The notes: a model not told the origin generated them from the sequence alone. A DNA stretch of 64,000 nucleotides from an uncultured Chloroflexia bacterium (GCA_963776545.1 CAVZND010000011.1:99487-163486); one strand, 5' to 3'; shown: positions 1-64,000, numbered from the stretch's first letter. Numbers and translations are program-made.

Positions 1-80
1 AGAACGACATCGCGTCATGACGCGGTGGCTGCGGATTCCCAGACTCGTTGGCCACGGGATCACAAGAGCGGTTGGGATAA

Positions 81-269
81 ATGCGGCAATCAACGGTTCC
101 GAAGAAGGGTGCGCCCGCTCGGCATCGGATCGTCCGATCCCTGCTGCTCGTGGGGATGATCCTCGGCGCACTGGCGGCTGGCTGCACGCCGAGCGACCCG
201 CGATTGGACGACTCGGACGTATTCGGATCCCCTTCTCCGTCCGCCGCGGCTCCGTCCGCGACGCCCTAG
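81..269 (+). CDS. small putative lipoprotein (62 aa)
   Basis: Lipoprotein-type signal (LLLVGMILGALAAGC, lipobox LAAGC). Third codon positions are mostly G/C, better than the overlapping 5' part of ORF 17..964. The mature part is very short, so this is tentative. Confidence 0.35.
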   Translation: MRQSTVPKKGAPARHRIVRSLLLVGMILGALAAGCTPSDPRLDDSDVFGSPSPSAAAPSATP

Positions 270-358
270 AAGATCGCCGACGGACGATCCGGGAGGCTGA
301 CATTTCCACGTCGCCGCTGTCGCGAATCGCAGGGCCACTCGCAGTCGTCGCGGGCGCC

Positions 359-964
359 TTGGTCGTGGCGACCCGGCTCCCGACCATCCTTCTAGTTCTT
401 GGCGATGACGACCTGACGGCGTACGTCCTTGGCCCGACACACGCGATCACCAGCGTCGCCTCGATCGTGGCGTTCGGATCGCTTGTGCTCGCCCTCGTCG
501 CCATCTACGATCACGAGGCACGAGATGCGGGCTGGTTCGGCCTGATCGGCTTCGCGGCCGCGTTGATGGGCACGATCTTCATGGCCGGGGACTGGTGGTA
601 CGAGGCGTTCGCGGTGCCTCGGATCGCCGAGGTCGTTCCCGAGGTGATCACCACCTTCGTGGGGGGCCGCCTGCTCATGGGCGGCCTCGCGAGCTTCGTT
701 CTGTTCGGTGTCGGCTGGGTCCTGTTCGGAGCCGCCAGCCTGCGAGCCCACGTGTTTCCAGCAGCCATCTCTGCCGCGATCCTTCTCGGCGGCCTCCTGT
801 CGGGGATCCCCATCGGCCTTGCCTACCTGAGCGGTGGCGTCATCCTGGGTCTCGCCATCGGCTGGCTCGGCGTCTGGCTCATTCGTGCGACCATCCCCGC
901 GAGCGAGGTCCTTGAGCCCGGCGCGACTGGATCGCCGCCGGGTCTGGCGGGGGGTCGGACCTGA
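359..964 (+). CDS. integral membrane protein, function unknown
   Basis: 3' two-thirds of ORF 17..964 is a multi-TM protein with good GC3. The start is uncertain: ATG 17 overlaps the lipoprotein ORF, ATT 302 lies 5 nt after GGGAGG (291-296), and TTG 359 / GTG 365 are the first canonical in-frame starts after that. Confidence 0.6.
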   Translation: MVVATRLPTILLVLGDDDLTAYVLGPTHAITSVASIVAFGSLVLALVAIYDHEARDAGWFGLIGFAAALMGTIFMAGDWWYEAFAVPRIAEVVPEVITTFVGGRLLMGGLASFVLFGVGWVLFGAASLRAHVFPAAISAAILLGGLLSGIPIGLAYLSGGVILGLAIGWLGVWLIRATIPASEVLEPGATGSPPGLAGGRT

Positions 965-1014
965 TCTCGACGACGGCAGGGCTGATCCGGCGCTACCCGC
1001 TGAGCGCGTACGTC

Positions 1015-1776
1015 GTGTTGGCGTACCTGTTCTCGATCACGCTCGGACTTCTTCTCTACGTCTCAGTCCTGTTCGGCCTGATCGCGCTCTTCGGGCCGGC
1101 CGCGGCGGCCTTCCTCGTGGCACGCATCTGGCGGGGCCGGGCCGGTGTCGGCGAACTGTGGGCGGTGACGAGCCGCTGGCGAGTCCATCCGCGCTGGTAC
1201 ATCGCCGCGCTGGCGTTGCCGATCGTGGGGACCGCCATCGGCCACGTGCTTTACGTTCTCGCGGGCCATGCGGCTCGCCCAGTGCCGGGCACGGTCGAAC
1301 CGATCCTGTTCGTGCTGTTCTTCCTGGTCATCGGCGAGGAGATCGGCTGGCGCGGATTCCTGCTGCGTGGCCTGCTGACCCGGCAGTCACCGCTCGTGGC
1401 GACCCTGGTCGTCGCCACCGTGTGGACGATGTGGCACAGCCCGCTGTACTTCATCCCCGGGATGCCGTTCAACGGACGCCCGTTCTGGGCCTTTGCGCTC
1501 TGGGTGTTCACGTTCTCGTTCCTTCTGACCTGGCTGTGGCTGGGGACCCGAAGCGCTTGGCTGGCAGCGATCATGCATGGCGCTGGGAACCTCGCCGCAT
1601 CGCTTGTGTTTCCGGTCGCGCTGGCTGAAGTTGCGGATCTGTACGTCTTCAGCGCCATCGGCTTCGCGATCGTCGCGATCCCACTGGTCCTCGCGTCTTG
1701 GTCGCGGTGGACCAGGGTTGAGAGCCAGGACCCGGACGCTTCATCCGATGCCGTCCCTGCAGCCCCGCCCGCCTAG
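1015..1776 (+). CDS. CPBP family intramembrane glutamic endopeptidase (CAAX protease-like)
   Basis: Motifs GEEIGWRGFL (EExxxR), WHSPLY (FxxxH-like) and HGAGN (HxxxN). Family-typical N-terminal sequence (GLIRRYPLSAYVVLAYLFS) continues upstream of GTG 1015 with no ATG/GTG/TTG, so a CTG start at 961 (CTGA overlap with the upstream stop) is possible. Confidence 0.85.
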   Translation: MLAYLFSITLGLLLYVSVLFGLIALFGPAAAAFLVARIWRGRAGVGELWAVTSRWRVHPRWYIAALALPIVGTAIGHVLYVLAGHAARPVPGTVEPILFVLFFLVIGEEIGWRGFLLRGLLTRQSPLVATLVVATVWTMWHSPLYFIPGMPFNGRPFWAFALWVFTFSFLLTWLWLGTRSAWLAAIMHGAGNLAASLVFPVALAEVADLYVFSAIGFAIVAIPLVLASWSRWTRVESQDPDASSDAVPAAPPA

Positions 1777-1832
1777 CAGTCGATCGCTCCGCATGCGAGT
1801 CGAGCCAGGTCCGGCCGAGCTGCTGGCGCGCC

Positions 1833-3572
1833 TCAGCGCCTGACGCGGAAGGTCGTCGCGTCGACCTTCTTGGACAGGAGCTTCTTGCCGCCGACGGTGT
1901 AGATGCGGATCGTCACGTGGTACTTTCCGAGGCGGCGCGCCGAGGAGACGTAGAAGGTCGGCTTGAAGGCGCGCGTCACGCCGGCCTTGAACGAGCGAGC
2001 GTCGTAGGCCTTGCGGAAGACCCGCTTGCCCTTCGGGTCGTAGATGCGGACATCGACCATGGCCTTGGTCGCGCGCGACGCCTTGACTCGGACCGTCAGC
2101 GTCACCGAGTGCTTGCGGTGGACCGTGGTCGGCTTGGCCGATGCGCTGCGCGACCAGGCGACGGGTGGGTTCGGGGGCGGGTTGGCGATCGGCGGTGCCG
2201 GGGTCCCGGCCACGAGGCTCAGGCCGCCCGACGCGTAGTACGCCCGGGCTCGCTCGCGGAAGTAGCCGCCGTCGTCATCGGCCGAGGTCGCGACCCGGCT
2301 GTTGCCATTGATCGCGGCCGGGTTGGTGACGCCATCCCCCCGGGCATCGCACGCGCACGTCGTCCCGTCGGCACCGCCGCCGAACAACAGGGCGATGACG
2401 CCCGCGTCGCGCCAGAGCGCCAGATGCGTCCCGCCCGGGTCCTCGAGGAACCACTCGGCCCGGTTGTCCTGGTAGTGACCCCAGGTGTTGTCGAGGGAGC
2501 GCATCTTCGTGTTGCCGAGCGGGATCTGCCAGACGACGACCCGGTGCCCGGTGCCGGCCACGTACCCCTTGATGAACCGGGCGTACCGGACGAAGTCGGC
2601 GTCGTCCCAGCGTGACGCGCCGCCGTCGCCGTACACGAGCTCCTTGAAGGCGGCGTCGCGATCGGCGATGTCGGTGAAGGTCAGGTCGAAGTCCGCGCCG
2701 AGCGACTGGTAGAAGTCGGCGGCCCGGCCGGCCAGCTCGTCGACCTGGGGGTCGGGGCTGTTCGAGTAGGCGATATCCCACATCGTGCCCCAGACCGACA
2801 GGTGGTAGGCCAGCAGGACGTTGGGCGCCAGCTGATCGCGCAGGCGGACGACCGCGCGGGCGAACCCGGCCGCGGTGTTCGGCAGGCCGGCGAGCGCCGG
2901 GTCGCCCGAGCTCGCGACCGACGCCGGGACCGTCGCGGCGTCGTCGCCGGTCGCGGCCTGCTGGATGTAGCCCCACAGGTCGGGCTCGACGTGGAGGACC
3001 ACTGTCGTGCTGCCGGCCGCCCGCTGGAAGAAGAGCCGCAGGTCGGCGTACAGGGCGGCCATCGTCGAGGCGTTGGCCAAGTTGGAGAGGTCCCGTGCCT
3101 TCTCGTCCGCGCCACTCGACGGCGTGGACTGCAGGAGCATGTAGTACGGGAAGACCGGGGTCATGCCGTGATCGGCCGAGTCCTGGACGTACCAGCTCAC
3201 GAACTGGCCATCGGTGTTCCACGTCGCCCAGCCGTCGCCCGTGTTGGCGCCACCGGCGAGGTACTGGTAGCGGAACTCGAAGCTTGCCGACGCGCGGAGC
3301 GCCGCGGCGCCGCCGGGGGCATCGGCCAGGCCGAGCTCGAGCCGCGTCGATGGCCACGCCGCGGGCGGGCTCGGCAACGTCGCGGCGCGCACGGGCGCGG
3401 CCGGGACCGTCAGCAGTCCGGCAGCCACCAATATGGCCACGACCAGCAGGCTCGGGAAGCGTCGGATGGAGGTGCCTCTCAACGTCGCGACATCGTCGCC
3501 GACCGGACGGGCGCCGTCACTCCCTCGCTCGTCCCGAACCCGGCCGTACCAAGGGGTGTGCGTCCGGGCCAC
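1833..3572 (-). CDS. secreted protein, possible glycoside-hydrolase-like catalytic domain plus C-terminal beta-sandwich domain
   Basis: N-terminal signal peptide (RRFPSLLVVAILVAAGLLTVPAAPVRA) and a long well-coded ORF with basic C-terminal repeats (KxxVxVRIYD... HVTIRIYT). The functional call is weak. The start may lie downstream of 3572. Confidence 0.7.
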   Translation of the reverse strand: MARTHTPWYGRVRDERGSDGARPVGDDVATLRGTSIRRFPSLLVVAILVAAGLLTVPAAPVRAATLPSPPAAWPSTRLELGLADAPGGAAALRASASFEFRYQYLAGGANTGDGWATWNTDGQFVSWYVQDSADHGMTPVFPYYMLLQSTPSSGADEKARDLSNLANASTMAALYADLRLFFQRAAGSTTVVLHVEPDLWGYIQQAATGDDAATVPASVASSGDPALAGLPNTAAGFARAVVRLRDQLAPNVLLAYHLSVWGTMWDIAYSNSPDPQVDELAGRAADFYQSLGADFDLTFTDIADRDAAFKELVYGDGGASRWDDADFVRYARFIKGYVAGTGHRVVVWQIPLGNTKMRSLDNTWGHYQDNRAEWFLEDPGGTHLALWRDAGVIALLFGGGADGTTCACDARGDGVTNPAAINGNSRVATSADDDGGYFRERARAYYASGGLSLVAGTPAPPIANPPPNPPVAWSRSASAKPTTVHRKHSVTLTVRVKASRATKAMVDVRIYDPKGKRVFRKAYDARSFKAGVTRAFKPTFYVSSARRLGKYHVTIRIYTVGGKKLLSKKVDATTFRVRR

Positions 3573-3617
3573 GGCGGCGCAACGGCAGGGTCGGCGACGC
3601 TGCTACGCTCGGCATCG

Positions 3618-4775
3618 ATGAGCGATCTTGCGCTTGACCGTGGCTCGCCCCCGGTCTACGACGCCCTCGACGCGGCGACCCGGGCCGTGGCCGGCGTGCT
3701 CTCGGTCGACGAGGTGCTCCAGGTCATCGTCGACCAGGTCCGCCCCCTGGTCGGGGCGCGCTACGCCGCCCTGGGGATCGTCGACGAGCACGGCATCGTC
3801 GAGCGATTCATCACGAGCGGCATCAGCGACGAGGTCCGCGCCAGCATCGGCCCGATCCCTCGCGGCCACGGCCTGGTCGGCCTGATCATCGAGGAGAACC
3901 GGGCGTTCCGGATCGACGACATCAACGTCGACCCGCGGCGCCATGGCTTCCCGCCGAACCACCCGCCGATGACGACGTTCCTCGGGGTGCCGATCACGGT
4001 GAAGGGGCGGTCGGTCGGCAATCTCTACCTGACCGACAAGGACGGCGGGAGCCCGTTCACCGAAGCGGACCAGGAGATCGTCGAGTTCTTCGCCCGACAC
4101 GCCGGGATCGCCATCGACAACGCCCGGCTGCACGAGTTGGTCATGAGCCTCGCGGTCATCGAGGAACGCGAGCGCATCAGCAAGGACCTGCACGACGGGA
4201 TCATCCAGAGCCTCTACGCGGTCGGCCTGTCGCTCGAGGACGTCCCCGACCTCATGGACGAGGACCCGGCCGAGGTGGTTCGCCGCGTCGAGCGGGCGAT
4301 CGACAACCTGCACATCGCGATCGGCGACATCCGGAACTTCATCTTCGGCCTGCGGCCGGATCTCCTCGGCGGCGTATCGCTCATCGTGGGTCTCGCGGCA
4401 CTGGTGGACGAGTTCCGGCACAACACGTTGATCGACATCGAGCTGGCGGGCGGTGGGCTCGAGCCCGAGCCGCCGGCCGAGGTGACGGCGCACCTGCTCG
4501 GGATCGTCAACGAGGCGCTGAGCAACGTGGCGCGCCATGCGGCGGCGTCGCGGGCCTGGGTCGATGCATCGAGCGGCCCCGACGGGAGCGTGGTGCTCCG
4601 AGTGCGCGACAATGGGCGCGGCTTCGATGCCTCGATCGGCGCGCCACTGGGTCACCAGGGACTCGCCAACATGCGATCTCGGGCCGCTGGGATCGATGCG
4701 ACCCTCGAGGTCGCGAGCGAACCCGGATCGGGAACGACCATCTCCATCACACTGCCCCGAACGAACCAGCCATGA
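3618..4775 (+). CDS. GAF domain-containing sensor histidine kinase (HisKA_3 / NarL-partner type, DevS/DosS-like)
   Basis: ATG at 3618 inside ORF 2802..4775; the upstream part of that ORF is antisense to the previous gene. GAF region present (RFITSGISD...GHGLVGLIIEE...FLGVPI), H-box ERERISKDLHDGIIQSLY, N-box NVARHA, G-boxes DNGRGF and GHQGLANMRSRA. Confidence 0.9.
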   Translation: MSDLALDRGSPPVYDALDAATRAVAGVLSVDEVLQVIVDQVRPLVGARYAALGIVDEHGIVERFITSGISDEVRASIGPIPRGHGLVGLIIEENRAFRIDDINVDPRRHGFPPNHPPMTTFLGVPITVKGRSVGNLYLTDKDGGSPFTEADQEIVEFFARHAGIAIDNARLHELVMSLAVIEERERISKDLHDGIIQSLYAVGLSLEDVPDLMDEDPAEVVRRVERAIDNLHIAIGDIRNFIFGLRPDLLGGVSLIVGLAALVDEFRHNTLIDIELAGGGLEPEPPAEVTAHLLGIVNEALSNVARHAAASRAWVDASSGPDGSVVLRVRDNGRGFDASIGAPLGHQGLANMRSRAAGIDATLEVASEPGSGTTISITLPRTNQP

Positions 4776-4788
4776 GGGACCCCCGGCG

Positions 4789-5463
4789 ATGACTTCCGAG
4801 CCGACCGCCCCGCGGACGCTGACCGTCGTCGTGGTGGACGACCACGAGGTCGTCCGCCAGGGCCTGGTCGCGATGCTCGATCGGCGCCCGGGCTTCCAGG
4901 TGGTCGGCGAGGCCGGGACCGTGGCCGAGGCCCTCGAGGTCACGACCCGATTCCAGCCCGACCTGGTGGTGATGGACGTGCGGCTGCCCGACGGATCGGG
5001 GATCGAGGCCTGCCGGGAGATCCGCGCCAGCCTGCCGGCGACGCGCGTCATGATGCTCACGAGCTACCCGGACGAGGAGGCCGTCCTCGCGGCGATCGTC
5101 GCCGGCGCCAGCGGCTACCTCCTCAAGCAGGTCCGGGCCCGCGACCTGGTGGCGGCCCTCGAAGCCGTCGGGCGCGGCGAGTCACTCCTCGACCCGGCCG
5201 TGACCGGCAAGGTCCTCGAGCGGATGCGCCGGATCGCCACCTCGGACCAACCGGACGAGCTGGCCGCCCTCACCCAGCAGGAGCGCAAGATCCTGGCCCT
5301 CGTCGCGGACGGCATGACGAACAAGGAGATCGCGGCGGAGATCTTCCTCTCCGACAAGACCGTGAAGAACTACGTCAGCTCGATCCTCGCCAAGCTGAAC
5401 CTGGAGCGGCGCGCCCAGGCGGCGGCCTTCGTCGCCCGCCTCAAGACGCATCCCGGCGACTGA
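4789..5463 (+). CDS. NarL/FixJ (LuxR-type) response regulator, DevR/DosR-like
   Basis: ATG 4789, 14 nt after the kinase stop. Receiver domain (VVVVDDHEVVRQGL...DLVVMDVRLPDGSG...MLTSY) and LuxR HTH (LTQQERKILALVADGMTNKEIAAEIFLSDKTVKNYVSSILAKL). Confidence 0.92.
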   Translation: MTSEPTAPRTLTVVVVDDHEVVRQGLVAMLDRRPGFQVVGEAGTVAEALEVTTRFQPDLVVMDVRLPDGSGIEACREIRASLPATRVMMLTSYPDEEAVLAAIVAGASGYLLKQVRARDLVAALEAVGRGESLLDPAVTGKVLERMRRIATSDQPDELAALTQQERKILALVADGMTNKEIAAEIFLSDKTVKNYVSSILAKLNLERRAQAAAFVARLKTHPGD

Positions 5464-5466
5464 CCG

Positions 5467-5970
5467 TCAGGTCGCGACCGGGACGGCCTGCAGCGTCGTG
5501 GCGATGGCCTGGGCCCACTCGGCGATCTCGTCCCACGGCCGGAAGTCACCGTAGGGCGCCCGCACGCCGGCCACGACGAGCTTCTCGCCGAAGCCCAGTT
5601 CGCTCTTGTCGAGACGTCCCGGGAACACCCGGTGCTCGAGCGCATGCGTCGTGCCTTCGATGGTGGCGACGTTGACCGGGTCGCCGGCGGGCTTCGGTGG
5701 CACGCCGAGCGGCCCGCTCGAGAAGAGCCAGACGGGGTGCTTCGGCAGCTCCTCGGCGAATCGATCGACGAACGCGGTGGCCGGTTCGAGCCATCGGCCC
5801 ATGTAGACCGCGCTGCCGAGGACGACCGCCCCGTAGCCGACGAGCGAGGTGACCTCCTCGGGCGGGAGGACGTCAGCCTCGATCTGCGCCTCCGCAAGGA
5901 CGCGGCCGATGGTGTGCGCGATGTCGGTGGTCGACCCGTGTCGTGAAGCCGCGCTGACCAGGACTCTCAT
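5467..5970 (-). CDS. flavodoxin domain-containing protein
   Basis: MRVLVSAASRHGSTTDIAHTI... and GAVVLGSAVYMGRW are typical of flavodoxin-like (HemG-type) proteins. Its ATG overlaps the USP stop (ATGA at 5967-5970). Confidence 0.85.
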   Translation of the reverse strand: MRVLVSAASRHGSTTDIAHTIGRVLAEAQIEADVLPPEEVTSLVGYGAVVLGSAVYMGRWLEPATAFVDRFAEELPKHPVWLFSSGPLGVPPKPAGDPVNVATIEGTTHALEHRVFPGRLDKSELGFGEKLVVAGVRAPYGDFRPWDEIAEWAQAIATTLQAVPVAT

Positions 5971-6899
5971 CGATGCGCTCCTTTCGATCCCGCCTCGGTC
6001 GTCACGTGCTCGGCGCGCACGATCAGGACGGACATAGGTGCGTGGTGCAGGATCTTGCGAGCGATGCTGCCGAGCAGGAACCGCTTGACGAGGCCGTGGC
6101 CACGCATCCCCACGACGATGACGTCCGCACCCCAGGCCATGGCCTCGGCGACGATGGCGGCGGCCGGATCGCCCTCCCGAACCACGGCATCGGCGACGAG
6201 GCCGTCGGCGGCCAGGCGGGCTGCGGCCGCGTCGGCCAGTTCATGACCGTGCCGGCTGGCCTCCGCCTGGACGGACACGTACGCCTGCGTGGACACCACC
6301 GCGTCCACCGGCGTGATGCCGAGCCACCAACCGGCCGGGACGTCGATGACCGTCGCGACGCGGACGGTCGCGCCGCCCCACAGTCGGGAGGTGGCCAGGA
6401 AGTCGAGCGCGAGCTGGGCGTCCGGTGAGCCGTCCGCACCGGCGAGGACCCGCCCGGAGGCGCTGTGTCGCGCGACCAGGACCGGGCACGGTGCCAGGTC
6501 GACGACCTCGGCCGACACCGAACCGACGAGCAGTCGCTCGATGGTCCCGTGACCTCGCGCGCCAAGGATGATCAGGTCCACGTGCTCGGCCGTCGCCGAG
6601 CGGACGATCTCGGAAGCCGGTCGGCCCTCGAGGAGCCGCGTGCTGACGACGAGCCCGTCGCGCTTGATGGCCGCAGCGGCCCGCACGAGACCGGCGCGGA
6701 GCTCGGCCTCCAACCGGTCGCGGACCTCGGACGATTGGGCATACGCCGCCGCCGGCCAGGGGCCCCCGAACAGCTCGACGTCGATCGGGATGACGCTGAC
6801 GATCTCGACCTCGGAGCCCTCGGGCCACGCCAGCGATCCGGCCGCCGTGACGGCGAGGTTCGATGCGTCGGATCCGTCGATCGCAAGCAGGGCTTTCAT
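5967..6899 (-). CDS. universal stress protein, tandem Usp domains
   Basis: Two Usp modules (MKALLAIDGSDAS...DLIILGARGHG...VLVAR and ...DVIVVGMRGHGLVKRFLLGSIARKILHHAPMSVLIVR). Confidence 0.9.
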   Translation of the reverse strand: MKALLAIDGSDASNLAVTAAGSLAWPEGSEVEIVSVIPIDVELFGGPWPAAAYAQSSEVRDRLEAELRAGLVRAAAAIKRDGLVVSTRLLEGRPASEIVRSATAEHVDLIILGARGHGTIERLLVGSVSAEVVDLAPCPVLVARHSASGRVLAGADGSPDAQLALDFLATSRLWGGATVRVATVIDVPAGWWLGITPVDAVVSTQAYVSVQAEASRHGHELADAAAARLAADGLVADAVVREGDPAAAIVAEAMAWGADVIVVGMRGHGLVKRFLLGSIARKILHHAPMSVLIVRAEHVTTEAGSKGAHR

Positions 6900-6950
6900 G
6901 GACGCCCTCCTTCAGGTTGATGGTCGCCCGACGCGACGGACCGGGCATCT

Positions 6951-6979
6951 GCCACACGGACCGTCCCCGCATGACCTGC
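6951..6979 (+). promoter_or_regulatory. candidate regulator-binding motif GCCACACGGACCG-N8-TGACC (copy 1)
   Basis: A 13-nt exact match plus TGACC at identical spacing to 10742..10770. Lies in the divergent USP / multicopper-oxidase intergenic region. Confidence 0.3.
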
Positions 6980-7117
6980 GGCCCGAGCGGGCTGGCGACT
7001 CGGACGGCGAGGCTCGGGCCCGGCCGGGTGTCGTTGCGTCAGTTGCCGGTCGGCCTGACACGAACGGGCCGACCGGCAGGTGGACCACGCGGGTCGCGTC
7101 CGGGGATACTCCGCGCC

Positions 7118-8392
7118 ATGGATATGCAGCCCGCCCCCGAAACCGTCGACCCCCAGCTCACCGTGCCGCTCGACCGGGCCATGACCCGCCGCGGCCTCCT
7201 GCGCGCCGGTGCCCTGACCGGCGGCGGCCTGGTGGCCGCGACGATCGCCGCGTGTGCCCCACCGGCCGCGAGTTCCTCATGGATCTACGGCACGACCACG
7301 AACCCGCCGGCCACGCCCACCCCGCCAGCCACCGTGGCACCGTCGGCGTCCGTCGCCCCGTCGCATGACGCGTCGCACGAGCCGAGCCCGTCGGCCTCGG
7401 CCGCTCCATCAGCGTCGCCGCCACCGGTCGACCACGATGCGATGGCGAAGGCGGCCGTCGACCAATTCCTGGGCGGCGAGGCGACCCAGGTCGAGGGCTA
7501 CGGGAACCAGCCGCTCGAGCCGCGGATCGAGGGCGGCGTGAAGGTCTTCGAGCTCACCGTCGAGGAGATGGACCATCGGATCGATGCGACGAAGGATCCG
7601 GTCAAGGCACTGGGCTTCAACGGGACGTGGCCGGGGCCGCGCTTGACGGTCACCGAGGGCGACCGGGTCCGAGCCATCTTCAAGAACAACATGCACGAGT
7701 CGACCGGCATCCACTTCCACGGCCAGCGGGTGCCGAACGCGATGGACGGCGTGCCGCACATCACCCAGGCACCGATCGAGCCCGGGGCCAGCTTCACCTA
7801 CGAATTCGAGGCCAGGGTGCCCGGCTCACACATGTACCACTCGCACCACAACGCGACCGACCAGGTGGGACGCGGGCTGCTCGGCGCGTTCATCGTCCAA
7901 CCGAAGGACCCTGGACAGCGCTACGACCGGCTGTACGGCGCGACCCAGGACATCGTCTGGATCAGCAACGACGCACTGGGCGGGTTCACGATCAACGGGC
8001 GCGGTTTCCCGGCGACGGCGCCGATCGTGGCCACGCTCGGCGAGAACATCGTCATCCGCTTCATGAACGAGGGCAACATGATGCATCCGTGGCACCTCCA
8101 CGGGATGCCGATGCGGGTCGTCGCGCGCGACGGCTACCCCCTCGGGTCGGCCGCGTTCACCTGCGACACGCTCGGCGTCAACCCCGGCGAGCGCTGGGAT
8201 GTCGTCATCGCCTGCGAAGAGCCGGGCGCCTGGGCGTTCCATTGCCACATCCTCCAGCACGTCGAGGGCCAGGACGGGATGTTCGGGATGGTGACCGCGC
8301 TGGTGGTCCAGGACGCGGCTGCCGCCGTGCCCCTGGAGCTCGCGGCCGCTCAGGCACCGGCCCTGGTCTGCGCGATCCCGGCGCGGATCTGA
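7118..8392 (+). CDS. multicopper oxidase, Tat-exported lipoprotein-like
   Basis: Twin-arginine signal (MTRRGLLRAGALTGGGLVAATIAAC). Copper motifs GIHFHG, HMYHSHH, HPWHLHG and WAFHCHILQHVEGQDGMFG. ATG 7118 chosen; ATG 7181 is an alternative. Confidence 0.9.
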   Translation: MDMQPAPETVDPQLTVPLDRAMTRRGLLRAGALTGGGLVAATIAACAPPAASSSWIYGTTTNPPATPTPPATVAPSASVAPSHDASHEPSPSASAAPSASPPPVDHDAMAKAAVDQFLGGEATQVEGYGNQPLEPRIEGGVKVFELTVEEMDHRIDATKDPVKALGFNGTWPGPRLTVTEGDRVRAIFKNNMHESTGIHFHGQRVPNAMDGVPHITQAPIEPGASFTYEFEARVPGSHMYHSHHNATDQVGRGLLGAFIVQPKDPGQRYDRLYGATQDIVWISNDALGGFTINGRGFPATAPIVATLGENIVIRFMNEGNMMHPWHLHGMPMRVVARDGYPLGSAAFTCDTLGVNPGERWDVVIACEEPGAWAFHCHILQHVEGQDGMFGMVTALVVQDAAAAVPLELAAAQAPALVCAIPARI

Positions 8393-8398
8393 TCCGCC

Positions 8399-8416
8399 GA
8401 CCGGCCGGCGCCGGTC
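8399..8416. terminator. short GC hairpin between convergent genes
   Basis: GACCGGC-cggc-GCCGGTC between the multicopper oxidase stop and the ldh stop. No U-tract. Confidence 0.3.
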
Positions 8417-9392
8417 AGTCCGTCGGCTCGCCGGTGTCCGACTCGCCGGCGGCCTGGTCGATGGCGGCGCGGACGACCGCGGCCGAGCGGCGAAGGCCCT
8501 CGAGCTCGGCGTCGTCGAGCGCCAGCGGGAGGATGCGTTCGATGCCGCCCCGACCGACCACCGTCGGCAGGCTCAGGCAGACGTCCGAGATGCCGAAGGG
8601 CCCGTCGATCAGGCTCGAGACCGACAGCACGGTGGCCTGGTCGCGCAGGATCGCCTCGGTGATGCGAACGAGGCCCGAGGCGACGGCGTAGTAGGTCGCG
8701 CCCTTCGCCTCGATGATGTGATAGGCCGCATCGCGGGTCCGCGCGTGGATGTCCTCGAGATCGGCTTGCGGGTAGGGTTCGCCCAACGCGTCGAAGTACT
8801 CGCGCAGGCGCGTCCCGGCGATGTTGGCCGACGACCAGACCGGGACCTCGCTGTCGCCGTGTTCGCCGATCATGAAGGCGTGGACGCTCCGGGCGTCGAT
8901 CCCGAATCGATCGGCCAGGAGGAACCTGAACCGGGCCGTGTCGAGGATCGTGCCGGATCCGAGGACCTGGCGCGGCGGCAGGCCCGAGGCGCGCAAGGCG
9001 ACATAGGTGAGGACGTCGACCGGGTTCGACGCGATCACGAAGATCGCGGACGGCGCCATGGCGGCCACGCGCGGCGCCACGTCACGCACGACCGCCGCAT
9101 TGCGCCGGGCGAGGTCGAGGCGTGATTGACCCGGCCGCTGTCCGGCGCCGGCCGCCATGACGACGACGCTGGCGCCCTCGACATCCGGCCAGTCGCCGGC
9201 GCGGACCCGCGTCGGCCGCTCGAACGGCACCGCGTGGCTGAGATCCATCGCCTCGCCATCGGCCCTCGCCCTGGCCGCGTCGATCAGCACGATCTCCGTC
9301 GCCAGGCCGGAACGGATCAGGCCGTAGGCGAACGTAGCCCCGACGTTGCCGGCGCCGATGACCACGACCTTGGCCGAGCGAGGACCGTCCAC
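8415..9392 (-). CDS. ldh: L-lactate dehydrogenase
   Basis: VVVIGAGNVGATFAYGL NAD-binding fold, IGEHGDSEVPVWS, and overall LDH/MDH layout. GTG start at 9392. Confidence 0.9.
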   Translation of the reverse strand: MDGPRSAKVVVIGAGNVGATFAYGLIRSGLATEIVLIDAARARADGEAMDLSHAVPFERPTRVRAGDWPDVEGASVVVMAAGAGQRPGQSRLDLARRNAAVVRDVAPRVAAMAPSAIFVIASNPVDVLTYVALRASGLPPRQVLGSGTILDTARFRFLLADRFGIDARSVHAFMIGEHGDSEVPVWSSANIAGTRLREYFDALGEPYPQADLEDIHARTRDAAYHIIEAKGATYYAVASGLVRITEAILRDQATVLSVSSLIDGPFGISDVCLSLPTVVGRGGIERILPLALDDAELEGLRRSAAVVRAAIDQAAGESDTGEPTD

Positions 9393-9408
9393 CCGGTCAG
9401 GGTAGTCG

Positions 9409-10680
9409 CTACCTGAGGTGCTCCGCGCGGGCTTCGGCGGCCAGCCGGTCGCGGAAGTCGGGGTGGGCGATCGCGATCATCGCGGCGGCGCGTTCCCGCA
9501 GGCTTCGCCCGAACAGTTCGGCGATCCCCCACTCGGTCACGACGGTCCGGACATGGGCTCGCGTGGTGACGACGCCGGCGCCCGGGTGCAGGATCGGCAC
9601 GATCCGTGACACCGTCCCGTTCGCCGCCGTCGACGGCATCGCGATGATCGAGCGGCCCTGCTCGGCAAGGGCCGCGCCACGGATGAAGTCCATCTGGCCG
9701 CCGACGCCCGAATACAGGCGTTGCCCGATCGAATCGGCCGCGACCTGGCCCGACAGGTCGACCTCGATCGCCGAGTTGATAGCCACCATCCGGTCGAACG
9801 TGCGGATGACCTGCGTGTCATTCGTGAAGTCGACAGAGCGCATCTCGACCATCGGGTTGTCATCGACGAAGTCGTACAGGCGCTTGGACCCCATCACGAA
9901 GGCAGTGACGAGCTTGCCCCGGTTGCGCTCCTTGCGGGTGCCGGTGACCACGCCCGCCTCGACGAGGTCCGCGACCGCGTCGGTGAACATCTCGGTGTGG
10001 ATGCCCAGCTCATGCTTGTCGCCGAGCGCCATCGCGGTGGCTGCCGGGATGGCCCCGATGCCAAGCTGCATCGTCGCTCCGTCGGGCACGAGCTCTGCGA
10101 CGAACTCGCCGATGCGCTGCTCGATGGCGCCGATCGGCCCGATCGAGTACTCGTAGGGCGGTTGGTCGACCTCGATCGCGAGGTCGATCGAATCGACGTG
10201 GATGAAGCTCTCGCCGAGCGTCCTCGGCATGGAGCGGTTGAACTGGACGACGACGACCTTGGCGGCGCGGATGGCGGCGTGCATCGCTTCGACGCTCGTG
10301 CCGAGCGAGCAGAACCCATGGCGGTCCGGCGGCGTGGCATTCACGAACACGACGTCGATCGGTAGCGCCCCGGAGTCGAACAGCCGCGGGACGTCTGACA
10401 GGAAGACCGGCACGTAGTCGGCCCGGCCCTCGTTGACCGCCGCCCGAGCGTTCGGTCCGATGAACAGCGCCCGGTGCCGGAAGTGGGTGGCCATCTCGGG
10501 TGCGAGGTGCGGCCCCGGCCCCTCGACGTGGAGGTGGACGATGCCGACGTCATGGAGTTCCGGCGCCCGCGCGACCAGGGCGTCGAGCAGGACCGATGGC
10601 ACCGCCGCCGCGCACTGCAGGTACACCTGCTCGCCCGAACGGACGCCGGATACGGCCTCGGCAGGCGTGACGATGCGCAT
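9409..10680 (-). CDS. acetyl-CoA hydrolase/transferase family protein (4-hydroxybutyrate CoA-transferase-like)
   Basis: Real start is ATG 10680 (MRIVTPAEAVSGVRSGEQV...) within the 1125-aa ORF. The rest of that ORF is antisense to the ATPase gene. Family-typical C-terminal blocks present (GGQMDFIRGA..., HPDFRD). Confidence 0.88.
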   Translation of the reverse strand: MRIVTPAEAVSGVRSGEQVYLQCAAAVPSVLLDALVARAPELHDVGIVHLHVEGPGPHLAPEMATHFRHRALFIGPNARAAVNEGRADYVPVFLSDVPRLFDSGALPIDVVFVNATPPDRHGFCSLGTSVEAMHAAIRAAKVVVVQFNRSMPRTLGESFIHVDSIDLAIEVDQPPYEYSIGPIGAIEQRIGEFVAELVPDGATMQLGIGAIPAATAMALGDKHELGIHTEMFTDAVADLVEAGVVTGTRKERNRGKLVTAFVMGSKRLYDFVDDNPMVEMRSVDFTNDTQVIRTFDRMVAINSAIEVDLSGQVAADSIGQRLYSGVGGQMDFIRGAALAEQGRSIIAMPSTAANGTVSRIVPILHPGAGVVTTRAHVRTVVTEWGIAELFGRSLRERAAAMIAIAHPDFRDRLAAEARAEHLR

Positions 10681-10741
10681 GTCCCGAAGTGTATGGGCGC
10701 CGACCTGGCGCAGCCGGCTGCCGAGCGGACCCTGGCCGCGG

Positions 10742-10770
10742 GCCACACGGACCGCCCGCAGGTGACCGAC
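10742..10770 (+). promoter_or_regulatory. candidate regulator-binding motif GCCACACGGACCG-N8-TGACC (copy 2)
   Basis: Same 13-mer and TGACC spacing as 6951..6979. Lies in the divergent CoA-transferase/ldh operon versus P-type ATPase intergenic region. Confidence 0.3.
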
Positions 10771-10812
10771 GGCTCCCACCGACTCCCGGGCGCCGGTGGC
10801 ACGATTCCCACC

Positions 10813-13359
10813 ATGCAGGAGCGAGGACCGGTGTGGGCCGTCGCGGACGCCCACGCCCGGCCCGCATCCGATGTCGCCGCAGCCCTCGAGCTCGATCCCG
10901 CCGTGGGCCTGTCGGCCGAAGACGTCCCTCGGCGACGAGCGGCCGTCGGAACCAACGAGTTGCAGGCGGCGCCTCCCCCGTCGCTGCTGAAGACGGTCCT
11001 CAAGGCCGTTTCCGAGCCGTTCGTCGTCCTGCTCTTCGTGGCCGGAGCCCTGGCGGTCGCGCTCGGTGAGGTCCGCGACGGCCTCCTGGTCCTCGTGGGG
11101 TTGCTCCCGATCGTCGGCGCGGACGTGGTCACGAGCTACCGCGGCGAGCACGCCCTCGCAGCGCTGCGCGACGCCACGGCCCCGCGCGCCCGGGTCCGCC
11201 GGGACGGGACCGTCGAGGACATCGCCGCCGCGGACCTCGTGCCAGGTGATCTCGTGCTGCTGCGCACGGGCGAGGTCGTGCCCGCGGACCTTCGGGTCAT
11301 CGGATCCGCGGGGCTGCTGGTGGATCGCAGCATCCTGACCGGCGAATCGGTCCCTGAGCTCGCGTCGATCGAGCCGGATCCGCCGGCTGCCACGGCGCCG
11401 GAACGCCGGTCCGTGGCGTTCGCCGGAACGGCGGTCGTCGGCGGTCGCGGTGAGGGCATCACGTTCGCCACCGGTCCTGCCACCGAACTCGGCCGCATCG
11501 CGCATGGCCTGGCGGCGACCGAGCGACGACGATCGCCGCTGCAGCGCGAGCTCGATCGGCTGGTGCGCATCCTCCTCGTCGTCGCGATCGGCCTCATCGC
11601 GATCACGGTCGGGCTCGGATTCGCCCGCGGCAATCCGGCGGGCGAGAACCTGATCGCGGGTATCTCGGCTGCGATCGCGGCGATCCCCGAGGAGCCGCCG
11701 GTCCTCCTCGCCGTCATCCTGGGCCTTGGCGCCTACCGACTCCTGCGTCGGGGCGTCCTGGTCCGACGACTGAGCGCCGAGGAGACGCTCGGGGCGGTCG
11801 ACCTGATCATCACCGACAAGACCGGGACACTCACGGAGAACCGCCTCGCGGTCCAGGCGATCCTGACCCCGGACGGCCCCGTCGCCGACCCCGTCCAGCG
11901 GCGCGTCGTCCTTGCGACCGCGCTTCGGGCCGAGGAAGACGCGTGGCACGTCGTGACTGGTGCGGCGGCGGGGTCGTTCACGCGCGCCCTGCTCGAAGCT
12001 GCCGACGAGGCCGGCGATGTCCCTCGACCGGATCCGCGCGACCTGCGCTCCGGGGAAGGACCGGTCGATGGTCGGCCGTACTCGATGACGTGGTGCGCGA
12101 CGGCTCCCGACGGTTCGGACGAGGGCCTGGCCATCGGCGCCCCCGAGGCCGTCCTCGCGCTCCCGCTGTGCGAGACCGTCGACGTCGAAGCCTGGTCCGC
12201 GCTCGTCGAGCGCGAGGCGGCCGGTGGCGGGCGGCTGCTGCTCCTCGCCCGGGCCGGGGCGTCCCGCCGCTGGGAGCCCCTGGCGATCATCGCGTTCGCC
12301 GACGGCCTGCGCGCCGGCGTCGCAGAGGCGATCGTGACGGCGAGGGCCGCCGGCATCCAGACCGTCGTGGTGACCGGCGACCACCCCGCGACGGCCGCCA
12401 CGATCGCGAACGCGGCCGGCATCCCGGCGGGAACGGCCGTGCTCGGCAGCGACCTGGGCGCGTGGAGCGATGACCGCCTGTCGGCCGAGCTCGGGCGACT
12501 GACGATCGTGGCGCGGGCTGTGCCCGAGGACAAGCTGCGGATCGTCGACGTCGCCAGGGAGGCCGGGCGGACCATCGCGGTGACCGGCGACGGGGTCAAT
12601 GACGCCCCGGCGCTCCAGCACGCCGACGTCGCGGTCGCGATGGGCAGCGGGACGGCCGTCGCCCGCGACGCCTCGGACCTCGTCCTCGGTGACGACTCGT
12701 TCGCCACGCTGATGTACGGCCTCCGTGAAGGCCGTCGGATCGTGGCCAACGTCCAGAAGGGCCTCGTCTTCATCGTCTCGACCCACGTCGCACTACTCGG
12801 CTTCATCCTGATCGCCACGGTCGTGGGGTACTCGCAGCCGCTGCTACCGATCCAGATCCTGTGGCTGGAGCTGTTCATCGACCTCTCTACGTCGGTGGCG
12901 TTCGAGCGGGAACCGGAGGAGCCCGGGGCGATGGCTCGACCACCGCGAGCCCGCGGGCGGCCGCTCCTCACCCGCGGCCTGTTAACGCGGACCGCGTTCG
13001 CCGGCGGGTTCACCGCCGTCGCGGCCCTCGCGCTGATGAGCTCGCACGGCGGATCGCCCGATGACGCTCGGTGGCTGGCGTACACGGCGCTCGTGGTCGG
13101 GCAGGTGGTGCGGGCCTACGGCAACCGGAGCCTCTCCCGCCCGGTGACCTCGTTGCGTCCCAACGGCCTGCTGGCCGCGGCGGTCCTGATCGTGATCGTG
13201 GTGCAGGCGTCGATCCCGCTGATCCCGCCGCTCGCCGAAGCGTTCCGTGCGACGCCACTCGACACCACGGAGTGGATCCTGGTCGCTGTGATCGCGCTCG
13301 CGCCGTTCCTGCTCGCCGAGGTCATCCGCCGGGCGACCGGCCGTGAGTGGGTGGCCTGA
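10813..13359 (+). CDS. cation-translocating P-type ATPase (P2/Ca2+-ATPase-like)
   Basis: ATG 10813 (MQERGPVWAVADAH...). N-terminal cation-ATPase domain (LSAEDVPRRRAAVGTNEL), TGES, phosphorylation site DKTGTLT, hinge TGDGVNDAPAL. Confidence 0.9.
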   Translation: MQERGPVWAVADAHARPASDVAAALELDPAVGLSAEDVPRRRAAVGTNELQAAPPPSLLKTVLKAVSEPFVVLLFVAGALAVALGEVRDGLLVLVGLLPIVGADVVTSYRGEHALAALRDATAPRARVRRDGTVEDIAAADLVPGDLVLLRTGEVVPADLRVIGSAGLLVDRSILTGESVPELASIEPDPPAATAPERRSVAFAGTAVVGGRGEGITFATGPATELGRIAHGLAATERRRSPLQRELDRLVRILLVVAIGLIAITVGLGFARGNPAGENLIAGISAAIAAIPEEPPVLLAVILGLGAYRLLRRGVLVRRLSAEETLGAVDLIITDKTGTLTENRLAVQAILTPDGPVADPVQRRVVLATALRAEEDAWHVVTGAAAGSFTRALLEAADEAGDVPRPDPRDLRSGEGPVDGRPYSMTWCATAPDGSDEGLAIGAPEAVLALPLCETVDVEAWSALVEREAAGGGRLLLLARAGASRRWEPLAIIAFADGLRAGVAEAIVTARAAGIQTVVVTGDHPATAATIANAAGIPAGTAVLGSDLGAWSDDRLSAELGRLTIVARAVPEDKLRIVDVAREAGRTIAVTGDGVNDAPALQHADVAVAMGSGTAVARDASDLVLGDDSFATLMYGLREGRRIVANVQKGLVFIVSTHVALLGFILIATVVGYSQPLLPIQILWLELFIDLSTSVAFEREPEEPGAMARPPRARGRPLLTRGLLTRTAFAGGFTAVAALALMSSHGGSPDDARWLAYTALVVGQVVRAYGNRSLSRPVTSLRPNGLLAAAVLIVIVVQASIPLIPPLAEAFRATPLDTTEWILVAVIALAPFLLAEVIRRATGREWVA

Positions 13360-13457
13360 GCGCCGTCGATGCGATCACTCGGCACCGGCCGTCGGACCCG
13401 GCGTCGCGTGACCTTCGGCATCTGGCGGTTCGATGGCTCGACTGCCACGCTCGAGCC

Positions 13458-13985
13458 ATGCCTGAGACCGCGACCATCCCCGCCGCCATCACGATCAGAC
13501 CCATCGAGCCTGGCGATCGGGTCGCGCTGACCCGGTTCTACGAAACGCTCTCCGCCGATAGCCTGAGCGACCGGTTCCATGGCGCCTGCCGAGGCATCGC
13601 CGACAGGGCCGCGGGACGGTTCTGCGGGCCAGATCACGAACACCGTGAAGGGATCGTGGCCGTCCTGCCGGGCGAGGGTGGCGGACCGCCGCGGATCGTC
13701 GGTCATCTGTGCCTCGAACCCAACGCGCCGGGAGAGGTCGAGATGGCGGTCGCCGTCGCGGACGCCTTCCACCGGCGCGGCATCGGTCGCGCGCTGCTCG
13801 CCGGGGCGATCCGCTGGGCTCACGGGCAAGGCATCCGTCGGCTCCGGGCATCGATGCGATGGAGCAATGGGGCGATCATCTCGCTCGTCCGTTCGAGCGG
13901 CCATGCGGTGACCTGGAGCACGCCACGCGACGGCGACCTCGACGCGGTCCTCGACGTCGAGGCCTCCATGTCCACGGCCGCCTGA
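13458..13985 (+). CDS. GNAT family N-acetyltransferase
   Basis: Acetyl-CoA binding block VADAFHRRGIGRALLAGAIRWA. ATG 13458 within ORF 13347..13985. Confidence 0.8.
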   Translation: MPETATIPAAITIRPIEPGDRVALTRFYETLSADSLSDRFHGACRGIADRAAGRFCGPDHEHREGIVAVLPGEGGGPPRIVGHLCLEPNAPGEVEMAVAVADAFHRRGIGRALLAGAIRWAHGQGIRRLRASMRWSNGAIISLVRSSGHAVTWSTPRDGDLDAVLDVEASMSTAA

Positions 13986-14009
13986 GCACATCAGACCCGC
14001 CGCGCATAC

Positions 14010-14040
14010 GAATGGGCCCGTCGGATCGACGGGCCCATTC
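14010..14040. terminator. perfect 14-bp stem hairpin between convergent genes
   Basis: GAATGGGCCCGTCG-gat-CGACGGGCCCATTC. Lies between the GNAT stop (13985) and the stop of the minus-strand membrane protein gene (14092). Confidence 0.5.
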
Positions 14041-14091
14041 CGTTCCGCCTGAGACCCCAGGTGCGTCAGGCGGATCTCCCCGCTGGAGTGT

Positions 14092-14406
14092 TCAAGCGGA
14101 CATCGCCCCGTGGGTGTAGTGACCGCCTGTGATATAGCGCGTGGCCACCTCGACGAGGAGGCCGACCGCAAGGCCGCCGATCAGGGCCGGCACGATCGCG
14201 AGGCCGTCCCACACGGGTCCGGCTGTCTGCCAGGCCACGATGAACTCACTCGCGAAGAGTGCGCCGATGCCCGCTGCGACCGCGTCGACGACCCACTCAA
14301 ATCCCGTCTTGGTCTCGCCGATGAACTGAGCGATGACGCCGAAGACGATCGATCCGACGATCAGCAACGCGGCACCCCACATTCCGAGCTCGATGGTGAA
14401 CTCCAT
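14092..14406 (-). CDS. small integral membrane protein (GlsB/YeaQ/YmgE-like)
   Basis: Three or four TM helices rich in G/A/I. ATG 14406 is preceded by GGAAGGAGG. Confidence 0.75.
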   Translation of the reverse strand: MEFTIELGMWGAALLIVGSIVFGVIAQFIGETKTGFEWVVDAVAAGIGALFASEFIVAWQTAGPVWDGLAIVPALIGGLAVGLLVEVATRYITGGHYTHGAMSA

Positions 14407-14665
14407 GGTCGTGCCTCCTTCCGAGGACATCGAGAACGCGTGCCTCGTGACCCCATGGTCAGCGGCACGTCGATCGACCGGCAGTGCCCGGAGTCATCGA
14501 TGCGCCGGGCGCCTCGGCCCGATCCGCACACCCGACAGATCCGGCCGATCACCCACGACGGGCTGCCCGGCTCCCGCGATCGTGACCGATGGCCCGTGCC
14601 CAGACCGTCGGGCCGTCACCACGATTCGGAGATCGAGCATCGAAATCGCCCGTTCGGAGGACGCC

Positions 14666-15235
14666 ATGGACACCGTGCTGGCGACCCGACCATCCATTCG
14701 GGATCTCGATATGGGACCTGGCAGGATCGTCAGCGCGCCCGCGACGATCAAGGTGGAAGTTCTCGCCTGCGGGGCCGCTGACCAGGGTGACGATGCCGCC
14801 CCGATCATCGCCATGGCCGCGCTCACCCCTCGGCTCCCCGATGACGTCGAGGTCCGGGCGATCGAGCGCCTCGACATCGACGATCTCCTGGCCGTGCCCG
14901 AAGGCGCGGGCGTGGTCGTCATCGACACGGTCGGCGGTGTCGATCCGGGCTGGGTGATCCAGATCCCGTTCGCCGGCCTGGTCGGCCGCGAGTCGGGCGT
15001 GATCCTGCGTTCGTCACGGGCCTTGTCCGTGCCCGGGACGATCGGACTGGCGTCGATGATCCATCGACTGCCGATGGTCGGGATCGCAGTGGTGATCGGC
15101 GGCGTGAACTTCGGGCTTGGCGACGCCCTCAGCTGGCCGGTGGTCGCTGGGCTGGGGACCTACCGGACGTCGATCCTCCAGGCGATCGACCACGTCCGCC
15201 GCGACGTCACGACCCGACCCCTCGCCGCGAGGTAG
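14666..15235 (+). CDS. hypothetical protein with weak, degenerate similarity to hydrogenase maturation endopeptidases (HycI/HyaD)
   Basis: ATG 14666, 5 nt after GGAGG. VEVLACGAADQGDDAAP resembles the GxGNxxxGDDGxG start of these proteases and VVVIDTV resembles the family's acidic strand. Other catalytic positions are not obvious. Confidence 0.55.
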   Translation: MDTVLATRPSIRDLDMGPGRIVSAPATIKVEVLACGAADQGDDAAPIIAMAALTPRLPDDVEVRAIERLDIDDLLAVPEGAGVVVIDTVGGVDPGWVIQIPFAGLVGRESGVILRSSRALSVPGTIGLASMIHRLPMVGIAVVIGGVNFGLGDALSWPVVAGLGTYRTSILQAIDHVRRDVTTRPLAAR

Positions 15236-15382
15236 CCGACCCGGGCCGGACGGCCCCGACCGCGTCCGAACCTCCCATTCGAATCGGGCCATGCGGCACG
15301 GTCGCGTGCCGGGTGCTCGCTCCCAGACTTCCGAAAACGATCCGTCCCGACTCCGGGTGAGGCCGAAAAGGAGCAGCCAGGC

Positions 15383-16786
15383 ATGCGTCGCGTCTCGTTG
15401 GTCTCCCTGCTCGTGCTGATCCTCGTCGGCTGCACGACCGTCACGTCCGGAGGCTGGACGTACGCGCCGCCGTCGGCCGCGACCGTGGCGGCTGCTCAGC
15501 CGTCCAGTCCGGCCAGCGCATCGCCCGCAGCGGCAGCCGCAGGCGGCTCCTTCACGGTCAAGGCCTTCGACCTCGGGTTCACGCCATCCAACGTGACGGT
15601 CCCGGCGGCCGGCACCTACGACGTGACGTTCGAGAACACCGGCGCCATGGCCCATGACCTCACGTTCGCGGACGGCACGAAGATCGCGGCCGACCCCGGG
15701 GCGACCGTCTCCGGCGCGGTGTCCATCCCGGAAGCCGGGCTTTCGTTCATCTGCTCCATCCCCGGCCATGAGGCGGCCGGCATGAAGGGAGCCGTGGCCG
15801 TCGGAGCGACCGCCGCCGCCTCGCCGGCCGCTTCACCCGCCGCCTCGCCGAGCGGTGACTCCCACGGCGGGCCGTTGCCGGCCGGCGACGTGCAGGCGGA
15901 CCCGAACGCGCCGGCATACGTGCCGAGGGACGCCACCGCACCCGCCCTGTTGCCGGGCACGGTCCATGACATCGACCTCGTCATCACCGAGCAGGAGAAG
16001 ACGATCGCGGCGGGCTTCGTCCAGAAGGTCTGGACATTCGGCGGGGACGTCCCGGGCCCGGTCATCCGCGTCAAGGTCGGCGACACCATCCGCGTCCACC
16101 TGAAGAACCCCAAGGAGAACCAGCTCTCGCACTCGGTCGACTTCCACGCGAGCCAGGTGGCCTGGAATGACGAGATGACCTCCATCAACCCCGGCGAGGA
16201 GAAGCTCTACGAATGGCGGGCCGACTACGCCGGCGTGTGGATGTACCACTGCGGGACGAACCCCGCCCTGCACCACATCGCCAACGGCATGTACGGCATG
16301 GTCATCGTCGAGCCGGCCGCGGGCCTGCCCAAGGTCGACAAGGAGTTCGCCATCGTCCAGAGCGAGTGGTACCTCGGTCCGCAGGGCAAGGAGACCGATC
16401 TCGCGAAGGCCATGGCCGCCGCGCCGGCGCCGGACCTCGTGTTGTTCAACGGGATCGCGAACCAGTACAAGGACCACCCCCTCGTGGTCGGGACCGGTGA
16501 GCGTGTCCGGATCTTCGTCCTCAACGCCGGCCCGTCGGTCGACAGCTCGTTCCACATCGTGGGCACGATCTTCGACACCGTCACCAAGGAGGGCGTCGCG
16601 CTCAAGCGTGGCAACGACGGCAACTGGGGCGGCCAGGCCATGGACCTGGCTCCGGCCCAGGGCGGCTATGTCGAGTTCATCACGGCCGAAGATGGGCTGT
16701 ACCCGATCGTCACCCACGCGTTCAACTTCGTCGGGCGTGGCGCGCTTGGTCTGGTCCAGGCGGGCGACGGCGACCCCAAGAACTGA
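15383..16786 (+). CDS. nirK: copper-containing nitrite reductase with N-terminal fused cupredoxin domain, lipoprotein
   Basis: Lipobox LILVGC. Cupredoxin module (FENTGAMAHDLTF...FICSIPGHEAAGMKG). NirK motifs SHSVDFHASQ and WMYHCGTNPALHHIANGMYG. RBS AAAAGGAG lies upstream. Confidence 0.88.
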   Translation: MRRVSLVSLLVLILVGCTTVTSGGWTYAPPSAATVAAAQPSSPASASPAAAAAGGSFTVKAFDLGFTPSNVTVPAAGTYDVTFENTGAMAHDLTFADGTKIAADPGATVSGAVSIPEAGLSFICSIPGHEAAGMKGAVAVGATAAASPAASPAASPSGDSHGGPLPAGDVQADPNAPAYVPRDATAPALLPGTVHDIDLVITEQEKTIAAGFVQKVWTFGGDVPGPVIRVKVGDTIRVHLKNPKENQLSHSVDFHASQVAWNDEMTSINPGEEKLYEWRADYAGVWMYHCGTNPALHHIANGMYGMVIVEPAAGLPKVDKEFAIVQSEWYLGPQGKETDLAKAMAAAPAPDLVLFNGIANQYKDHPLVVGTGERVRIFVLNAGPSVDSSFHIVGTIFDTVTKEGVALKRGNDGNWGGQAMDLAPAQGGYVEFITAEDGLYPIVTHAFNFVGRGALGLVQAGDGDPKN

Positions 16787-16813
16787 TCGCGATCGAGACG
16801 ACGACCAAGGCAG

Positions 16814-17386
16814 ATGGAGAACGCGCTCGTGGCCGATGATGCGAAGCCGGAGACGTCCATTCCGATGGAGGGACTGGACGACGCCCGGATCGACCGGGGG
16901 TCCGTGCCCTTGCGCGCCGAGGCGCGGGCGCGGGTCCGCGTCGAGGTCGTGCCACGGCTGCTTGACGGGCTGACCTGGCTCGGCGAGGAGATCGCGGCGG
17001 ACGAGCGCGGGATGCGGCGCGTGTCGAGCGATCTCGTGCTCGGTGTCGGTGCCGAGCGGCCGGTCACGTTCCACAAGTCGATGATCGTCAGCATCGGCCC
17101 GCCGCGACGCCAGTCCGACGGCTGGACCGCGGCGATCGAGTGGCAATCGGCCAGCCTCATGCCGCTCTTCCCGGTCTTCGTCGGCTACGTCAGGATCGAA
17201 CCCGAGCGAGTCGCGCTCGTCGGCCACTACGCCCCGCCCTTCGGGATCGTCGGGGCGGTCCTCGACCGGGCGCTGCTCGGGATCGCGGCCCGCGCGACCG
17301 CGAATGTCATCGTCGGCAAGTTCGTCGACGCGCTGACGGGCGATCCAGCCGACGACGAGCAGGCCCATCGGCACCGCCCCTCGTGA
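16814..17386 (+). CDS. hypothetical protein
   Basis: High GC3 and protein-like composition, immediately downstream of nirK. The overlapping 530-aa minus ORF looks like an antisense artefact. Confidence 0.65.
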   Translation: MENALVADDAKPETSIPMEGLDDARIDRGSVPLRAEARARVRVEVVPRLLDGLTWLGEEIAADERGMRRVSSDLVLGVGAERPVTFHKSMIVSIGPPRRQSDGWTAAIEWQSASLMPLFPVFVGYVRIEPERVALVGHYAPPFGIVGAVLDRALLGIAARATANVIVGKFVDALTGDPADDEQAHRHRPS

Positions 17387-17475
17387 CCTTGCGCTCTGGC
17401 TCACCCGGCGACGCCGTCCGACCATCGAAGGCGACCGCGCGTACGTCGTACTGAGGCAGCCAAGGGGAGATCGTC

Positions 17476-18390
17476 ATGGGTCACCGTCGAGTCGTCGCTC
17501 TCGTCGCCGGCATCGGCGGGCTCGCCGCCGTTGCGAGCGCCGCAGGCGTCTTCCTGCGCGGTGACCTCGCGACGATGCCGTTCGTCACGGTCCGGGGCGA
17601 AACGGTCGACGTCCTGACCGACGGCATCTACCGGTTCAACGGCAAGCCGGTGGCCGCCGAAGGCGTCGGGTGGGACGCGGTCACGTTGTTCCTCGTGCTC
17701 CCGGCCCTTGCCATGCTGCTGCCGGCGCTGTGGCGCGGCACGTTGCCCGCCCGTCTGGCCACGACCGGCATCCTCGCCTACCTCCTGTACCAGTACTTCG
17801 AGTACGCGACGTTCCTGGCCTACGGGCCGCTGTTCGCGGTGTACGTCGCGATCGCCGGGCTGAGTGTCGTCGCCATCGTGTTGCTTGTGGCCGAGATCGA
17901 GGTCGCCCGGCTGGGCGACCGGTTCACGGCGCGATTCCCGCGGCGGGGGGCCGTGGCGCTCGGGCTGTTCATGGCCGCATTGCTGTCCGTCATGTGGCTG
18001 CCACTGATCGCGCGAACGTTCGGCGACGAGGTCGTCGAGGAGCTGGCCGGAGCGACGACCCTCGTCGTCCAGGCCTTCGACCTCGCGCTCCTGGTCCCGC
18101 TCGGGCTCTTCATGGCGGTGAGCGTGTACCGGCGGCTCCCTGTCGGCTACCTCCTGGCCTCGGTCGTGGTCGTCAAGGCCATCGCGATGGCGACGGCGAT
18201 CGTCGCGATGCTCCTCTTCGAGGGGGCCGCGACCGGCGAACTCGCCGTGGTCCCGATCGCGATCTTCGCCCTGACCGCGCTCGCCAGTGCGGCGCTCGGG
18301 GCGCGCGTCTATCGCTCCATCTCACCAGAAGGAACACCGGTCCCGGCCGCACGCCCTGGCGATCGGGCGACGACCTCGGCGTTCGGGTAG
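17476..18390 (+). CDS. integral membrane protein, function unknown
   Basis: RBS AAGGGGAG upstream. Signal/anchor, a soluble loop, then about 6 TM helices. Confidence 0.8.
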   Translation: MGHRRVVALVAGIGGLAAVASAAGVFLRGDLATMPFVTVRGETVDVLTDGIYRFNGKPVAAEGVGWDAVTLFLVLPALAMLLPALWRGTLPARLATTGILAYLLYQYFEYATFLAYGPLFAVYVAIAGLSVVAIVLLVAEIEVARLGDRFTARFPRRGAVALGLFMAALLSVMWLPLIARTFGDEVVEELAGATTLVVQAFDLALLVPLGLFMAVSVYRRLPVGYLLASVVVVKAIAMATAIVAMLLFEGAATGELAVVPIAIFALTALASAALGARVYRSISPEGTPVPAARPGDRATTSAFG

Positions 18391-18492
18391 CCGCGGTTCG
18401 CGCGCTGGGGGACTGCTAGGCTCTCGGCTGGCGCAGCAGCGTCACGGCACCGACCTGCGGGAGCGCCTGTCGGCCGATCAGGGAGGTGTCCC

Positions 18493-19083
18493 GTGAGATC
18501 CCCGAAATCGATCGCCCTCGTGGCCGTCGCGATCGTCGCCGTCGCGGCGTGCAGCGGCTCTGGTGGTGCGACTGACGCCGGCGCTGGAACGGCGGCCGCC
18601 GCCCCGACGGCCGCACCCGGCGGTGGAACGACGGCCACCGCCGCCCCGACCGACGCGGCCAAACCGACCGGTGCCGCGGCCGCGACACCAGCTCCGCCTG
18701 CCGGCGCGGTCGATGTTTGCGGGCTGCTGACCGCCGCCGATCTCAAGTCGGCCACGGGCAAGGAATACGGAGAGGGCGTCGCCGACCCGGTCGGTGGCTG
18801 CGCCTGGAACGTGGGTACCTCGGGCGTCAATCAGGGTGATCTCGTCTATGCGATCACGCAGGACCAGACACTCGACTTCATCAAAGGCGCGTTCTTGGGT
18901 GGCAGCGATGTCACGGTGAACGGCCACGCCGGTTACTGGCACCCCGGGGTCGGGCTCGGGTCGATGTGGGTCGATATCGGTGGGCGCGTGTTCGTCCTCT
19001 CGTTCCCGCGATCCGAGGAGCTGACCGCCGAGGATCAGGCCGCCGCGCAGAAGCTCTCCGAGATCGCCGTCGGCAAGATGTGA
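18493..19083 (+). CDS. secreted lipoprotein (DUF3558-like)
   Basis: GTG start after GGGAGG. Lipobox VAACSG, Ala/Pro/Thr linker, Cys-containing globular domain. Confidence 0.8.
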   Translation: MRSPKSIALVAVAIVAVAACSGSGGATDAGAGTAAAAPTAAPGGGTTATAAPTDAAKPTGAAAATPAPPAGAVDVCGLLTAADLKSATGKEYGEGVADPVGGCAWNVGTSGVNQGDLVYAITQDQTLDFIKGAFLGGSDVTVNGHAGYWHPGVGLGSMWVDIGGRVFVLSFPRSEELTAEDQAAAQKLSEIAVGKM

Positions 19084-19128
19084 CCGGCTGATGCGGCGGA
19101 CAGCCACCAGCGCGATGGCCGGGGCGGG

Positions 19129-19422
19129 CTAGTCGCGACCGATCTTCGCGATCACGATCTCAGCGGCGTCGCCGACCGCGAGTCGTGACGCCGCCATCAT
19201 CGCCTTGCTCACGCTCAGGGCGAGCCGGCCTCCACCGGCAGGCATGACGTTCGAGGCGAACTCGACGCCACCGATCGTGCCGGCGACGTGCTGCTGGCGC
19301 AGGCCACCCAGCGCGTGGGCCGCCGCATCCGGGACATCGACGACGGCCAGACCACTCCCACGCGCCGGGTCCCAGTATCGGATCTGGCCAGTGAACCGGA
19401 TCGGCTCCACGCCACCAGCCAA
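19129..19422 (-). CDS. DUF1905 domain-containing protein
   Basis: IRFTGQIRYWDPARGSGLAVVDVP...GTIGGVEFASNVMPAGGGRLALSVSKAM matches the DUF1905 pattern as I recall it. TTG start. Confidence 0.75.
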   Translation of the reverse strand: MAGGVEPIRFTGQIRYWDPARGSGLAVVDVPDAAAHALGGLRQQHVAGTIGGVEFASNVMPAGGGRLALSVSKAMMAASRLAVGDAAEIVIAKIGRD

Positions 19423-19474
19423 GCGCCGATCGGCCCGGTTGTCAATCGCTGTTCTAAGCGAGGATCGGCGCTTG
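19420..19474 (-). terminator. 12-bp perfect inverted repeat downstream of the padR operon
   Basis: CAAGCGCCGATC ... GATCGGCGCTTG with a 31-nt loop, between the stop at 19493 and the DUF1905 start. Could be a terminator or a regulatory structure. Confidence 0.35.
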
Positions 19475-19492
19475 CCTTGCGGGTTTGCGCAT

Positions 19493-20251
19493 TCAAGCGG
19501 GCTTGAGCGCCGACGACGTTCGATCCAGACGAATTGCCGCCACGCCGAGCGTGAACCAACCGGCCACGAAGCTGACGATCCCGACGAGGAGTACGAGCAT
19601 GCCCAGCCCCCACAGATCCTGACCCACAGCGATCACGCCGATGGTCCCGAGCGCCGGGCCGATCACGAGGGCCGATGCTCCCTTGCGCGATAGAACGGAT
19701 GCACGGTACGTCGCGATCCCGAACATCGCCGAGCCGAGGGCCGCCGTGGCTGCCCCGATAGGGAGAAGGCCGTCACGCCAATCCGAAGGGCCGACGCCGG
19801 CCAGATCGCTGACGCCAGCGATGAGGATGACGACCGACCCGAACGCCGTCAGCCCGAAGGCGGTCCAGACAAGCAACGGGTTGGAACGAGCCTGGAACGC
19901 GCTCATGCCTGTCAGCGCCACCAGTAGCGCGACCAACGCGACGAGAAGCGCGATCGCGCCGGCCTCGTCGGAGCCTTGGGTGAGGCCACTGGTCAACGCG
20001 AAGACGATGACGATCAGCGATGCGCCGACGATGGCGGCGATGCCGCCGATGCGAAGAGACATCGTGAAACCCCTTCCGTGTGCGATGTGGGCGTCCCGTC
20101 CACGCTGCCGGAGCCGCGCGTCGAGGGCGCCGAGGAGGATGTCCGCCACATCGAACGGACCGAGCGGACGTTCCTCGAGGATCGCCAGGAACTCGTCGCC
20201 GTAGCGCTCCCGCCAGCGGGCGGGATAGCAGCGGACCAGGAACGATCTCAT
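19493..20251 (-). CDS. PadR-associated membrane protein
   Basis: N-terminus MRSFLVRCYPARWRERYGDEFLAILEE is typical of proteins encoded after padR, followed by 5-6 TM helices. ATGA overlap with the padR stop. Confidence 0.8.
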   Translation of the reverse strand: MRSFLVRCYPARWRERYGDEFLAILEERPLGPFDVADILLGALDARLRQRGRDAHIAHGRGFTMSLRIGGIAAIVGASLIVIVFALTSGLTQGSDEAGAIALLVALVALLVALTGMSAFQARSNPLLVWTAFGLTAFGSVVILIAGVSDLAGVGPSDWRDGLLPIGAATAALGSAMFGIATYRASVLSRKGASALVIGPALGTIGVIAVGQDLWGLGMLVLLVGIVSFVAGWFTLGVAAIRLDRTSSALKPA

Positions 20252-20571
20252 GGCTCGGACCGGCCGAGGTGCCGAAGGCCCATCTGTGCGAATTCGGCAA
20301 GGCCCCGTAGCTGTTCAGCGAGGTTCGACGCCCCGACCGCGGTCAGGCGATACGGGCGGCGCCGGTCGACGGCCGGGAGCGGCTCGACCAGGCCCTGTTC
20401 CTCGAGCCTCGCGAGCGCGGCATACAGGGTGCCGGCACCCATGGGCCGGCCCGTGGCCTGCTCGACGTCCTGCATGATCGCGTAGCCGTGCTTCGGCCCG
20501 TCGCTGAGGCTGACGAGGATGAGCAGGGACGGTTCGGCGAACCGTCCGAACGCGGGGGCGCTTGGTGCCAT
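20248..20571 (-). CDS. PadR family transcriptional regulator
   Basis: LLILVSLSDGPKHGYAIMQDVEQATGRPMGAGTLYAALARLEEQGLV winged-helix signature. Confidence 0.9.
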   Translation of the reverse strand: MAPSAPAFGRFAEPSLLILVSLSDGPKHGYAIMQDVEQATGRPMGAGTLYAALARLEEQGLVEPLPAVDRRRPYRLTAVGASNLAEQLRGLAEFAQMGLRHLGRSEP

Positions 20572-20592
20572 CCGACTCCATCCTTACGACTG

Positions 20593-20604
20593 TCGATATA
20601 TCGA
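20593..20604. promoter_or_regulatory. AT-rich perfect palindrome TCGATATATCGA upstream of padR (candidate operator)
   Basis: Perfect 12-bp palindrome 22 bp upstream of the padR ATG. CGATATAT is repeated again at about 20608. It is a local AT island in GC-rich DNA. Confidence 0.45.
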
Positions 20605-20775
20605 TAGCCGATATATACACCCGGTCGGAAAAGGTGTCAAGCCTCGCCGTGGGCGACCCGGGGCAAGCACGGAGCGCGGATCTTGACCTCGTCGACGAAA
20701 CGTCTCGGACAAGCACTGCCCAGTGCGATGCGTGTCTTTCGTACGAGGCGCATCACAGCTGATCGCGCCCCGCGC

Positions 20776-21366
20776 TCACGAGCGGCGCGGACCGCGCCCC
20801 AGACGCGCGTAGAAGCCGAACGTGCCGACGAGGCCGGCGACGAACCCGACGAGGGAGAGGGGATTCGTCATCCCTGACGTCGCGACGACGGCGGCGGTCA
20901 GCACGAGGCCGGCGCCACCGACCGTCCCGAACGCCGCGACGCTCCGCGAGGCCGGCGTCGAAGCGGCGGCGATGCCGGCGAGGATGAGCCAGCCGCCGAT
21001 GAGCGCCTGACCGCCCAGGACGCCGAGCAGGCTCTCCTCGAACGTCATCCGGCGGGTGATGAGCAGGAGCGTGAACGTCGTCGTGATGGCGACCCCCACG
21101 ACGTCGGACCCGGCGCCGAGCAGCAACGGGATCGACCGCTGGTTCAGGCGCGCCAGGCCGATCGCGACCGGCACGGTCGTCACGGCAAGCGCGATCGCGG
21201 TCCAGTCGTTGATCGTCCCCCATGGCTCGCCGACAGCGAAGAACGCGCTGATCGTGGCGGCACCGCCCATCGTCAGGCCGGCCGCCATCAGGGCAGCCAG
21301 GCGGCCCGGGCGCCCGAGAATCAGGTCACATGACGACGTCGTGGCCTGGAGCGTGCCGGTGGTCAT
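20776..21366 (-). CDS. integral membrane protein
   Basis: ATG 21366 preceded by GGGAGGA. 6 predicted TM helices. Last gene of the cupredoxin operon. Confidence 0.75.
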   Translation of the reverse strand: MTTGTLQATTSSCDLILGRPGRLAALMAAGLTMGGAATISAFFAVGEPWGTINDWTAIALAVTTVPVAIGLARLNQRSIPLLLGAGSDVVGVAITTTFTLLLITRRMTFEESLLGVLGGQALIGGWLILAGIAAASTPASRSVAAFGTVGGAGLVLTAAVVATSGMTNPLSLVGFVAGLVGTFGFYARLGRGPRRS

Positions 21367-21396
21367 CGCATCCTCCCGCCGTCGACCCGACGGCAC

Positions 21397-21906
21397 TCAG
21401 AATGGCTTGGTCTCCATCAGCCAGGTGATCAGGACGATCCCACCGATGGCGAGCGACGCGCCCACCGCCGGCCGACGATCTCGTAATAGTCGGTCGAGCT
21501 CGACGTCCTCCACCGGCGCGGGCACGATCCCCGCCTTCCGGTCGGCCTGGGTCGGCATGCCGAGACCGCGGCGCATCCCCGACATGGGGATCGCGACGAG
21601 TGGCGTCATCACCGACACGATCGCGACGAGCAGCCCGATCGAGACCCACAGCCACCACTGCCCGTTGAACCACCACGCCCCGGCGACACCGACCAGGATG
21701 CCGCTGACGATGAGCAGCAACCCCGCGAGGCTCATCGGCGTGATGAAGCCGACGGAGAGGTCGAGCAGTGGCACGAGCTTGGCTCGATCGCGTTCCCGAC
21801 GGACCCGCCACCACACGCCCATCGACACGCCGTGGATGGCCAGGAAGGCGAGGACGCTGACGACGTGGAACACGAGCAACCAGGGATAGACGCCGGCCCA
21901 GGTCAT
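21397..21906 (-). CDS. integral membrane protein (DUF2269-like)
   Basis: ATG 21906 preceded by GGGGAGGAAG. 4 TM helices. The upstream part of ORF 21397..22125 is out-of-frame overlap with the cupredoxin gene. Confidence 0.75.
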   Translation of the reverse strand: MTWAGVYPWLLVFHVVSVLAFLAIHGVSMGVWWRVRRERDRAKLVPLLDLSVGFITPMSLAGLLLIVSGILVGVAGAWWFNGQWWLWVSIGLLVAIVSVMTPLVAIPMSGMRRGLGMPTQADRKAGIVPAPVEDVELDRLLRDRRPAVGASLAIGGIVLITWLMETKPF

Positions 21907-21919
21907 CGGTCTTCCTCCC

Positions 21920-22690
21920 CTACTGGATCGAGATCGTGCCGACCATGCCGGCGTCCTTGTGGCCGGGGACGGCGCAATAGAACTCGAGGGCGCCCGGGGC
22001 GGTCGGCTTGAGCGCGACGAACGTCGTCGAGTTCGCCGGCACCGGGATATGGATCCCGAGGGCGTCGACGTCGAACGCGTGGGCGTAGCCGTCCTGGTTC
22101 GTGACGTAGACGCCAAGGACCTCACCCGCCCGGGCCTCGAGCGTCGTCTCGAGGAACCGCGTGTCCTTCGCCGTGACCGAGATCGTGGTCGCCGGAGGCT
22201 GGCTGAGCGCGGTACCGGCGCTCGTCGACGAAGCGGCGAGGAGCGATGTCAGACAGGCGCCGGTGACGGACCCGACGACCGCGACGACGACCAGCCCGGC
22301 GCGACCCCGCGACTCCCAGAGCGGCCGCCCGCGGCGGACCTCGAGGCATGCCGTCAGGCCGCCGAGCACGACGAGCATCCCCGCGACCAGGACGACCAGC
22401 GTCGTCACGAAGCTCACGGCATCGGCGGGATGACCGAGCGCGTACGCCGCGTAGAAGCCGTTGAACAGCAGGACCAGGACGCCAGGCACCATGGCCACGA
22501 GCCAGAACCACGGACGGCTGCGGGCGCCGGCCCACGCCATCGACGCCAGCCCGATCACCCCGAAGAGGACGACGAACCCGATGATGACGGCGATGAAGTC
22601 CGCCGCGAACGGCTGCGTCGCGTAGACGAGGAAGACGGCGATGATGACGATGTACGCGGCACCAACGAGGCGCATCGCAAAGGTCCGCAT
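21920..22690 (-). CDS. membrane-anchored cupredoxin (plastocyanin/azurin-like copper-binding) protein
   Basis: 5 N-terminal TM helices, then a cupredoxin domain with type-1 Cu ligands (YAHAFDVDALG ... FYCAVPGHKDAGMVGTISI). GGAGG RBS. Confidence 0.85.
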   Translation of the reverse strand: MRTFAMRLVGAAYIVIIAVFLVYATQPFAADFIAVIIGFVVLFGVIGLASMAWAGARSRPWFWLVAMVPGVLVLLFNGFYAAYALGHPADAVSFVTTLVVLVAGMLVVLGGLTACLEVRRGRPLWESRGRAGLVVVAVVGSVTGACLTSLLAASSTSAGTALSQPPATTISVTAKDTRFLETTLEARAGEVLGVYVTNQDGYAHAFDVDALGIHIPVPANSTTFVALKPTAPGALEFYCAVPGHKDAGMVGTISIQ

Positions 22691-22765
22691 CCGAAGCCTC
22701 CATCCAGGAACGGCGCCCGACGTCGCCGCGGGACGGTCAAGCTCGAGGCGAGCCTGGCGTCGAGA

Positions 22766-22800
22766 TGCTATATTGGTTGCATTGCTAAGTCAATAGAGTT
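22766..22800 (+). promoter_or_regulatory. AT-rich promoter/operator region for tetR (extended -10 TGCTATATT)
   Basis: TGcTATATT at 22766-22774, followed by the imperfect inverted repeat TATTGg...tCAATA. Lies between the divergent cupredoxin operon and tetR. Confidence 0.35.
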
Positions 22801-22816
22801 GTGAGGACCATGACGG

Positions 22817-23440
22817 TTGCCTAGGCGTTACGCCCTCGGGAAGCGAGCCACCCAGCAGGCCGAGACGCGTCAGCGGATCATCGACGCGGCGCTCGGGCTG
22901 TACCAGGAGCAGGGTGTCTCGGCGACGACGATGCTCGACGTCGCTCGCCGGGCGGACGTCGCCCCGGGCACCGTCGCCAACCACTTCGGATCCGCGGAGG
23001 CGCTCGCCACTGAGGCGATGACACGGCTCCTGGCCGACTTGCGGATGCCCGGGGTCGAACTTTTCGACGGCGTGGACGGACTCGCCGACCGCATCCGGCT
23101 CCTCGTGCACGAGATGAGTACGTTCTTTCGCCGCAGCCAATCCTGGTATTACGTAAGGGAACGCGAACCGGGCGTCCAGACGTGGGCCGACGCCGAGGCC
23201 CGCTTCGCTGCGGAACTCGACACCCTCGTTCGCGCGGCCATAGGCCCACTGGCGGACGATGCCGACGCGGTGGCGGTGGTCTCGGCCGTGCTCGGCACCT
23301 GGGTCCTGGGCACCATCGAGTCGACCGGGCGGAGCGCCGAGACGGCGGCGGACCTCGTCGCCGAGCTCCTGACGACGTGGCTCGCAACGCGATCCAACCG
23401 AGGCCCGTCGATGACCCGGCCAGCGAAACGACACAGCTGA
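22817..23440 (+). CDS. TetR/AcrR family transcriptional regulator
   Basis: TRQRIIDAALGLYQEQGVSATTMLDVARRADVAPGTVANHF HTH signature. TTG start. Confidence 0.9.
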   Translation: MPRRYALGKRATQQAETRQRIIDAALGLYQEQGVSATTMLDVARRADVAPGTVANHFGSAEALATEAMTRLLADLRMPGVELFDGVDGLADRIRLLVHEMSTFFRRSQSWYYVREREPGVQTWADAEARFAAELDTLVRAAIGPLADDADAVAVVSAVLGTWVLGTIESTGRSAETAADLVAELLTTWLATRSNRGPSMTRPAKRHS

Positions 23441-23515
23441 CCGCCGATCGCCTGATCGCGACTCAGCAGGGCGGCGGTATGCATCGGTCTCCGAAGTCTG
23501 CTGGTTCTGGGCTGG

Positions 23516-24010
23516 GTGAGCCCCAGGTCCACTCGACGAGAAGCGCATCTGCCCGTCTGGGACGCGCCCCCTGGATCATGGGCGTCGTCGGCGGCGACCC
23601 GACGGGCGATGCAGGGGAACCGGGCCCGGGACACGTTGCCCGAGCTGCGCGTCCGTCGGGCGGTCCACGCTTCGGGTCTGCGCTACCGCGTCTCGACCCG
23701 CCCGGTCGCCGACCTCCGGATCTCGGCGGACATGGTGTTTCGACGGTCGCGGGTCGCCGTCTTCATCGACGGCTGCTTCTGGCATGGATGTCCCGAGCAC
23801 TCATCGACGCCGCGGACGAACGTCGACTATTGGGCCGCCAAGATCGCGGCCAACCGGGACCGCGACGCGCGGGCTGGCCGTCTCCTCGCGGCGGCGGGGT
23901 GGAGGGTCGTGCGCGTCTGGGAGCACGAGGATCCGCGGCACGGCGTCGCCCGGATCAGGGATGCGGTCGGCGATGTGGGTCACTCAGCTGGGCAGCGAAC
24001 AGGCGGCTGA
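23516..24010 (+). CDS. vsr: very short patch repair endonuclease
   Basis: TRRAMQGNRARDTLPELRVRR, ADMVFRRSRVAVFIDGCFWHGCPEH, NVDYWAAKIAANRDRD and WRVVRVWEHE are canonical Vsr blocks. Confidence 0.85.
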   Translation: MSPRSTRREAHLPVWDAPPGSWASSAATRRAMQGNRARDTLPELRVRRAVHASGLRYRVSTRPVADLRISADMVFRRSRVAVFIDGCFWHGCPEHSSTPRTNVDYWAAKIAANRDRDARAGRLLAAAGWRVVRVWEHEDPRHGVARIRDAVGDVGHSAGQRTGG

Positions 24011-24070
24011 CGAGACGACCCGGGCGACCTGGCGACCATCGGCATCGTCGATCCTCGAACTGGGCTTGCG

Positions 24071-27000
24071 ATGGGCACGGCAGCCGCCCATCATCGCCGC
24101 GTGGCCAGGCGGGTGAGCAGCGACCGCTTCATCGGCCGAGCGAATGACCTCGGGCGACTGACGGCTGCGTACGCCGAGGCGACGGCCGGTCGGTCGCTGT
24201 TCGTCCTCGTCACCGGCGAGGCGGGTGTCGGGAAGTCCCGCCTCCTCAACGAAGCGCGCCGCGGCTTCGAGGCGGCCGGAGCCACGGTGCTCGTCGGGGG
24301 GTGCATCCAACTCGGGGACGAGCTTCCGTTCGGCCCCGTCGTCGAGGCGCTTCGACCCCTCGTCGCGACCCTGGGGCGGGATCGCGTCCTCGCGCTGGCC
24401 GGGCCGCATCGGCTGGCGCTCGAGCGGCTGATCCCCGAGCTCACCCCAACACCTGAGCGGGTCCCGGACGAGCACGCCAGTGGCGCCTGGCGCCTGTACG
24501 AGGCGGTCCGGACCCTCCTGACCAGGATGACTCGCGACGGCCCGGTCGTGCTGGCGATCGAGGACGTCCACTGGGCGGACGCGTCGACGAGAGCGCTGCT
24601 CCAATATCTCCTCGGGACGCTGGACCACAGTCCGATCCTCGTCGTGGCGACGTATCGAAGCGACGAGGTCTCCGCTCGCCACCCGCTGCTGCCGGTCCTC
24701 GCCGAACTCGGACGCTCAGGCGACATCGAGCGCCTCGACCTCGAGCCGTTCGGGCGAACCGACCTCGGCGACCTGGCGACGTCGATCCTCGGCCACCCGC
24801 TTGATGGCAGAGACCTCGACACACTCGTCGAGCGTTCCGATGGGAATCCGTTCCTGGCCGAAGAGCTCATGGCCGCGTCGGCCGCAGGGATGGGTCGACA
24901 GGAGATCCCGATCACGCTGGCCGACGTCCTCGCGGCCCGCCTCGCGGGCCTGTCCCCGGACGCGCGGCGCATCGTTCGCGCCGCGTCGGTGCTGGGTCGC
25001 CGCGTCGACCATCGGCTCCTCACGAGGATCCTTCCTGACCCTGAAGTTCAGGTGCTCGCGTGCCTTCGGGAGGCGGTCGATGAACGGATCCTGGTCCCAG
25101 CCGATGCGGGAGCCTCGGTCGCCTATGCCTTCCGTCACGCGCTGGTAGGCGAAGCGGCCTATGACGAGCTCCTGCCTGCGGAACGAGTCGCGCTGCATGG
25201 GGCCGTGGCACAGGCGCTCCAGGCGGAAACGGCGGATGACGAGCTCCCGGCCGAGGTCGCCGGGGAGATCGCCTATCACGCGTTCCGCGCACACGATCTT
25301 CCTCGAGCGCTCGTAACGGCGATCCGAGCCGCGGTGGCTGCCACCGCGATCTACGCGTACCCCGAAGCGCTCCGCCAGTACGAGCGGGCCATCGAGTGCT
25401 GGCCAGACGTCCCCGATGCCGGATCCCTGACGGGTCTGGAGCGCTGGGAGCTGCTGTTCCGGGCGGCGCGTTCGGCGGCGGCGGCGCACGACCCGGCGCG
25501 GGGTTGCCGGATCGCCGAGGCCGCACTCGAGACGCTCGGGCCGGGGCGCGAGCTGGAGGCGGGCGCGATCGTCGCGCAGTCGTTCTGGTTCGCCTGGGAG
25601 GCGGCCGACTACGAGACCCTGGAACGCTTTGGGTCGGCCGGCGTCAAGCTCGTGCCAGCCGGGACGCCAGGCGACCTCCGGGCGCAGGTCCTGGCCAACC
25701 TGGCGGCGCTCCGGCGCTACCACGGCCATCACGAGGAGGCGCTCGCGCTTGGCCGTGAAGCCGTCACCGCCGCTCGCCAGGCGAAGGCAAGGGGTGCCGA
25801 AGGTCGCGCCCTGGCGGTGGTCGCCGAGACGCTCAGCCACCTGGGTCGCCCCGATGCCGCCCTGGTGGCCTTCGGGGAAGCGGCCGAAGCAGCCGCCGAT
25901 GCCGGCGATCGGGAGGAACTCGTGCGCATCGCGCACGGCAGCACCTGGGCACATGAGATCGCGGGCCGGTTCGACCAGGGCCTCGAGATCGCGGAGCGGG
26001 CCCTCGAGGCGTCCGTCGCGGCTGGGTCCGAGAGTCGCCATGGGGACTTCCTGCGCGCGGTCATCATCGAATGCCTCGTCGAGCTCGGGCGATGGCAGGA
26101 GGTCGACGAGCTCATCCGCCGGGTGGACGAGCGATGGATCGCGAGCCCGGCGACCGCCTGGGCGGAAGTGATGGTGATGCGCATCCACATCAGCCGAGGC
26201 GAATTCACGGAGGCCGTCCGAATCCACGATCGGACCATCGACATCCCGGCGATCGCGTTCAACCTCGTGTGGGAAACGGAGGAGGGGTCCCACCTCGCCT
26301 ACGCCGAGGGGCGGGTGGCCGAGGCGCGGCGGATCGTCGACACGGCGATCGCCGCGTGCCCGACGCCGCATGACTCCGCGTTGTGGTGGATCCTCAGCAA
26401 GGCCGTTACCGGCGAGGCGGACGCCGCATCCGACGCGCGCGCGCGGCGACGCAAGCAGGAGGTCGATGCGGCCATAGGGTTCGGCACTCGATATGGCGAC
26501 TTGCTGCGACATTCGCTCGGTCTTGCCATCGCCACCGGCGAGGCCGGCCCGCTCGCGGAGGCATATCTCGTCTGGGAGACAGCGGAACGCAGTCGCCTCG
26601 TCGATCGGGCGGATCCGGCCGCCTGGGATCGCGCGGCGAGCACTCGGGAAGCGCTCCCGCAACCATACGAGGCCGCCTATGCGCGGTTCCGCCACGCCGA
26701 GGCGATCCTGGCCGCGGCTGGATCACGCGACGCCGCCGAGCGAGCGCTGCGGACCGCCCACGCGACGGCCACCGTCCTCGAGGCGAAGCCGCTCCTGCGG
26801 AGGATCGAGGAGCTCGCCAGGAGGGCTCGGCTCTCCGTCACCGCTCGACGCCCGGCCGGACGAGTCCGTGGTCGATCGACGGAGTTGACACCTCGGGAGC
26901 GCGAGGTCGTCGCGTATCTGGCCGAGGGACGGACGAACCGCGAGATCGCCGAGGCACTCTTCATGAGCGAGCGGACCGCCTCGGTCCATGTCTCGAATCT

Positions 27001-27106
27001 CATGGGCAAGCTCGACGCAAGGAGTCGATTCGAAGCCGCGGCCATCGCGACCCGGCGCGGACTCCTCGCCGGACCCTCGGACGAGCCCGGTGCGCCGGTC
27101 CCATAG
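24071..27106 (+). CDS. large ATP-binding LuxR-family (LAL) transcriptional regulator
   Basis: Walker A (VTGEAGVGKSRL), a long TPR-like helical middle, and a C-terminal LuxR HTH (LTPREREVVAYLAEGRTNREIAEALFMSERTASVHVSNLMGKL). Confidence 0.9.
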   Translation: MGTAAAHHRRVARRVSSDRFIGRANDLGRLTAAYAEATAGRSLFVLVTGEAGVGKSRLLNEARRGFEAAGATVLVGGCIQLGDELPFGPVVEALRPLVATLGRDRVLALAGPHRLALERLIPELTPTPERVPDEHASGAWRLYEAVRTLLTRMTRDGPVVLAIEDVHWADASTRALLQYLLGTLDHSPILVVATYRSDEVSARHPLLPVLAELGRSGDIERLDLEPFGRTDLGDLATSILGHPLDGRDLDTLVERSDGNPFLAEELMAASAAGMGRQEIPITLADVLAARLAGLSPDARRIVRAASVLGRRVDHRLLTRILPDPEVQVLACLREAVDERILVPADAGASVAYAFRHALVGEAAYDELLPAERVALHGAVAQALQAETADDELPAEVAGEIAYHAFRAHDLPRALVTAIRAAVAATAIYAYPEALRQYERAIECWPDVPDAGSLTGLERWELLFRAARSAAAAHDPARGCRIAEAALETLGPGRELEAGAIVAQSFWFAWEAADYETLERFGSAGVKLVPAGTPGDLRAQVLANLAALRRYHGHHEEALALGREAVTAARQAKARGAEGRALAVVAETLSHLGRPDAALVAFGEAAEAAADAGDREELVRIAHGSTWAHEIAGRFDQGLEIAERALEASVAAGSESRHGDFLRAVIIECLVELGRWQEVDELIRRVDERWIASPATAWAEVMVMRIHISRGEFTEAVRIHDRTIDIPAIAFNLVWETEEGSHLAYAEGRVAEARRIVDTAIAACPTPHDSALWWILSKAVTGEADAASDARARRRKQEVDAAIGFGTRYGDLLRHSLGLAIATGEAGPLAEAYLVWETAERSRLVDRADPAAWDRAASTREALPQPYEAAYARFRHAEAILAAAGSRDAAERALRTAHATATVLEAKPLLRRIEELARRARLSVTARRPAGRVRGRSTELTPREREVVAYLAEGRTNREIAEALFMSERTASVHVSNLMGKLDARSRFEAAAIATRRGLLAGPSDEPGAPVP

Positions 27107-27252
27107 AGCCGGCCGCCACGGGCGAGCGAGTTTACGTAGCCACACGGGCCTCAACTAAGTGTTTGCACGATGTTCGCGTGCATCGCGGTGCCTACCGTCC
27201 CGGGTGTCAAGGCGGCGACCAGCTGACCTGACCGATGGGAAGGAGAGGTGCG

Positions 27253-27603
27253 ATGAGCGCCGACATCAAGGCCGCGGTACGTCCGCCGAGTGGCATGCGA
27301 TGGGACCCGATGCGGTTCGCGATCGGGACGGCCCTCGCGATCAGTCTGACCGCAGGCGGCTTCGCCATCGGTCGGGCGAGTTTCGACCAGCCGGACACGG
27401 TCGTCTCCGGAGGACCGGTCGCCGCGGGAGCGGACCATCCCGAAGCCGGCGCCATCGCGGCTCCGCGGATCTCGCCGACGCAGCCGTCAGACGCGGCGAT
27501 CCGCGATCAGCAGCGCCACCACGGGTCGAGGCATCGGGCGAGCCCGGCCGAGCCCGAGCAGGCGATCAAGGACTGCGCGATCCATCGTAGCCAAGGCTGC
27601 TGA
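27253..27603 (+). CDS. hypothetical single-pass membrane protein
   Basis: ATG 27253 preceded by AGGAGAGG. One TM helix (FAIGTALAISLTAGGFAIG) and good GC3. Confidence 0.55.
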   Translation: MSADIKAAVRPPSGMRWDPMRFAIGTALAISLTAGGFAIGRASFDQPDTVVSGGPVAAGADHPEAGAIAAPRISPTQPSDAAIRDQQRHHGSRHRASPAEPEQAIKDCAIHRSQGC

Positions 27604-27633
27604 GCGAGCCGATCGTCGCGCTTGACCATCCCG

Positions 27634-28068
27634 TCATGGCCGGCGCGCCGGCGTCATCGCGTCGTGCCCGGGGAGTCCGCATTCGGACAGGGCGGCGGCG
27701 AACCCGTCGAGGTCGTCGACCGTCAGGTAGAGCGCCGGGACGCGCAGCCCCATCCGGGGGACCGGCTCACGGAAGTCGATGCGGACGCCGCCACGGTTGG
27801 TGCCACCAAATGTCAGGTCCCGATGGCGGACGCTGTAGCGGACGCCGATCGCGGTGATCCAGCGCCACGGACCCTCGATCCGCCACGAGGCGAGGTTGCT
27901 CGTCGGTGTCCGGAATCGGAAGAAGCCGAAGTGCGCATCGAGCTCGTCGTCGCCGAGATCGACGTAGGCGTTGGACGCCCGGACCCCGAACAACAGAAGG
28001 ACGAACCTCGACCGCCTGCCGAGTCGAAGCGGGAACCGATGGGTGCTCGCCGCGGCAGGCAGCGTCAC
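27634..28068 (-). CDS. hypothetical protein (144 aa), last gene of the CFA-synthase operon
   Basis: GTG 28068 overlaps the cfa stop (GTGA at 28065-28068). Good GC3. No motif recognised. Confidence 0.7.
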   Translation of the reverse strand: MTLPAAASTHRFPLRLGRRSRFVLLLFGVRASNAYVDLGDDELDAHFGFFRFRTPTSNLASWRIEGPWRWITAIGVRYSVRHRDLTFGGTNRGGVRIDFREPVPRMGLRVPALYLTVDDLDGFAAALSECGLPGHDAMTPARRP

Positions 28069-29306
28069 CCGATCCCGCGCCGCTTCTCGAACACGACCTG
28101 CAGATCCTGGCTGATCCCGGTCGCGAAGCCTGCCTCGCTCAGTGCGAGGTAGTACTCCCACATCCGGATGAACCGGTCGTCGAACCCCATCCGCCGGACG
28201 GACTCGAGCTGGGCCATGAACCGCGTCCGCCAGGCCCGCAGCGTCAGCACGTAGCTGGGGCCGATGTCTGTCACGCCGCGGACCAACAGCCGGGTGTCGC
28301 GGGTCGCGCGTTCGATGACCGAGAGCGATGGGCAGAGACCGCCCGGGAAGATGTACGTCTGGATCCAGTTGGCCCCCCGGCGCTGCGTCTCGTAGGCGGC
28401 GTCCGGGAACGTGATCGACTGGAGGCTCATCCGCCCGCCTGGGACCAGCGCCGCGTCGCAGGTCCGGAAGAATGTCTCGAAGTACTCGGCGCCGACCGCC
28501 TCGAGCATCTCGATCGAGACGATCGCATCGTACGTGCCGCTGATCTCGCGGTAGTCGCGCAGCTGGACATCGATGAGGCCGTCGAGACCCGCGTCGCGGA
28601 CGCGCTCGCGGGCGAGCTCGAACTGCTCACGCGAGATCGTGATCGAGGTGACACGGCAGCCGATCTCGCCGGCGGCATACAGGGCGAACCCGCCCCATCC
28701 GGTGCCGATCTCCAGGACGTGGTCGCCTCGGGTCAGGCCCGCCCCCTCGGCCACGAGCCGGTACTTGTTGCGCTGAGCGTCGGCGAGGGACTGGTCGGGC
28801 GATGCGAAGACCGCGCTCGAGTAGGTCATGGTCTCGTCCAGGAACAGCCGGTAGAAGTCGTTGCCGAGATCGTAGTGGGCGGCGATGTTGCGCTGGCTCT
28901 GCCGGCGGGTGTTGCGCCGCAATCGATGGGCAAGCGTCCGTCGGAGCTGGGCGGGCACGCGCCACCAGCCACTCGACAACGCCAGCGCCTCTCGATTCAA
29001 GGCGGCAACGCGCAGGAGAACTGCCAGGTCCGGGCTCGACCAGAGACCGTCCATGTACGCTTCGCCGCCGCCGGTCTCGCCGCCGACGAGCATCCGGACG
29101 AGCGCCTTGCGGTCATGGATGCGGATCTCGCCCCGTTCCGGCGCCGTCGGGTCGCCGAAGACCTGGCTCGATCCGTCGGGGAGCACGACGGTCAGGGCGC
29201 CGACGCGGATGCGGGCCAAACCGGCCAGCCCGATGCGCCAGGCGATGCGTGCAAGGAATGAGTCGTCGGTCGCGGGAGCGCCTCCCGCAGTGATTCGCGT
29301 GTTCAT
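28065..29306 (-). CDS. cfa: cyclopropane-fatty-acyl-phospholipid synthase family SAM-dependent methyltransferase
   Basis: SAM motif VLEIGTGWGGFALYAA and the CFA-synthase family layout (NIAAHYDLGNDFY...). ATG 29306 overlaps the DUF1365 stop (ATGA). Confidence 0.9.
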   Translation of the reverse strand: MNTRITAGGAPATDDSFLARIAWRIGLAGLARIRVGALTVVLPDGSSQVFGDPTAPERGEIRIHDRKALVRMLVGGETGGGEAYMDGLWSSPDLAVLLRVAALNREALALSSGWWRVPAQLRRTLAHRLRRNTRRQSQRNIAAHYDLGNDFYRLFLDETMTYSSAVFASPDQSLADAQRNKYRLVAEGAGLTRGDHVLEIGTGWGGFALYAAGEIGCRVTSITISREQFELARERVRDAGLDGLIDVQLRDYREISGTYDAIVSIEMLEAVGAEYFETFFRTCDAALVPGGRMSLQSITFPDAAYETQRRGANWIQTYIFPGGLCPSLSVIERATRDTRLLVRGVTDIGPSYVLTLRAWRTRFMAQLESVRRMGFDDRFIRMWEYYLALSEAGFATGISQDLQVVFEKRRGIG

Positions 29307-30043
29307 CGCGTGGCAGCTCCATGTCGATGGAAGGCGGCCCCGCGCCGCCACAGCCGCAGGGCATGCCAGTGGATGAGCCCGATCGTCTTCTGGGTGACGA
29401 AGGGGTGACGGACGAGCATCCGCGCGACGGCCCGATCCGTGAGCGGCCGGCGGGTGAGGTCGAGGCTTGTGTGCAGGAGCAGTTCGCTAGCCTGGTCCTC
29501 GTTGATCGAGATCCGTAGTCGCCCCGGCTCGTCGCGGACTCGGACCGTGTAGCGCCCGACCATCTCGATGAAGGGCGAAACGTAGAAGTCCTTGTCCATC
29601 GAGGCCGCGAAGTCAAGCTCGTTCGTCGGGCGGCGGAGGGTGTACAGGTGCCGTTCGCGATAGGTGTTGTGGACCTCGACGATGACGACCTGCAGCTCGC
29701 CGGCAGCATCCCGGCATAGATAGAAGCTCGCCGGGTTGAAGACATAGCCGAAGACCCGCAGGTTGGCGATGAGGGTGATCCGCCATCCGTCCGGATCGAT
29801 CCCCTCCGTTCGAAGGAGCGCGCGGGCCGCCTCGGACAGATCCACCGCCGGCGGGGCCAAGTGGTCCCCGTCCCGGAACGAGAGGAGATTGGGCCGGTTG
29901 CGGCTGACGAGCCGGACCTTGCGGGGCACCACATCGAGCTCATCGAGATCAAGCGCGACGTAGTAGACGTCGTGCTCGAGCGCGTACACGAACGGACGGG
30001 CGCGGCGGTGGCGCACCTTGCCCTCGAGCAAATGCGACCTCAC
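29303..30043 (-). CDS. DUF1365 domain-containing protein
   Basis: [32 protein letters not shown]... is the typical DUF1365 N-terminus. GTG 30043 overlaps the upstream stop (GTGA). Confidence 0.88.
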
Positions 30044-31311
30044 GCCGCACGCTCCTGGACGGCCGGTAACAGCAGCTCGGCTACCTCGAATCCGGATCGA
30101 CAACCGTCCTCGTGGAACCCGTAGCCAAGGTGGGCCCCGGCGTAGAAGGTGCGCCGTCGGCCCTGGAGTTCCCGTACGGCCCCCTGGGCATCCAGCGTGC
30201 GGAACGTGTAGAGCGGGTGACTGAAGCTCCGTTCCACGAGGACGCGCTCCCGATCCACCCGGTCGCCCGAATTCACTGATGTGAAGTACTGGACCGGCCC
30301 TGGCAGCGACTGCAACCGGTTCATGTGGTACGTCATAGCGAGCCCTTCGCCCGGTCGCCGGCAGTCCGCCTGGTCGACGTTCCAGGAAGCCCAGGCACGA
30401 CGTCGCCGGGGCATGAGCCGGGCGTCCGTGTGGAGCGTGACCTGGTTCCTGTTGTACTCGAATGCCCCGAGGACGGCTCGCTCGTGCGGATCGGCATCGC
30501 GCAGGACCGCCAGCGCGTCATCCGCATGCGTCGCGATGACGACCGCGTCGAACCGTTCGGTTGCGCCGGCGGCTGTCATGACGGTGACCCCCAGGTCGTC
30601 GCGAACCACGCCGACGACCGCATCCCCGGACCGCACCGACCCCGCCGGGAGCGCGGCGACGATGCGCCGGACGTACGCCATCGAACCACCGCTGATCGTC
30701 CGCCACTGGAAGGATCGGCCGACCCCGATCAGGCCGTGGTTGTCGAGGAACCGCAGGAGATAGTCGATCGGGAAGTCGAGGATCCGCTCCGGCGCCGTCG
30801 ACCACACCGCCGAGGTGATCGGGATGATGAAGTGGTTGCGGAAGCCCGACCCGTAGCCACCGTCGTCGAGGAAGTCGCCCAGCGTGGCGCGCGACAGCGT
30901 GTTCGCGTCGAGAAGCCGCCGAGCCTCGCCGTAGAACCGCAGGACATCCGTGATCATCCGCCAATGGGAGGGACGGACGACCGAATCGGTTCGCGCGAAA
31001 TAGCCGCGCGCACCGCGCGAGCTGAAGGCCACGCGACAGGCATGGCAAGCGGAGCCCAGGGACATGTCGCTCGGCTGCGTCTCCACGCCGAGTTCGGCCA
31101 GGAGTCCGGTGAAGCGCGGGTACGTGCGTTCGTTGTAGACGATGAATCCGGTGTCGACGGGAATGGCCCCACCATCGGCTTCCACGGGTACGGTCTTGAC
31201 ATGCCCGCCGACCGCCGGTTCCGATTCGAACAGCCGGACCTCGTGGTCCGTCCGCAGAGCGTATGCGGCGGTCAGCCCGCTCACGCCGCCCCCCACGACG
31301 GCGATCCTCAT
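30040..31311 (-). CDS. NAD/FAD-binding amine-oxidase-like oxidoreductase (partner of DUF1365/CFA synthase)
   Basis: ATG 31311 ([19 protein letters not shown]...[10 protein letters not shown] dinucleotide fold). The N-terminal 380 aa of listed ORF 30040..32460 is antisense to the SDR gene. Confidence 0.9.
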
Positions 31312-31781
31312 GACGGGTCCGCCTGGAACTGGCCACCCGCGGTATCGGCCCGAGCGTCGAGGGCGCGCTGCATCCCGGCGAGCGCATCGCGGCCAAGCTT
31401 CGCGAACGCCCGACCGAGGAACGGCTGGACGAGCCGCAGGACGCCGCCCAACCGGATGTCGGCCGAGTAGTCGATCCGGGTGCCGCTCCCGGATGGTTCG
31501 AAGCGGATCTCGTCGACCGCCGAGACCCCCGAACCCTGCCCCACGAGGACGACCCGGTGGGGCGGCTGGAAGGTGGAGATCCGGTACTCCATCGGGGCGA
31601 CCCGGCCCCCAAGTCGGACATCCAGTCGATAGCGGGCGCCGAGCCCGACAGGGCCGTCGTCGATCCGTTCGGAGGTGACGGTGCCGGGGTCCCAATGCAT
31701 CGCGTTCGCGAAGTCCGCGATGAAGGCGAACGCCGCCTCCGGTTCCAGCGGCGTTTCGATGTGCTCGGTGATCCTGGTCAC
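31308..31781 (-). CDS. SRPBCC family (polyketide cyclase/dehydrase-like) protein
   Basis: [30 protein letters not shown]... SRPBCC pattern. GTG 31781. Its stop overlaps the next ATG (ATGA at 31308-31311). Confidence 0.8.
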
Positions 31782-31867
31782 GGTCGACTCCGATCCGGGT
31801 GATACTCGGGCGCACGGGGGACCCATCCGGACCAAGCGATGGCCGGTCCGCCGGTGCGATCCGAGAG

Positions 31868-32866
31868 GTGTTGGTGGACGTCAGGACGCTCATCGACGGC
31901 GGCCTCGAGATGTCGGTCGTGGCGAGCTTCAGTCGGGTAGGCATCGCCGTTCGCCGACGGCTGTTCCGCTGGACTGCGCCACCGGCCGATGCGCTCGCGG
32001 GCCGGACGGTCCTGATCACGGGCCCGACGTCCGGCCTGGGCCGTGCGGCGACGGAAGCTTTCGCCGGACTCGGGGCGCGCGTGATCCTCGTCGGCCGCAG
32101 CCGGGAACGGCTCACAGCGGTTCGGGATGCCCTCGTGGCCGTCCACGGCGAGGACCGCTTCCCGATCGTCGTGGCCGACATGGGCTCGCTCGACTCGGTC
32201 CGCGCGGCCGTCGAGCGCGTGCTGGCCACCGAGTCGCGGCTCGACGTCCTCGTCGACAACGCGGGCGCGATCTTCCCCGAACGGACCGACGGGCCGGACG
32301 GGATCGAGGCCACCCTGGCGACCCTGGTCGTGGGGCCCTTCACCCTCGTGTCGGGCCTCCTGCCGCTGCTCCGGCAGACCGAGGGATCGCGGGTCATCGC
32401 CGTGACCTCGGGTGGCATGTACACGCAGGGCGTCCGCTTTGACGACCTGCAGTGGGTCACCGAGCCGTTCTCGGGCCCGCGGGCCTATGCCGGCGCCAAG
32501 CGGATCCAGGTCGCGCTCATGCGGGAGTGGGCGCGTCGGCTTACGCCGTCCAACGGCTCGTCCGGCATCACCGTCAACGCGATGCATCCCGGTTGGGCCG
32601 ACACGCCGGGACTCGCCGAGGCCCTGCCGGGCTTCTATCGCTTGATGGGTCCGGTCCTCCGAACCCCGGCCGAAGGGGTGGACACGCTCGTGTGGCTGGC
32701 TGCGTCGCCCGAAGCCGGAGTGCGGAGCGGCGAACTCTTCCTGGACCGCCGCCCGAGGCCCTTCGACCGCTTCCCGGGGACGCGTCTCTCGCCCGTCGAT
32801 CGCCGACGTCTTTGGCGAATGGTCGTGGAGTTGTCCGGTGTGCCCGACCCCCTTCCCGAAGGCTGA
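31868..32866 (+). CDS. SDR family oxidoreductase (DHRS12-like)
   Basis: [10 protein letters not shown] cofactor motif, NAG, and catalytic YAGAKR. Divergent from the SRPBCC operon. GTG 31868 chosen; ATG 31910 is an alternative. Confidence 0.88.
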
Positions 32867-33040
32867 GGCGGCGAACCTCGACGAAACCGCGCTGGGGGCA
32901 TGGTTTGCGGACACGGCGATAGGCGTGGTCTTCGGCTCGGATCGGCGATCCACTGACGGGGACTCCTGGTCGTGAACGAGGTGGCTCCGGGCCCCCTCGA
33001 GTCGAGGTTGGTGTTCACCCTTTGTTTAAGGTATGCCGAA

Positions 33041-33090
33041 CTGTAGCGGCAGTGTCCAGGGATTGTCAAGCTATTCTGGGTGCGTATACT
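33041..33090 (+). promoter_or_regulatory. promoter of the CarH/LitR gene with 11-bp-phased TGT repeats (candidate CarH operator); near-leaderless
   Basis: -35 TTGTCA (33063-33068), 16-nt spacer, -10 TATACT (33085-33090), ATG at 33100. TGT recurs at 33042, 33053 and 33064. tTGTcaAgcTa matches the reverse complement of the CarH direct-repeat pattern nAnnTnnACAn as I recall it. Confidence 0.45.
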
Positions 33091-33099
33091 CAACAAAGC

Positions 33100-34053
33100 A
33101 TGTACACAATCAAACAGGCCGCGGCCCGCACCGGCCTCAGCGTCCCGGTCATCCGGGTCTGGGAGCGCCGGTATGGCGTCGTGCAGCCGAGCCGTACTCC
33201 GGCCGGCTACCGGCTCTACGACGAGGAGTCGATCGCCCGCCTGGCCGCGATGCGCCGATTGGTCGCCGAGGAGGGCTGGCAGCCAAGGCAAGCGGCGCAA
33301 CGGGTGCTCGAGCCTGGGTTCGATCCGCTGGAGGCAGTCGGCGAAAGCGCGGGCCGGGCCGATCGGGCCGGATCGTCGATCGGCTTGGTCACCGGCGTCG
33401 GGCAGCGAGATCAAGAGGTGTCGCTAGTGCGCGCGTTCGTCGCCGCGGCCCACGACCTGGACGTTCCGGCCATGGAGCGGATCCTTGACGAGGGATTCGC
33501 GTCCCATCGCTTTGAGCTGGCGATCGAGGCTCTTGTCTCTCCGGCAATGCGAGCTATCGGCATCGCCTGGGCCCAGGACGAGATCGACGTCGGCGCTGAA
33601 CATGCGGCGAGCGAAACGGTCCGACGACGGCTGGCGCGCTTCTACGATGCGGCCGGGCTCGGTGACCGGGTACCACGTGTGGTCGTCGGCCTGCCCCCGG
33701 ATGGGCAGCACGAGATCGGGGCATTCGCCTTCGCCGTGGCCACCCGGCGGGCCGGGCTCGAAGTGCTCTATCTCGGTGCGAACGTGCCGCTGGAGAGCTG
33801 GCTCCGGACCGTCGATGAGACCATGGCGCCGGTCGTCGTCATGGGGGTGGTGACGCCGTCCGATGTCGTAGCGGCGGGCGTCGTGATCGACGCGCTCGGC
33901 CAGTCAGCCAGATCGCCGATCTGCCTCGTCGGCGGCCCGCTGTCCGCCGATTCGCTCGGCGGACTCGAGACCATCCGCCTTCCGACGCCACTCGACGACG
34001 CGGTGGCGGCGGTGGCCAGGCTCCTCGGCTCCGACGAACGGGCCCCCCGCTGA
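33100..34053 (+). CDS. MerR family, cobalamin-binding light-responsive transcriptional regulator (CarH/LitR type)
   Basis: MerR HTH (MYTIKQAAARTGLSVPVIRVWERRYGVVQPSRTPAGYRLY). B12-binding_2 helix bundle with W-x9-EH (AWAQDEIDVGAEH). B12-binding Rossmann domain with the His loop (PPDGQHEIG). Confidence 0.9.
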   Translation: MYTIKQAAARTGLSVPVIRVWERRYGVVQPSRTPAGYRLYDEESIARLAAMRRLVAEEGWQPRQAAQRVLEPGFDPLEAVGESAGRADRAGSSIGLVTGVGQRDQEVSLVRAFVAAAHDLDVPAMERILDEGFASHRFELAIEALVSPAMRAIGIAWAQDEIDVGAEHAASETVRRRLARFYDAAGLGDRVPRVVVGLPPDGQHEIGAFAFAVATRRAGLEVLYLGANVPLESWLRTVDETMAPVVVMGVVTPSDVVAAGVVIDALGQSARSPICLVGGPLSADSLGGLETIRLPTPLDDAVAAVARLLGSDERAPR

Positions 34054-34093
34054 GGCGACCCTGGTGTCAGGACGCCGGAGCGGCGTGCGTCCA

Positions 34094-34960
34094 TCACGGG
34101 ACCGGTCGAGCGCCGCGTCCCCTCAGCGCTTGGATCAAGTCGCCAAGCATTCGCGGGTCCGGGACCCATCCGTCCGCGCCGAGATCTAGCGCCGCCCGCT
34201 CGTCGGGGATCGCGTGTCCGCCGACCAACCGTGGAACCGACGGCCGTTCCCGACGGGCGGCGGCCAAGAGGCGCCCGGCTGCCGGTCGACGCTCGCTGTC
34301 GACGACACTCACGATGACCGCGGCCAACGATCCTGCATCGTGCATCGCAGCGGCAAACGACGCCGTCGGAGTGTCGGGGCCCAGGTTGAGGACGCCATAT
34401 CCGGCGTGGGCGAGGATGTCGGCGAGCATCGCGACCCCGAGTCCGTGACGTTCGCCGGGCGGCATCGCCACGATGACGACGCCCTTCTTGCGGCCTGGGC
34501 GCGCGAAGCGCGGGCCCAGGCGTCCGATCAGCGTCGCAGCCACACTGCTCGCGAGATGCTCCTGGTCGATGGAGATGTCGCCCGATCGCCACGACGCCCC
34601 GATGTCGCGGAGCGTCGGCGTGAGGATGCTCACGTAGATCTCGCCTGGCTCGAGTCCCGAGGCCATGGCCGCTTCGACGACTTGCCAGCTGCCCGCCGCG
34701 TCGCCGCTGAGCATTCGCGCCTGGAGACGCTCCTGCCAGGTCGATACCCGCGGATGACCAGTCCCGCGGCGGCGACGACCACGGTCGGGCGTTGTGGTCG
34801 TCCGCTCGAGATCGGCGGGATCGACCATCCACGTTCCGCCGACCTTCCGTGCCGGCAGGATCCCCAGCCGAACGCGCCGGTAGATCGTCATGTAGTGGAC
34901 GCCGACGCGTTCGGCCGCCTCGTGCAGGCTGAGATGACCGGACGCGTCGGATGGGGTCAA
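34094..34960 (-). CDS. excisionase-type HTH + cobalamin-binding domain protein (second CarH-type photoreceptor candidate)
   Basis: HTH (LSLHEAAERVGVHYMTIYRRVRLGILPARKVGGTWMV), W-x9-EH (SWRSGDISIDQEH), His loop (PPGERHGLG). TTG 34960 overlaps the heliorhodopsin stop (TTGA at 34957-34960). Confidence 0.85.
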   Translation of the reverse strand: MTPSDASGHLSLHEAAERVGVHYMTIYRRVRLGILPARKVGGTWMVDPADLERTTTTPDRGRRRRGTGHPRVSTWQERLQARMLSGDAAGSWQVVEAAMASGLEPGEIYVSILTPTLRDIGASWRSGDISIDQEHLASSVAATLIGRLGPRFARPGRKKGVVIVAMPPGERHGLGVAMLADILAHAGYGVLNLGPDTPTASFAAAMHDAGSLAAVIVSVVDSERRPAAGRLLAAARRERPSVPRLVGGHAIPDERAALDLGADGWVPDPRMLGDLIQALRGRGARPVP

Positions 34961-35727
34961 CCCGCCAGCGTCCCCGCGAACACCTGCCAGGCGAGCGCCG
35001 ACTTCGCGACCAGGCTGAGCATGAAATAGGCCCTCTCGCCGAAGACGTACGACTGCCAGCGACCGACCCGCCGGTACTGGAGCCACATGTTAAGCGCGAA
35101 TATGTTGAAGAAGACGAAGAGCGAAAGGAAGATCGCGTAGACGAAGGCGGGCGGCTCGGCCGCACTTCCTGGTGACCAAAGGTAGACACCAACGGCCAAC
35201 CACGGCGCGATCCCCACGACGCACCCAAGCCAGAACGGCCACAGCGAGCCGCCCGGCCGCTCGTATCGCTCCTGGACCGCACCGAAGAAGATCATCGCTG
35301 CGTTGGCGGCGAAGATGCCGATGAGTGCCGCGACATCGCTGATCCCGGTGAGCATCGCGATGAGCACGATCATCACCGACGATGAGAGCGAGTACTCGGC
35401 CCAGCGAAAGTAGTTGTGCTCCGCCCCCAGTCCGGCGATGTAGCGCCCGAACACGCCGGGCAGCGCCACGAGCCAGTGGAACACGGCCGACAGCAGGAGG
35501 AAGAGGGCGACGCCCCAAGCCACGGAGACTTCGAACAGCGGGATCGGCGCGCTGGCCGGGGTGCCCGGCGGCCCCTCCATGAACGTCGCCGTTACCGGCA
35601 GCGCGAAGGCGGTCGCGAGGGCGAGGACGGCGACGGCCTGGATGGCATGGACGAAGCCCAGCCCGATGTTCCAGCGCCGCAGGGAGGCGGCCCGGGTGAC
35701 AGGGAGGTCCAAGGTTGGCGAGATCAT
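34957..35727 (-). CDS. heliorhodopsin
   Basis: Blocks EGPPGT, SAVFHWLV, FRWAEYSLSSSVMIVLIA, PFWLGCVVGIAPW, FVFFNIFALNMWLQYR and GERAYFMLSLVAKSALAWQVFAGTL (TM7 Lys) match heliorhodopsin 48C12 almost residue for residue as I recall it. ATG 35727 chosen; GTG 35748 (after AAAGGAA) is an alternative. Confidence 0.92.
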   Translation of the reverse strand: MISPTLDLPVTRAASLRRWNIGLGFVHAIQAVAVLALATAFALPVTATFMEGPPGTPASAPIPLFEVSVAWGVALFLLLSAVFHWLVALPGVFGRYIAGLGAEHNYFRWAEYSLSSSVMIVLIAMLTGISDVAALIGIFAANAAMIFFGAVQERYERPGGSLWPFWLGCVVGIAPWLAVGVYLWSPGSAAEPPAFVYAIFLSLFVFFNIFALNMWLQYRRVGRWQSYVFGERAYFMLSLVAKSALAWQVFAGTLAG

Positions 35728-35775
35728 GCGTTGGTCGGTGGCGATCACAGACTGAGTTCCTTTGCATGGGGATGC

Positions 35776-35807
35776 GGGTGGAGCCCGGAGGAGAACGGGC
35801 CCCACCC
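35776..35807 (-). terminator. 12-bp stem hairpin between the fasciclin gene and heliorhodopsin
   Basis: Minus-strand RNA GGGUGGGGCCCG-uucuccuc-CGGGCUCCACCC (one G-U pair). No U-tract. It sits 28 nt after the fasciclin stop and 28-48 nt before the heliorhodopsin start. Confidence 0.45.
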
Positions 35808-35834
35808 TGGGACTGGGCTGGGTGGTTCGCTGGG

Positions 35835-36430
35835 TCAGTCGGCCGGCGGCAGGATGACAGCGTCGATGACGTGGATGACGCCATTGGACGCCAACACGTC
35901 GGCGGTGACGACCTTGGCGCTACCGTTCAGGAAGACGGTTCCGTCCTTGACGGACGACAGCTGATGGGCGATCCCTCGACCGAGTCGGCAGAGGTGAGTC
36001 CGACGACCTTGTCGGCCGTCACGGCCGCGGGGACGACGTGATACAGCAGGACCTTCTTGAGGGCTTCCTTGTCGGCGAGCAACCCCTCGAGCGTGCCGGC
36101 AGGCAGCGCGGCGAACGCCTCGTCGGTCGGGGCGAAGACGGTGAACGGACCGTCGCCCTGGAGCGTCTCCACGAGACCGGCGGCCTTGGCCGCGGTCAGC
36201 AGGGTGGTGAACGAGCCCGCTTCGGTGGCGGTCTCGACGATGTCCTTTGCCATGGCGTCAGCCGACGGCGAAGGCGCCATGCTCGGGGATGCGGCGTTGG
36301 TCGATGCCGGGCTCGGAGTGGACACGACGGTTGGCGCTGCGCTCGGCGACGCGGCGGACGAGCAGGCCGCGATCGCGATCGCGAGCGCTGGCACGAGGAG
36401 GACGATGGATCGCTTCATGGTCGATGACAT
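35835..36430 (-). pseudogene. fasciclin (FAS1) domain lipoprotein, reading frame broken by an apparent 1-nt deletion near 35958-35965
   Basis: Lipobox AIAACSS and FAS1 blocks [13 protein letters not shown] and LLYHVV. ORF 35927..36430 ends in ...[17 protein letters not shown]. The conserved FAS1 C-terminus ([41 protein letters not shown], stop at 35835-35837) continues in another frame. Confidence 0.8.
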
Positions 36431-36479
36431 TCCTTCAGGCTTCGGCTTGTTGTGTCGGGCAGCCCGACGTTGCCCGCGA

Positions 36480-36508
36480 AGTATTTAGCACTAAATACAA
36501 TCTGTCAA
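36480..36508 (-). promoter_or_regulatory. sigma70-like promoter of the fasciclin gene with an embedded 18-bp palindrome
   Basis: Minus strand: TTGACA (36503-36508), 17-nt spacer, AATACT (36480-36485). The palindrome GTATTTAG-ca-CTAAATAC (36481-36498) fills the spacer and -10. A second palindrome GTCGGGCaGCCCGAC (36454-36468) lies in the 5' UTR. Confidence 0.5.
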
Positions 36509-36629
36509 GCATGGCCGTGAGGACGTGTCTTGGATGACGTGGCGGACCGCAGGCGGCGGTCTGGGTCTCGGAGGACGCGCAGCGCACGTGGATCGACGCC
36601 TTGGACGCGAGAGGGCCTAGCCCGTCAGG

Positions 36630-37178
36630 CTGGGCGCCACTTCCGGTCAGTGCTCGACGACCTGCTCCAGGTTGCCGGCCGCCTCGATCCAGGCGGTGAT
36701 CTCGGCCTCGCTCGGTAGACGGCGGACGATCCCAGGCCGGGCGGCGACGACCTCCTGGACGGTCACCGCGAGGTTCGCCGGGTTGCGCTGGGCCAACTCG
36801 GCCGGTGAGCCGACGCCGGCGGCCCCGAGCAGGTCGCTGTACTGCGGCCCGACGCCCGGGACCCGCATGAGATCGACGTTGTCGACCCAATCGAGGATGA
36901 GCTTGCTGCTGATCCCGGTCGCCTCGGCGAGCCGCTCGCGGTCGTATGGCCGAGCACCAGCCGCGAGCAGGTCGTCGGTCGTCCGGATACCCGCGCCGGC
37001 GAGCGTCTCGCCATAGGCCGGTCCGATCCCCTCGACGTCCTCGATCTTCTTCGAGCGGGCGGCTTGGGGCTCCTCGACGTCTGCCGCCGCGACCACGGCA
37101 GGCGGGCGCCTCGACGGGCTCCGGAGCTGCCGCCTCGATCGCGACCGCAGCGACGGCCGCGGCCGCGACAGGAGCCGG
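36630..37178. repeat. 549-bp direct repeat, copy 1 (3' part of a DUF4332 gene plus 17 bp downstream)
   Basis: Aligned by eye to 39839..40386, it differs by 3 substitutions and one 1-nt indel (extra G near 37100-37103). Confidence 0.95.
36647..37096 (-). CDS. DUF4332 domain protein, truncated duplicate (possible gene remnant)
   Basis: The 149-aa ORF is identical to the C-terminus of the 39856..40845 product. It starts at an internal GTG. The upstream Ala/Pro linker remnant is out of frame because of the indel and there is no N-terminal membrane domain. Confidence 0.55.
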   Translation of the reverse strand: MVAAADVEEPQAARSKKIEDVEGIGPAYGETLAGAGIRTTDDLLAAGARPYDRERLAEATGISSKLILDWVDNVDLMRVPGVGPQYSDLLGAAGVGSPAELAQRNPANLAVTVQEVVAARPGIVRRLPSEAEITAWIEAAGNLEQVVEH

Positions 37179-37188
37179 CCACCCCAGG

Positions 37189-38478
37189 TCAGGTACCGTC
37201 GCCGGGGTCGTACAGCTCGACCGCTCGGCTGTTCTTGCTGTAGTCGCCCGCCAGGAGGACCCTGCCGTCGAGGAGCACGGTCGCGCTGTAGCCGACTCGG
37301 GCCCGGACCGGTTTCGCGGTACTGGTCCAGCGGTCGCTGCTCGGGTCGTAGAGCTCTGCGGAGGGAGGCCTGTCCCAGAGGCCCTCATTGACGACGAGCA
37401 CGGTGCCATCCGTCAGGAGCGTCGCCGTGTGGAAGATGCGGGCCGTCCCCATGCTGCCGGTCGCGGTCCATCGCCCGCTGACCGGGTCGTACAGCTCGGC
37501 GGTGGCCCATGCGCCGGGCTCACTGCAGGCGCAACCGCCCGTGACCAGCACCGTCCCGTCGGTCAGGAGCGTCGCCGTGTGACCGAAGCGACCGTCGGCC
37601 ATGCTCCCGGTGGCGGTCCATCGGCCCGTGTCGGGGTCGAACAGCTCCGCGGACGTGTAGCCACCGTCGCCGCCAGCGACGAGGACCCGGCCGTCGGGCA
37701 GCAGCGTCGCGGTGAAGCCCTTGCGAGCCTCGGTCATGCTTGCGATCGTCATCCAGCTACCGGTGATGGGGTCGTACAGCTCAGCGGTCGCGCTTCGCGG
37801 CCCGCCTTCCAGCTCCGTGTCCTCGGCACCGCCGCCCACCACGAGCACCTTCCCGTCGAGCAGCAGCGTGGCGGTGTGTCCACCGCGGCCATGGCGCATC
37901 GTCCCGGTGGCGGTCCATCGCCCCGTGCCCGGGTCGTACAGCTCGGCCGTTGCCAGCGGATCGGCGCTGTTGATGTAGCTGCCCGCCACAAGCACCTTGC
38001 CATCCGGTAGCAGCGTCGCGGTATGCCCCCAGCGGGCCCCCGCCATCTTCCGAGTGGCCGTCCATTTGCCGACGCTCGGGTCGAACAGCTCGGCGGAGGC
38101 GGAAACCTGACCATCCAGTCGGTCGTTGACCAGGCCGCCGGCGACGAGCACGCGGCCGTCGGGGAGCAGCGTCGCCGTGTGATAGGCGTGGGGCGCGATC
38201 ATCTTCCCGGTCGCATGCCACGCAGCGGTCGCGGTCACGGGTGGTGTCACCGGCTGGACCGATGCCGGTGCGATCGATGCCTGCAGGGGGCTCGGGGACG
38301 CTTCGGCGGACCGCACCGAGCTCACCGTCGGCGACGGGTACGGCGACGGCGAGGGTGTCGCGACCGAACCCAGTGACGCCGGCAGAGGCGACGTCGTCGC
38401 ACCGGCAACACATCCGCCCAGCAACGCCAGCGAGGCGAGACCCACCCCGAGTCGTGCGGTCCTCGTGTGACGATGCAT
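37189..38478 (-). CDS. Kelch-repeat (7-bladed beta-propeller) lipoprotein
   Basis: ATG 38478 after GGAGG. Lipobox LLGGC. Seven regular repeats of the form HTATLLPDGxVLVAGG...AELYDPxTGxWTATGxM. Confidence 0.88.
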   Translation of the reverse strand: MHRHTRTARLGVGLASLALLGGCVAGATTSPLPASLGSVATPSPSPYPSPTVSSVRSAEASPSPLQASIAPASVQPVTPPVTATAAWHATGKMIAPHAYHTATLLPDGRVLVAGGLVNDRLDGQVSASAELFDPSVGKWTATRKMAGARWGHTATLLPDGKVLVAGSYINSADPLATAELYDPGTGRWTATGTMRHGRGGHTATLLLDGKVLVVGGGAEDTELEGGPRSATAELYDPITGSWMTIASMTEARKGFTATLLPDGRVLVAGGDGGYTSAELFDPDTGRWTATGSMADGRFGHTATLLTDGTVLVTGGCACSEPGAWATAELYDPVSGRWTATGSMGTARIFHTATLLTDGTVLVVNEGLWDRPPSAELYDPSSDRWTSTAKPVRARVGYSATVLLDGRVLLAGDYSKNSRAVELYDPGDGT

Positions 38479-38602
38479 CGCGTCTGCCTCCGGGTCCACC
38501 CCGAGCGCCTTCGATCGCCTGGTGCTTTCGAGCCTAGGACGCGTCGCCGGGTCGGATGTTTCGGCCGGTCGCGTGCGTCACAGCGAGTCGTAGGATGCAA
38601 CG

Positions 38603-39793
38603 GTGCGGCGCTTGCTGGACCAAGCCCTGTCCATCGCGGCGGAGGCGGGCGACGACGACGATCTGCGCCTTCGCAAGCGCGTGGCCGTCATCGCCGGCTA
38701 CGTCACGATCGGTGCTGTCCTCATCCTCCCACTCGTTGGGACCGCGACCTTCCTGACGGTGGTCGCGGCGCTCGCGATCGCGATGGCCATGGCGGGCAAC
38801 CTCATCCTCCTCGCCCGCACGCGTCGCTTCACCCGCTTCGTCATCGTGAGCTTGTTGGCGGGAGCCGCCTACACGCTCTTCGCCGACACTGCCGAGGGAG
38901 GACTCGCAGCCTCCGGAGGCTGCGTCGTCTGGGCGTTGCTGATCCCCGTATTCGCCATCCTGTTCCTCGGCCCACGGCAAGCGATCCCGTGGTACGGGCT
39001 CTTCGTTGGCGTCCTCGTGACGATCATCCTCATCGATCCGCTGGTGAGCGCTCGACCGGCGCCAGCCCCGTACTGGATCCAGCTGACCTACTGGTTCGAG
39101 AACATCGCGGTGCCGGGAACGATCATCTTCCTCCTCCTCCGATACACGGACATCCGGCGTCTCGGCGCCCAGGCCCGGTCGGACGAGCTCCTGACCAACG
39201 CCATCCCGGCCTCGATCGCCGCGCGACTCAAGCACGGCGAACAACGGATCGCGGAACGGTATTCGGATACGACCATCCTGTTCTCGGACATCGTCGGTTT
39301 CACCCCGTGGGCGCTTCGAACCGATCCGGACCGGGTCGTTGCCCTCCTGGACCAGCTCTTCACCAGCTTCGACGAGCTGGCTTCCACGCACGGCATCGAG
39401 AAGATCAAGACCATCGGCGACGCGTACATGGCCGCCTCCGGTGCGCCGGAGGCGCGGTCAGACCACGCGGAAGCAGCCCTGGCGATGGCGTCCGCCATGC
39501 TCGTCGCGTTCAACGACTGGCGAGCGGACAATGCGCCGGACTTGGCCCTGCGCATCGGGCTCGCATCAGGAGACGTCGTGGCGGGGGTCATTGGGGAGCA
39601 GCGCGCCCAGTTCGACCTGTGGGGTGACGCGGTCAATCTCGCCTCCCGCATGGAGGCGACCGGGGTGCCCGGGCGGATCCAGGTCGCGCAGTCGACATGG
39701 GCGCTGTTGCGCGATCGGCATGCGTTCGAGGCGCGGAAGCCGATGGAGATCAAGGGGCTGGGCCTGACGCCGACCTACCTGCTCGCGCCGTGA
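38603..39793 (+). CDS. membrane-anchored class III adenylate/guanylate cyclase
   Basis: 6 TM helices, then a cyclase homology domain (TILFSDIVGFT...KIKTIGDAYMAASG...RIGLASGDVVAGVIG...DLWGDAVNLASRME). GTG 38603 lies 6 nt after TAGGAT, so the transcript is possibly leaderless. Confidence 0.9.
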   Translation: MRRLLDQALSIAAEAGDDDDLRLRKRVAVIAGYVTIGAVLILPLVGTATFLTVVAALAIAMAMAGNLILLARTRRFTRFVIVSLLAGAAYTLFADTAEGGLAASGGCVVWALLIPVFAILFLGPRQAIPWYGLFVGVLVTIILIDPLVSARPAPAPYWIQLTYWFENIAVPGTIIFLLLRYTDIRRLGAQARSDELLTNAIPASIAARLKHGEQRIAERYSDTTILFSDIVGFTPWALRTDPDRVVALLDQLFTSFDELASTHGIEKIKTIGDAYMAASGAPEARSDHAEAALAMASAMLVAFNDWRADNAPDLALRIGLASGDVVAGVIGEQRAQFDLWGDAVNLASRMEATGVPGRIQVAQSTWALLRDRHAFEARKPMEIKGLGLTPTYLLAP

Positions 39794-39838
39794 TCGCTTG
39801 GTCGGGATCGCCCGCCCGCGAGGCGCTCAAGCACACGC

Positions 39839-40386
39839 CTGGGCGCCACTTCCCGTCAGTGCTCGACGACCTGCTCCAGGTTGCCGGCCGCCTCGATCCA
39901 GGCGGTGATCTCGGCCTCGCTCGGTAGACGGCGGACGATCCCAGGCCGGGCGGCGACGACCTCCTGGACGGTCACCGCGAGGTTCGCCGGGTTGCGCTGG
40001 GCCAACTCGGCCGGTGAGCCGACGCCGGCGGCCCCGAGCAGGTCGCTGTACTGCGGCCCGACGCCCGGGACCCGCATGAGATCGACGTTGTCGACCCAAT
40101 CGAGGATGAGCTTGCTGCTGATCCCGGTCGCCTCGGCGAGCCGCTCGCGGTCGTATGGCCGAGCACCAGCCGCGAGCAGGTCGTCGGTCGTCCGGATACC
40201 CGCGCCGGCGAGCGTCTCGCCATAGGCCGGTCCGATCCCCTCGACGTCCTCGATCTTCTTCGAGCGGGCGGCTTGGGGCTCCTCGACGTCTGCCGCCGCG
40301 ACCACAGCAGCGGGCGCCTCGACGGGCTCCGGAGCTGCCGCCTCGATCGCGACCGCAGCGACGGCCGCGGCCGCGACGGGAGCCGG
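39839..40386. repeat. 548-bp direct repeat, copy 2 (within the intact DUF4332 gene)
   Basis: See copy 1. The period is 3209 bp. Confidence 0.95.
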
Positions 40387-40845
40387 AGCGGCGACCGGTG
40401 GTGCGACCGGCGCTGGCGCCGGAGCGACGGGCGGCGCAGCCGCCGCCTGCGCGGGCGCCCGCTCGCCGAAGGCCGCCTTGACTTCAGCGGTCATCAGGTA
40501 CCAGAGGATGACTCCGGGCATGAGCGCCATCGCGAAGCCGACGCCGGTGCCGGGGAAATGGAGGAATGCCAGCCCCGCCTCGAGGAGCGCGAAGGCTGCA
40601 ACGACGATCGCGAAGATGCGAGCCCACTGCTGGAGTGCCCAGAGACCCCCGGCCACGAGCAGCCAGACGATCCCGGTGGCAACGGCAAGCCAGCCCCAGA
40701 GTCCGACGTTCTCGAAGGCGGGAAGGTCGCCGAGCGCCCCGAACCAGTCGAAGCCGAGGAGCTGGATGCCGAAGAACAGGAGACCGAAGCCTGCTAAGGC
40801 CGCGAAGAAGCCAAGGATCGCGATCAGGATGGGCGGGTTCTTCAT
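39856..40845 (-). CDS. membrane protein with Ala/Pro-rich linker and C-terminal DUF4332 (helix-hairpin-helix-like) domain
   Basis: ATG 40845 (MKNPPILIAILGFF...). 4 TM helices, an APAPAPVAPPVAAPAP linker, then a DUF4332-type block IEDVEGIGPAYGETLAGAGIRTTDDLL...LMRVPGVGPQYSDLL. Confidence 0.85.
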   Translation of the reverse strand: MKNPPILIAILGFFAALAGFGLLFFGIQLLGFDWFGALGDLPAFENVGLWGWLAVATGIVWLLVAGGLWALQQWARIFAIVVAAFALLEAGLAFLHFPGTGVGFAMALMPGVILWYLMTAEVKAAFGERAPAQAAAAPPVAPAPAPVAPPVAAPAPVAAAAVAAVAIEAAAPEPVEAPAAVVAAADVEEPQAARSKKIEDVEGIGPAYGETLAGAGIRTTDDLLAAGARPYDRERLAEATGISSKLILDWVDNVDLMRVPGVGPQYSDLLGAAGVGSPAELAQRNPANLAVTVQEVVAARPGIVRRLPSEAEITAWIEAAGNLEQVVEH

Positions 40846-41008
40846 CGGTGGGTCCTTTCGGCACTGCCAACGCGCGCCAACGTGGGGCGAACGACCGCCG
40901 GCTTCCGTCTCCGCAAGTCTCCGGCGGACACCACGAATACTAGACAACCAGACCGCTCGCGTGCACGAGCGCCGCCCATGATCGTGACGCTCGTGGCACC
41001 GTAGCCCG

Positions 41009-41674
41009 GTGAACACCGCGCGAGCCGCCGCCCTGCCCGAGACCGCGCTCTACGGCCCCGTGAAGGCGCTGCTCGAGGCCCAGGGGTACGACGTCAAGGG
41101 CGAGATCGTCGGCTGCGACGTCGTCGGCGTCCGGGACGACGAACCGCCGGTGGTCGTTGAGCTGAAGCGCACCTTCGGGCTCGCACTCGTGCTCCAGGGC
41201 ATCGACCGGCTGGCGATGACCGATGCTGTCTACCTCGGCGTCGGAGCATGGCCGAGCCGGCCCGCCGCCGTCCGGCGACTTTGCCGTCGCCTCGGTCTGG
41301 GGCTCATCGTGATCGCCGACGGCCGCGCCGAGGCCGTGCTGGATCCGCTGCCGTACCGGCCGCGCAAGACCCGAGCTCGAACGGCGCGTCTGCTCGATGA
41401 GCACCGCCGGCGGGTCGGCGATCCGACCAGCGGTGGCTCGGTTCGGCGACCGATCATGACCGCGTACCGGCAGGAAGCGCTGCGCTGCGCCGCCCGGCTC
41501 GAGGCCGGTCCGGCGACACCGCGCGCCATCCGAGCCGAGGGCGACGCGCCGCATGCGGGCCGGATCCTGCGATCGAACGTCTACGGCTGGTTCGAGCGGG
41601 TCGGACGCGGCGTCTACGCCCTGACGCCTCAGGGACGACGCGCCCTCGAGGACGACCTGGCTGGCGGGACATGA
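41009..41674 (+). CDS. DUF2161-like protein (nuclease-fold N-domain plus winged helix)
   Basis: ETALYGPVKALLEAQGYDVKGEIVGCDVVGVRDDEPPVVVELKRTF resembles a PD-(D/E)xK-like core. The C-terminal part resembles wHTH. Its stop overlaps the next ATG. Confidence 0.7.
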   Translation: MNTARAAALPETALYGPVKALLEAQGYDVKGEIVGCDVVGVRDDEPPVVVELKRTFGLALVLQGIDRLAMTDAVYLGVGAWPSRPAAVRRLCRRLGLGLIVIADGRAEAVLDPLPYRPRKTRARTARLLDEHRRRVGDPTSGGSVRRPIMTAYRQEALRCAARLEAGPATPRAIRAEGDAPHAGRILRSNVYGWFERVGRGVYALTPQGRRALEDDLAGGT

Positions 41675-44421
41675 CGACGCCGAACACCACAGGCCCGCTG
41701 CTCGAGACCAAGCTCTTCGTCCCGAAGCCGACGCGCGGACTGGTCGCGCGTCCGAGACTGATCGAACGCCTGGACCGGGGGGCCGAGTCGAAGCTGACGC
41801 TCATCTCCGCTCCGGCCGGCTTCGGCAAGACGACCCTCCTGGCGGAGTGGCTCGCCGCCTCGCCGACCGGTGGACGGTCGGTGGCGTGGCTGTCGCTCGA
41901 CCAGGCCGACAACGAGCCCTTGTCGTTCTGGACCTACCTGATCACGGCCTTGCAGACGATGGTCCCCGGGATCGGCGCCGGTGCACTCTCCTTGTTGCAG
42001 GAGCGCCAACCGCCACCGATCGAGACGGTCCTCACGACCTTGCTCAACGACCTCAATGCGGTGCCGAACGACATCGCGCTGGTGCTCGACGACGACCACG
42101 TGGTCGACGCCCTCGACGTCCAGACGGGGATGGCGTACCTGCTGGAGCATCTTCCCTCCCAGATCCACCTGGTGATCGCCACGCGCGCCGATCCGGCGCT
42201 GCCGCTCGGTCGCATGCGCGGGCGCGGCGAGCTCACCGAGATCCGCGCGACCGATCTGCGCTTCACGCCGGAAGAAGCCGCCGCCTATCTCGACGACGTG
42301 ATGGGATTGAGCCTTGCCGCGTCGGATGTGGCCGCCCTGGAGGCGCGCACCGAGGGCTGGATCGCTGCCCTCCAGCTCGCGGCGCTCTCGATGCAGGGGC
42401 GAGACGATGTCGCCCGCTTCATCGCCGACTTTGCCGGGGACGATCGCTACATCGTCGACTTCCTGATCGAGGAGGTCTTGAACCGACAGCCCGAACCGGT
42501 CCGGGACTTCCTGCTCCAAACGGCCATCCTGCGCCGGCTGAACGGCGCACTGTGCGATGCCGTCACCGGGCACGACGGCGGCACGGCCATGCTGGAGGCG
42601 CTGGATCGAGGGAACCTGTTCCTGGTCCCGCTTGACGACCGCCGTCGCTGGTATCGCTACCACCAGCTCTTCGCCGACGTCCTGCACGTGCGCCTCCTGG
42701 ACGAGCAGCCGGATCGTGTCCCGGACCTGCACCGGCGAGCCAGCGAGTGGTACGAGCACAACGGAGAGCCAGCCGAGGCCATCCGCCACGCGCTGGCCGC
42801 CGACGACGTCTCGCGAGCAGCCGACCTGATCGAGCAAGCCATCCCCGACCTGCGCAGCAGCCGGCAGGAGGCGGTCATGCTCTCGTGGCTCCAGGCGCTG
42901 CCCGAAGACGTGATCGCGGCGAGGCCCGTGCTGAGCGTTCACTTCGCCGGGGCGCTGCTCGTCAATGCCCGGGTCGACGGCGTGGAGGCGCACCTGCGGA
43001 ACGCCGAACGGTGGCTGGATCCGGCGGCTGACAGCCATGACCGGCCTTCAGGCCCTTCGGCTCCGATCGTCGTGGACGAGGACGAGTACCGTCGTCTACC
43101 GCGTTCGATCGCGGTCTACCGAGCGGCGCTGGCGATGGCCGCCGGCGACGTCAACACGACGCTCGCCCATGCCCGGCGCGCGCTGGACCTCGTCGAGGCG
43201 GACGACCACATCGGCCGCGGGTCCGCTGCCGGGTTCCTCGGCCTCGTCAACTGGACGAGCGGGGATCTCGAGGCGGCCAGCGAGTCGTGGGCCGCTGCGA
43301 TCGCCAGCCTGCTGCGGGCAGGCCACGTGTCGGACGCCATCGGCTGCACGATCGCGCTCGGGGATATCCGGACGGCGCAAGGTCGACTCGGCGACGCGAT
43401 GGCCGCGTACGAACGGGGACTGGACCTCGTCGCCCGGCCGGGCGAGCCCGTGCTACGCGGGGCGGCGGACATGCACGTCGCGATGAGCGAGGTGAACCGC
43501 GAGCGGAACGATCTCGCCGCGGCAACGCAGCACCTGCAGTCGAGCGAGGTCCTGGGCGAGCCGATGGGCCTGGCTCAGTACCCCTATCGCTGGCGTGTCT
43601 CGATGGCCCGGGTCCGGGAGGCTGAGGGCGACCTCGACACGGCCCTCGAACTCCTGGACGAGGCGGAACGCCGGTACACGAGCGACTACTTCCCGAACGT
43701 CCGGCCGATCCCAGCGATGAAGGCCCGGGTGTGGATCGCGCAGGGACGGCTCGACCGGGCGATGACCTGGGCCAGAGAGCATGGCGTCTCGGTCGAGGAC
43801 GACCTCAGCTACCTGCGGGAGTTCGACCACATCACGCTCGCCAGGCTGCTCGCCAGGTCCGGGCGCGACGGTGCCGATCGCTCGGCGACGGAGGGAGCGG
43901 GCCTTGTGGAGCGCCTCCTGGAGGCGGCGGAGGCAGGGCAGCGGACGCGGAGCGTCATCGAGCTCCACGTGCTGCAGGCGCTCGATCGTCAGCGGCATGG
44001 CGACGTCGCGGCCGCCCTTGTGCCACTGGGACGCGCCCTCGCCCTTGCCGAGCCGGAGGGGTACGTCCGCATCTTCGTCGACGAGGGAGAACCGATGGTC
44101 GGCCTGCTCGAGTCGGCCGCCAGGCACGGCGTCGCTCCGGGCTACGTCGGCCGGCTGCTGGCGACCGTGGGCCAGGCCACGAACGCCGCACCCGGCAACC
44201 AGGCGCTGGTGGAGCCGCTGAGCGCGCGGGAGCTCGACGTACTTCGGCTGCTGGCGACCGAGCTTGGCGGCCCGGACATCGCCCGAGAGCTCGTCGTGTC
44301 GCTGCACACCGTTCGGAGCCACACCAAGAACATCTACGCGAAGCTCGGCGTGAACAACCGACGGGCGGCGGTCCGCCGAGCGCAGGAACTCGACCTGTTG
44401 TCGGCGTCGGGCGACCGTTAG
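41671..44421 (+). CDS. MalT-like large ATP-binding LuxR-family (LAL) regulator
   Basis: LETKLFVPKPTRGLVARPRLIERL, Walker A SAPAGFGKTTL, TPR-like middle, LuxR HTH LSARELDVLRLLATELGGPDIARELVVSLHTVRSHTKNIYAKL. Confidence 0.9.
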   Translation: MTTPNTTGPLLETKLFVPKPTRGLVARPRLIERLDRGAESKLTLISAPAGFGKTTLLAEWLAASPTGGRSVAWLSLDQADNEPLSFWTYLITALQTMVPGIGAGALSLLQERQPPPIETVLTTLLNDLNAVPNDIALVLDDDHVVDALDVQTGMAYLLEHLPSQIHLVIATRADPALPLGRMRGRGELTEIRATDLRFTPEEAAAYLDDVMGLSLAASDVAALEARTEGWIAALQLAALSMQGRDDVARFIADFAGDDRYIVDFLIEEVLNRQPEPVRDFLLQTAILRRLNGALCDAVTGHDGGTAMLEALDRGNLFLVPLDDRRRWYRYHQLFADVLHVRLLDEQPDRVPDLHRRASEWYEHNGEPAEAIRHALAADDVSRAADLIEQAIPDLRSSRQEAVMLSWLQALPEDVIAARPVLSVHFAGALLVNARVDGVEAHLRNAERWLDPAADSHDRPSGPSAPIVVDEDEYRRLPRSIAVYRAALAMAAGDVNTTLAHARRALDLVEADDHIGRGSAAGFLGLVNWTSGDLEAASESWAAAIASLLRAGHVSDAIGCTIALGDIRTAQGRLGDAMAAYERGLDLVARPGEPVLRGAADMHVAMSEVNRERNDLAAATQHLQSSEVLGEPMGLAQYPYRWRVSMARVREAEGDLDTALELLDEAERRYTSDYFPNVRPIPAMKARVWIAQGRLDRAMTWAREHGVSVEDDLSYLREFDHITLARLLARSGRDGADRSATEGAGLVERLLEAAEAGQRTRSVIELHVLQALDRQRHGDVAAALVPLGRALALAEPEGYVRIFVDEGEPMVGLLESAARHGVAPGYVGRLLATVGQATNAAPGNQALVEPLSARELDVLRLLATELGGPDIARELVVSLHTVRSHTKNIYAKLGVNNRRAAVRRAQELDLLSASGDR

Positions 44422-44456
44422 CTCTGCCCTTCGTCGCTTGGCCGTCCGGATCGAAG

Positions 44457-44500
44457 TTTCACCACTCCTTTCACCACACGTGGTGATGCCCGCTCACCAC
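44457..44500 (+). promoter_or_regulatory. cluster of TCACCAC repeats (3 direct + 1 inverted), candidate operator
   Basis: TTTCACCAC at 44457 and 44469, inverted GTGGTGA at 44480, TCACCAC at 44494. Located between the LAL gene and the downstream 3-gene operon. Confidence 0.4.
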
Positions 44501-44564
44501 ATCCGCTCCTAGCTTCGTCATCACGCCGGCACGACAGACCCGCACCGCCGGCGGAAAGGAGCAG

Positions 44565-44867
44565 ATGAGCGGAGCGAGCGACACCGATCGACACGAGGCC
44601 GGACGCTACGAGGTCCGCCTCAGGGGGCACCTCGATTCCCGATGGGCGGCCTGGTTCGACGGGCTGAGCCTCACCCACCAGAGCGATGGCACCACCGTGA
44701 TCGGCGGCGAGGTCGCCGACCAGTCGGCGCTCCACGGCCTGCTTCAGAGGGTTCGGGACACCGGCCTGCCCCTGGTCTCGGTCACACGCCACGAACCCGG
44801 CCAGACCGGCCCCCGACCACCGAGCCTCGATGGCTCATCCACCGACGACACAAGGAGATCGACATGA
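44565..44867 (+). CDS. small conserved hypothetical protein
   Basis: RBS GGAAAGGAG. YEVRLRGHLDSRWAAWFDGLSLTHQSDGTTVIGGEVADQSALHGLLQRVRDTGLPLVSV is a recurrent actinobacterial small-protein pattern as I recall it. Confidence 0.7.
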   Translation: MSGASDTDRHEAGRYEVRLRGHLDSRWAAWFDGLSLTHQSDGTTVIGGEVADQSALHGLLQRVRDTGLPLVSVTRHEPGQTGPRPPSLDGSSTDDTRRST

Positions 44868-45658
44868 CGAACACAGCCACGAACGGAGTCCCCACGGACG
44901 GCTGGCGGAAGCTCTCGCTCGCCGGGGGCGTGCTGTACCTGATGACCTTCATCTTCTCGATCCCGGCCGTCTTCCTGTATGGCCCCGTGCTCAGCGATCC
45001 GGCGTACATCGTCAGTGCCGGCGCCGACTCCCAGGTGCTCCTGGGCGCGCTCTTCGACATCATCACCGCCCTCGCCTGCATCGGGACCGCCGTCGCGCTG
45101 TATCCGGTCATCAGGCGCCAGAGCGAAGCCGCCTCCATCGGGTTCGTCACGACACGGATCTTCGAAGGGGCCGTCATCGTCATCGGCGTCGTGAGCCTCA
45201 TGGCCGTCGTGTGGCTGCGCCAGGCCGGGGCCGCTGCGGGGACCGACGCGTCCGCGCTGGTCGCCGTGGGCCAGGGCCTCGTCGCCGTCCGGGACGTGAC
45301 CTTCCTGGTCGGCCCCGGCGTCATGCCCGGCTTGAACGCCCTGCTGCTCGGCTACGTGCTGTACCGCTCCCGACTCGTGCCGCGAGCGATCCCCGCGATG
45401 GGGCTCGTCGGGGCCCCGGTATTCCTGGTCTCTGCGGGCCTGTCGATCCTCGGCCTGAACGAGCAGGTGTCGGTGTTGTCCCTGATCGCGCTGCCCCTGA
45501 TCTTCGTGTGGGAGCTGACGCTCGGCCTGTGGCTGACCTTCAAGGGCTTCCGACCCGCGGCGGTGGTCGCCCTTGCCGCTGGCACGAACGACGCGCAGGC
45601 GTCGGCGGCGGCTCGTCCGTCACCGACCGCGGCCGCGACGACGGCCGGTGCGGCATGA
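44864..45658 (+). CDS. DUF4386 domain-containing membrane protein
   Basis: ATG 44864 after AAGGAG, with an ATGA overlap with the upstream stop. 6 TM helices with a DUF4386-like pattern (LAGGVLYLMTFIFSIPAVFLY...). Confidence 0.8.
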   Translation: MTNTATNGVPTDGWRKLSLAGGVLYLMTFIFSIPAVFLYGPVLSDPAYIVSAGADSQVLLGALFDIITALACIGTAVALYPVIRRQSEAASIGFVTTRIFEGAVIVIGVVSLMAVVWLRQAGAAAGTDASALVAVGQGLVAVRDVTFLVGPGVMPGLNALLLGYVLYRSRLVPRAIPAMGLVGAPVFLVSAGLSILGLNEQVSVLSLIALPLIFVWELTLGLWLTFKGFRPAAVVALAAGTNDAQASAAARPSPTAAATTAGAA

Positions 45659-46122
45659 CCGCCGACCTGGAGCGGACGGCAACGATCCCTCCCCGCCTCC
45701 TCGTTCGGACCGCCTGGGTGCTGCATCGTGCCCTCTACCGGTTCACCGGTGGGCGGATCGGGCTCCGGCCGCCCGGCAAGGCGTTCGGGATGATGCGCCT
45801 CATGACGCTCGGGCGACGCTCGGGCGAGCCACGAGTCGCGATCGTCGGGTACTACGAGGACGGTCCGAACCTGGTCACGCTGGCCATGAACGGCTGGGCC
45901 GAGGCCGAGCCCGCCTGGTGGCTGAATCTACAGGCGCACCCGGACACGACGGTCGAGCTGAACGATGGTGTTCGTGCCGTCCGGGGTCGCGCGGCTGTGG
46001 GTGAGGAACGTGACCGGCTCTGGGCGCGATGGGGCGAGTTCAGCGAGAACTACGACTCGTGGGCGGCCAGGCGTTCCGTGCAGACCGCCGTTGTCGTCCT
46101 CGAGCCCCGCGCCGCCGCCTGA
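45655..46122 (+). CDS. nitroreductase/deazaflavin (F420)-dependent oxidoreductase family protein (DDN/DUF385-like)
   Basis: RTAWVLHRALYRFTGGRIGL...LMTLGRRSGEPRV...AEPAWWLNLQAHPDTTVEL. ATGA overlap with the upstream gene. Confidence 0.85.
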   Translation: MTADLERTATIPPRLLVRTAWVLHRALYRFTGGRIGLRPPGKAFGMMRLMTLGRRSGEPRVAIVGYYEDGPNLVTLAMNGWAEAEPAWWLNLQAHPDTTVELNDGVRAVRGRAAVGEERDRLWARWGEFSENYDSWAARRSVQTAVVVLEPRAAA

Positions 46123-46175
46123 CCGCGAACGGCTCCGGAGCCGGTCTAGGAGGCTCCCACTCGACACGTGCCAAC

Positions 46176-46202
46176 GATCCCGCTCCGCCGAGGAGCGGGA
46201 TC
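46176..46202 (+). terminator. 11-bp perfect stem hairpin after the DDN gene
   Basis: GATCCCGCTCC-gccga-GGAGCGGGATC, followed by GTGTCGTCGTCG. Confidence 0.6.
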
Positions 46203-46351
46203 GTGTCGTCGTCGACCCATGGACGACCCTCGTTCACTCGCGATCAGGGACTCGAATGGCCGGTGCGCACCGGTACCGATGGTGCTTGTCGCACCGGTCA
46301 CCGCTTGGGTAGCGTGGCCCTCGCCGTCCATCGCAGGAGTCGATCGCGCCG

Positions 46352-47944
46352 ATGCCACACCCGCGCCGCACCGTGTTCGCCCTCACCCTCGTGCTCGTCA
46401 CGCTCGCGATCGTGCCGCCGGCGAGCGTCGCCGCCGCGGGACGCTTCACGGACGACAACGGATCGCGCTACGAGAAGGCGATCGAGGCGGTCGCCGCCGT
46501 GGGGGTGATGCCCGGCTGCACGACCCGCCACTTCTGCCCCAAGACCGTGGTCACCAAGGGCAAGCTGGCCGTGTACCTCGCTCGCGCGCTCCACCTGAAG
46601 GCGACCGTCAAGATCAAGTTCCGCGACGTCCCGAAGTCGCAGAGGACCGGGGTGAAGAGGGTCGTGGCGGCCGGCATCATGAAGGGCTGCGCCACGACGC
46701 GCTTCTGTCCGAAGACGGCGATCACCCGGGGACGGATGGCCGCCTACCTGGTCAAGGCGTTGCACCTGACGGCCATCGGCAAGGGCAAGTTCAAGGACGT
46801 CCCGAAGCGACACAAGTACGCCAAGGCCATCGATCGTCTCGCGACGGCCGGGCTGGCCGTCACGTGTCGGAAGAGCCACTTCTGTCCGGACCGCAAGATC
46901 ACCCGGGCCGAGACCGCCGCGTTCCTGGCCAAGGTCATGGCACGGACCGTCGTCACCCCGCCGCCCCCACCGCCGGGCAACCCGGGTGGTGGGGCAACGA
47001 TCCCGCCGGAAGCGCAGCCCGTGGATACGACGCATCCCGACCACGTCGTCGGAACGGGCACCCCGGCGAGCTGCACCGGCGCGGCGGTCGCGGCAGCGGT
47101 CGCCCAGGGCGGGATCATCACGTTCGCGTGCGGCCCGAACCCGGTGACGATCCCGATGACCGTGACCGCCAAGGTCTTCAACGACCGGCCCGACGTCGTC
47201 CTCGACGGAGGCGGCCTCGTCACGCTCGACGGACAGGGCGCCCGCCGGATCCTGTACCAGAACACCTGCGACCCGGCGCAGGTCTGGACCACGAGCCACT
47301 GCCAGGACCAGGCCAGCCCGGTCCTGACGGTGCAGCGCCTCGTCTTCGCCAACGGCAAGGCGTCGGGCACGGAGACGATGGACGGCGGCGGGGCGATCTT
47401 CGTCCGCGGGGGGCGGTTCCGGGTGATCGACAGCCAGTTCTACGGCAACCGCTGCGCCCCGACCGGGCCGGATGTCGGCGGCGCCGCGATCCAGGTCTTC
47501 TCGCAGTACCAGGGCCTCCCGGTCTATGTCGTCCGGAGCACCTTCGGTGGGGCTGGAGCCCTGCGCAACGAATGCTCGAATGGCGGCGCCATCTCGAGCA
47601 TCGGCGTCTCCTGGACGATCCTCGACAGCCGGTTCGAGGGCAACAACGCGATCGGCACCGGCGCCAATCCGGCGAAGGCCGGGACGCCGGGCGGCGGCAA
47701 CGGCGGGGCCATCTACAACGACGGCAACGAGATGCTCCTGCACGTGGAAGGCACAGTCATCGAGGGCAACACCTCGAACCACGAGGGCGGGAGCGCGATC
47801 TTCTTCGTGAGCAACAACCGGTCGGGCTCGGTCGAGATCGTCGACTCGACCCTTCGCAACAACACCGGCGACGGCTTCTCGACCCACCCGGGAATCTTCT
47901 TCCTGGGCGACTCGATCACGTTCGTCAACTCGACGGTGGAGTAG
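46352..47944 (+). CDS. secreted surface protein: three SLH-like repeats, poly-Pro linker, right-handed beta-helix (pectin-lyase-fold-like) domain
   Basis: Signal peptide. Three ~55-aa repeats (F[TRK]D[DV]...GCxTxxFCPKTxxTRGxxAxYLxxAL). PPPPPPGNPGGG linker. Repeated GGAI(F/Q/S/Y) turns. Confidence 0.85.
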   Translation: MPHPRRTVFALTLVLVTLAIVPPASVAAAGRFTDDNGSRYEKAIEAVAAVGVMPGCTTRHFCPKTVVTKGKLAVYLARALHLKATVKIKFRDVPKSQRTGVKRVVAAGIMKGCATTRFCPKTAITRGRMAAYLVKALHLTAIGKGKFKDVPKRHKYAKAIDRLATAGLAVTCRKSHFCPDRKITRAETAAFLAKVMARTVVTPPPPPPGNPGGGATIPPEAQPVDTTHPDHVVGTGTPASCTGAAVAAAVAQGGIITFACGPNPVTIPMTVTAKVFNDRPDVVLDGGGLVTLDGQGARRILYQNTCDPAQVWTTSHCQDQASPVLTVQRLVFANGKASGTETMDGGGAIFVRGGRFRVIDSQFYGNRCAPTGPDVGGAAIQVFSQYQGLPVYVVRSTFGGAGALRNECSNGGAISSIGVSWTILDSRFEGNNAIGTGANPAKAGTPGGGNGGAIYNDGNEMLLHVEGTVIEGNTSNHEGGSAIFFVSNNRSGSVEIVDSTLRNNTGDGFSTHPGIFFLGDSITFVNSTVE

Positions 47945-48007
47945 CTCCCGTGATCAGGAAGCGAGCAAGGCCTCGGGGCCGCACCACGCGAACCCCGACG
48001 TGACGTC

Positions 48008-48298
48008 CTACATCGCCAGTGCCTCGTACAGGCGGACACCCGAGACATACGGGCAGTCCGCGAGCAGGGCCTCCGCTTCCTCGCGGCTGGCGGCTGAGAT
48101 GATCGAATAGCCGGTCGCGGCGACATCGGTCGGTGACAGCTCGCGCGTGCCCGAGCGCGTGACCTCCACGCCGCCGCGCAGCGGCGTGCCGCTGTCCACG
48201 AACCGATCCCCGACACTCGCAAACCACGCCTGCCAGGCGTCCATGACCTCTTGCTTCGGCTCCCACTGGTCGTGGAAGAGCACCAGGTACTTGTTCAT
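48008..48298 (-). CDS. small alpha/beta-barrel-like protein (YCII-related?)
   Basis: ATG 48298 (MNKYLVLFHDQWEP...) overlaps the arsR-type gene stop (ATGA). Only the C-terminal 96 aa of listed ORF 48008..48706 is in this gene. Confidence 0.7.
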   Translation of the reverse strand: MNKYLVLFHDQWEPKQEVMDAWQAWFASVGDRFVDSGTPLRGGVEVTRSGTRELSPTDVAATGYSIISAASREEAEALLADCPYVSGVRLYEALAM

Positions 48299-48642
48299 GT
48301 CTCCTCCTCTGCATTGGTCGGGTCGCTTGCCAGGAAGCGCTCGTAGTTCTCGAGGGTCTCCTTCTCGGTCCCCCAGTAAGCGTGGAACTGGAAGAGCCAC
48401 GCCTGCACGTCGCGGATCGCCCCCCGGTCGAGCGTCAGGAACGTGGTCCGACCCAGCTTCCGGCGCGCGACGAGTCCGGCGGACTCGAGAATCCCGACAT
48501 GCTTGTTCATCGCCGGCAGCGACAGTCCGACGTCGCTGGCGAGCCGGCTGATCGAGGATGGCTGGAGCCCCAGCTGATACACCATCTGGCGCCGGTTCCG
48601 ATTCGCGAGGGCCGCGAACCGGCGGTCCAGATCGTCGGGCAC
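48295..48642 (-). CDS. ArsR/SmtB family transcriptional regulator
   Basis: FAALANRNRRQMVYQLGLQPSSISRLASDVGLSLPAMNKHVGILESAGLV wHTH. GTG 48642 after GGAGG. Confidence 0.88.
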   Translation of the reverse strand: MPDDLDRRFAALANRNRRQMVYQLGLQPSSISRLASDVGLSLPAMNKHVGILESAGLVARRKLGRTTFLTLDRGAIRDVQAWLFQFHAYWGTEKETLENYERFLASDPTNAEEET

Positions 48643-48661
48643 CTCGGATCGACCTCCAATA

Positions 48662-48679
48662 GTTCACCGATCGGTGAAC
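48662..48679. promoter_or_regulatory. perfect 18-bp palindrome GTTCACCGATCGGTGAAC, candidate ArsR-family operator
   Basis: Perfect palindrome 20-37 bp upstream of the regulator start. Confidence 0.5.
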
Positions 48680-48712
48680 CTTAGGAGATCGGGCGTGCGG
48701 CGTCAACTCCTC

Positions 48713-49000
48713 CTACGGCAGGCCGACGACGATGTCCTGCGTCTCGGGGTGCCGTTCGACATACGCCCGGACATACGGGCAGGCCGCGATCACTCGCAAG
48801 CCGCGCCGCCGGGCGTCGTCGAGCGCGAATTGAACCAGCCGCTCGCCGATCCCCTGCCCCTGGTGGGCGGGCAGCACCTCGGTGTGGACGAGCGCGATCC
48901 GGTCCGACTTCACGACATAGTCGATGAATCCAGCGAGTGCGTCATCCTGGATCGCTTCGTACCGCTGGACGTCCTCGGCATCGACGATCCTCGGTCCCAT
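48713..49000 (-). CDS. GNAT family N-acetyltransferase (short YjdJ-like type)
   Basis: LVHTEVLPAHQGQGIGERLVQFALDDARRRGLRVIAACPYVRAYVERHPE. ATG 49000 chosen; ATG 49024 is an alternative. Confidence 0.75.
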   Translation of the reverse strand: MGPRIVDAEDVQRYEAIQDDALAGFIDYVVKSDRIALVHTEVLPAHQGQGIGERLVQFALDDARRRGLRVIAACPYVRAYVERHPETQDIVVGLP

Positions 49001-49040
49001 CGCTTCCGATGGTAATGGCGGCATATGCTTCGGCGATCCC

Positions 49041-49664
49041 ATGGACACGACCGCCCTCGTCATCCGCCTGCTCGATGTCATCGAAACCGACATCGCTGGG
49101 AAGACCCGTCAGGGAGTGGCGGGCGGAAACAAGCTGTTCGGGGCGGCGATCCTGCGCAAGTCGGACCTGTCCGTGGTGGTCGCGGAGACCAACAACGAGA
49201 CCGAGAATCCGCTCTGGCACGGCGAGATCCACGCCATCAAGCGCTTCTACGAACTGCCCGTCGACCAGCGTCCCGCGACCAGGGACTGCCTCTTCCTTGC
49301 CACGCACGAGCCCTGCTCGCTTTGCCTATCGGGCATCACCTGGACCGGGTTCGACAACTTCTACTACCTCTTCAGCTACGCGGACACCCGCGACAGCTTC
49401 GGCATCCCGCACGACATCGCCATCCTCCGGGAGGTCTTCGCCGTGGCGGACCCTGGAACCGGATCGGTCCCGCCCGATCGCCCGCTCTACAACCGGGTGA
49501 ACGAGTTCTGGCACAGCCACGACATCAGGCAGATGATCGCCAGCCTCGACCGGGATGATCGCGAGCCGCTGTTCTCGCGCCTCGAACGCATCAGCGACTT
49601 CTACAACGACGTCTCCGCGACGTACCAGCGGGACAAGGGCTCTAAGGGCATCCCGCTGGCCTGA
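49041..49664 (+). CDS. nucleoside/nucleotide deaminase (CDA-fold zinc deaminase)
   Basis: HGEIHAI (HxE) and PCSLCLSGI (PCxxC) zinc motifs. ATG 49041. Confidence 0.85.
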   Translation: MDTTALVIRLLDVIETDIAGKTRQGVAGGNKLFGAAILRKSDLSVVVAETNNETENPLWHGEIHAIKRFYELPVDQRPATRDCLFLATHEPCSLCLSGITWTGFDNFYYLFSYADTRDSFGIPHDIAILREVFAVADPGTGSVPPDRPLYNRVNEFWHSHDIRQMIASLDRDDREPLFSRLERISDFYNDVSATYQRDKGSKGIPLA

Positions 49665-49696
49665 GGCTCGCCGCCCCGGCCTGGCTTCTGCCGAAG

Positions 49697-50722
49697 TCAG
49701 CCGTTCGTGAACAGGCTGGCGTAGGCGTTGAGCGCCGGCTGTCCGCCGAGGTGCGCGTAGAGGACGTTCGAATCCTTGGCGATCTCGCCGCGCGCGACCA
49801 TATCGACAAGGCCGGCCATCGACTTCCCCTCGTAGACCGGGTCCGTGATCATGCCCTCGAGGCGCGCGGCAAGGCGCATCGCCTCGAGCGTGGCCTCGTC
49901 CGGGATGCCGTACACGCCGGCGTGATAGCGGTCGTCCAGGACGATCTCGTCCTCGCGCAGGTCTCGACCAAGGCCGATGGCGGCGGCCGTCCGTCGCGCG
50001 ATCCGCGCGACCTGGTCACGCGTCTGGGCCGGAGTCGCGGAACCGTCCACGCCGACCACGCGCCGCGACCGGCCGCCCGCGTCCTCCAGGATGGCGAACC
50101 CGGCGATCATCCCGGCCTGCGTCGAGCCCGTGACGGAGCACACGACGATGGTGTCGAAGAAGACATCCAGCTCGCGCTCCTGATCCGCGACCTCCATCGC
50201 CCAGCCGGCGAAGCCGTGGCCGCCGAGCGGATGGTCAGAGGCGCCGGCCGGGATCGCGTAGGGCTTGCCGCCGGCCGCGGTCACGTCCGCGAGCGCCTGC
50301 TCCCAGCTCGCCTTGAACCCGATGCCGAAGCCCGCCGGGTCGAGGTGGACATCCGCGCCCATGAGCCGGCTCATCAGGATGTTGCCCGTGCGGTCGTACG
50401 TGACGTCCGGCCACTCCACCCAGTGCTCCTGGACGAGAACGCACTTGAGGCCCGCGTGCGCAGCAACGGCGGCGACCTGGCGCGTGTGGTTGGATTGGAC
50501 GCCGCCGATGGACACGAGGGTATCGCAGCCCTGGGCGAGCGCGTCCGCGAGGAGGTACTCCAGCTTTCGCACCTTGTTGCCGCCGAAGGCGAGGCCGCTG
50601 TTGCAGTCCTCGCGCTTGGCCCACAGGGTCGCGCCGCGGAGGTGCGTCGTGAGGCGGTCCAGCCGCTGGATGGGCGACGGGCCGAACAGGAGCGGCGTCC
50701 GAGGGAACTCGGCGAGCGACAT
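49697..50722 (-). CDS. acdS: 1-aminocyclopropane-1-carboxylate deaminase
   Basis: Near-collinear with canonical AcdS: [85 protein letters not shown] 50722. Confidence 0.9.
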
Positions 50723-50852
50723 GGGCAGGCTCCGACGGTCGTAAGGCCTAGGATGGACGGCCACCTACGGTAGGCGGTGGGGTGGGCTCACACAAGCGCG
50801 CGCCGATCGTCCGCGCGTACCCTGACGTCCGACATCCACGCAGAGGGGACCC

Positions 50853-51461
50853 GTGAGCGAAAGCGCGCTGGCCGCAGCAAGGACCGCGTTCGATCGCATC
50901 CTGGTCGAGCCCACGCCGGCGGACCTGTGGCAGCTCCAGAAGGCGCTCCTCGTGATCGGTGGCGAGCCCGCGGCGAAAGCGCGCGCCGTCGCACGCGCCT
51001 TCCACGGTTGCCTCCGAAACCTCGAGAGCAAGTCTGCGTCGCGCGAGGCCAGCCGCTGGGGCGCCGTACTCGGGACCGCGGCCGTCGGCGCAGTCAGCCT
51101 CGGCGAGATGGGCCAGCAAGAGGACGCCCTGCACCGCCTGCTGCAGAGCGGCGTGCCGGCGATGCTCGAGATCGGCGCCGCCGTGAAATCGGCCCAGGCC
51201 TGGGAAGTCGAGGCCGGGCTGCTCTATGACGACCTGGCATGGTTCCTAAATGACGAGCTCTGGGAGGTCTCGGCGATCGCCCGGCCCGACCTTTCCCCCG
51301 CCGAGCGCGGCGATCAGATCGACCTGCTCCTCGACCCGTTGCTCGACGCCGCGGTGTCCGACGGCGAACGGGCGATCCTTGTGGTGAATGTCTTCCGGGC
51401 GGTGCTCGCCGCGCGCATGGCGCCACTGGTCACTGGGCCTGTGCGATCGACGTTTGAGTAG
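50853..51461 (+). CDS. hypothetical protein
   Basis: GTG after GAGGGGA. Good GC3, helical-looking composition, no motif recognised. Confidence 0.65.
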   Translation: MSESALAAARTAFDRILVEPTPADLWQLQKALLVIGGEPAAKARAVARAFHGCLRNLESKSASREASRWGAVLGTAAVGAVSLGEMGQQEDALHRLLQSGVPAMLEIGAAVKSAQAWEVEAGLLYDDLAWFLNDELWEVSAIARPDLSPAERGDQIDLLLDPLLDAAVSDGERAILVVNVFRAVLAARMAPLVTGPVRSTFE

Positions 51462-51524
51462 ATCCCAGCGCGGCGGCCACAGCCGAGCTGTCGATGGGTC
51501 AGTTTGGTCGGGTGCCGGCGTATG

Positions 51525-52013
51525 TCACGCTAAGGGCCGCGGCTCGAGGATGACGACCGCGGTTTCCCGCGGTCGGCGCGCTGCCCAGCTCGCGAGCGCC
51601 TCCTCGCCGTCGTACTCGGCCCAGCGCGCCCACAGGCGGGGCCGCTCCTCCGGTGTGGCCGCACGGCCACGGACCTCGCGCGGGCCGTCGGTCAGCTCGA
51701 CCATGGTGTCGGGGTTCGCCTGGAGATTGAGCCACCACGCCGGCTCCGCTTCGCCCCAGCCGTTCATGGCCATCGTGACCAGGTTCGGACCGTCCTCGAA
51801 GTAGCCGAGGATGGCGTGCCGCTCGATGCCCGAGCGGCGGCCGAACGTCTTGAGCCGCATCATCCCCCACTGCTCGGGCGTCTGGCGGCGGAGGCCCATT
51901 CGGCCGCGCGTGAGGGCGTAGATCGCCCGATGGATCGTCCAGGCGGTTCGGATGACCCAGCGCGGTGGGAGGGGTGCCAGGCGACCGTGATCAGTGGTGG
52001 TCGGAGTGGTCAT
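51525..52013 (-). CDS. nitroreductase/deazaflavin (F420)-dependent oxidoreductase family protein, paralog of 45655..46122
   Basis: RTAWTIHRAIYALTRGRMGL...EDGPNLVTMAMNGWGEAEPAWWLNLQANPDTMVEL. Confidence 0.85.
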   Translation of the reverse strand: MTTPTTTDHGRLAPLPPRWVIRTAWTIHRAIYALTRGRMGLRRQTPEQWGMMRLKTFGRRSGIERHAILGYFEDGPNLVTMAMNGWGEAEPAWWLNLQANPDTMVELTDGPREVRGRAATPEERPRLWARWAEYDGEEALASWAARRPRETAVVILEPRPLA

Positions 52014-52243
52014 GGAGTGCCTCCTTCGAGTGACTCGTATCGAAAGACGTCGTCGAGCGTCACGTCGAATGCGTGGGCGATCTGGAACGCCATCTCCAGG
52101 GATGGCGAGTAGCGACCCTGCTCGATGGCGATGATCGTCTGGCGCGTGACCCCGATCCGCTGGGCGAGCTCGGCCTGCGTCATCTCGCCGTGCTCGAACC
52201 GCAACCGCCGGATCTGATTGCTGACCTTCGTGGGCTTGCCCAT
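52010..52243 (-). CDS. XRE family (YozG-like) helix-turn-helix transcriptional regulator
   Basis: IRRLRFEHGEMTQAELAQRIGVTRQTIIAIEQGRYSPSLEMAFQIAHAF. ATG 52243. Confidence 0.88.
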   Translation of the reverse strand: MGKPTKVSNQIRRLRFEHGEMTQAELAQRIGVTRQTIIAIEQGRYSPSLEMAFQIAHAFDVTLDDVFRYESLEGGTP

Positions 52244-52247
52244 CGGC

Positions 52248-52691
52248 CTAGAAACCTCGTCGATACGCGACGAGCTTGACGGCCGCCCCGACGAGCGCCG
52301 ACAGGACGAACGCCAGGTACATCGCATTCGCGATCCAGAAGTAGTCGAACTCTGCCAACGTCAGGACGAACGGCACGACCATGCCGACACCGAGCAGAGT
52401 CCCAGCGAAGTACTCGCCGAAGCGGCCGATGTCGCGGTCGCGGACGTCCGCCTCATGGCTTTCAGCGTGACCCGCCATCTCGGCCGAGATGCCGCCGACG
52501 ATCTCGACCACGATGCGACCGACGATGGCGAGTGCGATGCCGATGCCGATCGACCACAGCATCGTCGGCACGTAGTCGATGTCAGCCGGCGCGGTCTTAC
52601 CGAGCTCCCCGAGGGTGATGACGAGGTACGCGGCGTACGTGACCACGATGACGACGAGGTAGACCCATTGGCCCCTCTCCTCGCTGGACAT
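52248..52691 (-). CDS. DUF2178-like membrane protein (usual partner of YozG-type regulators)
   Basis: 4 TM helices, first gene of the operon. GGAG lies 8 nt before ATG 52691. Confidence 0.8.
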   Translation of the reverse strand: MSSEERGQWVYLVVIVVTYAAYLVITLGELGKTAPADIDYVPTMLWSIGIGIALAIVGRIVVEIVGGISAEMAGHAESHEADVRDRDIGRFGEYFAGTLLGVGMVVPFVLTLAEFDYFWIANAMYLAFVLSALVGAAVKLVAYRRGF

Positions 52692-52704
52692 GGATCCGCT
52701 CCGA

Positions 52705-52769
52705 TGTAAAGAGTGCTTGACATCGGCGAATGTACGGTGTGCCTGACATCATGTCAAGGGTGATTTACA
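52705..52769 (-). promoter_or_regulatory. promoter (TTGACA-17-TACATT) with nested inverted repeats for the DUF2178/XRE operon
   Basis: Minus strand: -35 TTGACA (52752-52757) and -10 TACATT (52729-52734). The 13-bp palindrome TGACATcATGTCA (52744-52756) overlaps the -35. An outer inverted pair TGTAAA-N6-TTGACAT lies at 52705-52723 and 52751-52769. Confidence 0.5.
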
Positions 52770-52877
52770 CGCCCGAGGTGAATCCGCCTAACGAATCGGC
52801 GAATGCACGGGGGGCTACACCGAGGGCTACCCAGGCGTCAGCGTGGGATAGTGCCTGGTAGCACACGGAGGTTCTCC

Positions 52878-53270
52878 ATGCAGACCCGCCCGTTCCCCGT
52901 CACCCCCGATGCCCGCTCCCCTGCAGGGGCCGAGATCCGGTATCTGATCGAGGGCGAGACCGGCAACATGATCCACTCCACCGTCCCGCCAGGTCAGGTG
53001 AATCGGGCGACCGTCCACGCCACGGTGAGCGAGTTCTGGCATGTGCTCTCGGGCGAGGGGCAGATCTGGCGACGAGACGCCACTGGTGAGGAGACGACCG
53101 TTCTGGGGAGAGGCGTTTCCATCGACATTCCCGTTGGGACCGCATTCCAGTATCGCTGCACCGGTGTCGACCCGCTCGAGTTCCTCTGCATCTCGATGCC
53201 GCGCTGGCCCGGCGACAGGGAGGCGACGGTCATCGAGGGGCCCTGGAAGCCGACTGCTCCCGAAGGCTGA
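52878..53270 (+). CDS. cupin domain-containing protein
   Basis: ATG 52878 after GGAGG. Cupin-like beta-barrel pattern (HATVSEFWHVLSGEGQIW...IPVGTAFQYR). Confidence 0.8.
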   Translation: MQTRPFPVTPDARSPAGAEIRYLIEGETGNMIHSTVPPGQVNRATVHATVSEFWHVLSGEGQIWRRDATGEETTVLGRGVSIDIPVGTAFQYRCTGVDPLEFLCISMPRWPGDREATVIEGPWKPTAPEG

Positions 53271-53337
53271 CGACAGGCGTCACGCGGCGCGGGTACGCAT
53301 CGACCTTGATGGACGTCCACGATCCCCGACTTCGGGC

Positions 53338-53721
53338 TCAGGCAGGGCCAGCCCGGCGCAGGCGCTCGAGCTCGCGCCGGAGGCGCTTGCTCGGCCGACC
53401 CTCCCCGCGTACTGGCGAGATCTCAGGCCCGGTCTGCCGCACCACCGGCGGACTATGGTCCACGTAGCAGGTCGCGGCGACGGGAGCCCCGACACGCGAC
53501 TCGATCGGCCGCACGACCTCGACGAAGCGCTGGCGATCGGCGATGAACGCCTCCACCCGATCGCCCGCGCGAATCTTCGTCGACGGCTTCGCCGGCGATC
53601 CATTCACGACGACGTGGCCGCCCTCGCACAACCGGGTCGCAAGCGGGCGGGTCTTCACGAGGCGCACCGCGCACAGCCAGCGATCGATGCGCGTCTCGTC
53701 GGTCGCCAGGGGATCCGTCAC
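53338..53721 (-). CDS. RNA-binding S4 domain protein (Hsp15-like)
   Basis: RIDRWLCAVRLVKTRPLATRLCEGGHVVVNGSPAKPSTKIRAGDRV S4 motif. Confidence 0.85.
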   Translation of the reverse strand: MTDPLATDETRIDRWLCAVRLVKTRPLATRLCEGGHVVVNGSPAKPSTKIRAGDRVEAFIADRQRFVEVVRPIESRVGAPVAATCYVDHSPPVVRQTGPEISPVRGEGRPSKRLRRELERLRRAGPA

Positions 53722-53851
53722 GCGTTACAGGATGGCAGGGCTCAGAAGCGTCGCGACGATCGGTGCCGCCGGCCCGCGTTTGCTGACATCGTCGAGGTCT
53801 CGCCGATCGTTCGTCTGGGCTACTCCATGCGGCCGCCGCCGAACTCCTGCG

Positions 53852-54199
53852 TCAGCCTCGGCCGAGCACCACGTCGATGCCGGCAAGGATGAGTTCGAGG
53901 TTCGACGCCGAGAGGCGGCCAGTCCGCTCCGAGAGCGCGTCGCGGTCGAGCGTCACCAGTTGGGACACGTTGGCGACGGACGGCTTCGGGAGGCCCGTGG
54001 CGCGGGCGGGCAGGAGCACGTTGCCAGGTGCCCCTGCCCATTTCGCATTGCTCGTGAGCACGACGCAGACGACGGTTCGCAACGAGCTCGCGTTAAAGGC
54101 GTCGCCCTGGACCACGGCAACCGGTCGCCGGAAGCCGGGCTCCGAGCCGGCGGGCTCGGCGAGATCGGCCCACCAGACCTCGCCCTGGGCGATCACCAC
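53852..54199 (-). CDS. mazF: type II toxin, PemK/MazF family endoribonuclease
   Basis: GEVWWADLAEPAGSEPGFRRPVAVVQGDAFN...VVCVVLTSN...VANVSQLVTLD. Confidence 0.9.
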   Translation of the reverse strand: MVIAQGEVWWADLAEPAGSEPGFRRPVAVVQGDAFNASSLRTVVCVVLTSNAKWAGAPGNVLLPARATGLPKPSVANVSQLVTLDRDALSERTGRLSASNLELILAGIDVVLGRG

Positions 54200-54432
54200 T
54201 CGCCAGCCTCGAGCGTTCGTCCGGCGGCGCGAGCTGCAAAGTCGCGCGCACCGGCGTCGCCCGCCTCGGCCACGACGGCGTCGAGCCGCGCCGTCACCTC
54301 GTCTGGGGCGTGCCGGGCAACGTACTCGCGGAGCGCGGCGCTGTACACCTCGCTCCTGGAACGGCGTGAGCGACGGGCGAGGCGGTCCACCTGGGCGAAG
54401 AGGTCGTCGGGGACGGACACGGCAGTCTTCAT
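54193..54432 (-). CDS. ribbon-helix-helix (CopG-type) antitoxin
   Basis: MKTAVSVPDDLFAQVDRLARRSRRSRSEVYSAALREY. Overlaps the toxin start by 7 nt. Confidence 0.85.
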   Translation of the reverse strand: MKTAVSVPDDLFAQVDRLARRSRRSRSEVYSAALREYVARHAPDEVTARLDAVVAEAGDAGARDFAARAAGRTLEAGEW

Positions 54433-54438
54433 ACCCGG

Positions 54439-54444
54439 AGTATA
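54439..54444 (-). promoter_or_regulatory. -10 box TATACT 6 nt upstream of the antitoxin ATG (leaderless transcript candidate)
   Basis: Minus strand ...GAGTTATACTccgggtATG. The small palindrome GAGTataACTC overlaps it. Confidence 0.35.
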
Positions 54445-54677
54445 ACTCTATGGAGTCGCCGCGCAGGGCACGCCGGCGTCATCCGCGTGCGACGCCCCCA
54501 TCTCGACGAGCTGCGAGCGCCGAGCCCCTGGCCCTAGCGCGCTGTCCGTGTCCCGACGGTCATCAGATACCGGTGCGGCCCCCCGGCCGTACGCCAAAAG
54601 GACGCCCATCATGGGGGGCCGAGCTTCACCCGCCGCACCGGGTCGGGGGCGAGGATCTCGAGGCCGCTCGCAATGCC

Positions 54678-55370
54678 TTAATGTCGGCGCCGGCGAAGGT
54701 GGATCAACGGAAGGGCCAGCGCAAGAAACGTCATGACGAGGTACACCCCTACGGCAGCGGCCGGCGCCACCACGGCGAGGGCGATGGCAGCGACATTCAG
54801 AGCGATCAGGATCCACCGCTGTCGGACCTTCGCATCCAGCGTCTCGTCGGCGACGCCGTCGACCACCAGCGATCGCTCACTTGCGATGTAGAACATCAGC
54901 AGGCTCAGAGCGAGCGACGCCAGGAGGACGTTGACCCCGTAGATGACGACCGCGGCCTCGACGTCCGGACCCGACAGATGGGTGACCAGCAGGTTGGTCG
55001 AGAACGGAAGGAGGCCGACGAAGAGCAGCATTAGGAGGTCGATCCCATAGGCCAAGGTGTCGGCGTGCCGCATCAACTTCGTCATCCCCGCGTGGCTCAC
55101 CCAGATCCCCCCGATGAAGGCGAAGCTGATCAGGTAGCCGAGGAACTCCTGCCACTGCTCGGCGAGGGCGGGCAGGAGGCGCCCGCCGACAGCCGGGACC
55201 GAGAGCTCGAGGACGAGGAGCGTGATCGCGATCGCGAAGACGCCGTCAGTGAACGCGTTGAACCGGTCAAGCGGCAGGACATCTGCGGCGCGGGAAGTAC
55301 GACGCTCCCTGACCGATCGTTGGACGGGCTGATCGGTCATCGCCTCATCGACACGTCGGTCAGGCTCCAT
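54678..55370 (-). CDS. TMEM175 family potassium channel (DUF1211)
   Basis: DRFNAFTDGVFAIAITLLVLEL signature. 6 TM helices. ATG 55340 is an alternative start. Confidence 0.85.
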   Translation of the reverse strand: MEPDRRVDEAMTDQPVQRSVRERRTSRAADVLPLDRFNAFTDGVFAIAITLLVLELSVPAVGGRLLPALAEQWQEFLGYLISFAFIGGIWVSHAGMTKLMRHADTLAYGIDLLMLLFVGLLPFSTNLLVTHLSGPDVEAAVVIYGVNVLLASLALSLLMFYIASERSLVVDGVADETLDAKVRQRWILIALNVAAIALAVVAPAAAVGVYLVMTFLALALPLIHLRRRRH

Positions 55371-55382
55371 CGATCGGACTCG

Positions 55383-55910
55383 TCACGCGGTCGTCTTGAC
55401 AGACGGGTCGGCTGGAGCCGTCATCGAAGCGGCGTCGACCTCGGCAACCGCGCTGTCGTCGAGCTCATGGGTCTCGGCTTGACCGCCGAGGGCGGTGAGC
55501 TCGACGGAAATGGCGGCGGCGCTGGACTTATCGGTCATCACCCCGAGAGCAGCCTTGCCCCCCTGCAGCTCGCGACCGAGACGCTCCTGGTCGTCCTTGG
55601 AGGTGAACAGGCTCCTATGGTGCAGCGCGCCAAGGATCCCGCCGCCGATGATCCCCACGGCCAGGCCGATCGGGGTGAGCATGGCCAGCATGACCCCGAT
55701 CCCGGCACCTGTCCCCATGCTTCGAGGGCCGAGCTTCTCGGTCTTGAGTTTGCCGTTCGCGTCGAGTACGAGGACACCCATCGCCTGGATCTGATGCGTA
55801 TCGAGCATCTTGGCGGCGGCTTCCTGTCCCGCCCATCGGTTGAGCCCATCGGCCGCCGCATCCGCGGACGCCTCGTCGGCAAAGATCGCCAGGACCAACT
55901 GTCGGAGCAT
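55383..55910 (-). CDS. membrane protein (DUF1269-like)
   Basis: ATG 55910 after GGGAGAGGA. Soluble N-domain, a Gly-rich TM pair (GTGAGIGVMLAMLTPIGLAVGIIGGGILGAL), then a C-terminal domain. Confidence 0.7.
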   Translation of the reverse strand: MLRQLVLAIFADEASADAAADGLNRWAGQEAAAKMLDTHQIQAMGVLVLDANGKLKTEKLGPRSMGTGAGIGVMLAMLTPIGLAVGIIGGGILGALHHRSLFTSKDDQERLGRELQGGKAALGVMTDKSSAAAISVELTALGGQAETHELDDSAVAEVDAASMTAPADPSVKTTA

Positions 55911-56103
55911 GATCCTCTCCCTGTGCCGATGGGTGACCGAATTGCTCTCTGCGTGGCGACCCAGTTCGGTATCACGCCAGAGTAGGCTCGCCGACGGCGC
56001 CCAGCGCATCCTCCGTGACGGATGACGCCCACCGACACGGAGTGCCGCGCCCAAGTCGCGGCATCGCGACGAACGCGACCTGACGGGGGCATTCGACCCC
56101 CGG

Positions 56104-57738
56104 CTAAGCCGTCGCTTGGGGGGCACCGTCGGGGGCGGCGGCACCGTCGTCGGGCGCTGGCATGCTCACCGGCACCTTCCCTGGCAGGCCCCCGGTGAAC
56201 GCTAGCGAGATGAGAGCGAGGAGCGCGGCTGCGAGTAAGCCAGCCTTCAGTGACTTGAGTTGTGCCTGCTCGTAATCATCCACGATGGCGGCCGTCTCGG
56301 CCGCGTCAAGCCCAGCCTTCTGAGCCGCAGCCTCGACAGACGCAGACGAGACGAAATCGATCCCTGAGCCAACCGCAGTCCCGACCTGTCCGGCAACCGC
56401 TTGGCTGATGCGTGGGTCGGCCTGGATGGTGGAGACGAAGGTGGTCGTCAGGCCCGCCAGGACGATCGCCCCGATAAGGGCGACCCCGAGGGACGAGCCC
56501 AGCTGCTGTCCGGTGAATTGCAGGCCGCCGGCCTCACCGCGTCCGGAGGCGTCGACCGACGACTGGACCACGAGGCCGAGCTGCGACGCCATCAGCCCCA
56601 TCCCGGCCCCGAGCACGGCCATCGACGCGGCGAAGGCGAGATCGGCGAGGTCGGGCTTGATCGTCGCGAGCAGCATCACGCAGGCGATGCCGGAGAGGAT
56701 GAGCCCCGTCCTCGTGATCGAGCGGACGGAGTAGCGGGTCGAGAGGCGCGAACCTGCGGCGGACGCCGCGAACATCGCGACGGAGACCGGCAGCATCTTG
56801 AGGCCCGTCTGGAGAGCATCGAGGCCGAGGACGAGCTGGAGATAGAGGGGGACGGTGAAGAAGACGCCCATCAACAAGAGGTTCTGCGTGAAGAGACCGG
56901 CGAGGCCCGATCGGAGCGGCAGGATCTTGAGCAGGTCGAGGTGGACCAGCGGGTCACTTCCGATCGCCTCGCGGTGCCGCTGCCAGGTCACGAACGCCCA
57001 CAACATGACCCCGCCCGCGGCGATCACGAAGAGGGTCGGCGCAAGACCGAAGGGTTCGACCGGCGCGTCCTTCGGCTCGATCAGGCCCCAGACACTGGAT
57101 TGGAGGGTCCCCAGAACGATCAGCCCGAGGCCAGTGGCAGACAGCACAGCACCGACGATGTCGAGCCGTGGCTTCGGGCCACTCCGGAGCGCGTCCGCGA
57201 CGAAACGGGTCATGACGAAGATCCCGATGACGAGGACGACCTCGCCGGCGAAGACGACCCGCCAGCTGAGCACGGTGGTGGCCCAGCCACCAAGGATCGG
57301 TCCGACAGCGATGCCGGCCCCCGCGACGCCACCGATCACCGCGTAGGCGACCTTGCGGTCCTTGCCCTCGAAGTTGCCGGCGATCAGTGCGACCATCGCC
57401 GGGAGCACGAGGGAGGCACCGATGCCCTCGAGGATCGACCAGCCGAGGGTCAGGATCGCCACGGTCGGGGCCAGCGCCGTCATCGCGGACCCGCAACCGT
57501 AAATGACGAGGCCGATCTTGAAGGCGCGCCGGCGCCCGATGATGTCGCCGATCTTGCCGCCCGCGAGCATGAGCATCGCCATCACGAGGCAGTACAGGGT
57601 GATGATCGCCTGGATGGTCGTGACGGTCGTGTCGAAGTCGGCCACCAGCTGACTGATCGAAACCCCCATGACCGTCTGGTCGAGCACCATGACGAACTGC
57701 GCGCCTGCAAGGGCGATCAGGGCTGAACGTCGCTTCAT
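56104..57738 (-). CDS. MFS transporter, DHA2 (EmrB/QacA, 14-TMS) family
   Basis: GKIGDIIGRRRAF motif A. 14 predicted TM helices, 544 aa. Confidence 0.9.
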   Translation of the reverse strand: MKRRSALIALAGAQFVMVLDQTVMGVSISQLVADFDTTVTTIQAIITLYCLVMAMLMLAGGKIGDIIGRRRAFKIGLVIYGCGSAMTALAPTVAILTLGWSILEGIGASLVLPAMVALIAGNFEGKDRKVAYAVIGGVAGAGIAVGPILGGWATTVLSWRVVFAGEVVLVIGIFVMTRFVADALRSGPKPRLDIVGAVLSATGLGLIVLGTLQSSVWGLIEPKDAPVEPFGLAPTLFVIAAGGVMLWAFVTWQRHREAIGSDPLVHLDLLKILPLRSGLAGLFTQNLLLMGVFFTVPLYLQLVLGLDALQTGLKMLPVSVAMFAASAAGSRLSTRYSVRSITRTGLILSGIACVMLLATIKPDLADLAFAASMAVLGAGMGLMASQLGLVVQSSVDASGRGEAGGLQFTGQQLGSSLGVALIGAIVLAGLTTTFVSTIQADPRISQAVAGQVGTAVGSGIDFVSSASVEAAAQKAGLDAAETAAIVDDYEQAQLKSLKAGLLAAALLALISLAFTGGLPGKVPVSMPAPDDGAAAPDGAPQATA

Positions 57739-57741
57739 CGA

Positions 57742-59877
57742 CTACACCTCACGCTGGCTACGGGCGGCCTTTATGACCCCAACAGGCACAGGGCCATCTC
57801 CCAGGACCAGCAGCCCCGTCCGCCACGTCGTCGCGATCACGCCGATGAACGGCACCACCAGGAACATCCCGGCGATCCCCGCCAGTGCGGCGCCGGCCGG
57901 GATCGCGAGCAACACGATGGCCGGATGGATGTTGACGGCTCGGCCATACACGATGGGCGCGACGAAGTTGCCCTGCACCACGTTGAACACGACCGTGTAG
58001 ATGCCCATGATCGCGGCGTCCTGCGGGGTCCCGAGGGCCAAGGTCACGAAGAACGCCAACCCAGTCGTCAGGATGCTGCCGATGTATGGGACGAACCCGC
58101 CGAAGAACGACAGCACCGCGAGGGGCAGCGCGAGCGGGACCCCGAGGATCTCCATGATCACGAACTGCGTGACCGCCCCGAAGAGTGAGATCGCTCCGGT
58201 TCCGATCATGTAACCGCCGAGGACCCCGATCGCCCGACCACCCGCCGCATCCACTTCGGCCCGCCGCCACTCGGCGAGGTGGGACGTCGCGAACGACCAG
58301 AAACCGGGGCCGTCGCGCATGAAGTCGAAAATCAGCAGGGCGCCGATGACGATGGCCACGGCCAGCCCGAGGGAACCGGCGAGGATCGCCTGGGCAGCCT
58401 GCGCGAGGGAGTCGGAGGCGCTCGAGACGAGCGGTTGCAACCAGGCGAGGACCTGGGGATTCGAGGCGGCCGCTTGCCCGGCACCGTTGCTGGCGGCAAC
58501 GACGATCGGCCCCATCTGGGTCGCCAGGCTCGCGACGGTGAGGACGACGACGACAGTGGTGATGACGATCGACACCACGGTCACCGTCCCGGCTGCGCTC
58601 GTGGGGCTCCAGCCCCTGGCCCGGAGCAAATGGTAGATCGGGGAGAGTGTCGCCGCGAGGATGATGGCGAGGGTGACCGGGATGAGGACGATCGGGACCT
58701 GGACCGCCAGGAGGACCGCCACGCCCAGGAACGCGAGCCCGATCAGGAGGCGCCAGCTCCATTGCGCAAGGCGGTCCAGCCACAGGGGCACGATCGAGCT
58801 CGACTCACCACGAGCACCCGCGACGTCCATACCGATGACGTCGACGAGGGAACCAGCGACGGCGTACCCGAAGGCGACGGCCGGGACCGCCAGGAACAGG
58901 CCCACGAACCCAGCCATCGCGGCCCCGATCGGGAGGGCGATGAGCATCGCGGGCCGCGGCATCCGAACGGCTCGTCGGAAGACCCTCGGGGCGACGACGG
59001 AAGTCTGAAGGACGTGGACCAGGATCACGGCGACGAAGATGACGCCAGCTGCGGCCAGGCCGCCGGAGGCATAGGTCACGGCGAGCAGGACGGTCATCAG
59101 CAGGAGGCCGCCGAGATAGGGGATGAAGCCGGCGAAGAAGGCAATGATCGACAGGGCGAGGGCAGCGGGAACGCCCAGCACAGAGAGGATGGCGAAGGTG
59201 GTCGCCGCGTCGATCGCCGCTTGCGTCGCCGTCCCACGGAGCCAGACCCCGACTCCCCTCAGTGCCTCGTCGCCACTGGATAGGATCACTTCACGCCGGC
59301 GATCACCCGTCGCCTGGAGCGCCCAGGCCCAGGCTTTGTCCCCGTCCTGGAGAAGGAAGAACGTCAGGATGCTCCCGAGGATCGTCACGGTGACGGCGGT
59401 CGCCAGCCAGGACGCGACACTCGCGAGCTGGGCGCCGATCCACGCCTCCGCATTCGATCGAGTCTGACCGAGGGCGTCGCCCAGCTGACCGCCCTGGCCG
59501 CCTGCATTCGCGTCCGCCTGGAGTCTGGTCAGCCCCGACTGGATCGCCTCGACGATCCCGGGAATGAGCGGCACGACTGCGACCGCGATGAGGATCGCGA
59601 TCATGCCGATCACGAGGACAGCCAGGAGGGTCACGGCGCCAGCTGTCTTCGTCCGAGACCAGCCCCGTCCGCGCAACCGCGTCGCGACCGGCGCGAACAG
59701 GACGGCGACGATCAGGGCGAACAGGATCGAGGCGACCACCGTCCCAAGGATCACAGCGAGTTCGACAACGACGACGATCAGTGCGAATACGACCAGAACG
59801 CGCCAGCCGATCGCGGCCGCATTGCTCAGCCAGGTCGGGATGAGCGGCGCACGCGTCTCGGGCCGCGAGCCGATCAT
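57742..59877 (-). CDS. AI-2E family transporter, fused tandem (two PerM-like modules)
   Basis: Two complete modules, each ending in the family block (FFAGFIPYLGGLL and FFGGFVPYIGSIL). ATG 59877 overlaps the upstream stop (ATGA). Confidence 0.88.
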   Translation of the reverse strand: MIGSRPETRAPLIPTWLSNAAAIGWRVLVVFALIVVVVELAVILGTVVASILFALIVAVLFAPVATRLRGRGWSRTKTAGAVTLLAVLVIGMIAILIAVAVVPLIPGIVEAIQSGLTRLQADANAGGQGGQLGDALGQTRSNAEAWIGAQLASVASWLATAVTVTILGSILTFFLLQDGDKAWAWALQATGDRRREVILSSGDEALRGVGVWLRGTATQAAIDAATTFAILSVLGVPAALALSIIAFFAGFIPYLGGLLLMTVLLAVTYASGGLAAAGVIFVAVILVHVLQTSVVAPRVFRRAVRMPRPAMLIALPIGAAMAGFVGLFLAVPAVAFGYAVAGSLVDVIGMDVAGARGESSSIVPLWLDRLAQWSWRLLIGLAFLGVAVLLAVQVPIVLIPVTLAIILAATLSPIYHLLRARGWSPTSAAGTVTVVSIVITTVVVVLTVASLATQMGPIVVAASNGAGQAAASNPQVLAWLQPLVSSASDSLAQAAQAILAGSLGLAVAIVIGALLIFDFMRDGPGFWSFATSHLAEWRRAEVDAAGGRAIGVLGGYMIGTGAISLFGAVTQFVIMEILGVPLALPLAVLSFFGGFVPYIGSILTTGLAFFVTLALGTPQDAAIMGIYTVVFNVVQGNFVAPIVYGRAVNIHPAIVLLAIPAGAALAGIAGMFLVVPFIGVIATTWRTGLLVLGDGPVPVGVIKAARSQREV

Positions 59878-61759
59878 TCGGCGACCGCCCGCAGGTTCTC
59901 CCAGGTCAGGTAGATCCCAGCCGCCAGAAGCAATCCCAACAGAAGCAGCTGCCAGAACGTCCACAGCAGGATCGCCGCGGCGGCGACGGTGAGGACGACC
60001 GCCAGCGTGTTCACGAACTGCTCGGCCACGCCCCGGAACAGGGCGTCGATGAAGAGTGTCAGACCGATTAGGAAGGCGGCGGTCGGCAGGAACTCCGCGG
60101 GCGCCAGCAGGACGACAGCCACCAAGGAGATGAGGACCAGGCCGATGCTTATCCCGGCCCAGACCTCCGCGGCGCGCCCAAAGCGAGCCTGACGGGAGGT
60201 CGTCGGTTCGTTCGCATGCCGGATGTGGGCCTGCGGGCCGTCCATGACGCCCTCCCGGAGGCGCTGGATCCTGAGGTCGATCGCCTCGAGGCTTGCCGTG
60301 TTCTCGGCAAACGCGCGGTGGAGTTTCCGGAGGTCGGCCACAAGCTCCTTCACCCGGCCCGATACCGTGTCGTATTCGCGTTCGACGTACGGGTTGCCTG
60401 CGAGCGCCGCCAGCTCCTCGTTCTGCAGCCGAAGCTCGTCCGTCTTCGTGTCCGTCTCGAGCACAAGCGCGTCGTTGGCCTCGACCAGTTCGGTGCGTTG
60501 TCGTTCAAGAAGCGGCAGGACCTCGGTCGGTGGGGCGACCTTGTCGAGGCCGGCGAACCCGAACGGGTCGTACCACGCCTGGCGGACCGTGCCGTCGCGG
60601 TTGAACATGGGGCCCGCGGGTGCGTCCTCGCCCCCCAGCTGGTCTCCCGTGAACAGGCCCCACAACCCTCGATACTTGGTGACCCAGTCGGGGACCGGGT
60701 CGAGGTTGACCGGTGTCCATTCCTTCGCCTCGCCCGGCCCGATCGATACGCCGTCGCCGCGGGCGTAGTCGACGAAGGGCACCGTGAACACGCTGAGACT
60801 TCCGCGCCCGGCCGAACCCTGGCGCAGGGTCCCGCTCCAGAACCGGCTCAAGGCCGCGCCGACCCGCCTGAGCGACCTCGTAATGGGCAGCTCGATCTGC
60901 AGGATGTACTCGCCGGGCTTGAAGTACGAGGCATGTGACCCGCCACCGGCGAAGATCACCGGGTGGTCGCCGACCCGGATCAGCCCCTCGCCATCATCCC
61001 AGCGCCGCCGAAGGTCGTCCCCGCTGAAGTCGTGACACGCGTAGGCGACCCACTCGGGTTCCAGCTCGCCGTCCGGACGGTCGACAGATAGACGAGGGCC
61101 ATCTCCCAGTCGGCCTCGTGATCGTCGACGCCGTCGAACGTCGAGCGGTAATCGTTGAAGTAGAAGAAGAAGCGGTACTGCAGGGCGACCCATCCGCCGC
61201 CCCGCACGACCCGGCCGTAGTAGACGTACCGTTCGTCCTCGGCGAGCGCGTCGCGGTACGCGCGCGCCGAGGCCGCCACGACGGCGCCCGGCGTGTGGCC
61301 CCGGACGAGCAGGCTGAGCGTGAAGACGGCGTCGATCAGGCGGGAGACGTAGCCGACCCGCGCCAGGCGGCCCGCTCCGGGGTGGAATCGCTCGGATTCG
61401 GGCAGGTCCTGCGCGGATCCGGCGAGCAGGGCACGAGCCTGCGTCGCCAGGTCGACGTCCTCGACGCGCCGGAGGAACTCGACCGCGCCGAACTCCGTCG
61501 TGCGAGGCTCGGCCAGGTTGTCGACCGACAGGCTCCCGGCGGGCACGAGGAGCTCGTTCCGACCGGTGCTCGGGCGGTGCGCCCAGAGCGAACTCCGGGC
61601 GACGTACTGATCGACCTCGGTGGGGAAGAACAGCTCACCCTTCGTGTAATGGACGATCGGCTCGTAGCGGCGCAGGAGCGCCAGGTCCGCTTCCCGGTCG
61701 GCGGCGGGCTCCGTGGCGGTCGCGGCAGGACCGGGCGCGGGCTGCGGCGGGATCAGGGG
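59874..61759 (-). pseudogene. Vps62-like domain / coiled-coil / C-terminal 4-TM protein, frame broken near 61085 (and no canonical start for the N-terminal part)
   Basis: ORF 60980..61546 (...YVYYGRVVRGGGWVALQYRFFFYFNDY...DDHEADWEMALVYLS) continues in ORF 59874..61193 (SVDRPDGELEPEWVAYACHDFSG...) after a 1-nt frame change. Conserved-looking sequence (LALLRRYEPIVHYTKGELFFPTEVDQYV) extends upstream to 61759 without an ATG/GTG/TTG. Confidence 0.6.
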
Positions 61760-62018
61760 TCATCGTGGCGTCGCTCACGCCGTGCGCTTCCTCGCCGAAT
61801 GCGTCGCGCACTTCGGCCTGGTTCATGAGGAGGACGATGGCGACCGCGAAGGTCATGAGGACGTAGTTGGGCGTCGCGTCGTACCAGGAGACGAGCTGCA
61901 CCGCGAGGACGATGACCGCGGCGACCATGCCCAGGAGCCAGCCGCGCGGGTGCATCCGGAGGAGTGCGATGCCGGCCACGAAGGCCGTCACGCCGACGGC
62001 CGTCTGCCGCACCGCCAC
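61635..62018 (-). CDS. small membrane protein ORF (2 TM), C-terminal tail looks out of frame
   Basis: TM helices VGVTAFVAGIALL and LLGMVAAVIVLAVQLV / YVLMTFAVAIVLLM. After ...GVSDATMTPDP the sequence turns Arg-rich while the Vps62-like frame opens. The same frame stays open upstream past 62126. Confidence 0.45.
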   Translation of the reverse strand: MAVRQTAVGVTAFVAGIALLRMHPRGWLLGMVAAVIVLAVQLVSWYDATPNYVLMTFAVAIVLLMNQAEVRDAFGEEAHGVSDATMTPDPAAARARSCRDRHGARRRPGSGPGAPAPLRADRPLHEG

Positions 62019-62104
62019 GATGCCGCCGAGGAGCGTGAAGTCGCTCCGCAGTGACTCCGTGTCGAGGACGCCGCCGCCCGGCGGGAGAAGGATCTGGGCG
62101 GAGA

Positions 62105-62308
62105 TCAGTGCCGGATCGCGATCGCCGCCCAGGCGACGGACAGGACGAGGTAGGTGACCGCCACGACGGTGACGGCCGACGGCCGACGTCGATGTCCCCG
62201 AGCCGAACCGCCCTGGGGAATGGCGCCATCACCGGCGGGCGTCGCCCGACGCGCTTCCGGCCCTGGATCCGCTCCTCTGCTCGAAGACTCATCCTCGGTC
62301 ATCGACAT
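62105..62308 (-). CDS. small ORF with one TM helix, possibly the N-terminus of the 61635..62018 membrane protein
   Basis: MSMTEDESSS...AVTVVAVTYLVLSVAWAAIAIRH stops at 62105. The following membrane-protein frame is open across this point, which is consistent with another 1-nt frame disruption. Confidence 0.35.
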   Translation of the reverse strand: MSMTEDESSSRGADPGPEARRATPAGDGAIPQGGSARGHRRRPSAVTVVAVTYLVLSVAWAAIAIRH

Positions 62309-62386
62309 GGTCCTTTTCGGCGCTCACCGGCACGGAGGACTGAACGCCCGCAGCCTCACGCCCACTGCCATGGGTCGAGCGCACGT

Positions 62387-64000
62387 CTATTTCGGTCTTC
62401 CCGACGGCGGGAACATCCTCCCCTTCGGAGGAGACGCTCGATCTCGCGTGTCGTCAGTCCGTGGAGGGTGATCACGTCGGCGCCGGGACGTTTCGACCGG
62501 CCAGAAGCGCTCGAGGAGCCCGGCGTCGACGGCCAGGTCGACGGCGTCGCTGCGGGTCGCCGCGCCCAGCTTCTGGTAGATGGCAAGCGCTTGCGACTTG
62601 ATCGTCGTCTCCTTGACGCCGAGGCGCTGCCCGATCTCCTTGAACGAGAGGTAATACGGCAGGAATGACAGGACGCGGAGCTCGGCCACCGAGAGGCTCG
62701 TGGCGCCCCCGCCGCGCACGGGCGCCCGTGCGTCCAGGAGTCCCTGGAATGCGTCCACCTCGGCAGGGAGGACGCCCAGATCGGGCCGATCGCGGATCAC
62801 GTCGTTCGCCTGGGCAACGAGGGCGCGTGCGCCGGCCGGGTCGTCGATCGCGACATGGGCGCGGGCGAACGCGAGAAGGAGCTGGACTGCTCCAGCTGGG
62901 GCAGCAGCAGTCAGGAGTGGTCGCAGGCCGGTCGCTCGAGCGAGCTCGCGACGCGCACCAGCGATGTCGCCGCCATGGATCATCAGCCTGATGCGGACCG
63001 CCCGAGACGGGACGCTCGACAGATACCCGTCGATCTGCGGAGCCGGGGTGATCGCATCGCTCTCCGCGATAGAGGCAGCCGCGGCATCCCAGGCGCCTTG
63101 TTCGGCGGCCAAGAGAGCGCGGTGGCCGAGCACGCAGTACCAGAGCGCGACGTGGCCCGCCGATCTGGCCGCGATGACCGCGGCGGCCAAGGCGGCGTCA
63201 GCGCCCACGAGATCGCCGATCGTGAGGCGCGCGATGGCCAGCTGCCAGAGCGCGAAGTCTCGCCACGAGCCGTCGTCCCCTTCGAGCTCGACCGCTCGAG
63301 TGGCGTTCACCAGCGCGTCGTCTGCCCCCCTGCGGGCCATGCCGGCGCGGAGCATCGCACGCCCGGCCTCGAAGGAAGCGGTCCCGTCTGGCGGCCTGCC
63401 CTCGAACGTCCCGCGTTCGGCGACATCCGCGAAGCGCACCGTCGCCGCCACATCGCCCGCGGCGATCTCCTCCCAGGCCGCCAGCACGGCCAGCCAAGGG
63501 CGCGCCTCCAGGACGTCCGAACCCAGACGCCGGGCCCATGCTCGGATCGTCGCACGGTGGCCGGACCAGTGATAGTGGACGAAGCCGTTGCCGACCAGCG
63601 TGGCGACGAGGTCGGGGTCGTCCGCCGCGAAGGCGTGGTCGACGGCGCGCTCGATGGCGTTGCTCGCCTGATACCACGCGGCAGCTCGCCGGTGCAGGGC
63701 CGTCACCCGATCAGGCTCGCGGATCGCGAGCTCACGCTGGAGGAAGTCGCGGAGGAGCGTGTGGTAGCGGTACGACCCCCCGTAGTCGTCCATAAGCAGG
63801 GTCGATCGTGCAAGCTGCCGCAGGACATCGGTCGACCCTTGACGATCTGCCACGACATCGCACAGCGGCGCGGACAGCTGGCCGAGGATCGAGGTGCGGG
63901 TCATGAACGTGATCTCGGCCGTGGATCGGCGCTCGAGCACCTCGGATCGCAGGTAGTCGTCGATGAGATGTTCAGTACCGGCATCGCTCCCGCGAGATCC
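62387..64000 (-). CDS. MalT-like LAL LuxR-family regulator, 5' end outside the window
   Basis: The frame is open to the window edge. Has the MalT-like middle (YRYHTLLRDFLQREL...HRRAAAWY), TPR-like repeats and a LuxR HTH (LSVAELRVLSFLPYYLSFKEIGQRLGVKETTIKSQALAIYQKL). Confidence 0.85.
   Translation of the reverse strand, partial: GSRGSDAGTEHLIDDYLRSEVLERRSTAEITFMTRTSILGQLSAPLCDVVADRQGSTDVLRQLARSTLLMDDYGGSYRYHTLLRDFLQRELAIREPDRVTALHRRAAAWYQASNAIERAVDHAFAADDPDLVATLVGNGFVHYHWSGHRATIRAWARRLGSDVLEARPWLAVLAAWEEIAAGDVAATVRFADVAERGTFEGRPPDGTASFEAGRAMLRAGMARRGADDALVNATRAVELEGDDGSWRDFALWQLAIARLTIGDLVGADAALAAAVIAARSAGHVALWYCVLGHRALLAAEQGAWDAAAASIAESDAITPAPQIDGYLSSVPSRAVRIRLMIHGGDIAGARRELARATGLRPLLTAAAPAGAVQLLLAFARAHVAIDDPAGARALVAQANDVIRDRPDLGVLPAEVDAFQGLLDARAPVRGGGATSLSVAELRVLSFLPYYLSFKEIGQRLGVKETTIKSQALAIYQKLGAATRSDAVDLAVDAGLLERFWPVETSRRRRDHPPRTDDTRDRASPPKGRMFPPSGRPK

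Follow-up and report, generated by a model that had tools for sequence, protein, structure and literature searches.

A segment of about 549 nt from the 3' end of a membrane-tethered DUF4332 gene is present twice in the genome of an uncultured Chloroflexia bacterium, and the two copies bracket the genes of a Kelch-repeat putative lipoprotein and a membrane-anchored cyclase. This arrangement is probably the product of a real, very recent and lineage-specific partial gene duplication, i.e. a real but ordinary genome rearrangement. The stretch of DNA analyzed here (the window; GCA_963776545.1, CAVZND010000011.1:99487-163486) comprises 64,000 nucleotides, and the following features are numbered from its first letter.

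36480..36508, minus strand: promoter-like site of the fasciclin-heliorhodopsin operon
36624..36629: hexamer GTCAGG, directly adjoining copy 1 on its left
36630..37178: first copy of the repeat (copy 1, 549 nt), comprising 16 nt of 3' flank, the DUF4332 ORF and an Ala/Pro-linker remnant of 82 nt
36647..37096, minus strand: 149-aa ORF, complete DUF4332 / tandem helix-hairpin-helix domain (Pfam E 1.7e-32)
37097..37178, minus strand: Ala/Pro-linker remnant, non-coding as assembled, with three of the four differences between the copies
37189..38499, minus strand: Kelch-repeat putative lipoprotein, 7 repeat units (Pfam, DNA periodicity)
38603..39793, plus strand: membrane-anchored class III adenylate/guanylate cyclase (Pfam PF00211, E 9e-55)
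39839..40386: second copy of the repeat (copy 2, 548 nt), comprising the 3' part of the intact 4TM-linker-DUF4332 gene and 16-17 nt past its stop codon
39856..41016 (maximal ORF), minus strand: intact parent gene with 4 TM helices, Ala/Pro linker (~70 aa) and DUF4332
36645 (copy 1) / 39854 (copy 2): difference 1, G/C
37097 (copy 1) / 40306 (copy 2): difference 2, G/A
37101 (copy 1): difference 3, extra G
37170 (copy 1) / 40378 (copy 2): difference 4, A/G

Structure of the repeat

Repeat search, pairwise alignment and base-by-base comparison yield two copies in direct orientation which differ by three substitutions and one single-base indel (99.3% identity). The count made by eye in the initial annotation, which had described a near-identical 549-bp direct repeat, was hereby found to be exact. 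Such a match is far above chance expectation, and a whole-genome self-comparison returned only a handful of repeats of this kind. Both ends are sharp, with mismatches at 36629 vs. 39838 and at 37179 vs. 40387, and the outer flanks cannot be aligned. The copies thus show the hallmarks of a segmental duplication: the same orientation, near-identity, abrupt ends and a divergence far below that of orthologues.

All four differences are located outside the 453 nt of the ORF with its stop codon (P about 0.001; largest-gap test, P = 0.005), and the perfectly identical core common to both repeats is 450 nt long. This placement was unexpected, as it is not predicted by simple duplication followed by neutral drift. 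One of four factors has to be invoked: gene conversion, selection, chance, or a clustering of consensus errors in the linker, which is repetitive and GC-rich.

Parent gene and truncated copy

The probable start of the parent gene is the ATG at 40845 (329 aa), where its orthologues and a TM-only paralogue also begin, and its DUF4332 domain is recognized with a Pfam E-value of 1.6e-31. In copy 1 the 149-aa ORF starts at a GTG, an internal Val codon of the parent gene, is 100% identical to the parent along its entire 453 nt and covers positions 1-121 of 122 of the Pfam model (PF14229). The extra G at 37101 shifts the frame and leaves the linker remnant out of frame with the ORF, while two substitutions in the remnant would be synonymous if read in the parental frame. 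Alignment, Pfam and frame comparison therefore bear out the earlier description of copy 2 as the 3' part of an intact 4-TM/linker/DUF4332 gene, and of copy 1 as a DUF4332-only ORF with an internal GTG start, a complete domain and a linker thrown out of frame by the indel. Since 82 nt of linker are kept upstream of the ORF, the alignment shows copy 1 to be derived from the fused gene and not from an old stand-alone DUF4332 lineage.

Copy 1 is predicted to encode a complete, foldable DUF4332 domain of the size found in natural stand-alone DUF4332 proteins: in the AlphaFold model, residues 17-149 have pLDDT values of 72-87 and residues 1-13 are disordered. A Foldseek search gave no significant PDB match (best E-value 0.08), the matches being of a generic HhH type only (NusA AR domains, RadA N-terminal domain, PolQ/Hel308), and a sequence search of the PDB returned nothing at E < 0.1. 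The sole Shine-Dalgarno-like motif of the ORF is a weak GAGG 12 nt upstream, unlike the strong GGAGG-type sites that precede the natural stand-alone DUF4332 gene and the TM-only paralogue. Because it does not have a good ribosome-binding site, copy 1 is probably an inert or barely expressed fragment. The ORF is possibly co-transcribed with the Kelch gene, since no terminator-like site was found between the two. A Kelch-DUF4332 fusion created by frameshift was considered and rejected, as the two frames disagree whether or not the extra G is counted.

An exact-protein look-up returned no record for the 149-aa ORF. Proteins of 149 aa annotated as DUF4332 in public databases (P0001, P0002, P0009) were rejected as independent copies, since they stem from full-length genes that frameshifts have broken up in other MAGs. 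Natural stand-alone DUF4332 proteins of 134-135 aa are abundant; the same genome encodes one of 135 aa (C21:116211-116618) and a TM-only protein of likewise 135 aa (C1:149573-149980).

The bracketed gene pair

The segment between the repeats (37179-39838, 2660 bp) holds, as had been proposed, a 7-unit Kelch lipoprotein gene on the minus strand and a membrane class III cyclase gene on the plus strand. The Kelch protein has a signal peptide and an LGGC lipobox-like motif; the probable true start of its gene is the ATG at 38478, which is preceded by a GGAGG Shine-Dalgarno motif, and 10 nt separate its stop codon from the right end of copy 1. An exact-protein look-up of the Kelch protein gave no record. 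The cyclase domain sits behind about 6 hydrophobic helices, and its gene is oriented away from the Kelch gene and towards the intact DUF4332 gene, the latter two pointing at each other. Since these two genes fill the 2660 bp, no room is left for a transposase or integrase; together with a repeat search that found no terminal inverted repeats, this agrees with the reported lack of transposase, integrase and inverted terminal repeats. In GC content and codon bias, the pair does not stand out from its surroundings. In the genus, relatives of the Kelch and cyclase proteins are 56-67% identical, compared to 81-88% for the neighboring fasciclin, heliorhodopsin and SLH-like surface-protein genes, which suggests that the pair consists of accessory genes.

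Comparison with related genomes

Of the 130 further genomes of the genus that were searched, not one shows the arrangement of repeat, gene pair and repeat or carries two copies of the DUF4332 gene, and the arrangement is likewise missing from the metagenome contigs found. The closest orthologue of the parent gene among them shares 84% DNA identity. A scan of metagenome contigs with the parent protein retrieved only distant relatives (at most 67% identity over the full length) and no contig of the same species. With copies at least 99.3% identical and the layout absent from the relatives searched, the event appears specific to this lineage and also young, the latter as the initial annotation had suggested; the locus comparison gave no sign of the opposite situation, in which two old genes would each be conserved independently.

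The repeat is located in a stretch of species-variable gene content. Here, the order is parent DUF4332 gene, cyclase, Kelch, copy 1, fasciclin, heliorhodopsin, HTH-B12, MerR-B12 and SDR, with DUF2161 and MalT-like regulator genes as further neighbors. In one relative (G112) and in the ENA contig L066, the parent-gene orthologue is followed by PGA_cap/DUF308 filling ~5.7 kb, MerR-B12 and SDR, while another genome (G093) has the same gene blocks in a different order. The genes upstream of fasciclin and downstream of the parent gene vary in each relative examined, the first bases 3' of the stop codon differ among the parent-gene orthologues, and the left ends of both repeat copies fall at synteny breakpoints. 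Conservation with relatives stops at about 36511-36577, and hence ~50-120 nt of lineage-specific DNA precede copy 1. In a further genome (G006), a Kelch orthologue (61% amino acid identity) is also found beside the heliorhodopsin cluster.

A figure of Trichococcus heliorhodopsin operons lists a DUF4332 gene (PMC9769723). Across the phylum, only 1 of 30 sampled heliorhodopsin loci showed a DUF4332 match within ±1.5 kb, namely that of the present genome, the other 29 being devoid of it, and no DUF4332 domain was found at the heliorhodopsin loci of the genus. A functional link between DUF4332 and heliorhodopsin is thus not supported.

Origin of the repeat

In the duplication that we propose, the terminal 549 nt of the membrane-tethered DUF4332 gene were copied, without a change of strand, to a site at a distance of 2.66 kb. 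They include the DUF4332 domain in full, the stop codon with the 16 nt that follow it, and a portion of the Ala/Pro linker. This piece now lies directly downstream of the Kelch stop codon, which gives the order repeat, Kelch (minus), cyclase (plus), repeat. Provided that the feature is real, our preferred though tentative route is that a break or a stalled fork captured a nearby template in one step, either by template switch or by Ku/LigD end-joining; genes for Ku and RecA are present in the genome. According to this route, the parent gene and the fasciclin-heliorhodopsin operon would already have flanked the Kelch-cyclase pair, and the expected traces of the capture are a GTCAGG duplication of 6 bp and a 9-nt filler. 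Indeed, the GTCAGG hexamer on the left of copy 1 is seen again at 37188-37193, where it contains the Kelch stop codon and is set off from the copy's right end by 9 nt (37179-37187). The two hexamers may represent a target duplication of 6 bp, with these 9 nt as filler. The chance of this recurrence is about 0.013 (range about 0.01-0.06), yet the test is post hoc and the argument a weak one.

A less likely alternative is that the newcomer was not the 549-nt piece but the Kelch-cyclase pair, the parent gene having formerly been placed directly upstream of the fasciclin-heliorhodopsin operon. Hereby, DNA of a related strain carrying the 3' part of the gene beside Kelch and cyclase would have recombined in, be it by Campbell-type integration of a circle, by homology-facilitated illegitimate recombination, or by a 3209-bp tandem duplication followed by deletion, and the two repeats would be partly allelic, from two strains. 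The coincidence of both left ends with synteny breakpoints, the different make-up of the stretch from the parent gene to MerR-B12 in G112 and L066, in G093 and in the present genome, and the low identity of the Kelch and cyclase relatives compared to those of the neighboring genes are in line with such a history. Moreover, related strains may coexist in the sample, since contig ends in the bin overlap at 93.9% identity. However, the parent gene adjoins the fasciclin operon in no genome searched, a 3.2-kb circle without replication or integration functions would be an extra ad hoc step, the pair resembles its surroundings in GC content and codon bias, and the Kelch orthologue of G006 likewise lies near a heliorhodopsin cluster.

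Returning to the duplication of the 549-nt piece, the question arises whether its product is functional. We consider it rather improbable that copy 1 is a new, soluble stand-alone DUF4332 gene which arose by domain fission and is kept identical by selection or gene conversion, and slightly more improbable still that such a fission has been caught in the act, with the gene co-transcribed with Kelch and situated shortly upstream of the heliorhodopsin operon. The avoidance of the ORF by all four differences would fit a functional gene, as would an ORF that is predicted to hold the entire domain and nothing else foldable, the abundant stand-alone proteins with one example in this very genome next to a TM-only paralogue, and the possible co-transcription with the Kelch gene. 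Yet the ORF has a GTG start and a weak, badly spaced SD-like motif, such a copy is conserved in no relative, and three of the differences fall into the repetitive, error-prone linker. Furthermore, the complete lack of differences, even of synonymous ones, points to youth or gene conversion instead of purifying selection. If domain fission did occur, it would show the interconversion of fused and split DUF4332 forms across the genus.

Assembly quality

The source genome is a soil Chloroflexota MAG of 22 contigs (85.6% complete) which bears the marks of a Nanopore-only assembly, with ~6 candidate frameshifts per 100 kb of conserved coding DNA, among them one tuf copy and the adjoining fasciclin gene. 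As this long-read MAG is error-prone, the one-base indel has to be read with caution: the indel, and perhaps also the linker substitutions, may be consensus errors. Some contig ends in the bin overlap, at 99.98%, 99.5% and 93.9% identity. The related genomes are Nanopore metaFlye MAGs (dataset methods in PMC12313526). The incompleteness, the overlapping contig ends and the frameshifts, including those in tuf and the adjacent fasciclin gene, would all be compatible with an artefact in which chimeric reads or a mixture of strains led the long-read metagenome assembler to create the additional copy, or even the entire path of repeat, unit and repeat. On indirect grounds, we nevertheless regard this as very unlikely, since the assembler would have had to create two novel junctions precisely and then resume the collinear sequence, the copies are not identical, and the bin holds no alternative contig for the locus. 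Judging from the design of the assembler and from the methods given for the relatives' dataset (PMC12313526), the repeat should lie below typical long-read overlap thresholds and single reads of several kb should span the 3.2-kb repeat unit. In addition, the assembly resolved longer repeats elsewhere, perfect ones included: two tuf copies of 1213 bp as well as 798-bp and 330-bp perfect in-frame repeats.

Finally, an old paralogue pair kept near-identical by gene conversion is hardly credible: differences confined to the repeat edges would suit a conversion tract and the two tuf genes (99.2% identity over 1213 bp) offer a precedent, but the ends are abrupt without a diverged shoulder on either side, a second copy is found at either position in no relative (0/130 for the two-copy layout), and the non-coding linker remnant is unlikely to have been kept for long.

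Consequences

Given that RecA is present, recombination between the repeats is a plausible route to loss or amplification of the Kelch-cyclase pair. From general recombination biology, a RecA-dependent exchange could excise a 3209-bp unit made up of one repeat and the Kelch and cyclase genes, thereby regenerating one intact DUF4332 gene beside the fasciclin promoter, or, if unequal, amplify that unit. The direct repeats would make it easy to lose or amplify the pair, which sits in a variable stretch beside the light-sensing cluster. The finding touches no open question and is of use chiefly for annotation and quality control: the appropriate label for the 149-aa ORF is that of a recent partial duplicate and not of an independent DUF4332 gene, and the other 149-aa DUF4332 "proteins" of public catalogues derive from frameshifted full-length genes. 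It also provides a small, clean example of how partial duplication can yield a stand-alone domain gene.

Comparison with known systems

Several known types of element do not apply. An integrase-mediated island is rejected, as no recombinase is encoded inside the 2660 bp or among the neighbors (fasciclin, heliorhodopsin, DUF2161, MalT-like regulator). The same holds true for a composite transposon or IS-bracketed unit, since the repeat encodes DUF4332 alone and lacks terminal inverted repeats, and for a diversity-generating retroelement, as there is no reverse transcriptase gene and the differences (G/C, G/A, A/G and an indel) are not confined to adenines and none of them falls within the coding part.

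Partial duplications that leave direct repeats are classic substrates of RecA-dependent deletion and amplification in Salmonella and E. coli. The present locus resembles them in its near-identical direct repeats of a few hundred bp around a few kb, one truncated gene, the presence of RecA and the lack of involvement of mobile-element genes. It differs in that one interval with two repeats is seen here without amplification, and in that it appears to have formed through illegitimate joints and not through pre-existing repeats such as IS elements or rrn operons. Some islands and prophages insert themselves at a gene's 3' end and supply a replacement for it; e14 and phage 21 in icd are examples, as are the tRNA-gene islands. 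They share with our locus an intact gene at one end, a displaced partial 3' copy at the other and accessory genes in between; here, however, there is no integrase or recombinase, the bracketed segment holds just two ordinary genes, and the 549-bp repeat is several times longer than att-site repeats. The tuf pair of the same genome likewise represents near-identical direct repeats in one contig (about 99.2-99.3% identity for the two cases), but is ancient and widely conserved, whereas the DUF4332 repeat is found in this genome only, among those searched.

With the stand-alone DUF4332 (PF14229) proteins, whose genes often diverge from a DUF853/HerA-like ATPase gene, copy 1 shares a complete domain (Pfam 1-121/122), a similar length and 65-72% identity. 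Unlike these, it has neither a strong ribosome-binding site nor a DUF853 neighbor, and no orthologous stand-alone copy occurs at this position in the relatives. Its full identity to the fused form, together with the linker remnant, shows its descent from that membrane-tethered form.

Structure of the repeat and of its coding content

The repeat consists of two directly oriented copies whose starts lie 3209 nt apart and which enclose 2660 bp (37179-39838). Similarity between the copies stops sharply at either end, the flanking DNA being unalignable.

Features of the repeat region
36630-37178, direct orientation: repeat copy 1, 549 nt
36647-37096, minus strand: copy 1 ORF, 149 aa; its GTG start is an internal Val codon of the parent gene
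37189-38499, minus strand: Kelch-repeat putative lipoprotein, seven repeat units; stop 10 nt from copy 1
38603-39793, plus strand: membrane class III cyclase
39839-40386, direct orientation: repeat copy 2, 548 nt
39856-41016, minus strand: parent ORF (DUF4332 gene) in its longest form; its 3' end is copy 2

Differences between the copies
36645 G (copy 1), 39854 C (copy 2)
37097 G (copy 1), 40306 A (copy 2)
37101, additional G in copy 1 alone
37170 A (copy 1), 40378 G (copy 2)

Base-by-base comparison (n = 4 differences) reproduces exactly the coordinates of both copies in the initial annotation as well as its count of three substitutions and one 1-nt indel. The annotated content of the enclosed segment, the Kelch and cyclase genes, likewise stands, and the segment holds nothing else. 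The longest Kelch ORF probably overshoots the true start, likely an ATG at 38478 with a GGAGG motif.

In the parent product, four hydrophobic helices are followed by an Ala/Pro linker some 70 residues long and, at the C-terminus, by a DUF4332 domain (PF14229, E = 1.6e-31; HHH_5 is matched too); as initially read, copy 2 is the 3' part of an intact gene. Translation of the parent gene probably begins at the ATG at 40845 (329 aa) rather than at the start of the longest ORF, since orthologues and the TM-only paralogue start there and an AAGGA motif lies upstream; with this start, the gene no longer seems to overlap the DUF2161 gene at 41009. From the charge distribution we infer that both termini are cytoplasmic.

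As initially read, the copy 1 ORF keeps only the DUF4332 domain, which is complete (E = 1.7e-32). An AlphaFold model (26 homologues) is all-helical over residues 17-149 (pLDDT 72-87), with residues 1-13 disordered; in the PDB the domain has no significant match, only generic helix-hairpin-helix domains turning up. Upstream of the GTG, copy 1 retains 82 nt of parental linker, which the extra G puts out of frame, as had been proposed, and this remnant holds no usable start codon even when the extra G is removed. Reading of the Kelch frame into the remnant was rejected, the frames being incompatible. The sole Shine-Dalgarno-like motif of the ORF is GAGG, 12 nt 5' of the GTG. If translated at all, the ORF would yield in soluble form a domain that is otherwise membrane-tethered.

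The source genome also encodes a natural stand-alone DUF4332 protein of 135 aa (G000:C21:116211-116618, plus strand), divergent from a DUF853/HerA-like ATPase gene, and a natural 4-TM-only protein of 135 aa (G000:C1:149573-149980, plus strand). Both genes have strong, well-spaced Shine-Dalgarno sites (GAGGAGG and AAGGAGG, respectively), and both halves of the fused gene are thus present separately as natural genes.

None of the four differences touches the 453-nt ORF plus stop, a placement with a chance probability of (96/549)^4, about 0.0009; in a largest-gap test P is 0.005. Both calculations are post hoc. Both linker substitutions are synonymous if read in the parental frame. This placement could reflect gene conversion of the interior, a clustering of consensus errors in the repetitive linker, chance, or selection on the ORF; selection on a working gene is disfavored by the weak translation signals.

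Age and conservation of the duplication

The source genome is a 22-contig MAG of 3.16 Mb (85.6% complete), in which these two are the only near-identical copies; a third match, 73% identical, is the natural stand-alone DUF4332 gene. Among 130 other genus genomes the parent gene is matched at 84% DNA identity at best, and two copies or the repeat-unit-repeat layout occur in none of the 130. A scan of metagenome contigs gave nothing above 67% to the parent over its full length. The locus comparison across relatives suggested in the initial annotation revealed no old, independently conserved second copy.

Searching protein sequences yielded proteins of 149 aa with 83-87% identity to copy 1, seemingly the independently conserved copies that the initial annotation named as refuting. 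These, and one 134-aa match, were rejected as independent genes: in other long-read MAGs, frameshifts in the GC-rich linker have split full-length genes, and the matches are the resulting C-terminal pieces. On three ENA contigs of other MAGs (L065, L066, L067), the public 134-149 aa "DUF4332 proteins" are such pieces of 4TM-linker-DUF4332 genes. Short public DUF4332 gene calls of this kind stem from Ala/Pro-linker frameshifts and are an annotation artefact that arises systematically in long-read MAGs.

The linker remnant shows that copy 1 arose from the fused gene, as opposed to the old stand-alone lineage (65-72% identity). With no second copy in the genus genomes and 84% for the best orthologue, the duplication is young and, as far as the data reach, private to the source lineage. 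The recent segmental duplication or insertion proposed initially is thus supported by the near-identity of the copies versus 84% for the best match in the genus.

Genomic surroundings

A fasciclin - heliorhodopsin - HTH-B12 block with its promoter region is kept in relatives up to about 36511-36577, past which the neighbours vary in every examined genome. The source genome, genus genome G112 (locus L049) and ENA contig L066 share the outer flanks, with the parent gene on one side and MerR-B12 and SDR genes on the other. Between these flanks, the latter two carry about 5.7 kb of other genes (PGA_cap, DUF308), and the source genome carries cyclase, Kelch, copy 1, fasciclin, heliorhodopsin and HTH-B12 (33022-41016 compared). 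In a further genus genome (G093:C3), blocks of 1015-17386, 28065-36430 and 46352-52691 occur in different order. The differing fillings and block orders place the repeat in a variable stretch, and the left ends of both copies are synteny breakpoints.

Assembly quality

The relatives are Nanopore-only MAGs ("uncultured Chloroflexia bacterium MFD..."), assembled with metaFlye and polished once with Medaka (PMC12313526). The source genome bears the same hallmarks: overlapping contig ends, longer perfect repeats that are resolved, and frameshifts. Contig ends overlap between C4 and C10 (5.8 kb at 99.98%), C4 and C7 (7.6 kb at 99.5%) and C19 and C20 (8.3 kb at 93.9%), the last suggesting that the bin or sample contains another related strain or species. 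Perfect in-frame internal repeats occur in two secreted repeat proteins, of 1069 aa (G000:C14:49861-51792; 798 bp, spacing 1134) and 700 aa (G000:C13:268711-269790; 330 bp, spacing 750).

Candidate frameshifts number about 6 per 100 kb of conserved coding DNA (about 102 kb alignable to relatives), at C1:231670, C9:4905, C13:320970, C15:54880, C20:60620 and C11:135446; the genes affected by candidate frameshifts include fasciclin, at about 35960, and one tuf copy. This rate fits a Nanopore-only assembly and calls for caution with single-base indels genome-wide. The fasciclin ORF (35927-36430, minus strand) is shortened by a frame change at about 35958-35965, across which three relatives align in two frames (G000:C11:135440-135446), consistent with indel errors in the source MAG. 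Outside the window, two tuf (EF-Tu) copies (G000:C12:256620-257833 and C12:239974-241184) are 99.2% identical; the copy downstream of fusA has two insertions, +2 at about 257094 and +1 at about 257549, so that about 150 codons are read in the wrong frame until the original one resumes, either a consensus error or an odd pseudogene. The extra G at 37101, and perhaps the linker substitutions, may also be consensus errors, and the true copies could be even nearer to identity.

That the assembly created the repeat structure itself is unlikely: at 549 nt and a period of 3.2 kb, the repeat should lie below long-read overlap thresholds and be spanned by single reads, and misassembly would then require two precise false junctions.

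Route of formation and classification

Copy 1 is adjoined on its left by GTCAGG (36624-36629); a second GTCAGG, 9 nt beyond its right end (37188-37193), includes the Kelch stop. The chance of this recurrence is about 0.013 (post hoc). Ku and RecA are both encoded in the source genome. Provided the feature is real, we tentatively favor, at somewhat under even chances, a one-step event in which a break or stalled fork just past the Kelch stop would have captured a nearby template, leaving a 6-bp duplication and 9 nt of filler. Arrival of the Kelch-cyclase segment through recombination with related-strain DNA is a less probable, still serious alternative; a tandem duplication of the 3209-bp unit with a later deletion is unlikely, and other routes are slightly more so. 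A crossover within the 450-nt identical core would remove Kelch, cyclase and one repeat while regenerating an intact parent gene, and unequal exchange would amplify the 3209-bp unit.

A Trichococcus operon figure hints at a functional link between DUF4332 and heliorhodopsin (PMC9769723). This link was not supported by 30 heliorhodopsin loci sampled across the phylum, of which one, that of the source genome itself, has DUF4332 within 1.5 kb.

As initially stated, transposase, integrase and inverted terminal repeats are absent. An integrase island, a composite transposon and a diversity-generating retroelement were rejected, as the features that define them are lacking. The overall reading of the initial annotation is supported, and the repeat is of a kind already known, an ordinary partial gene duplication.
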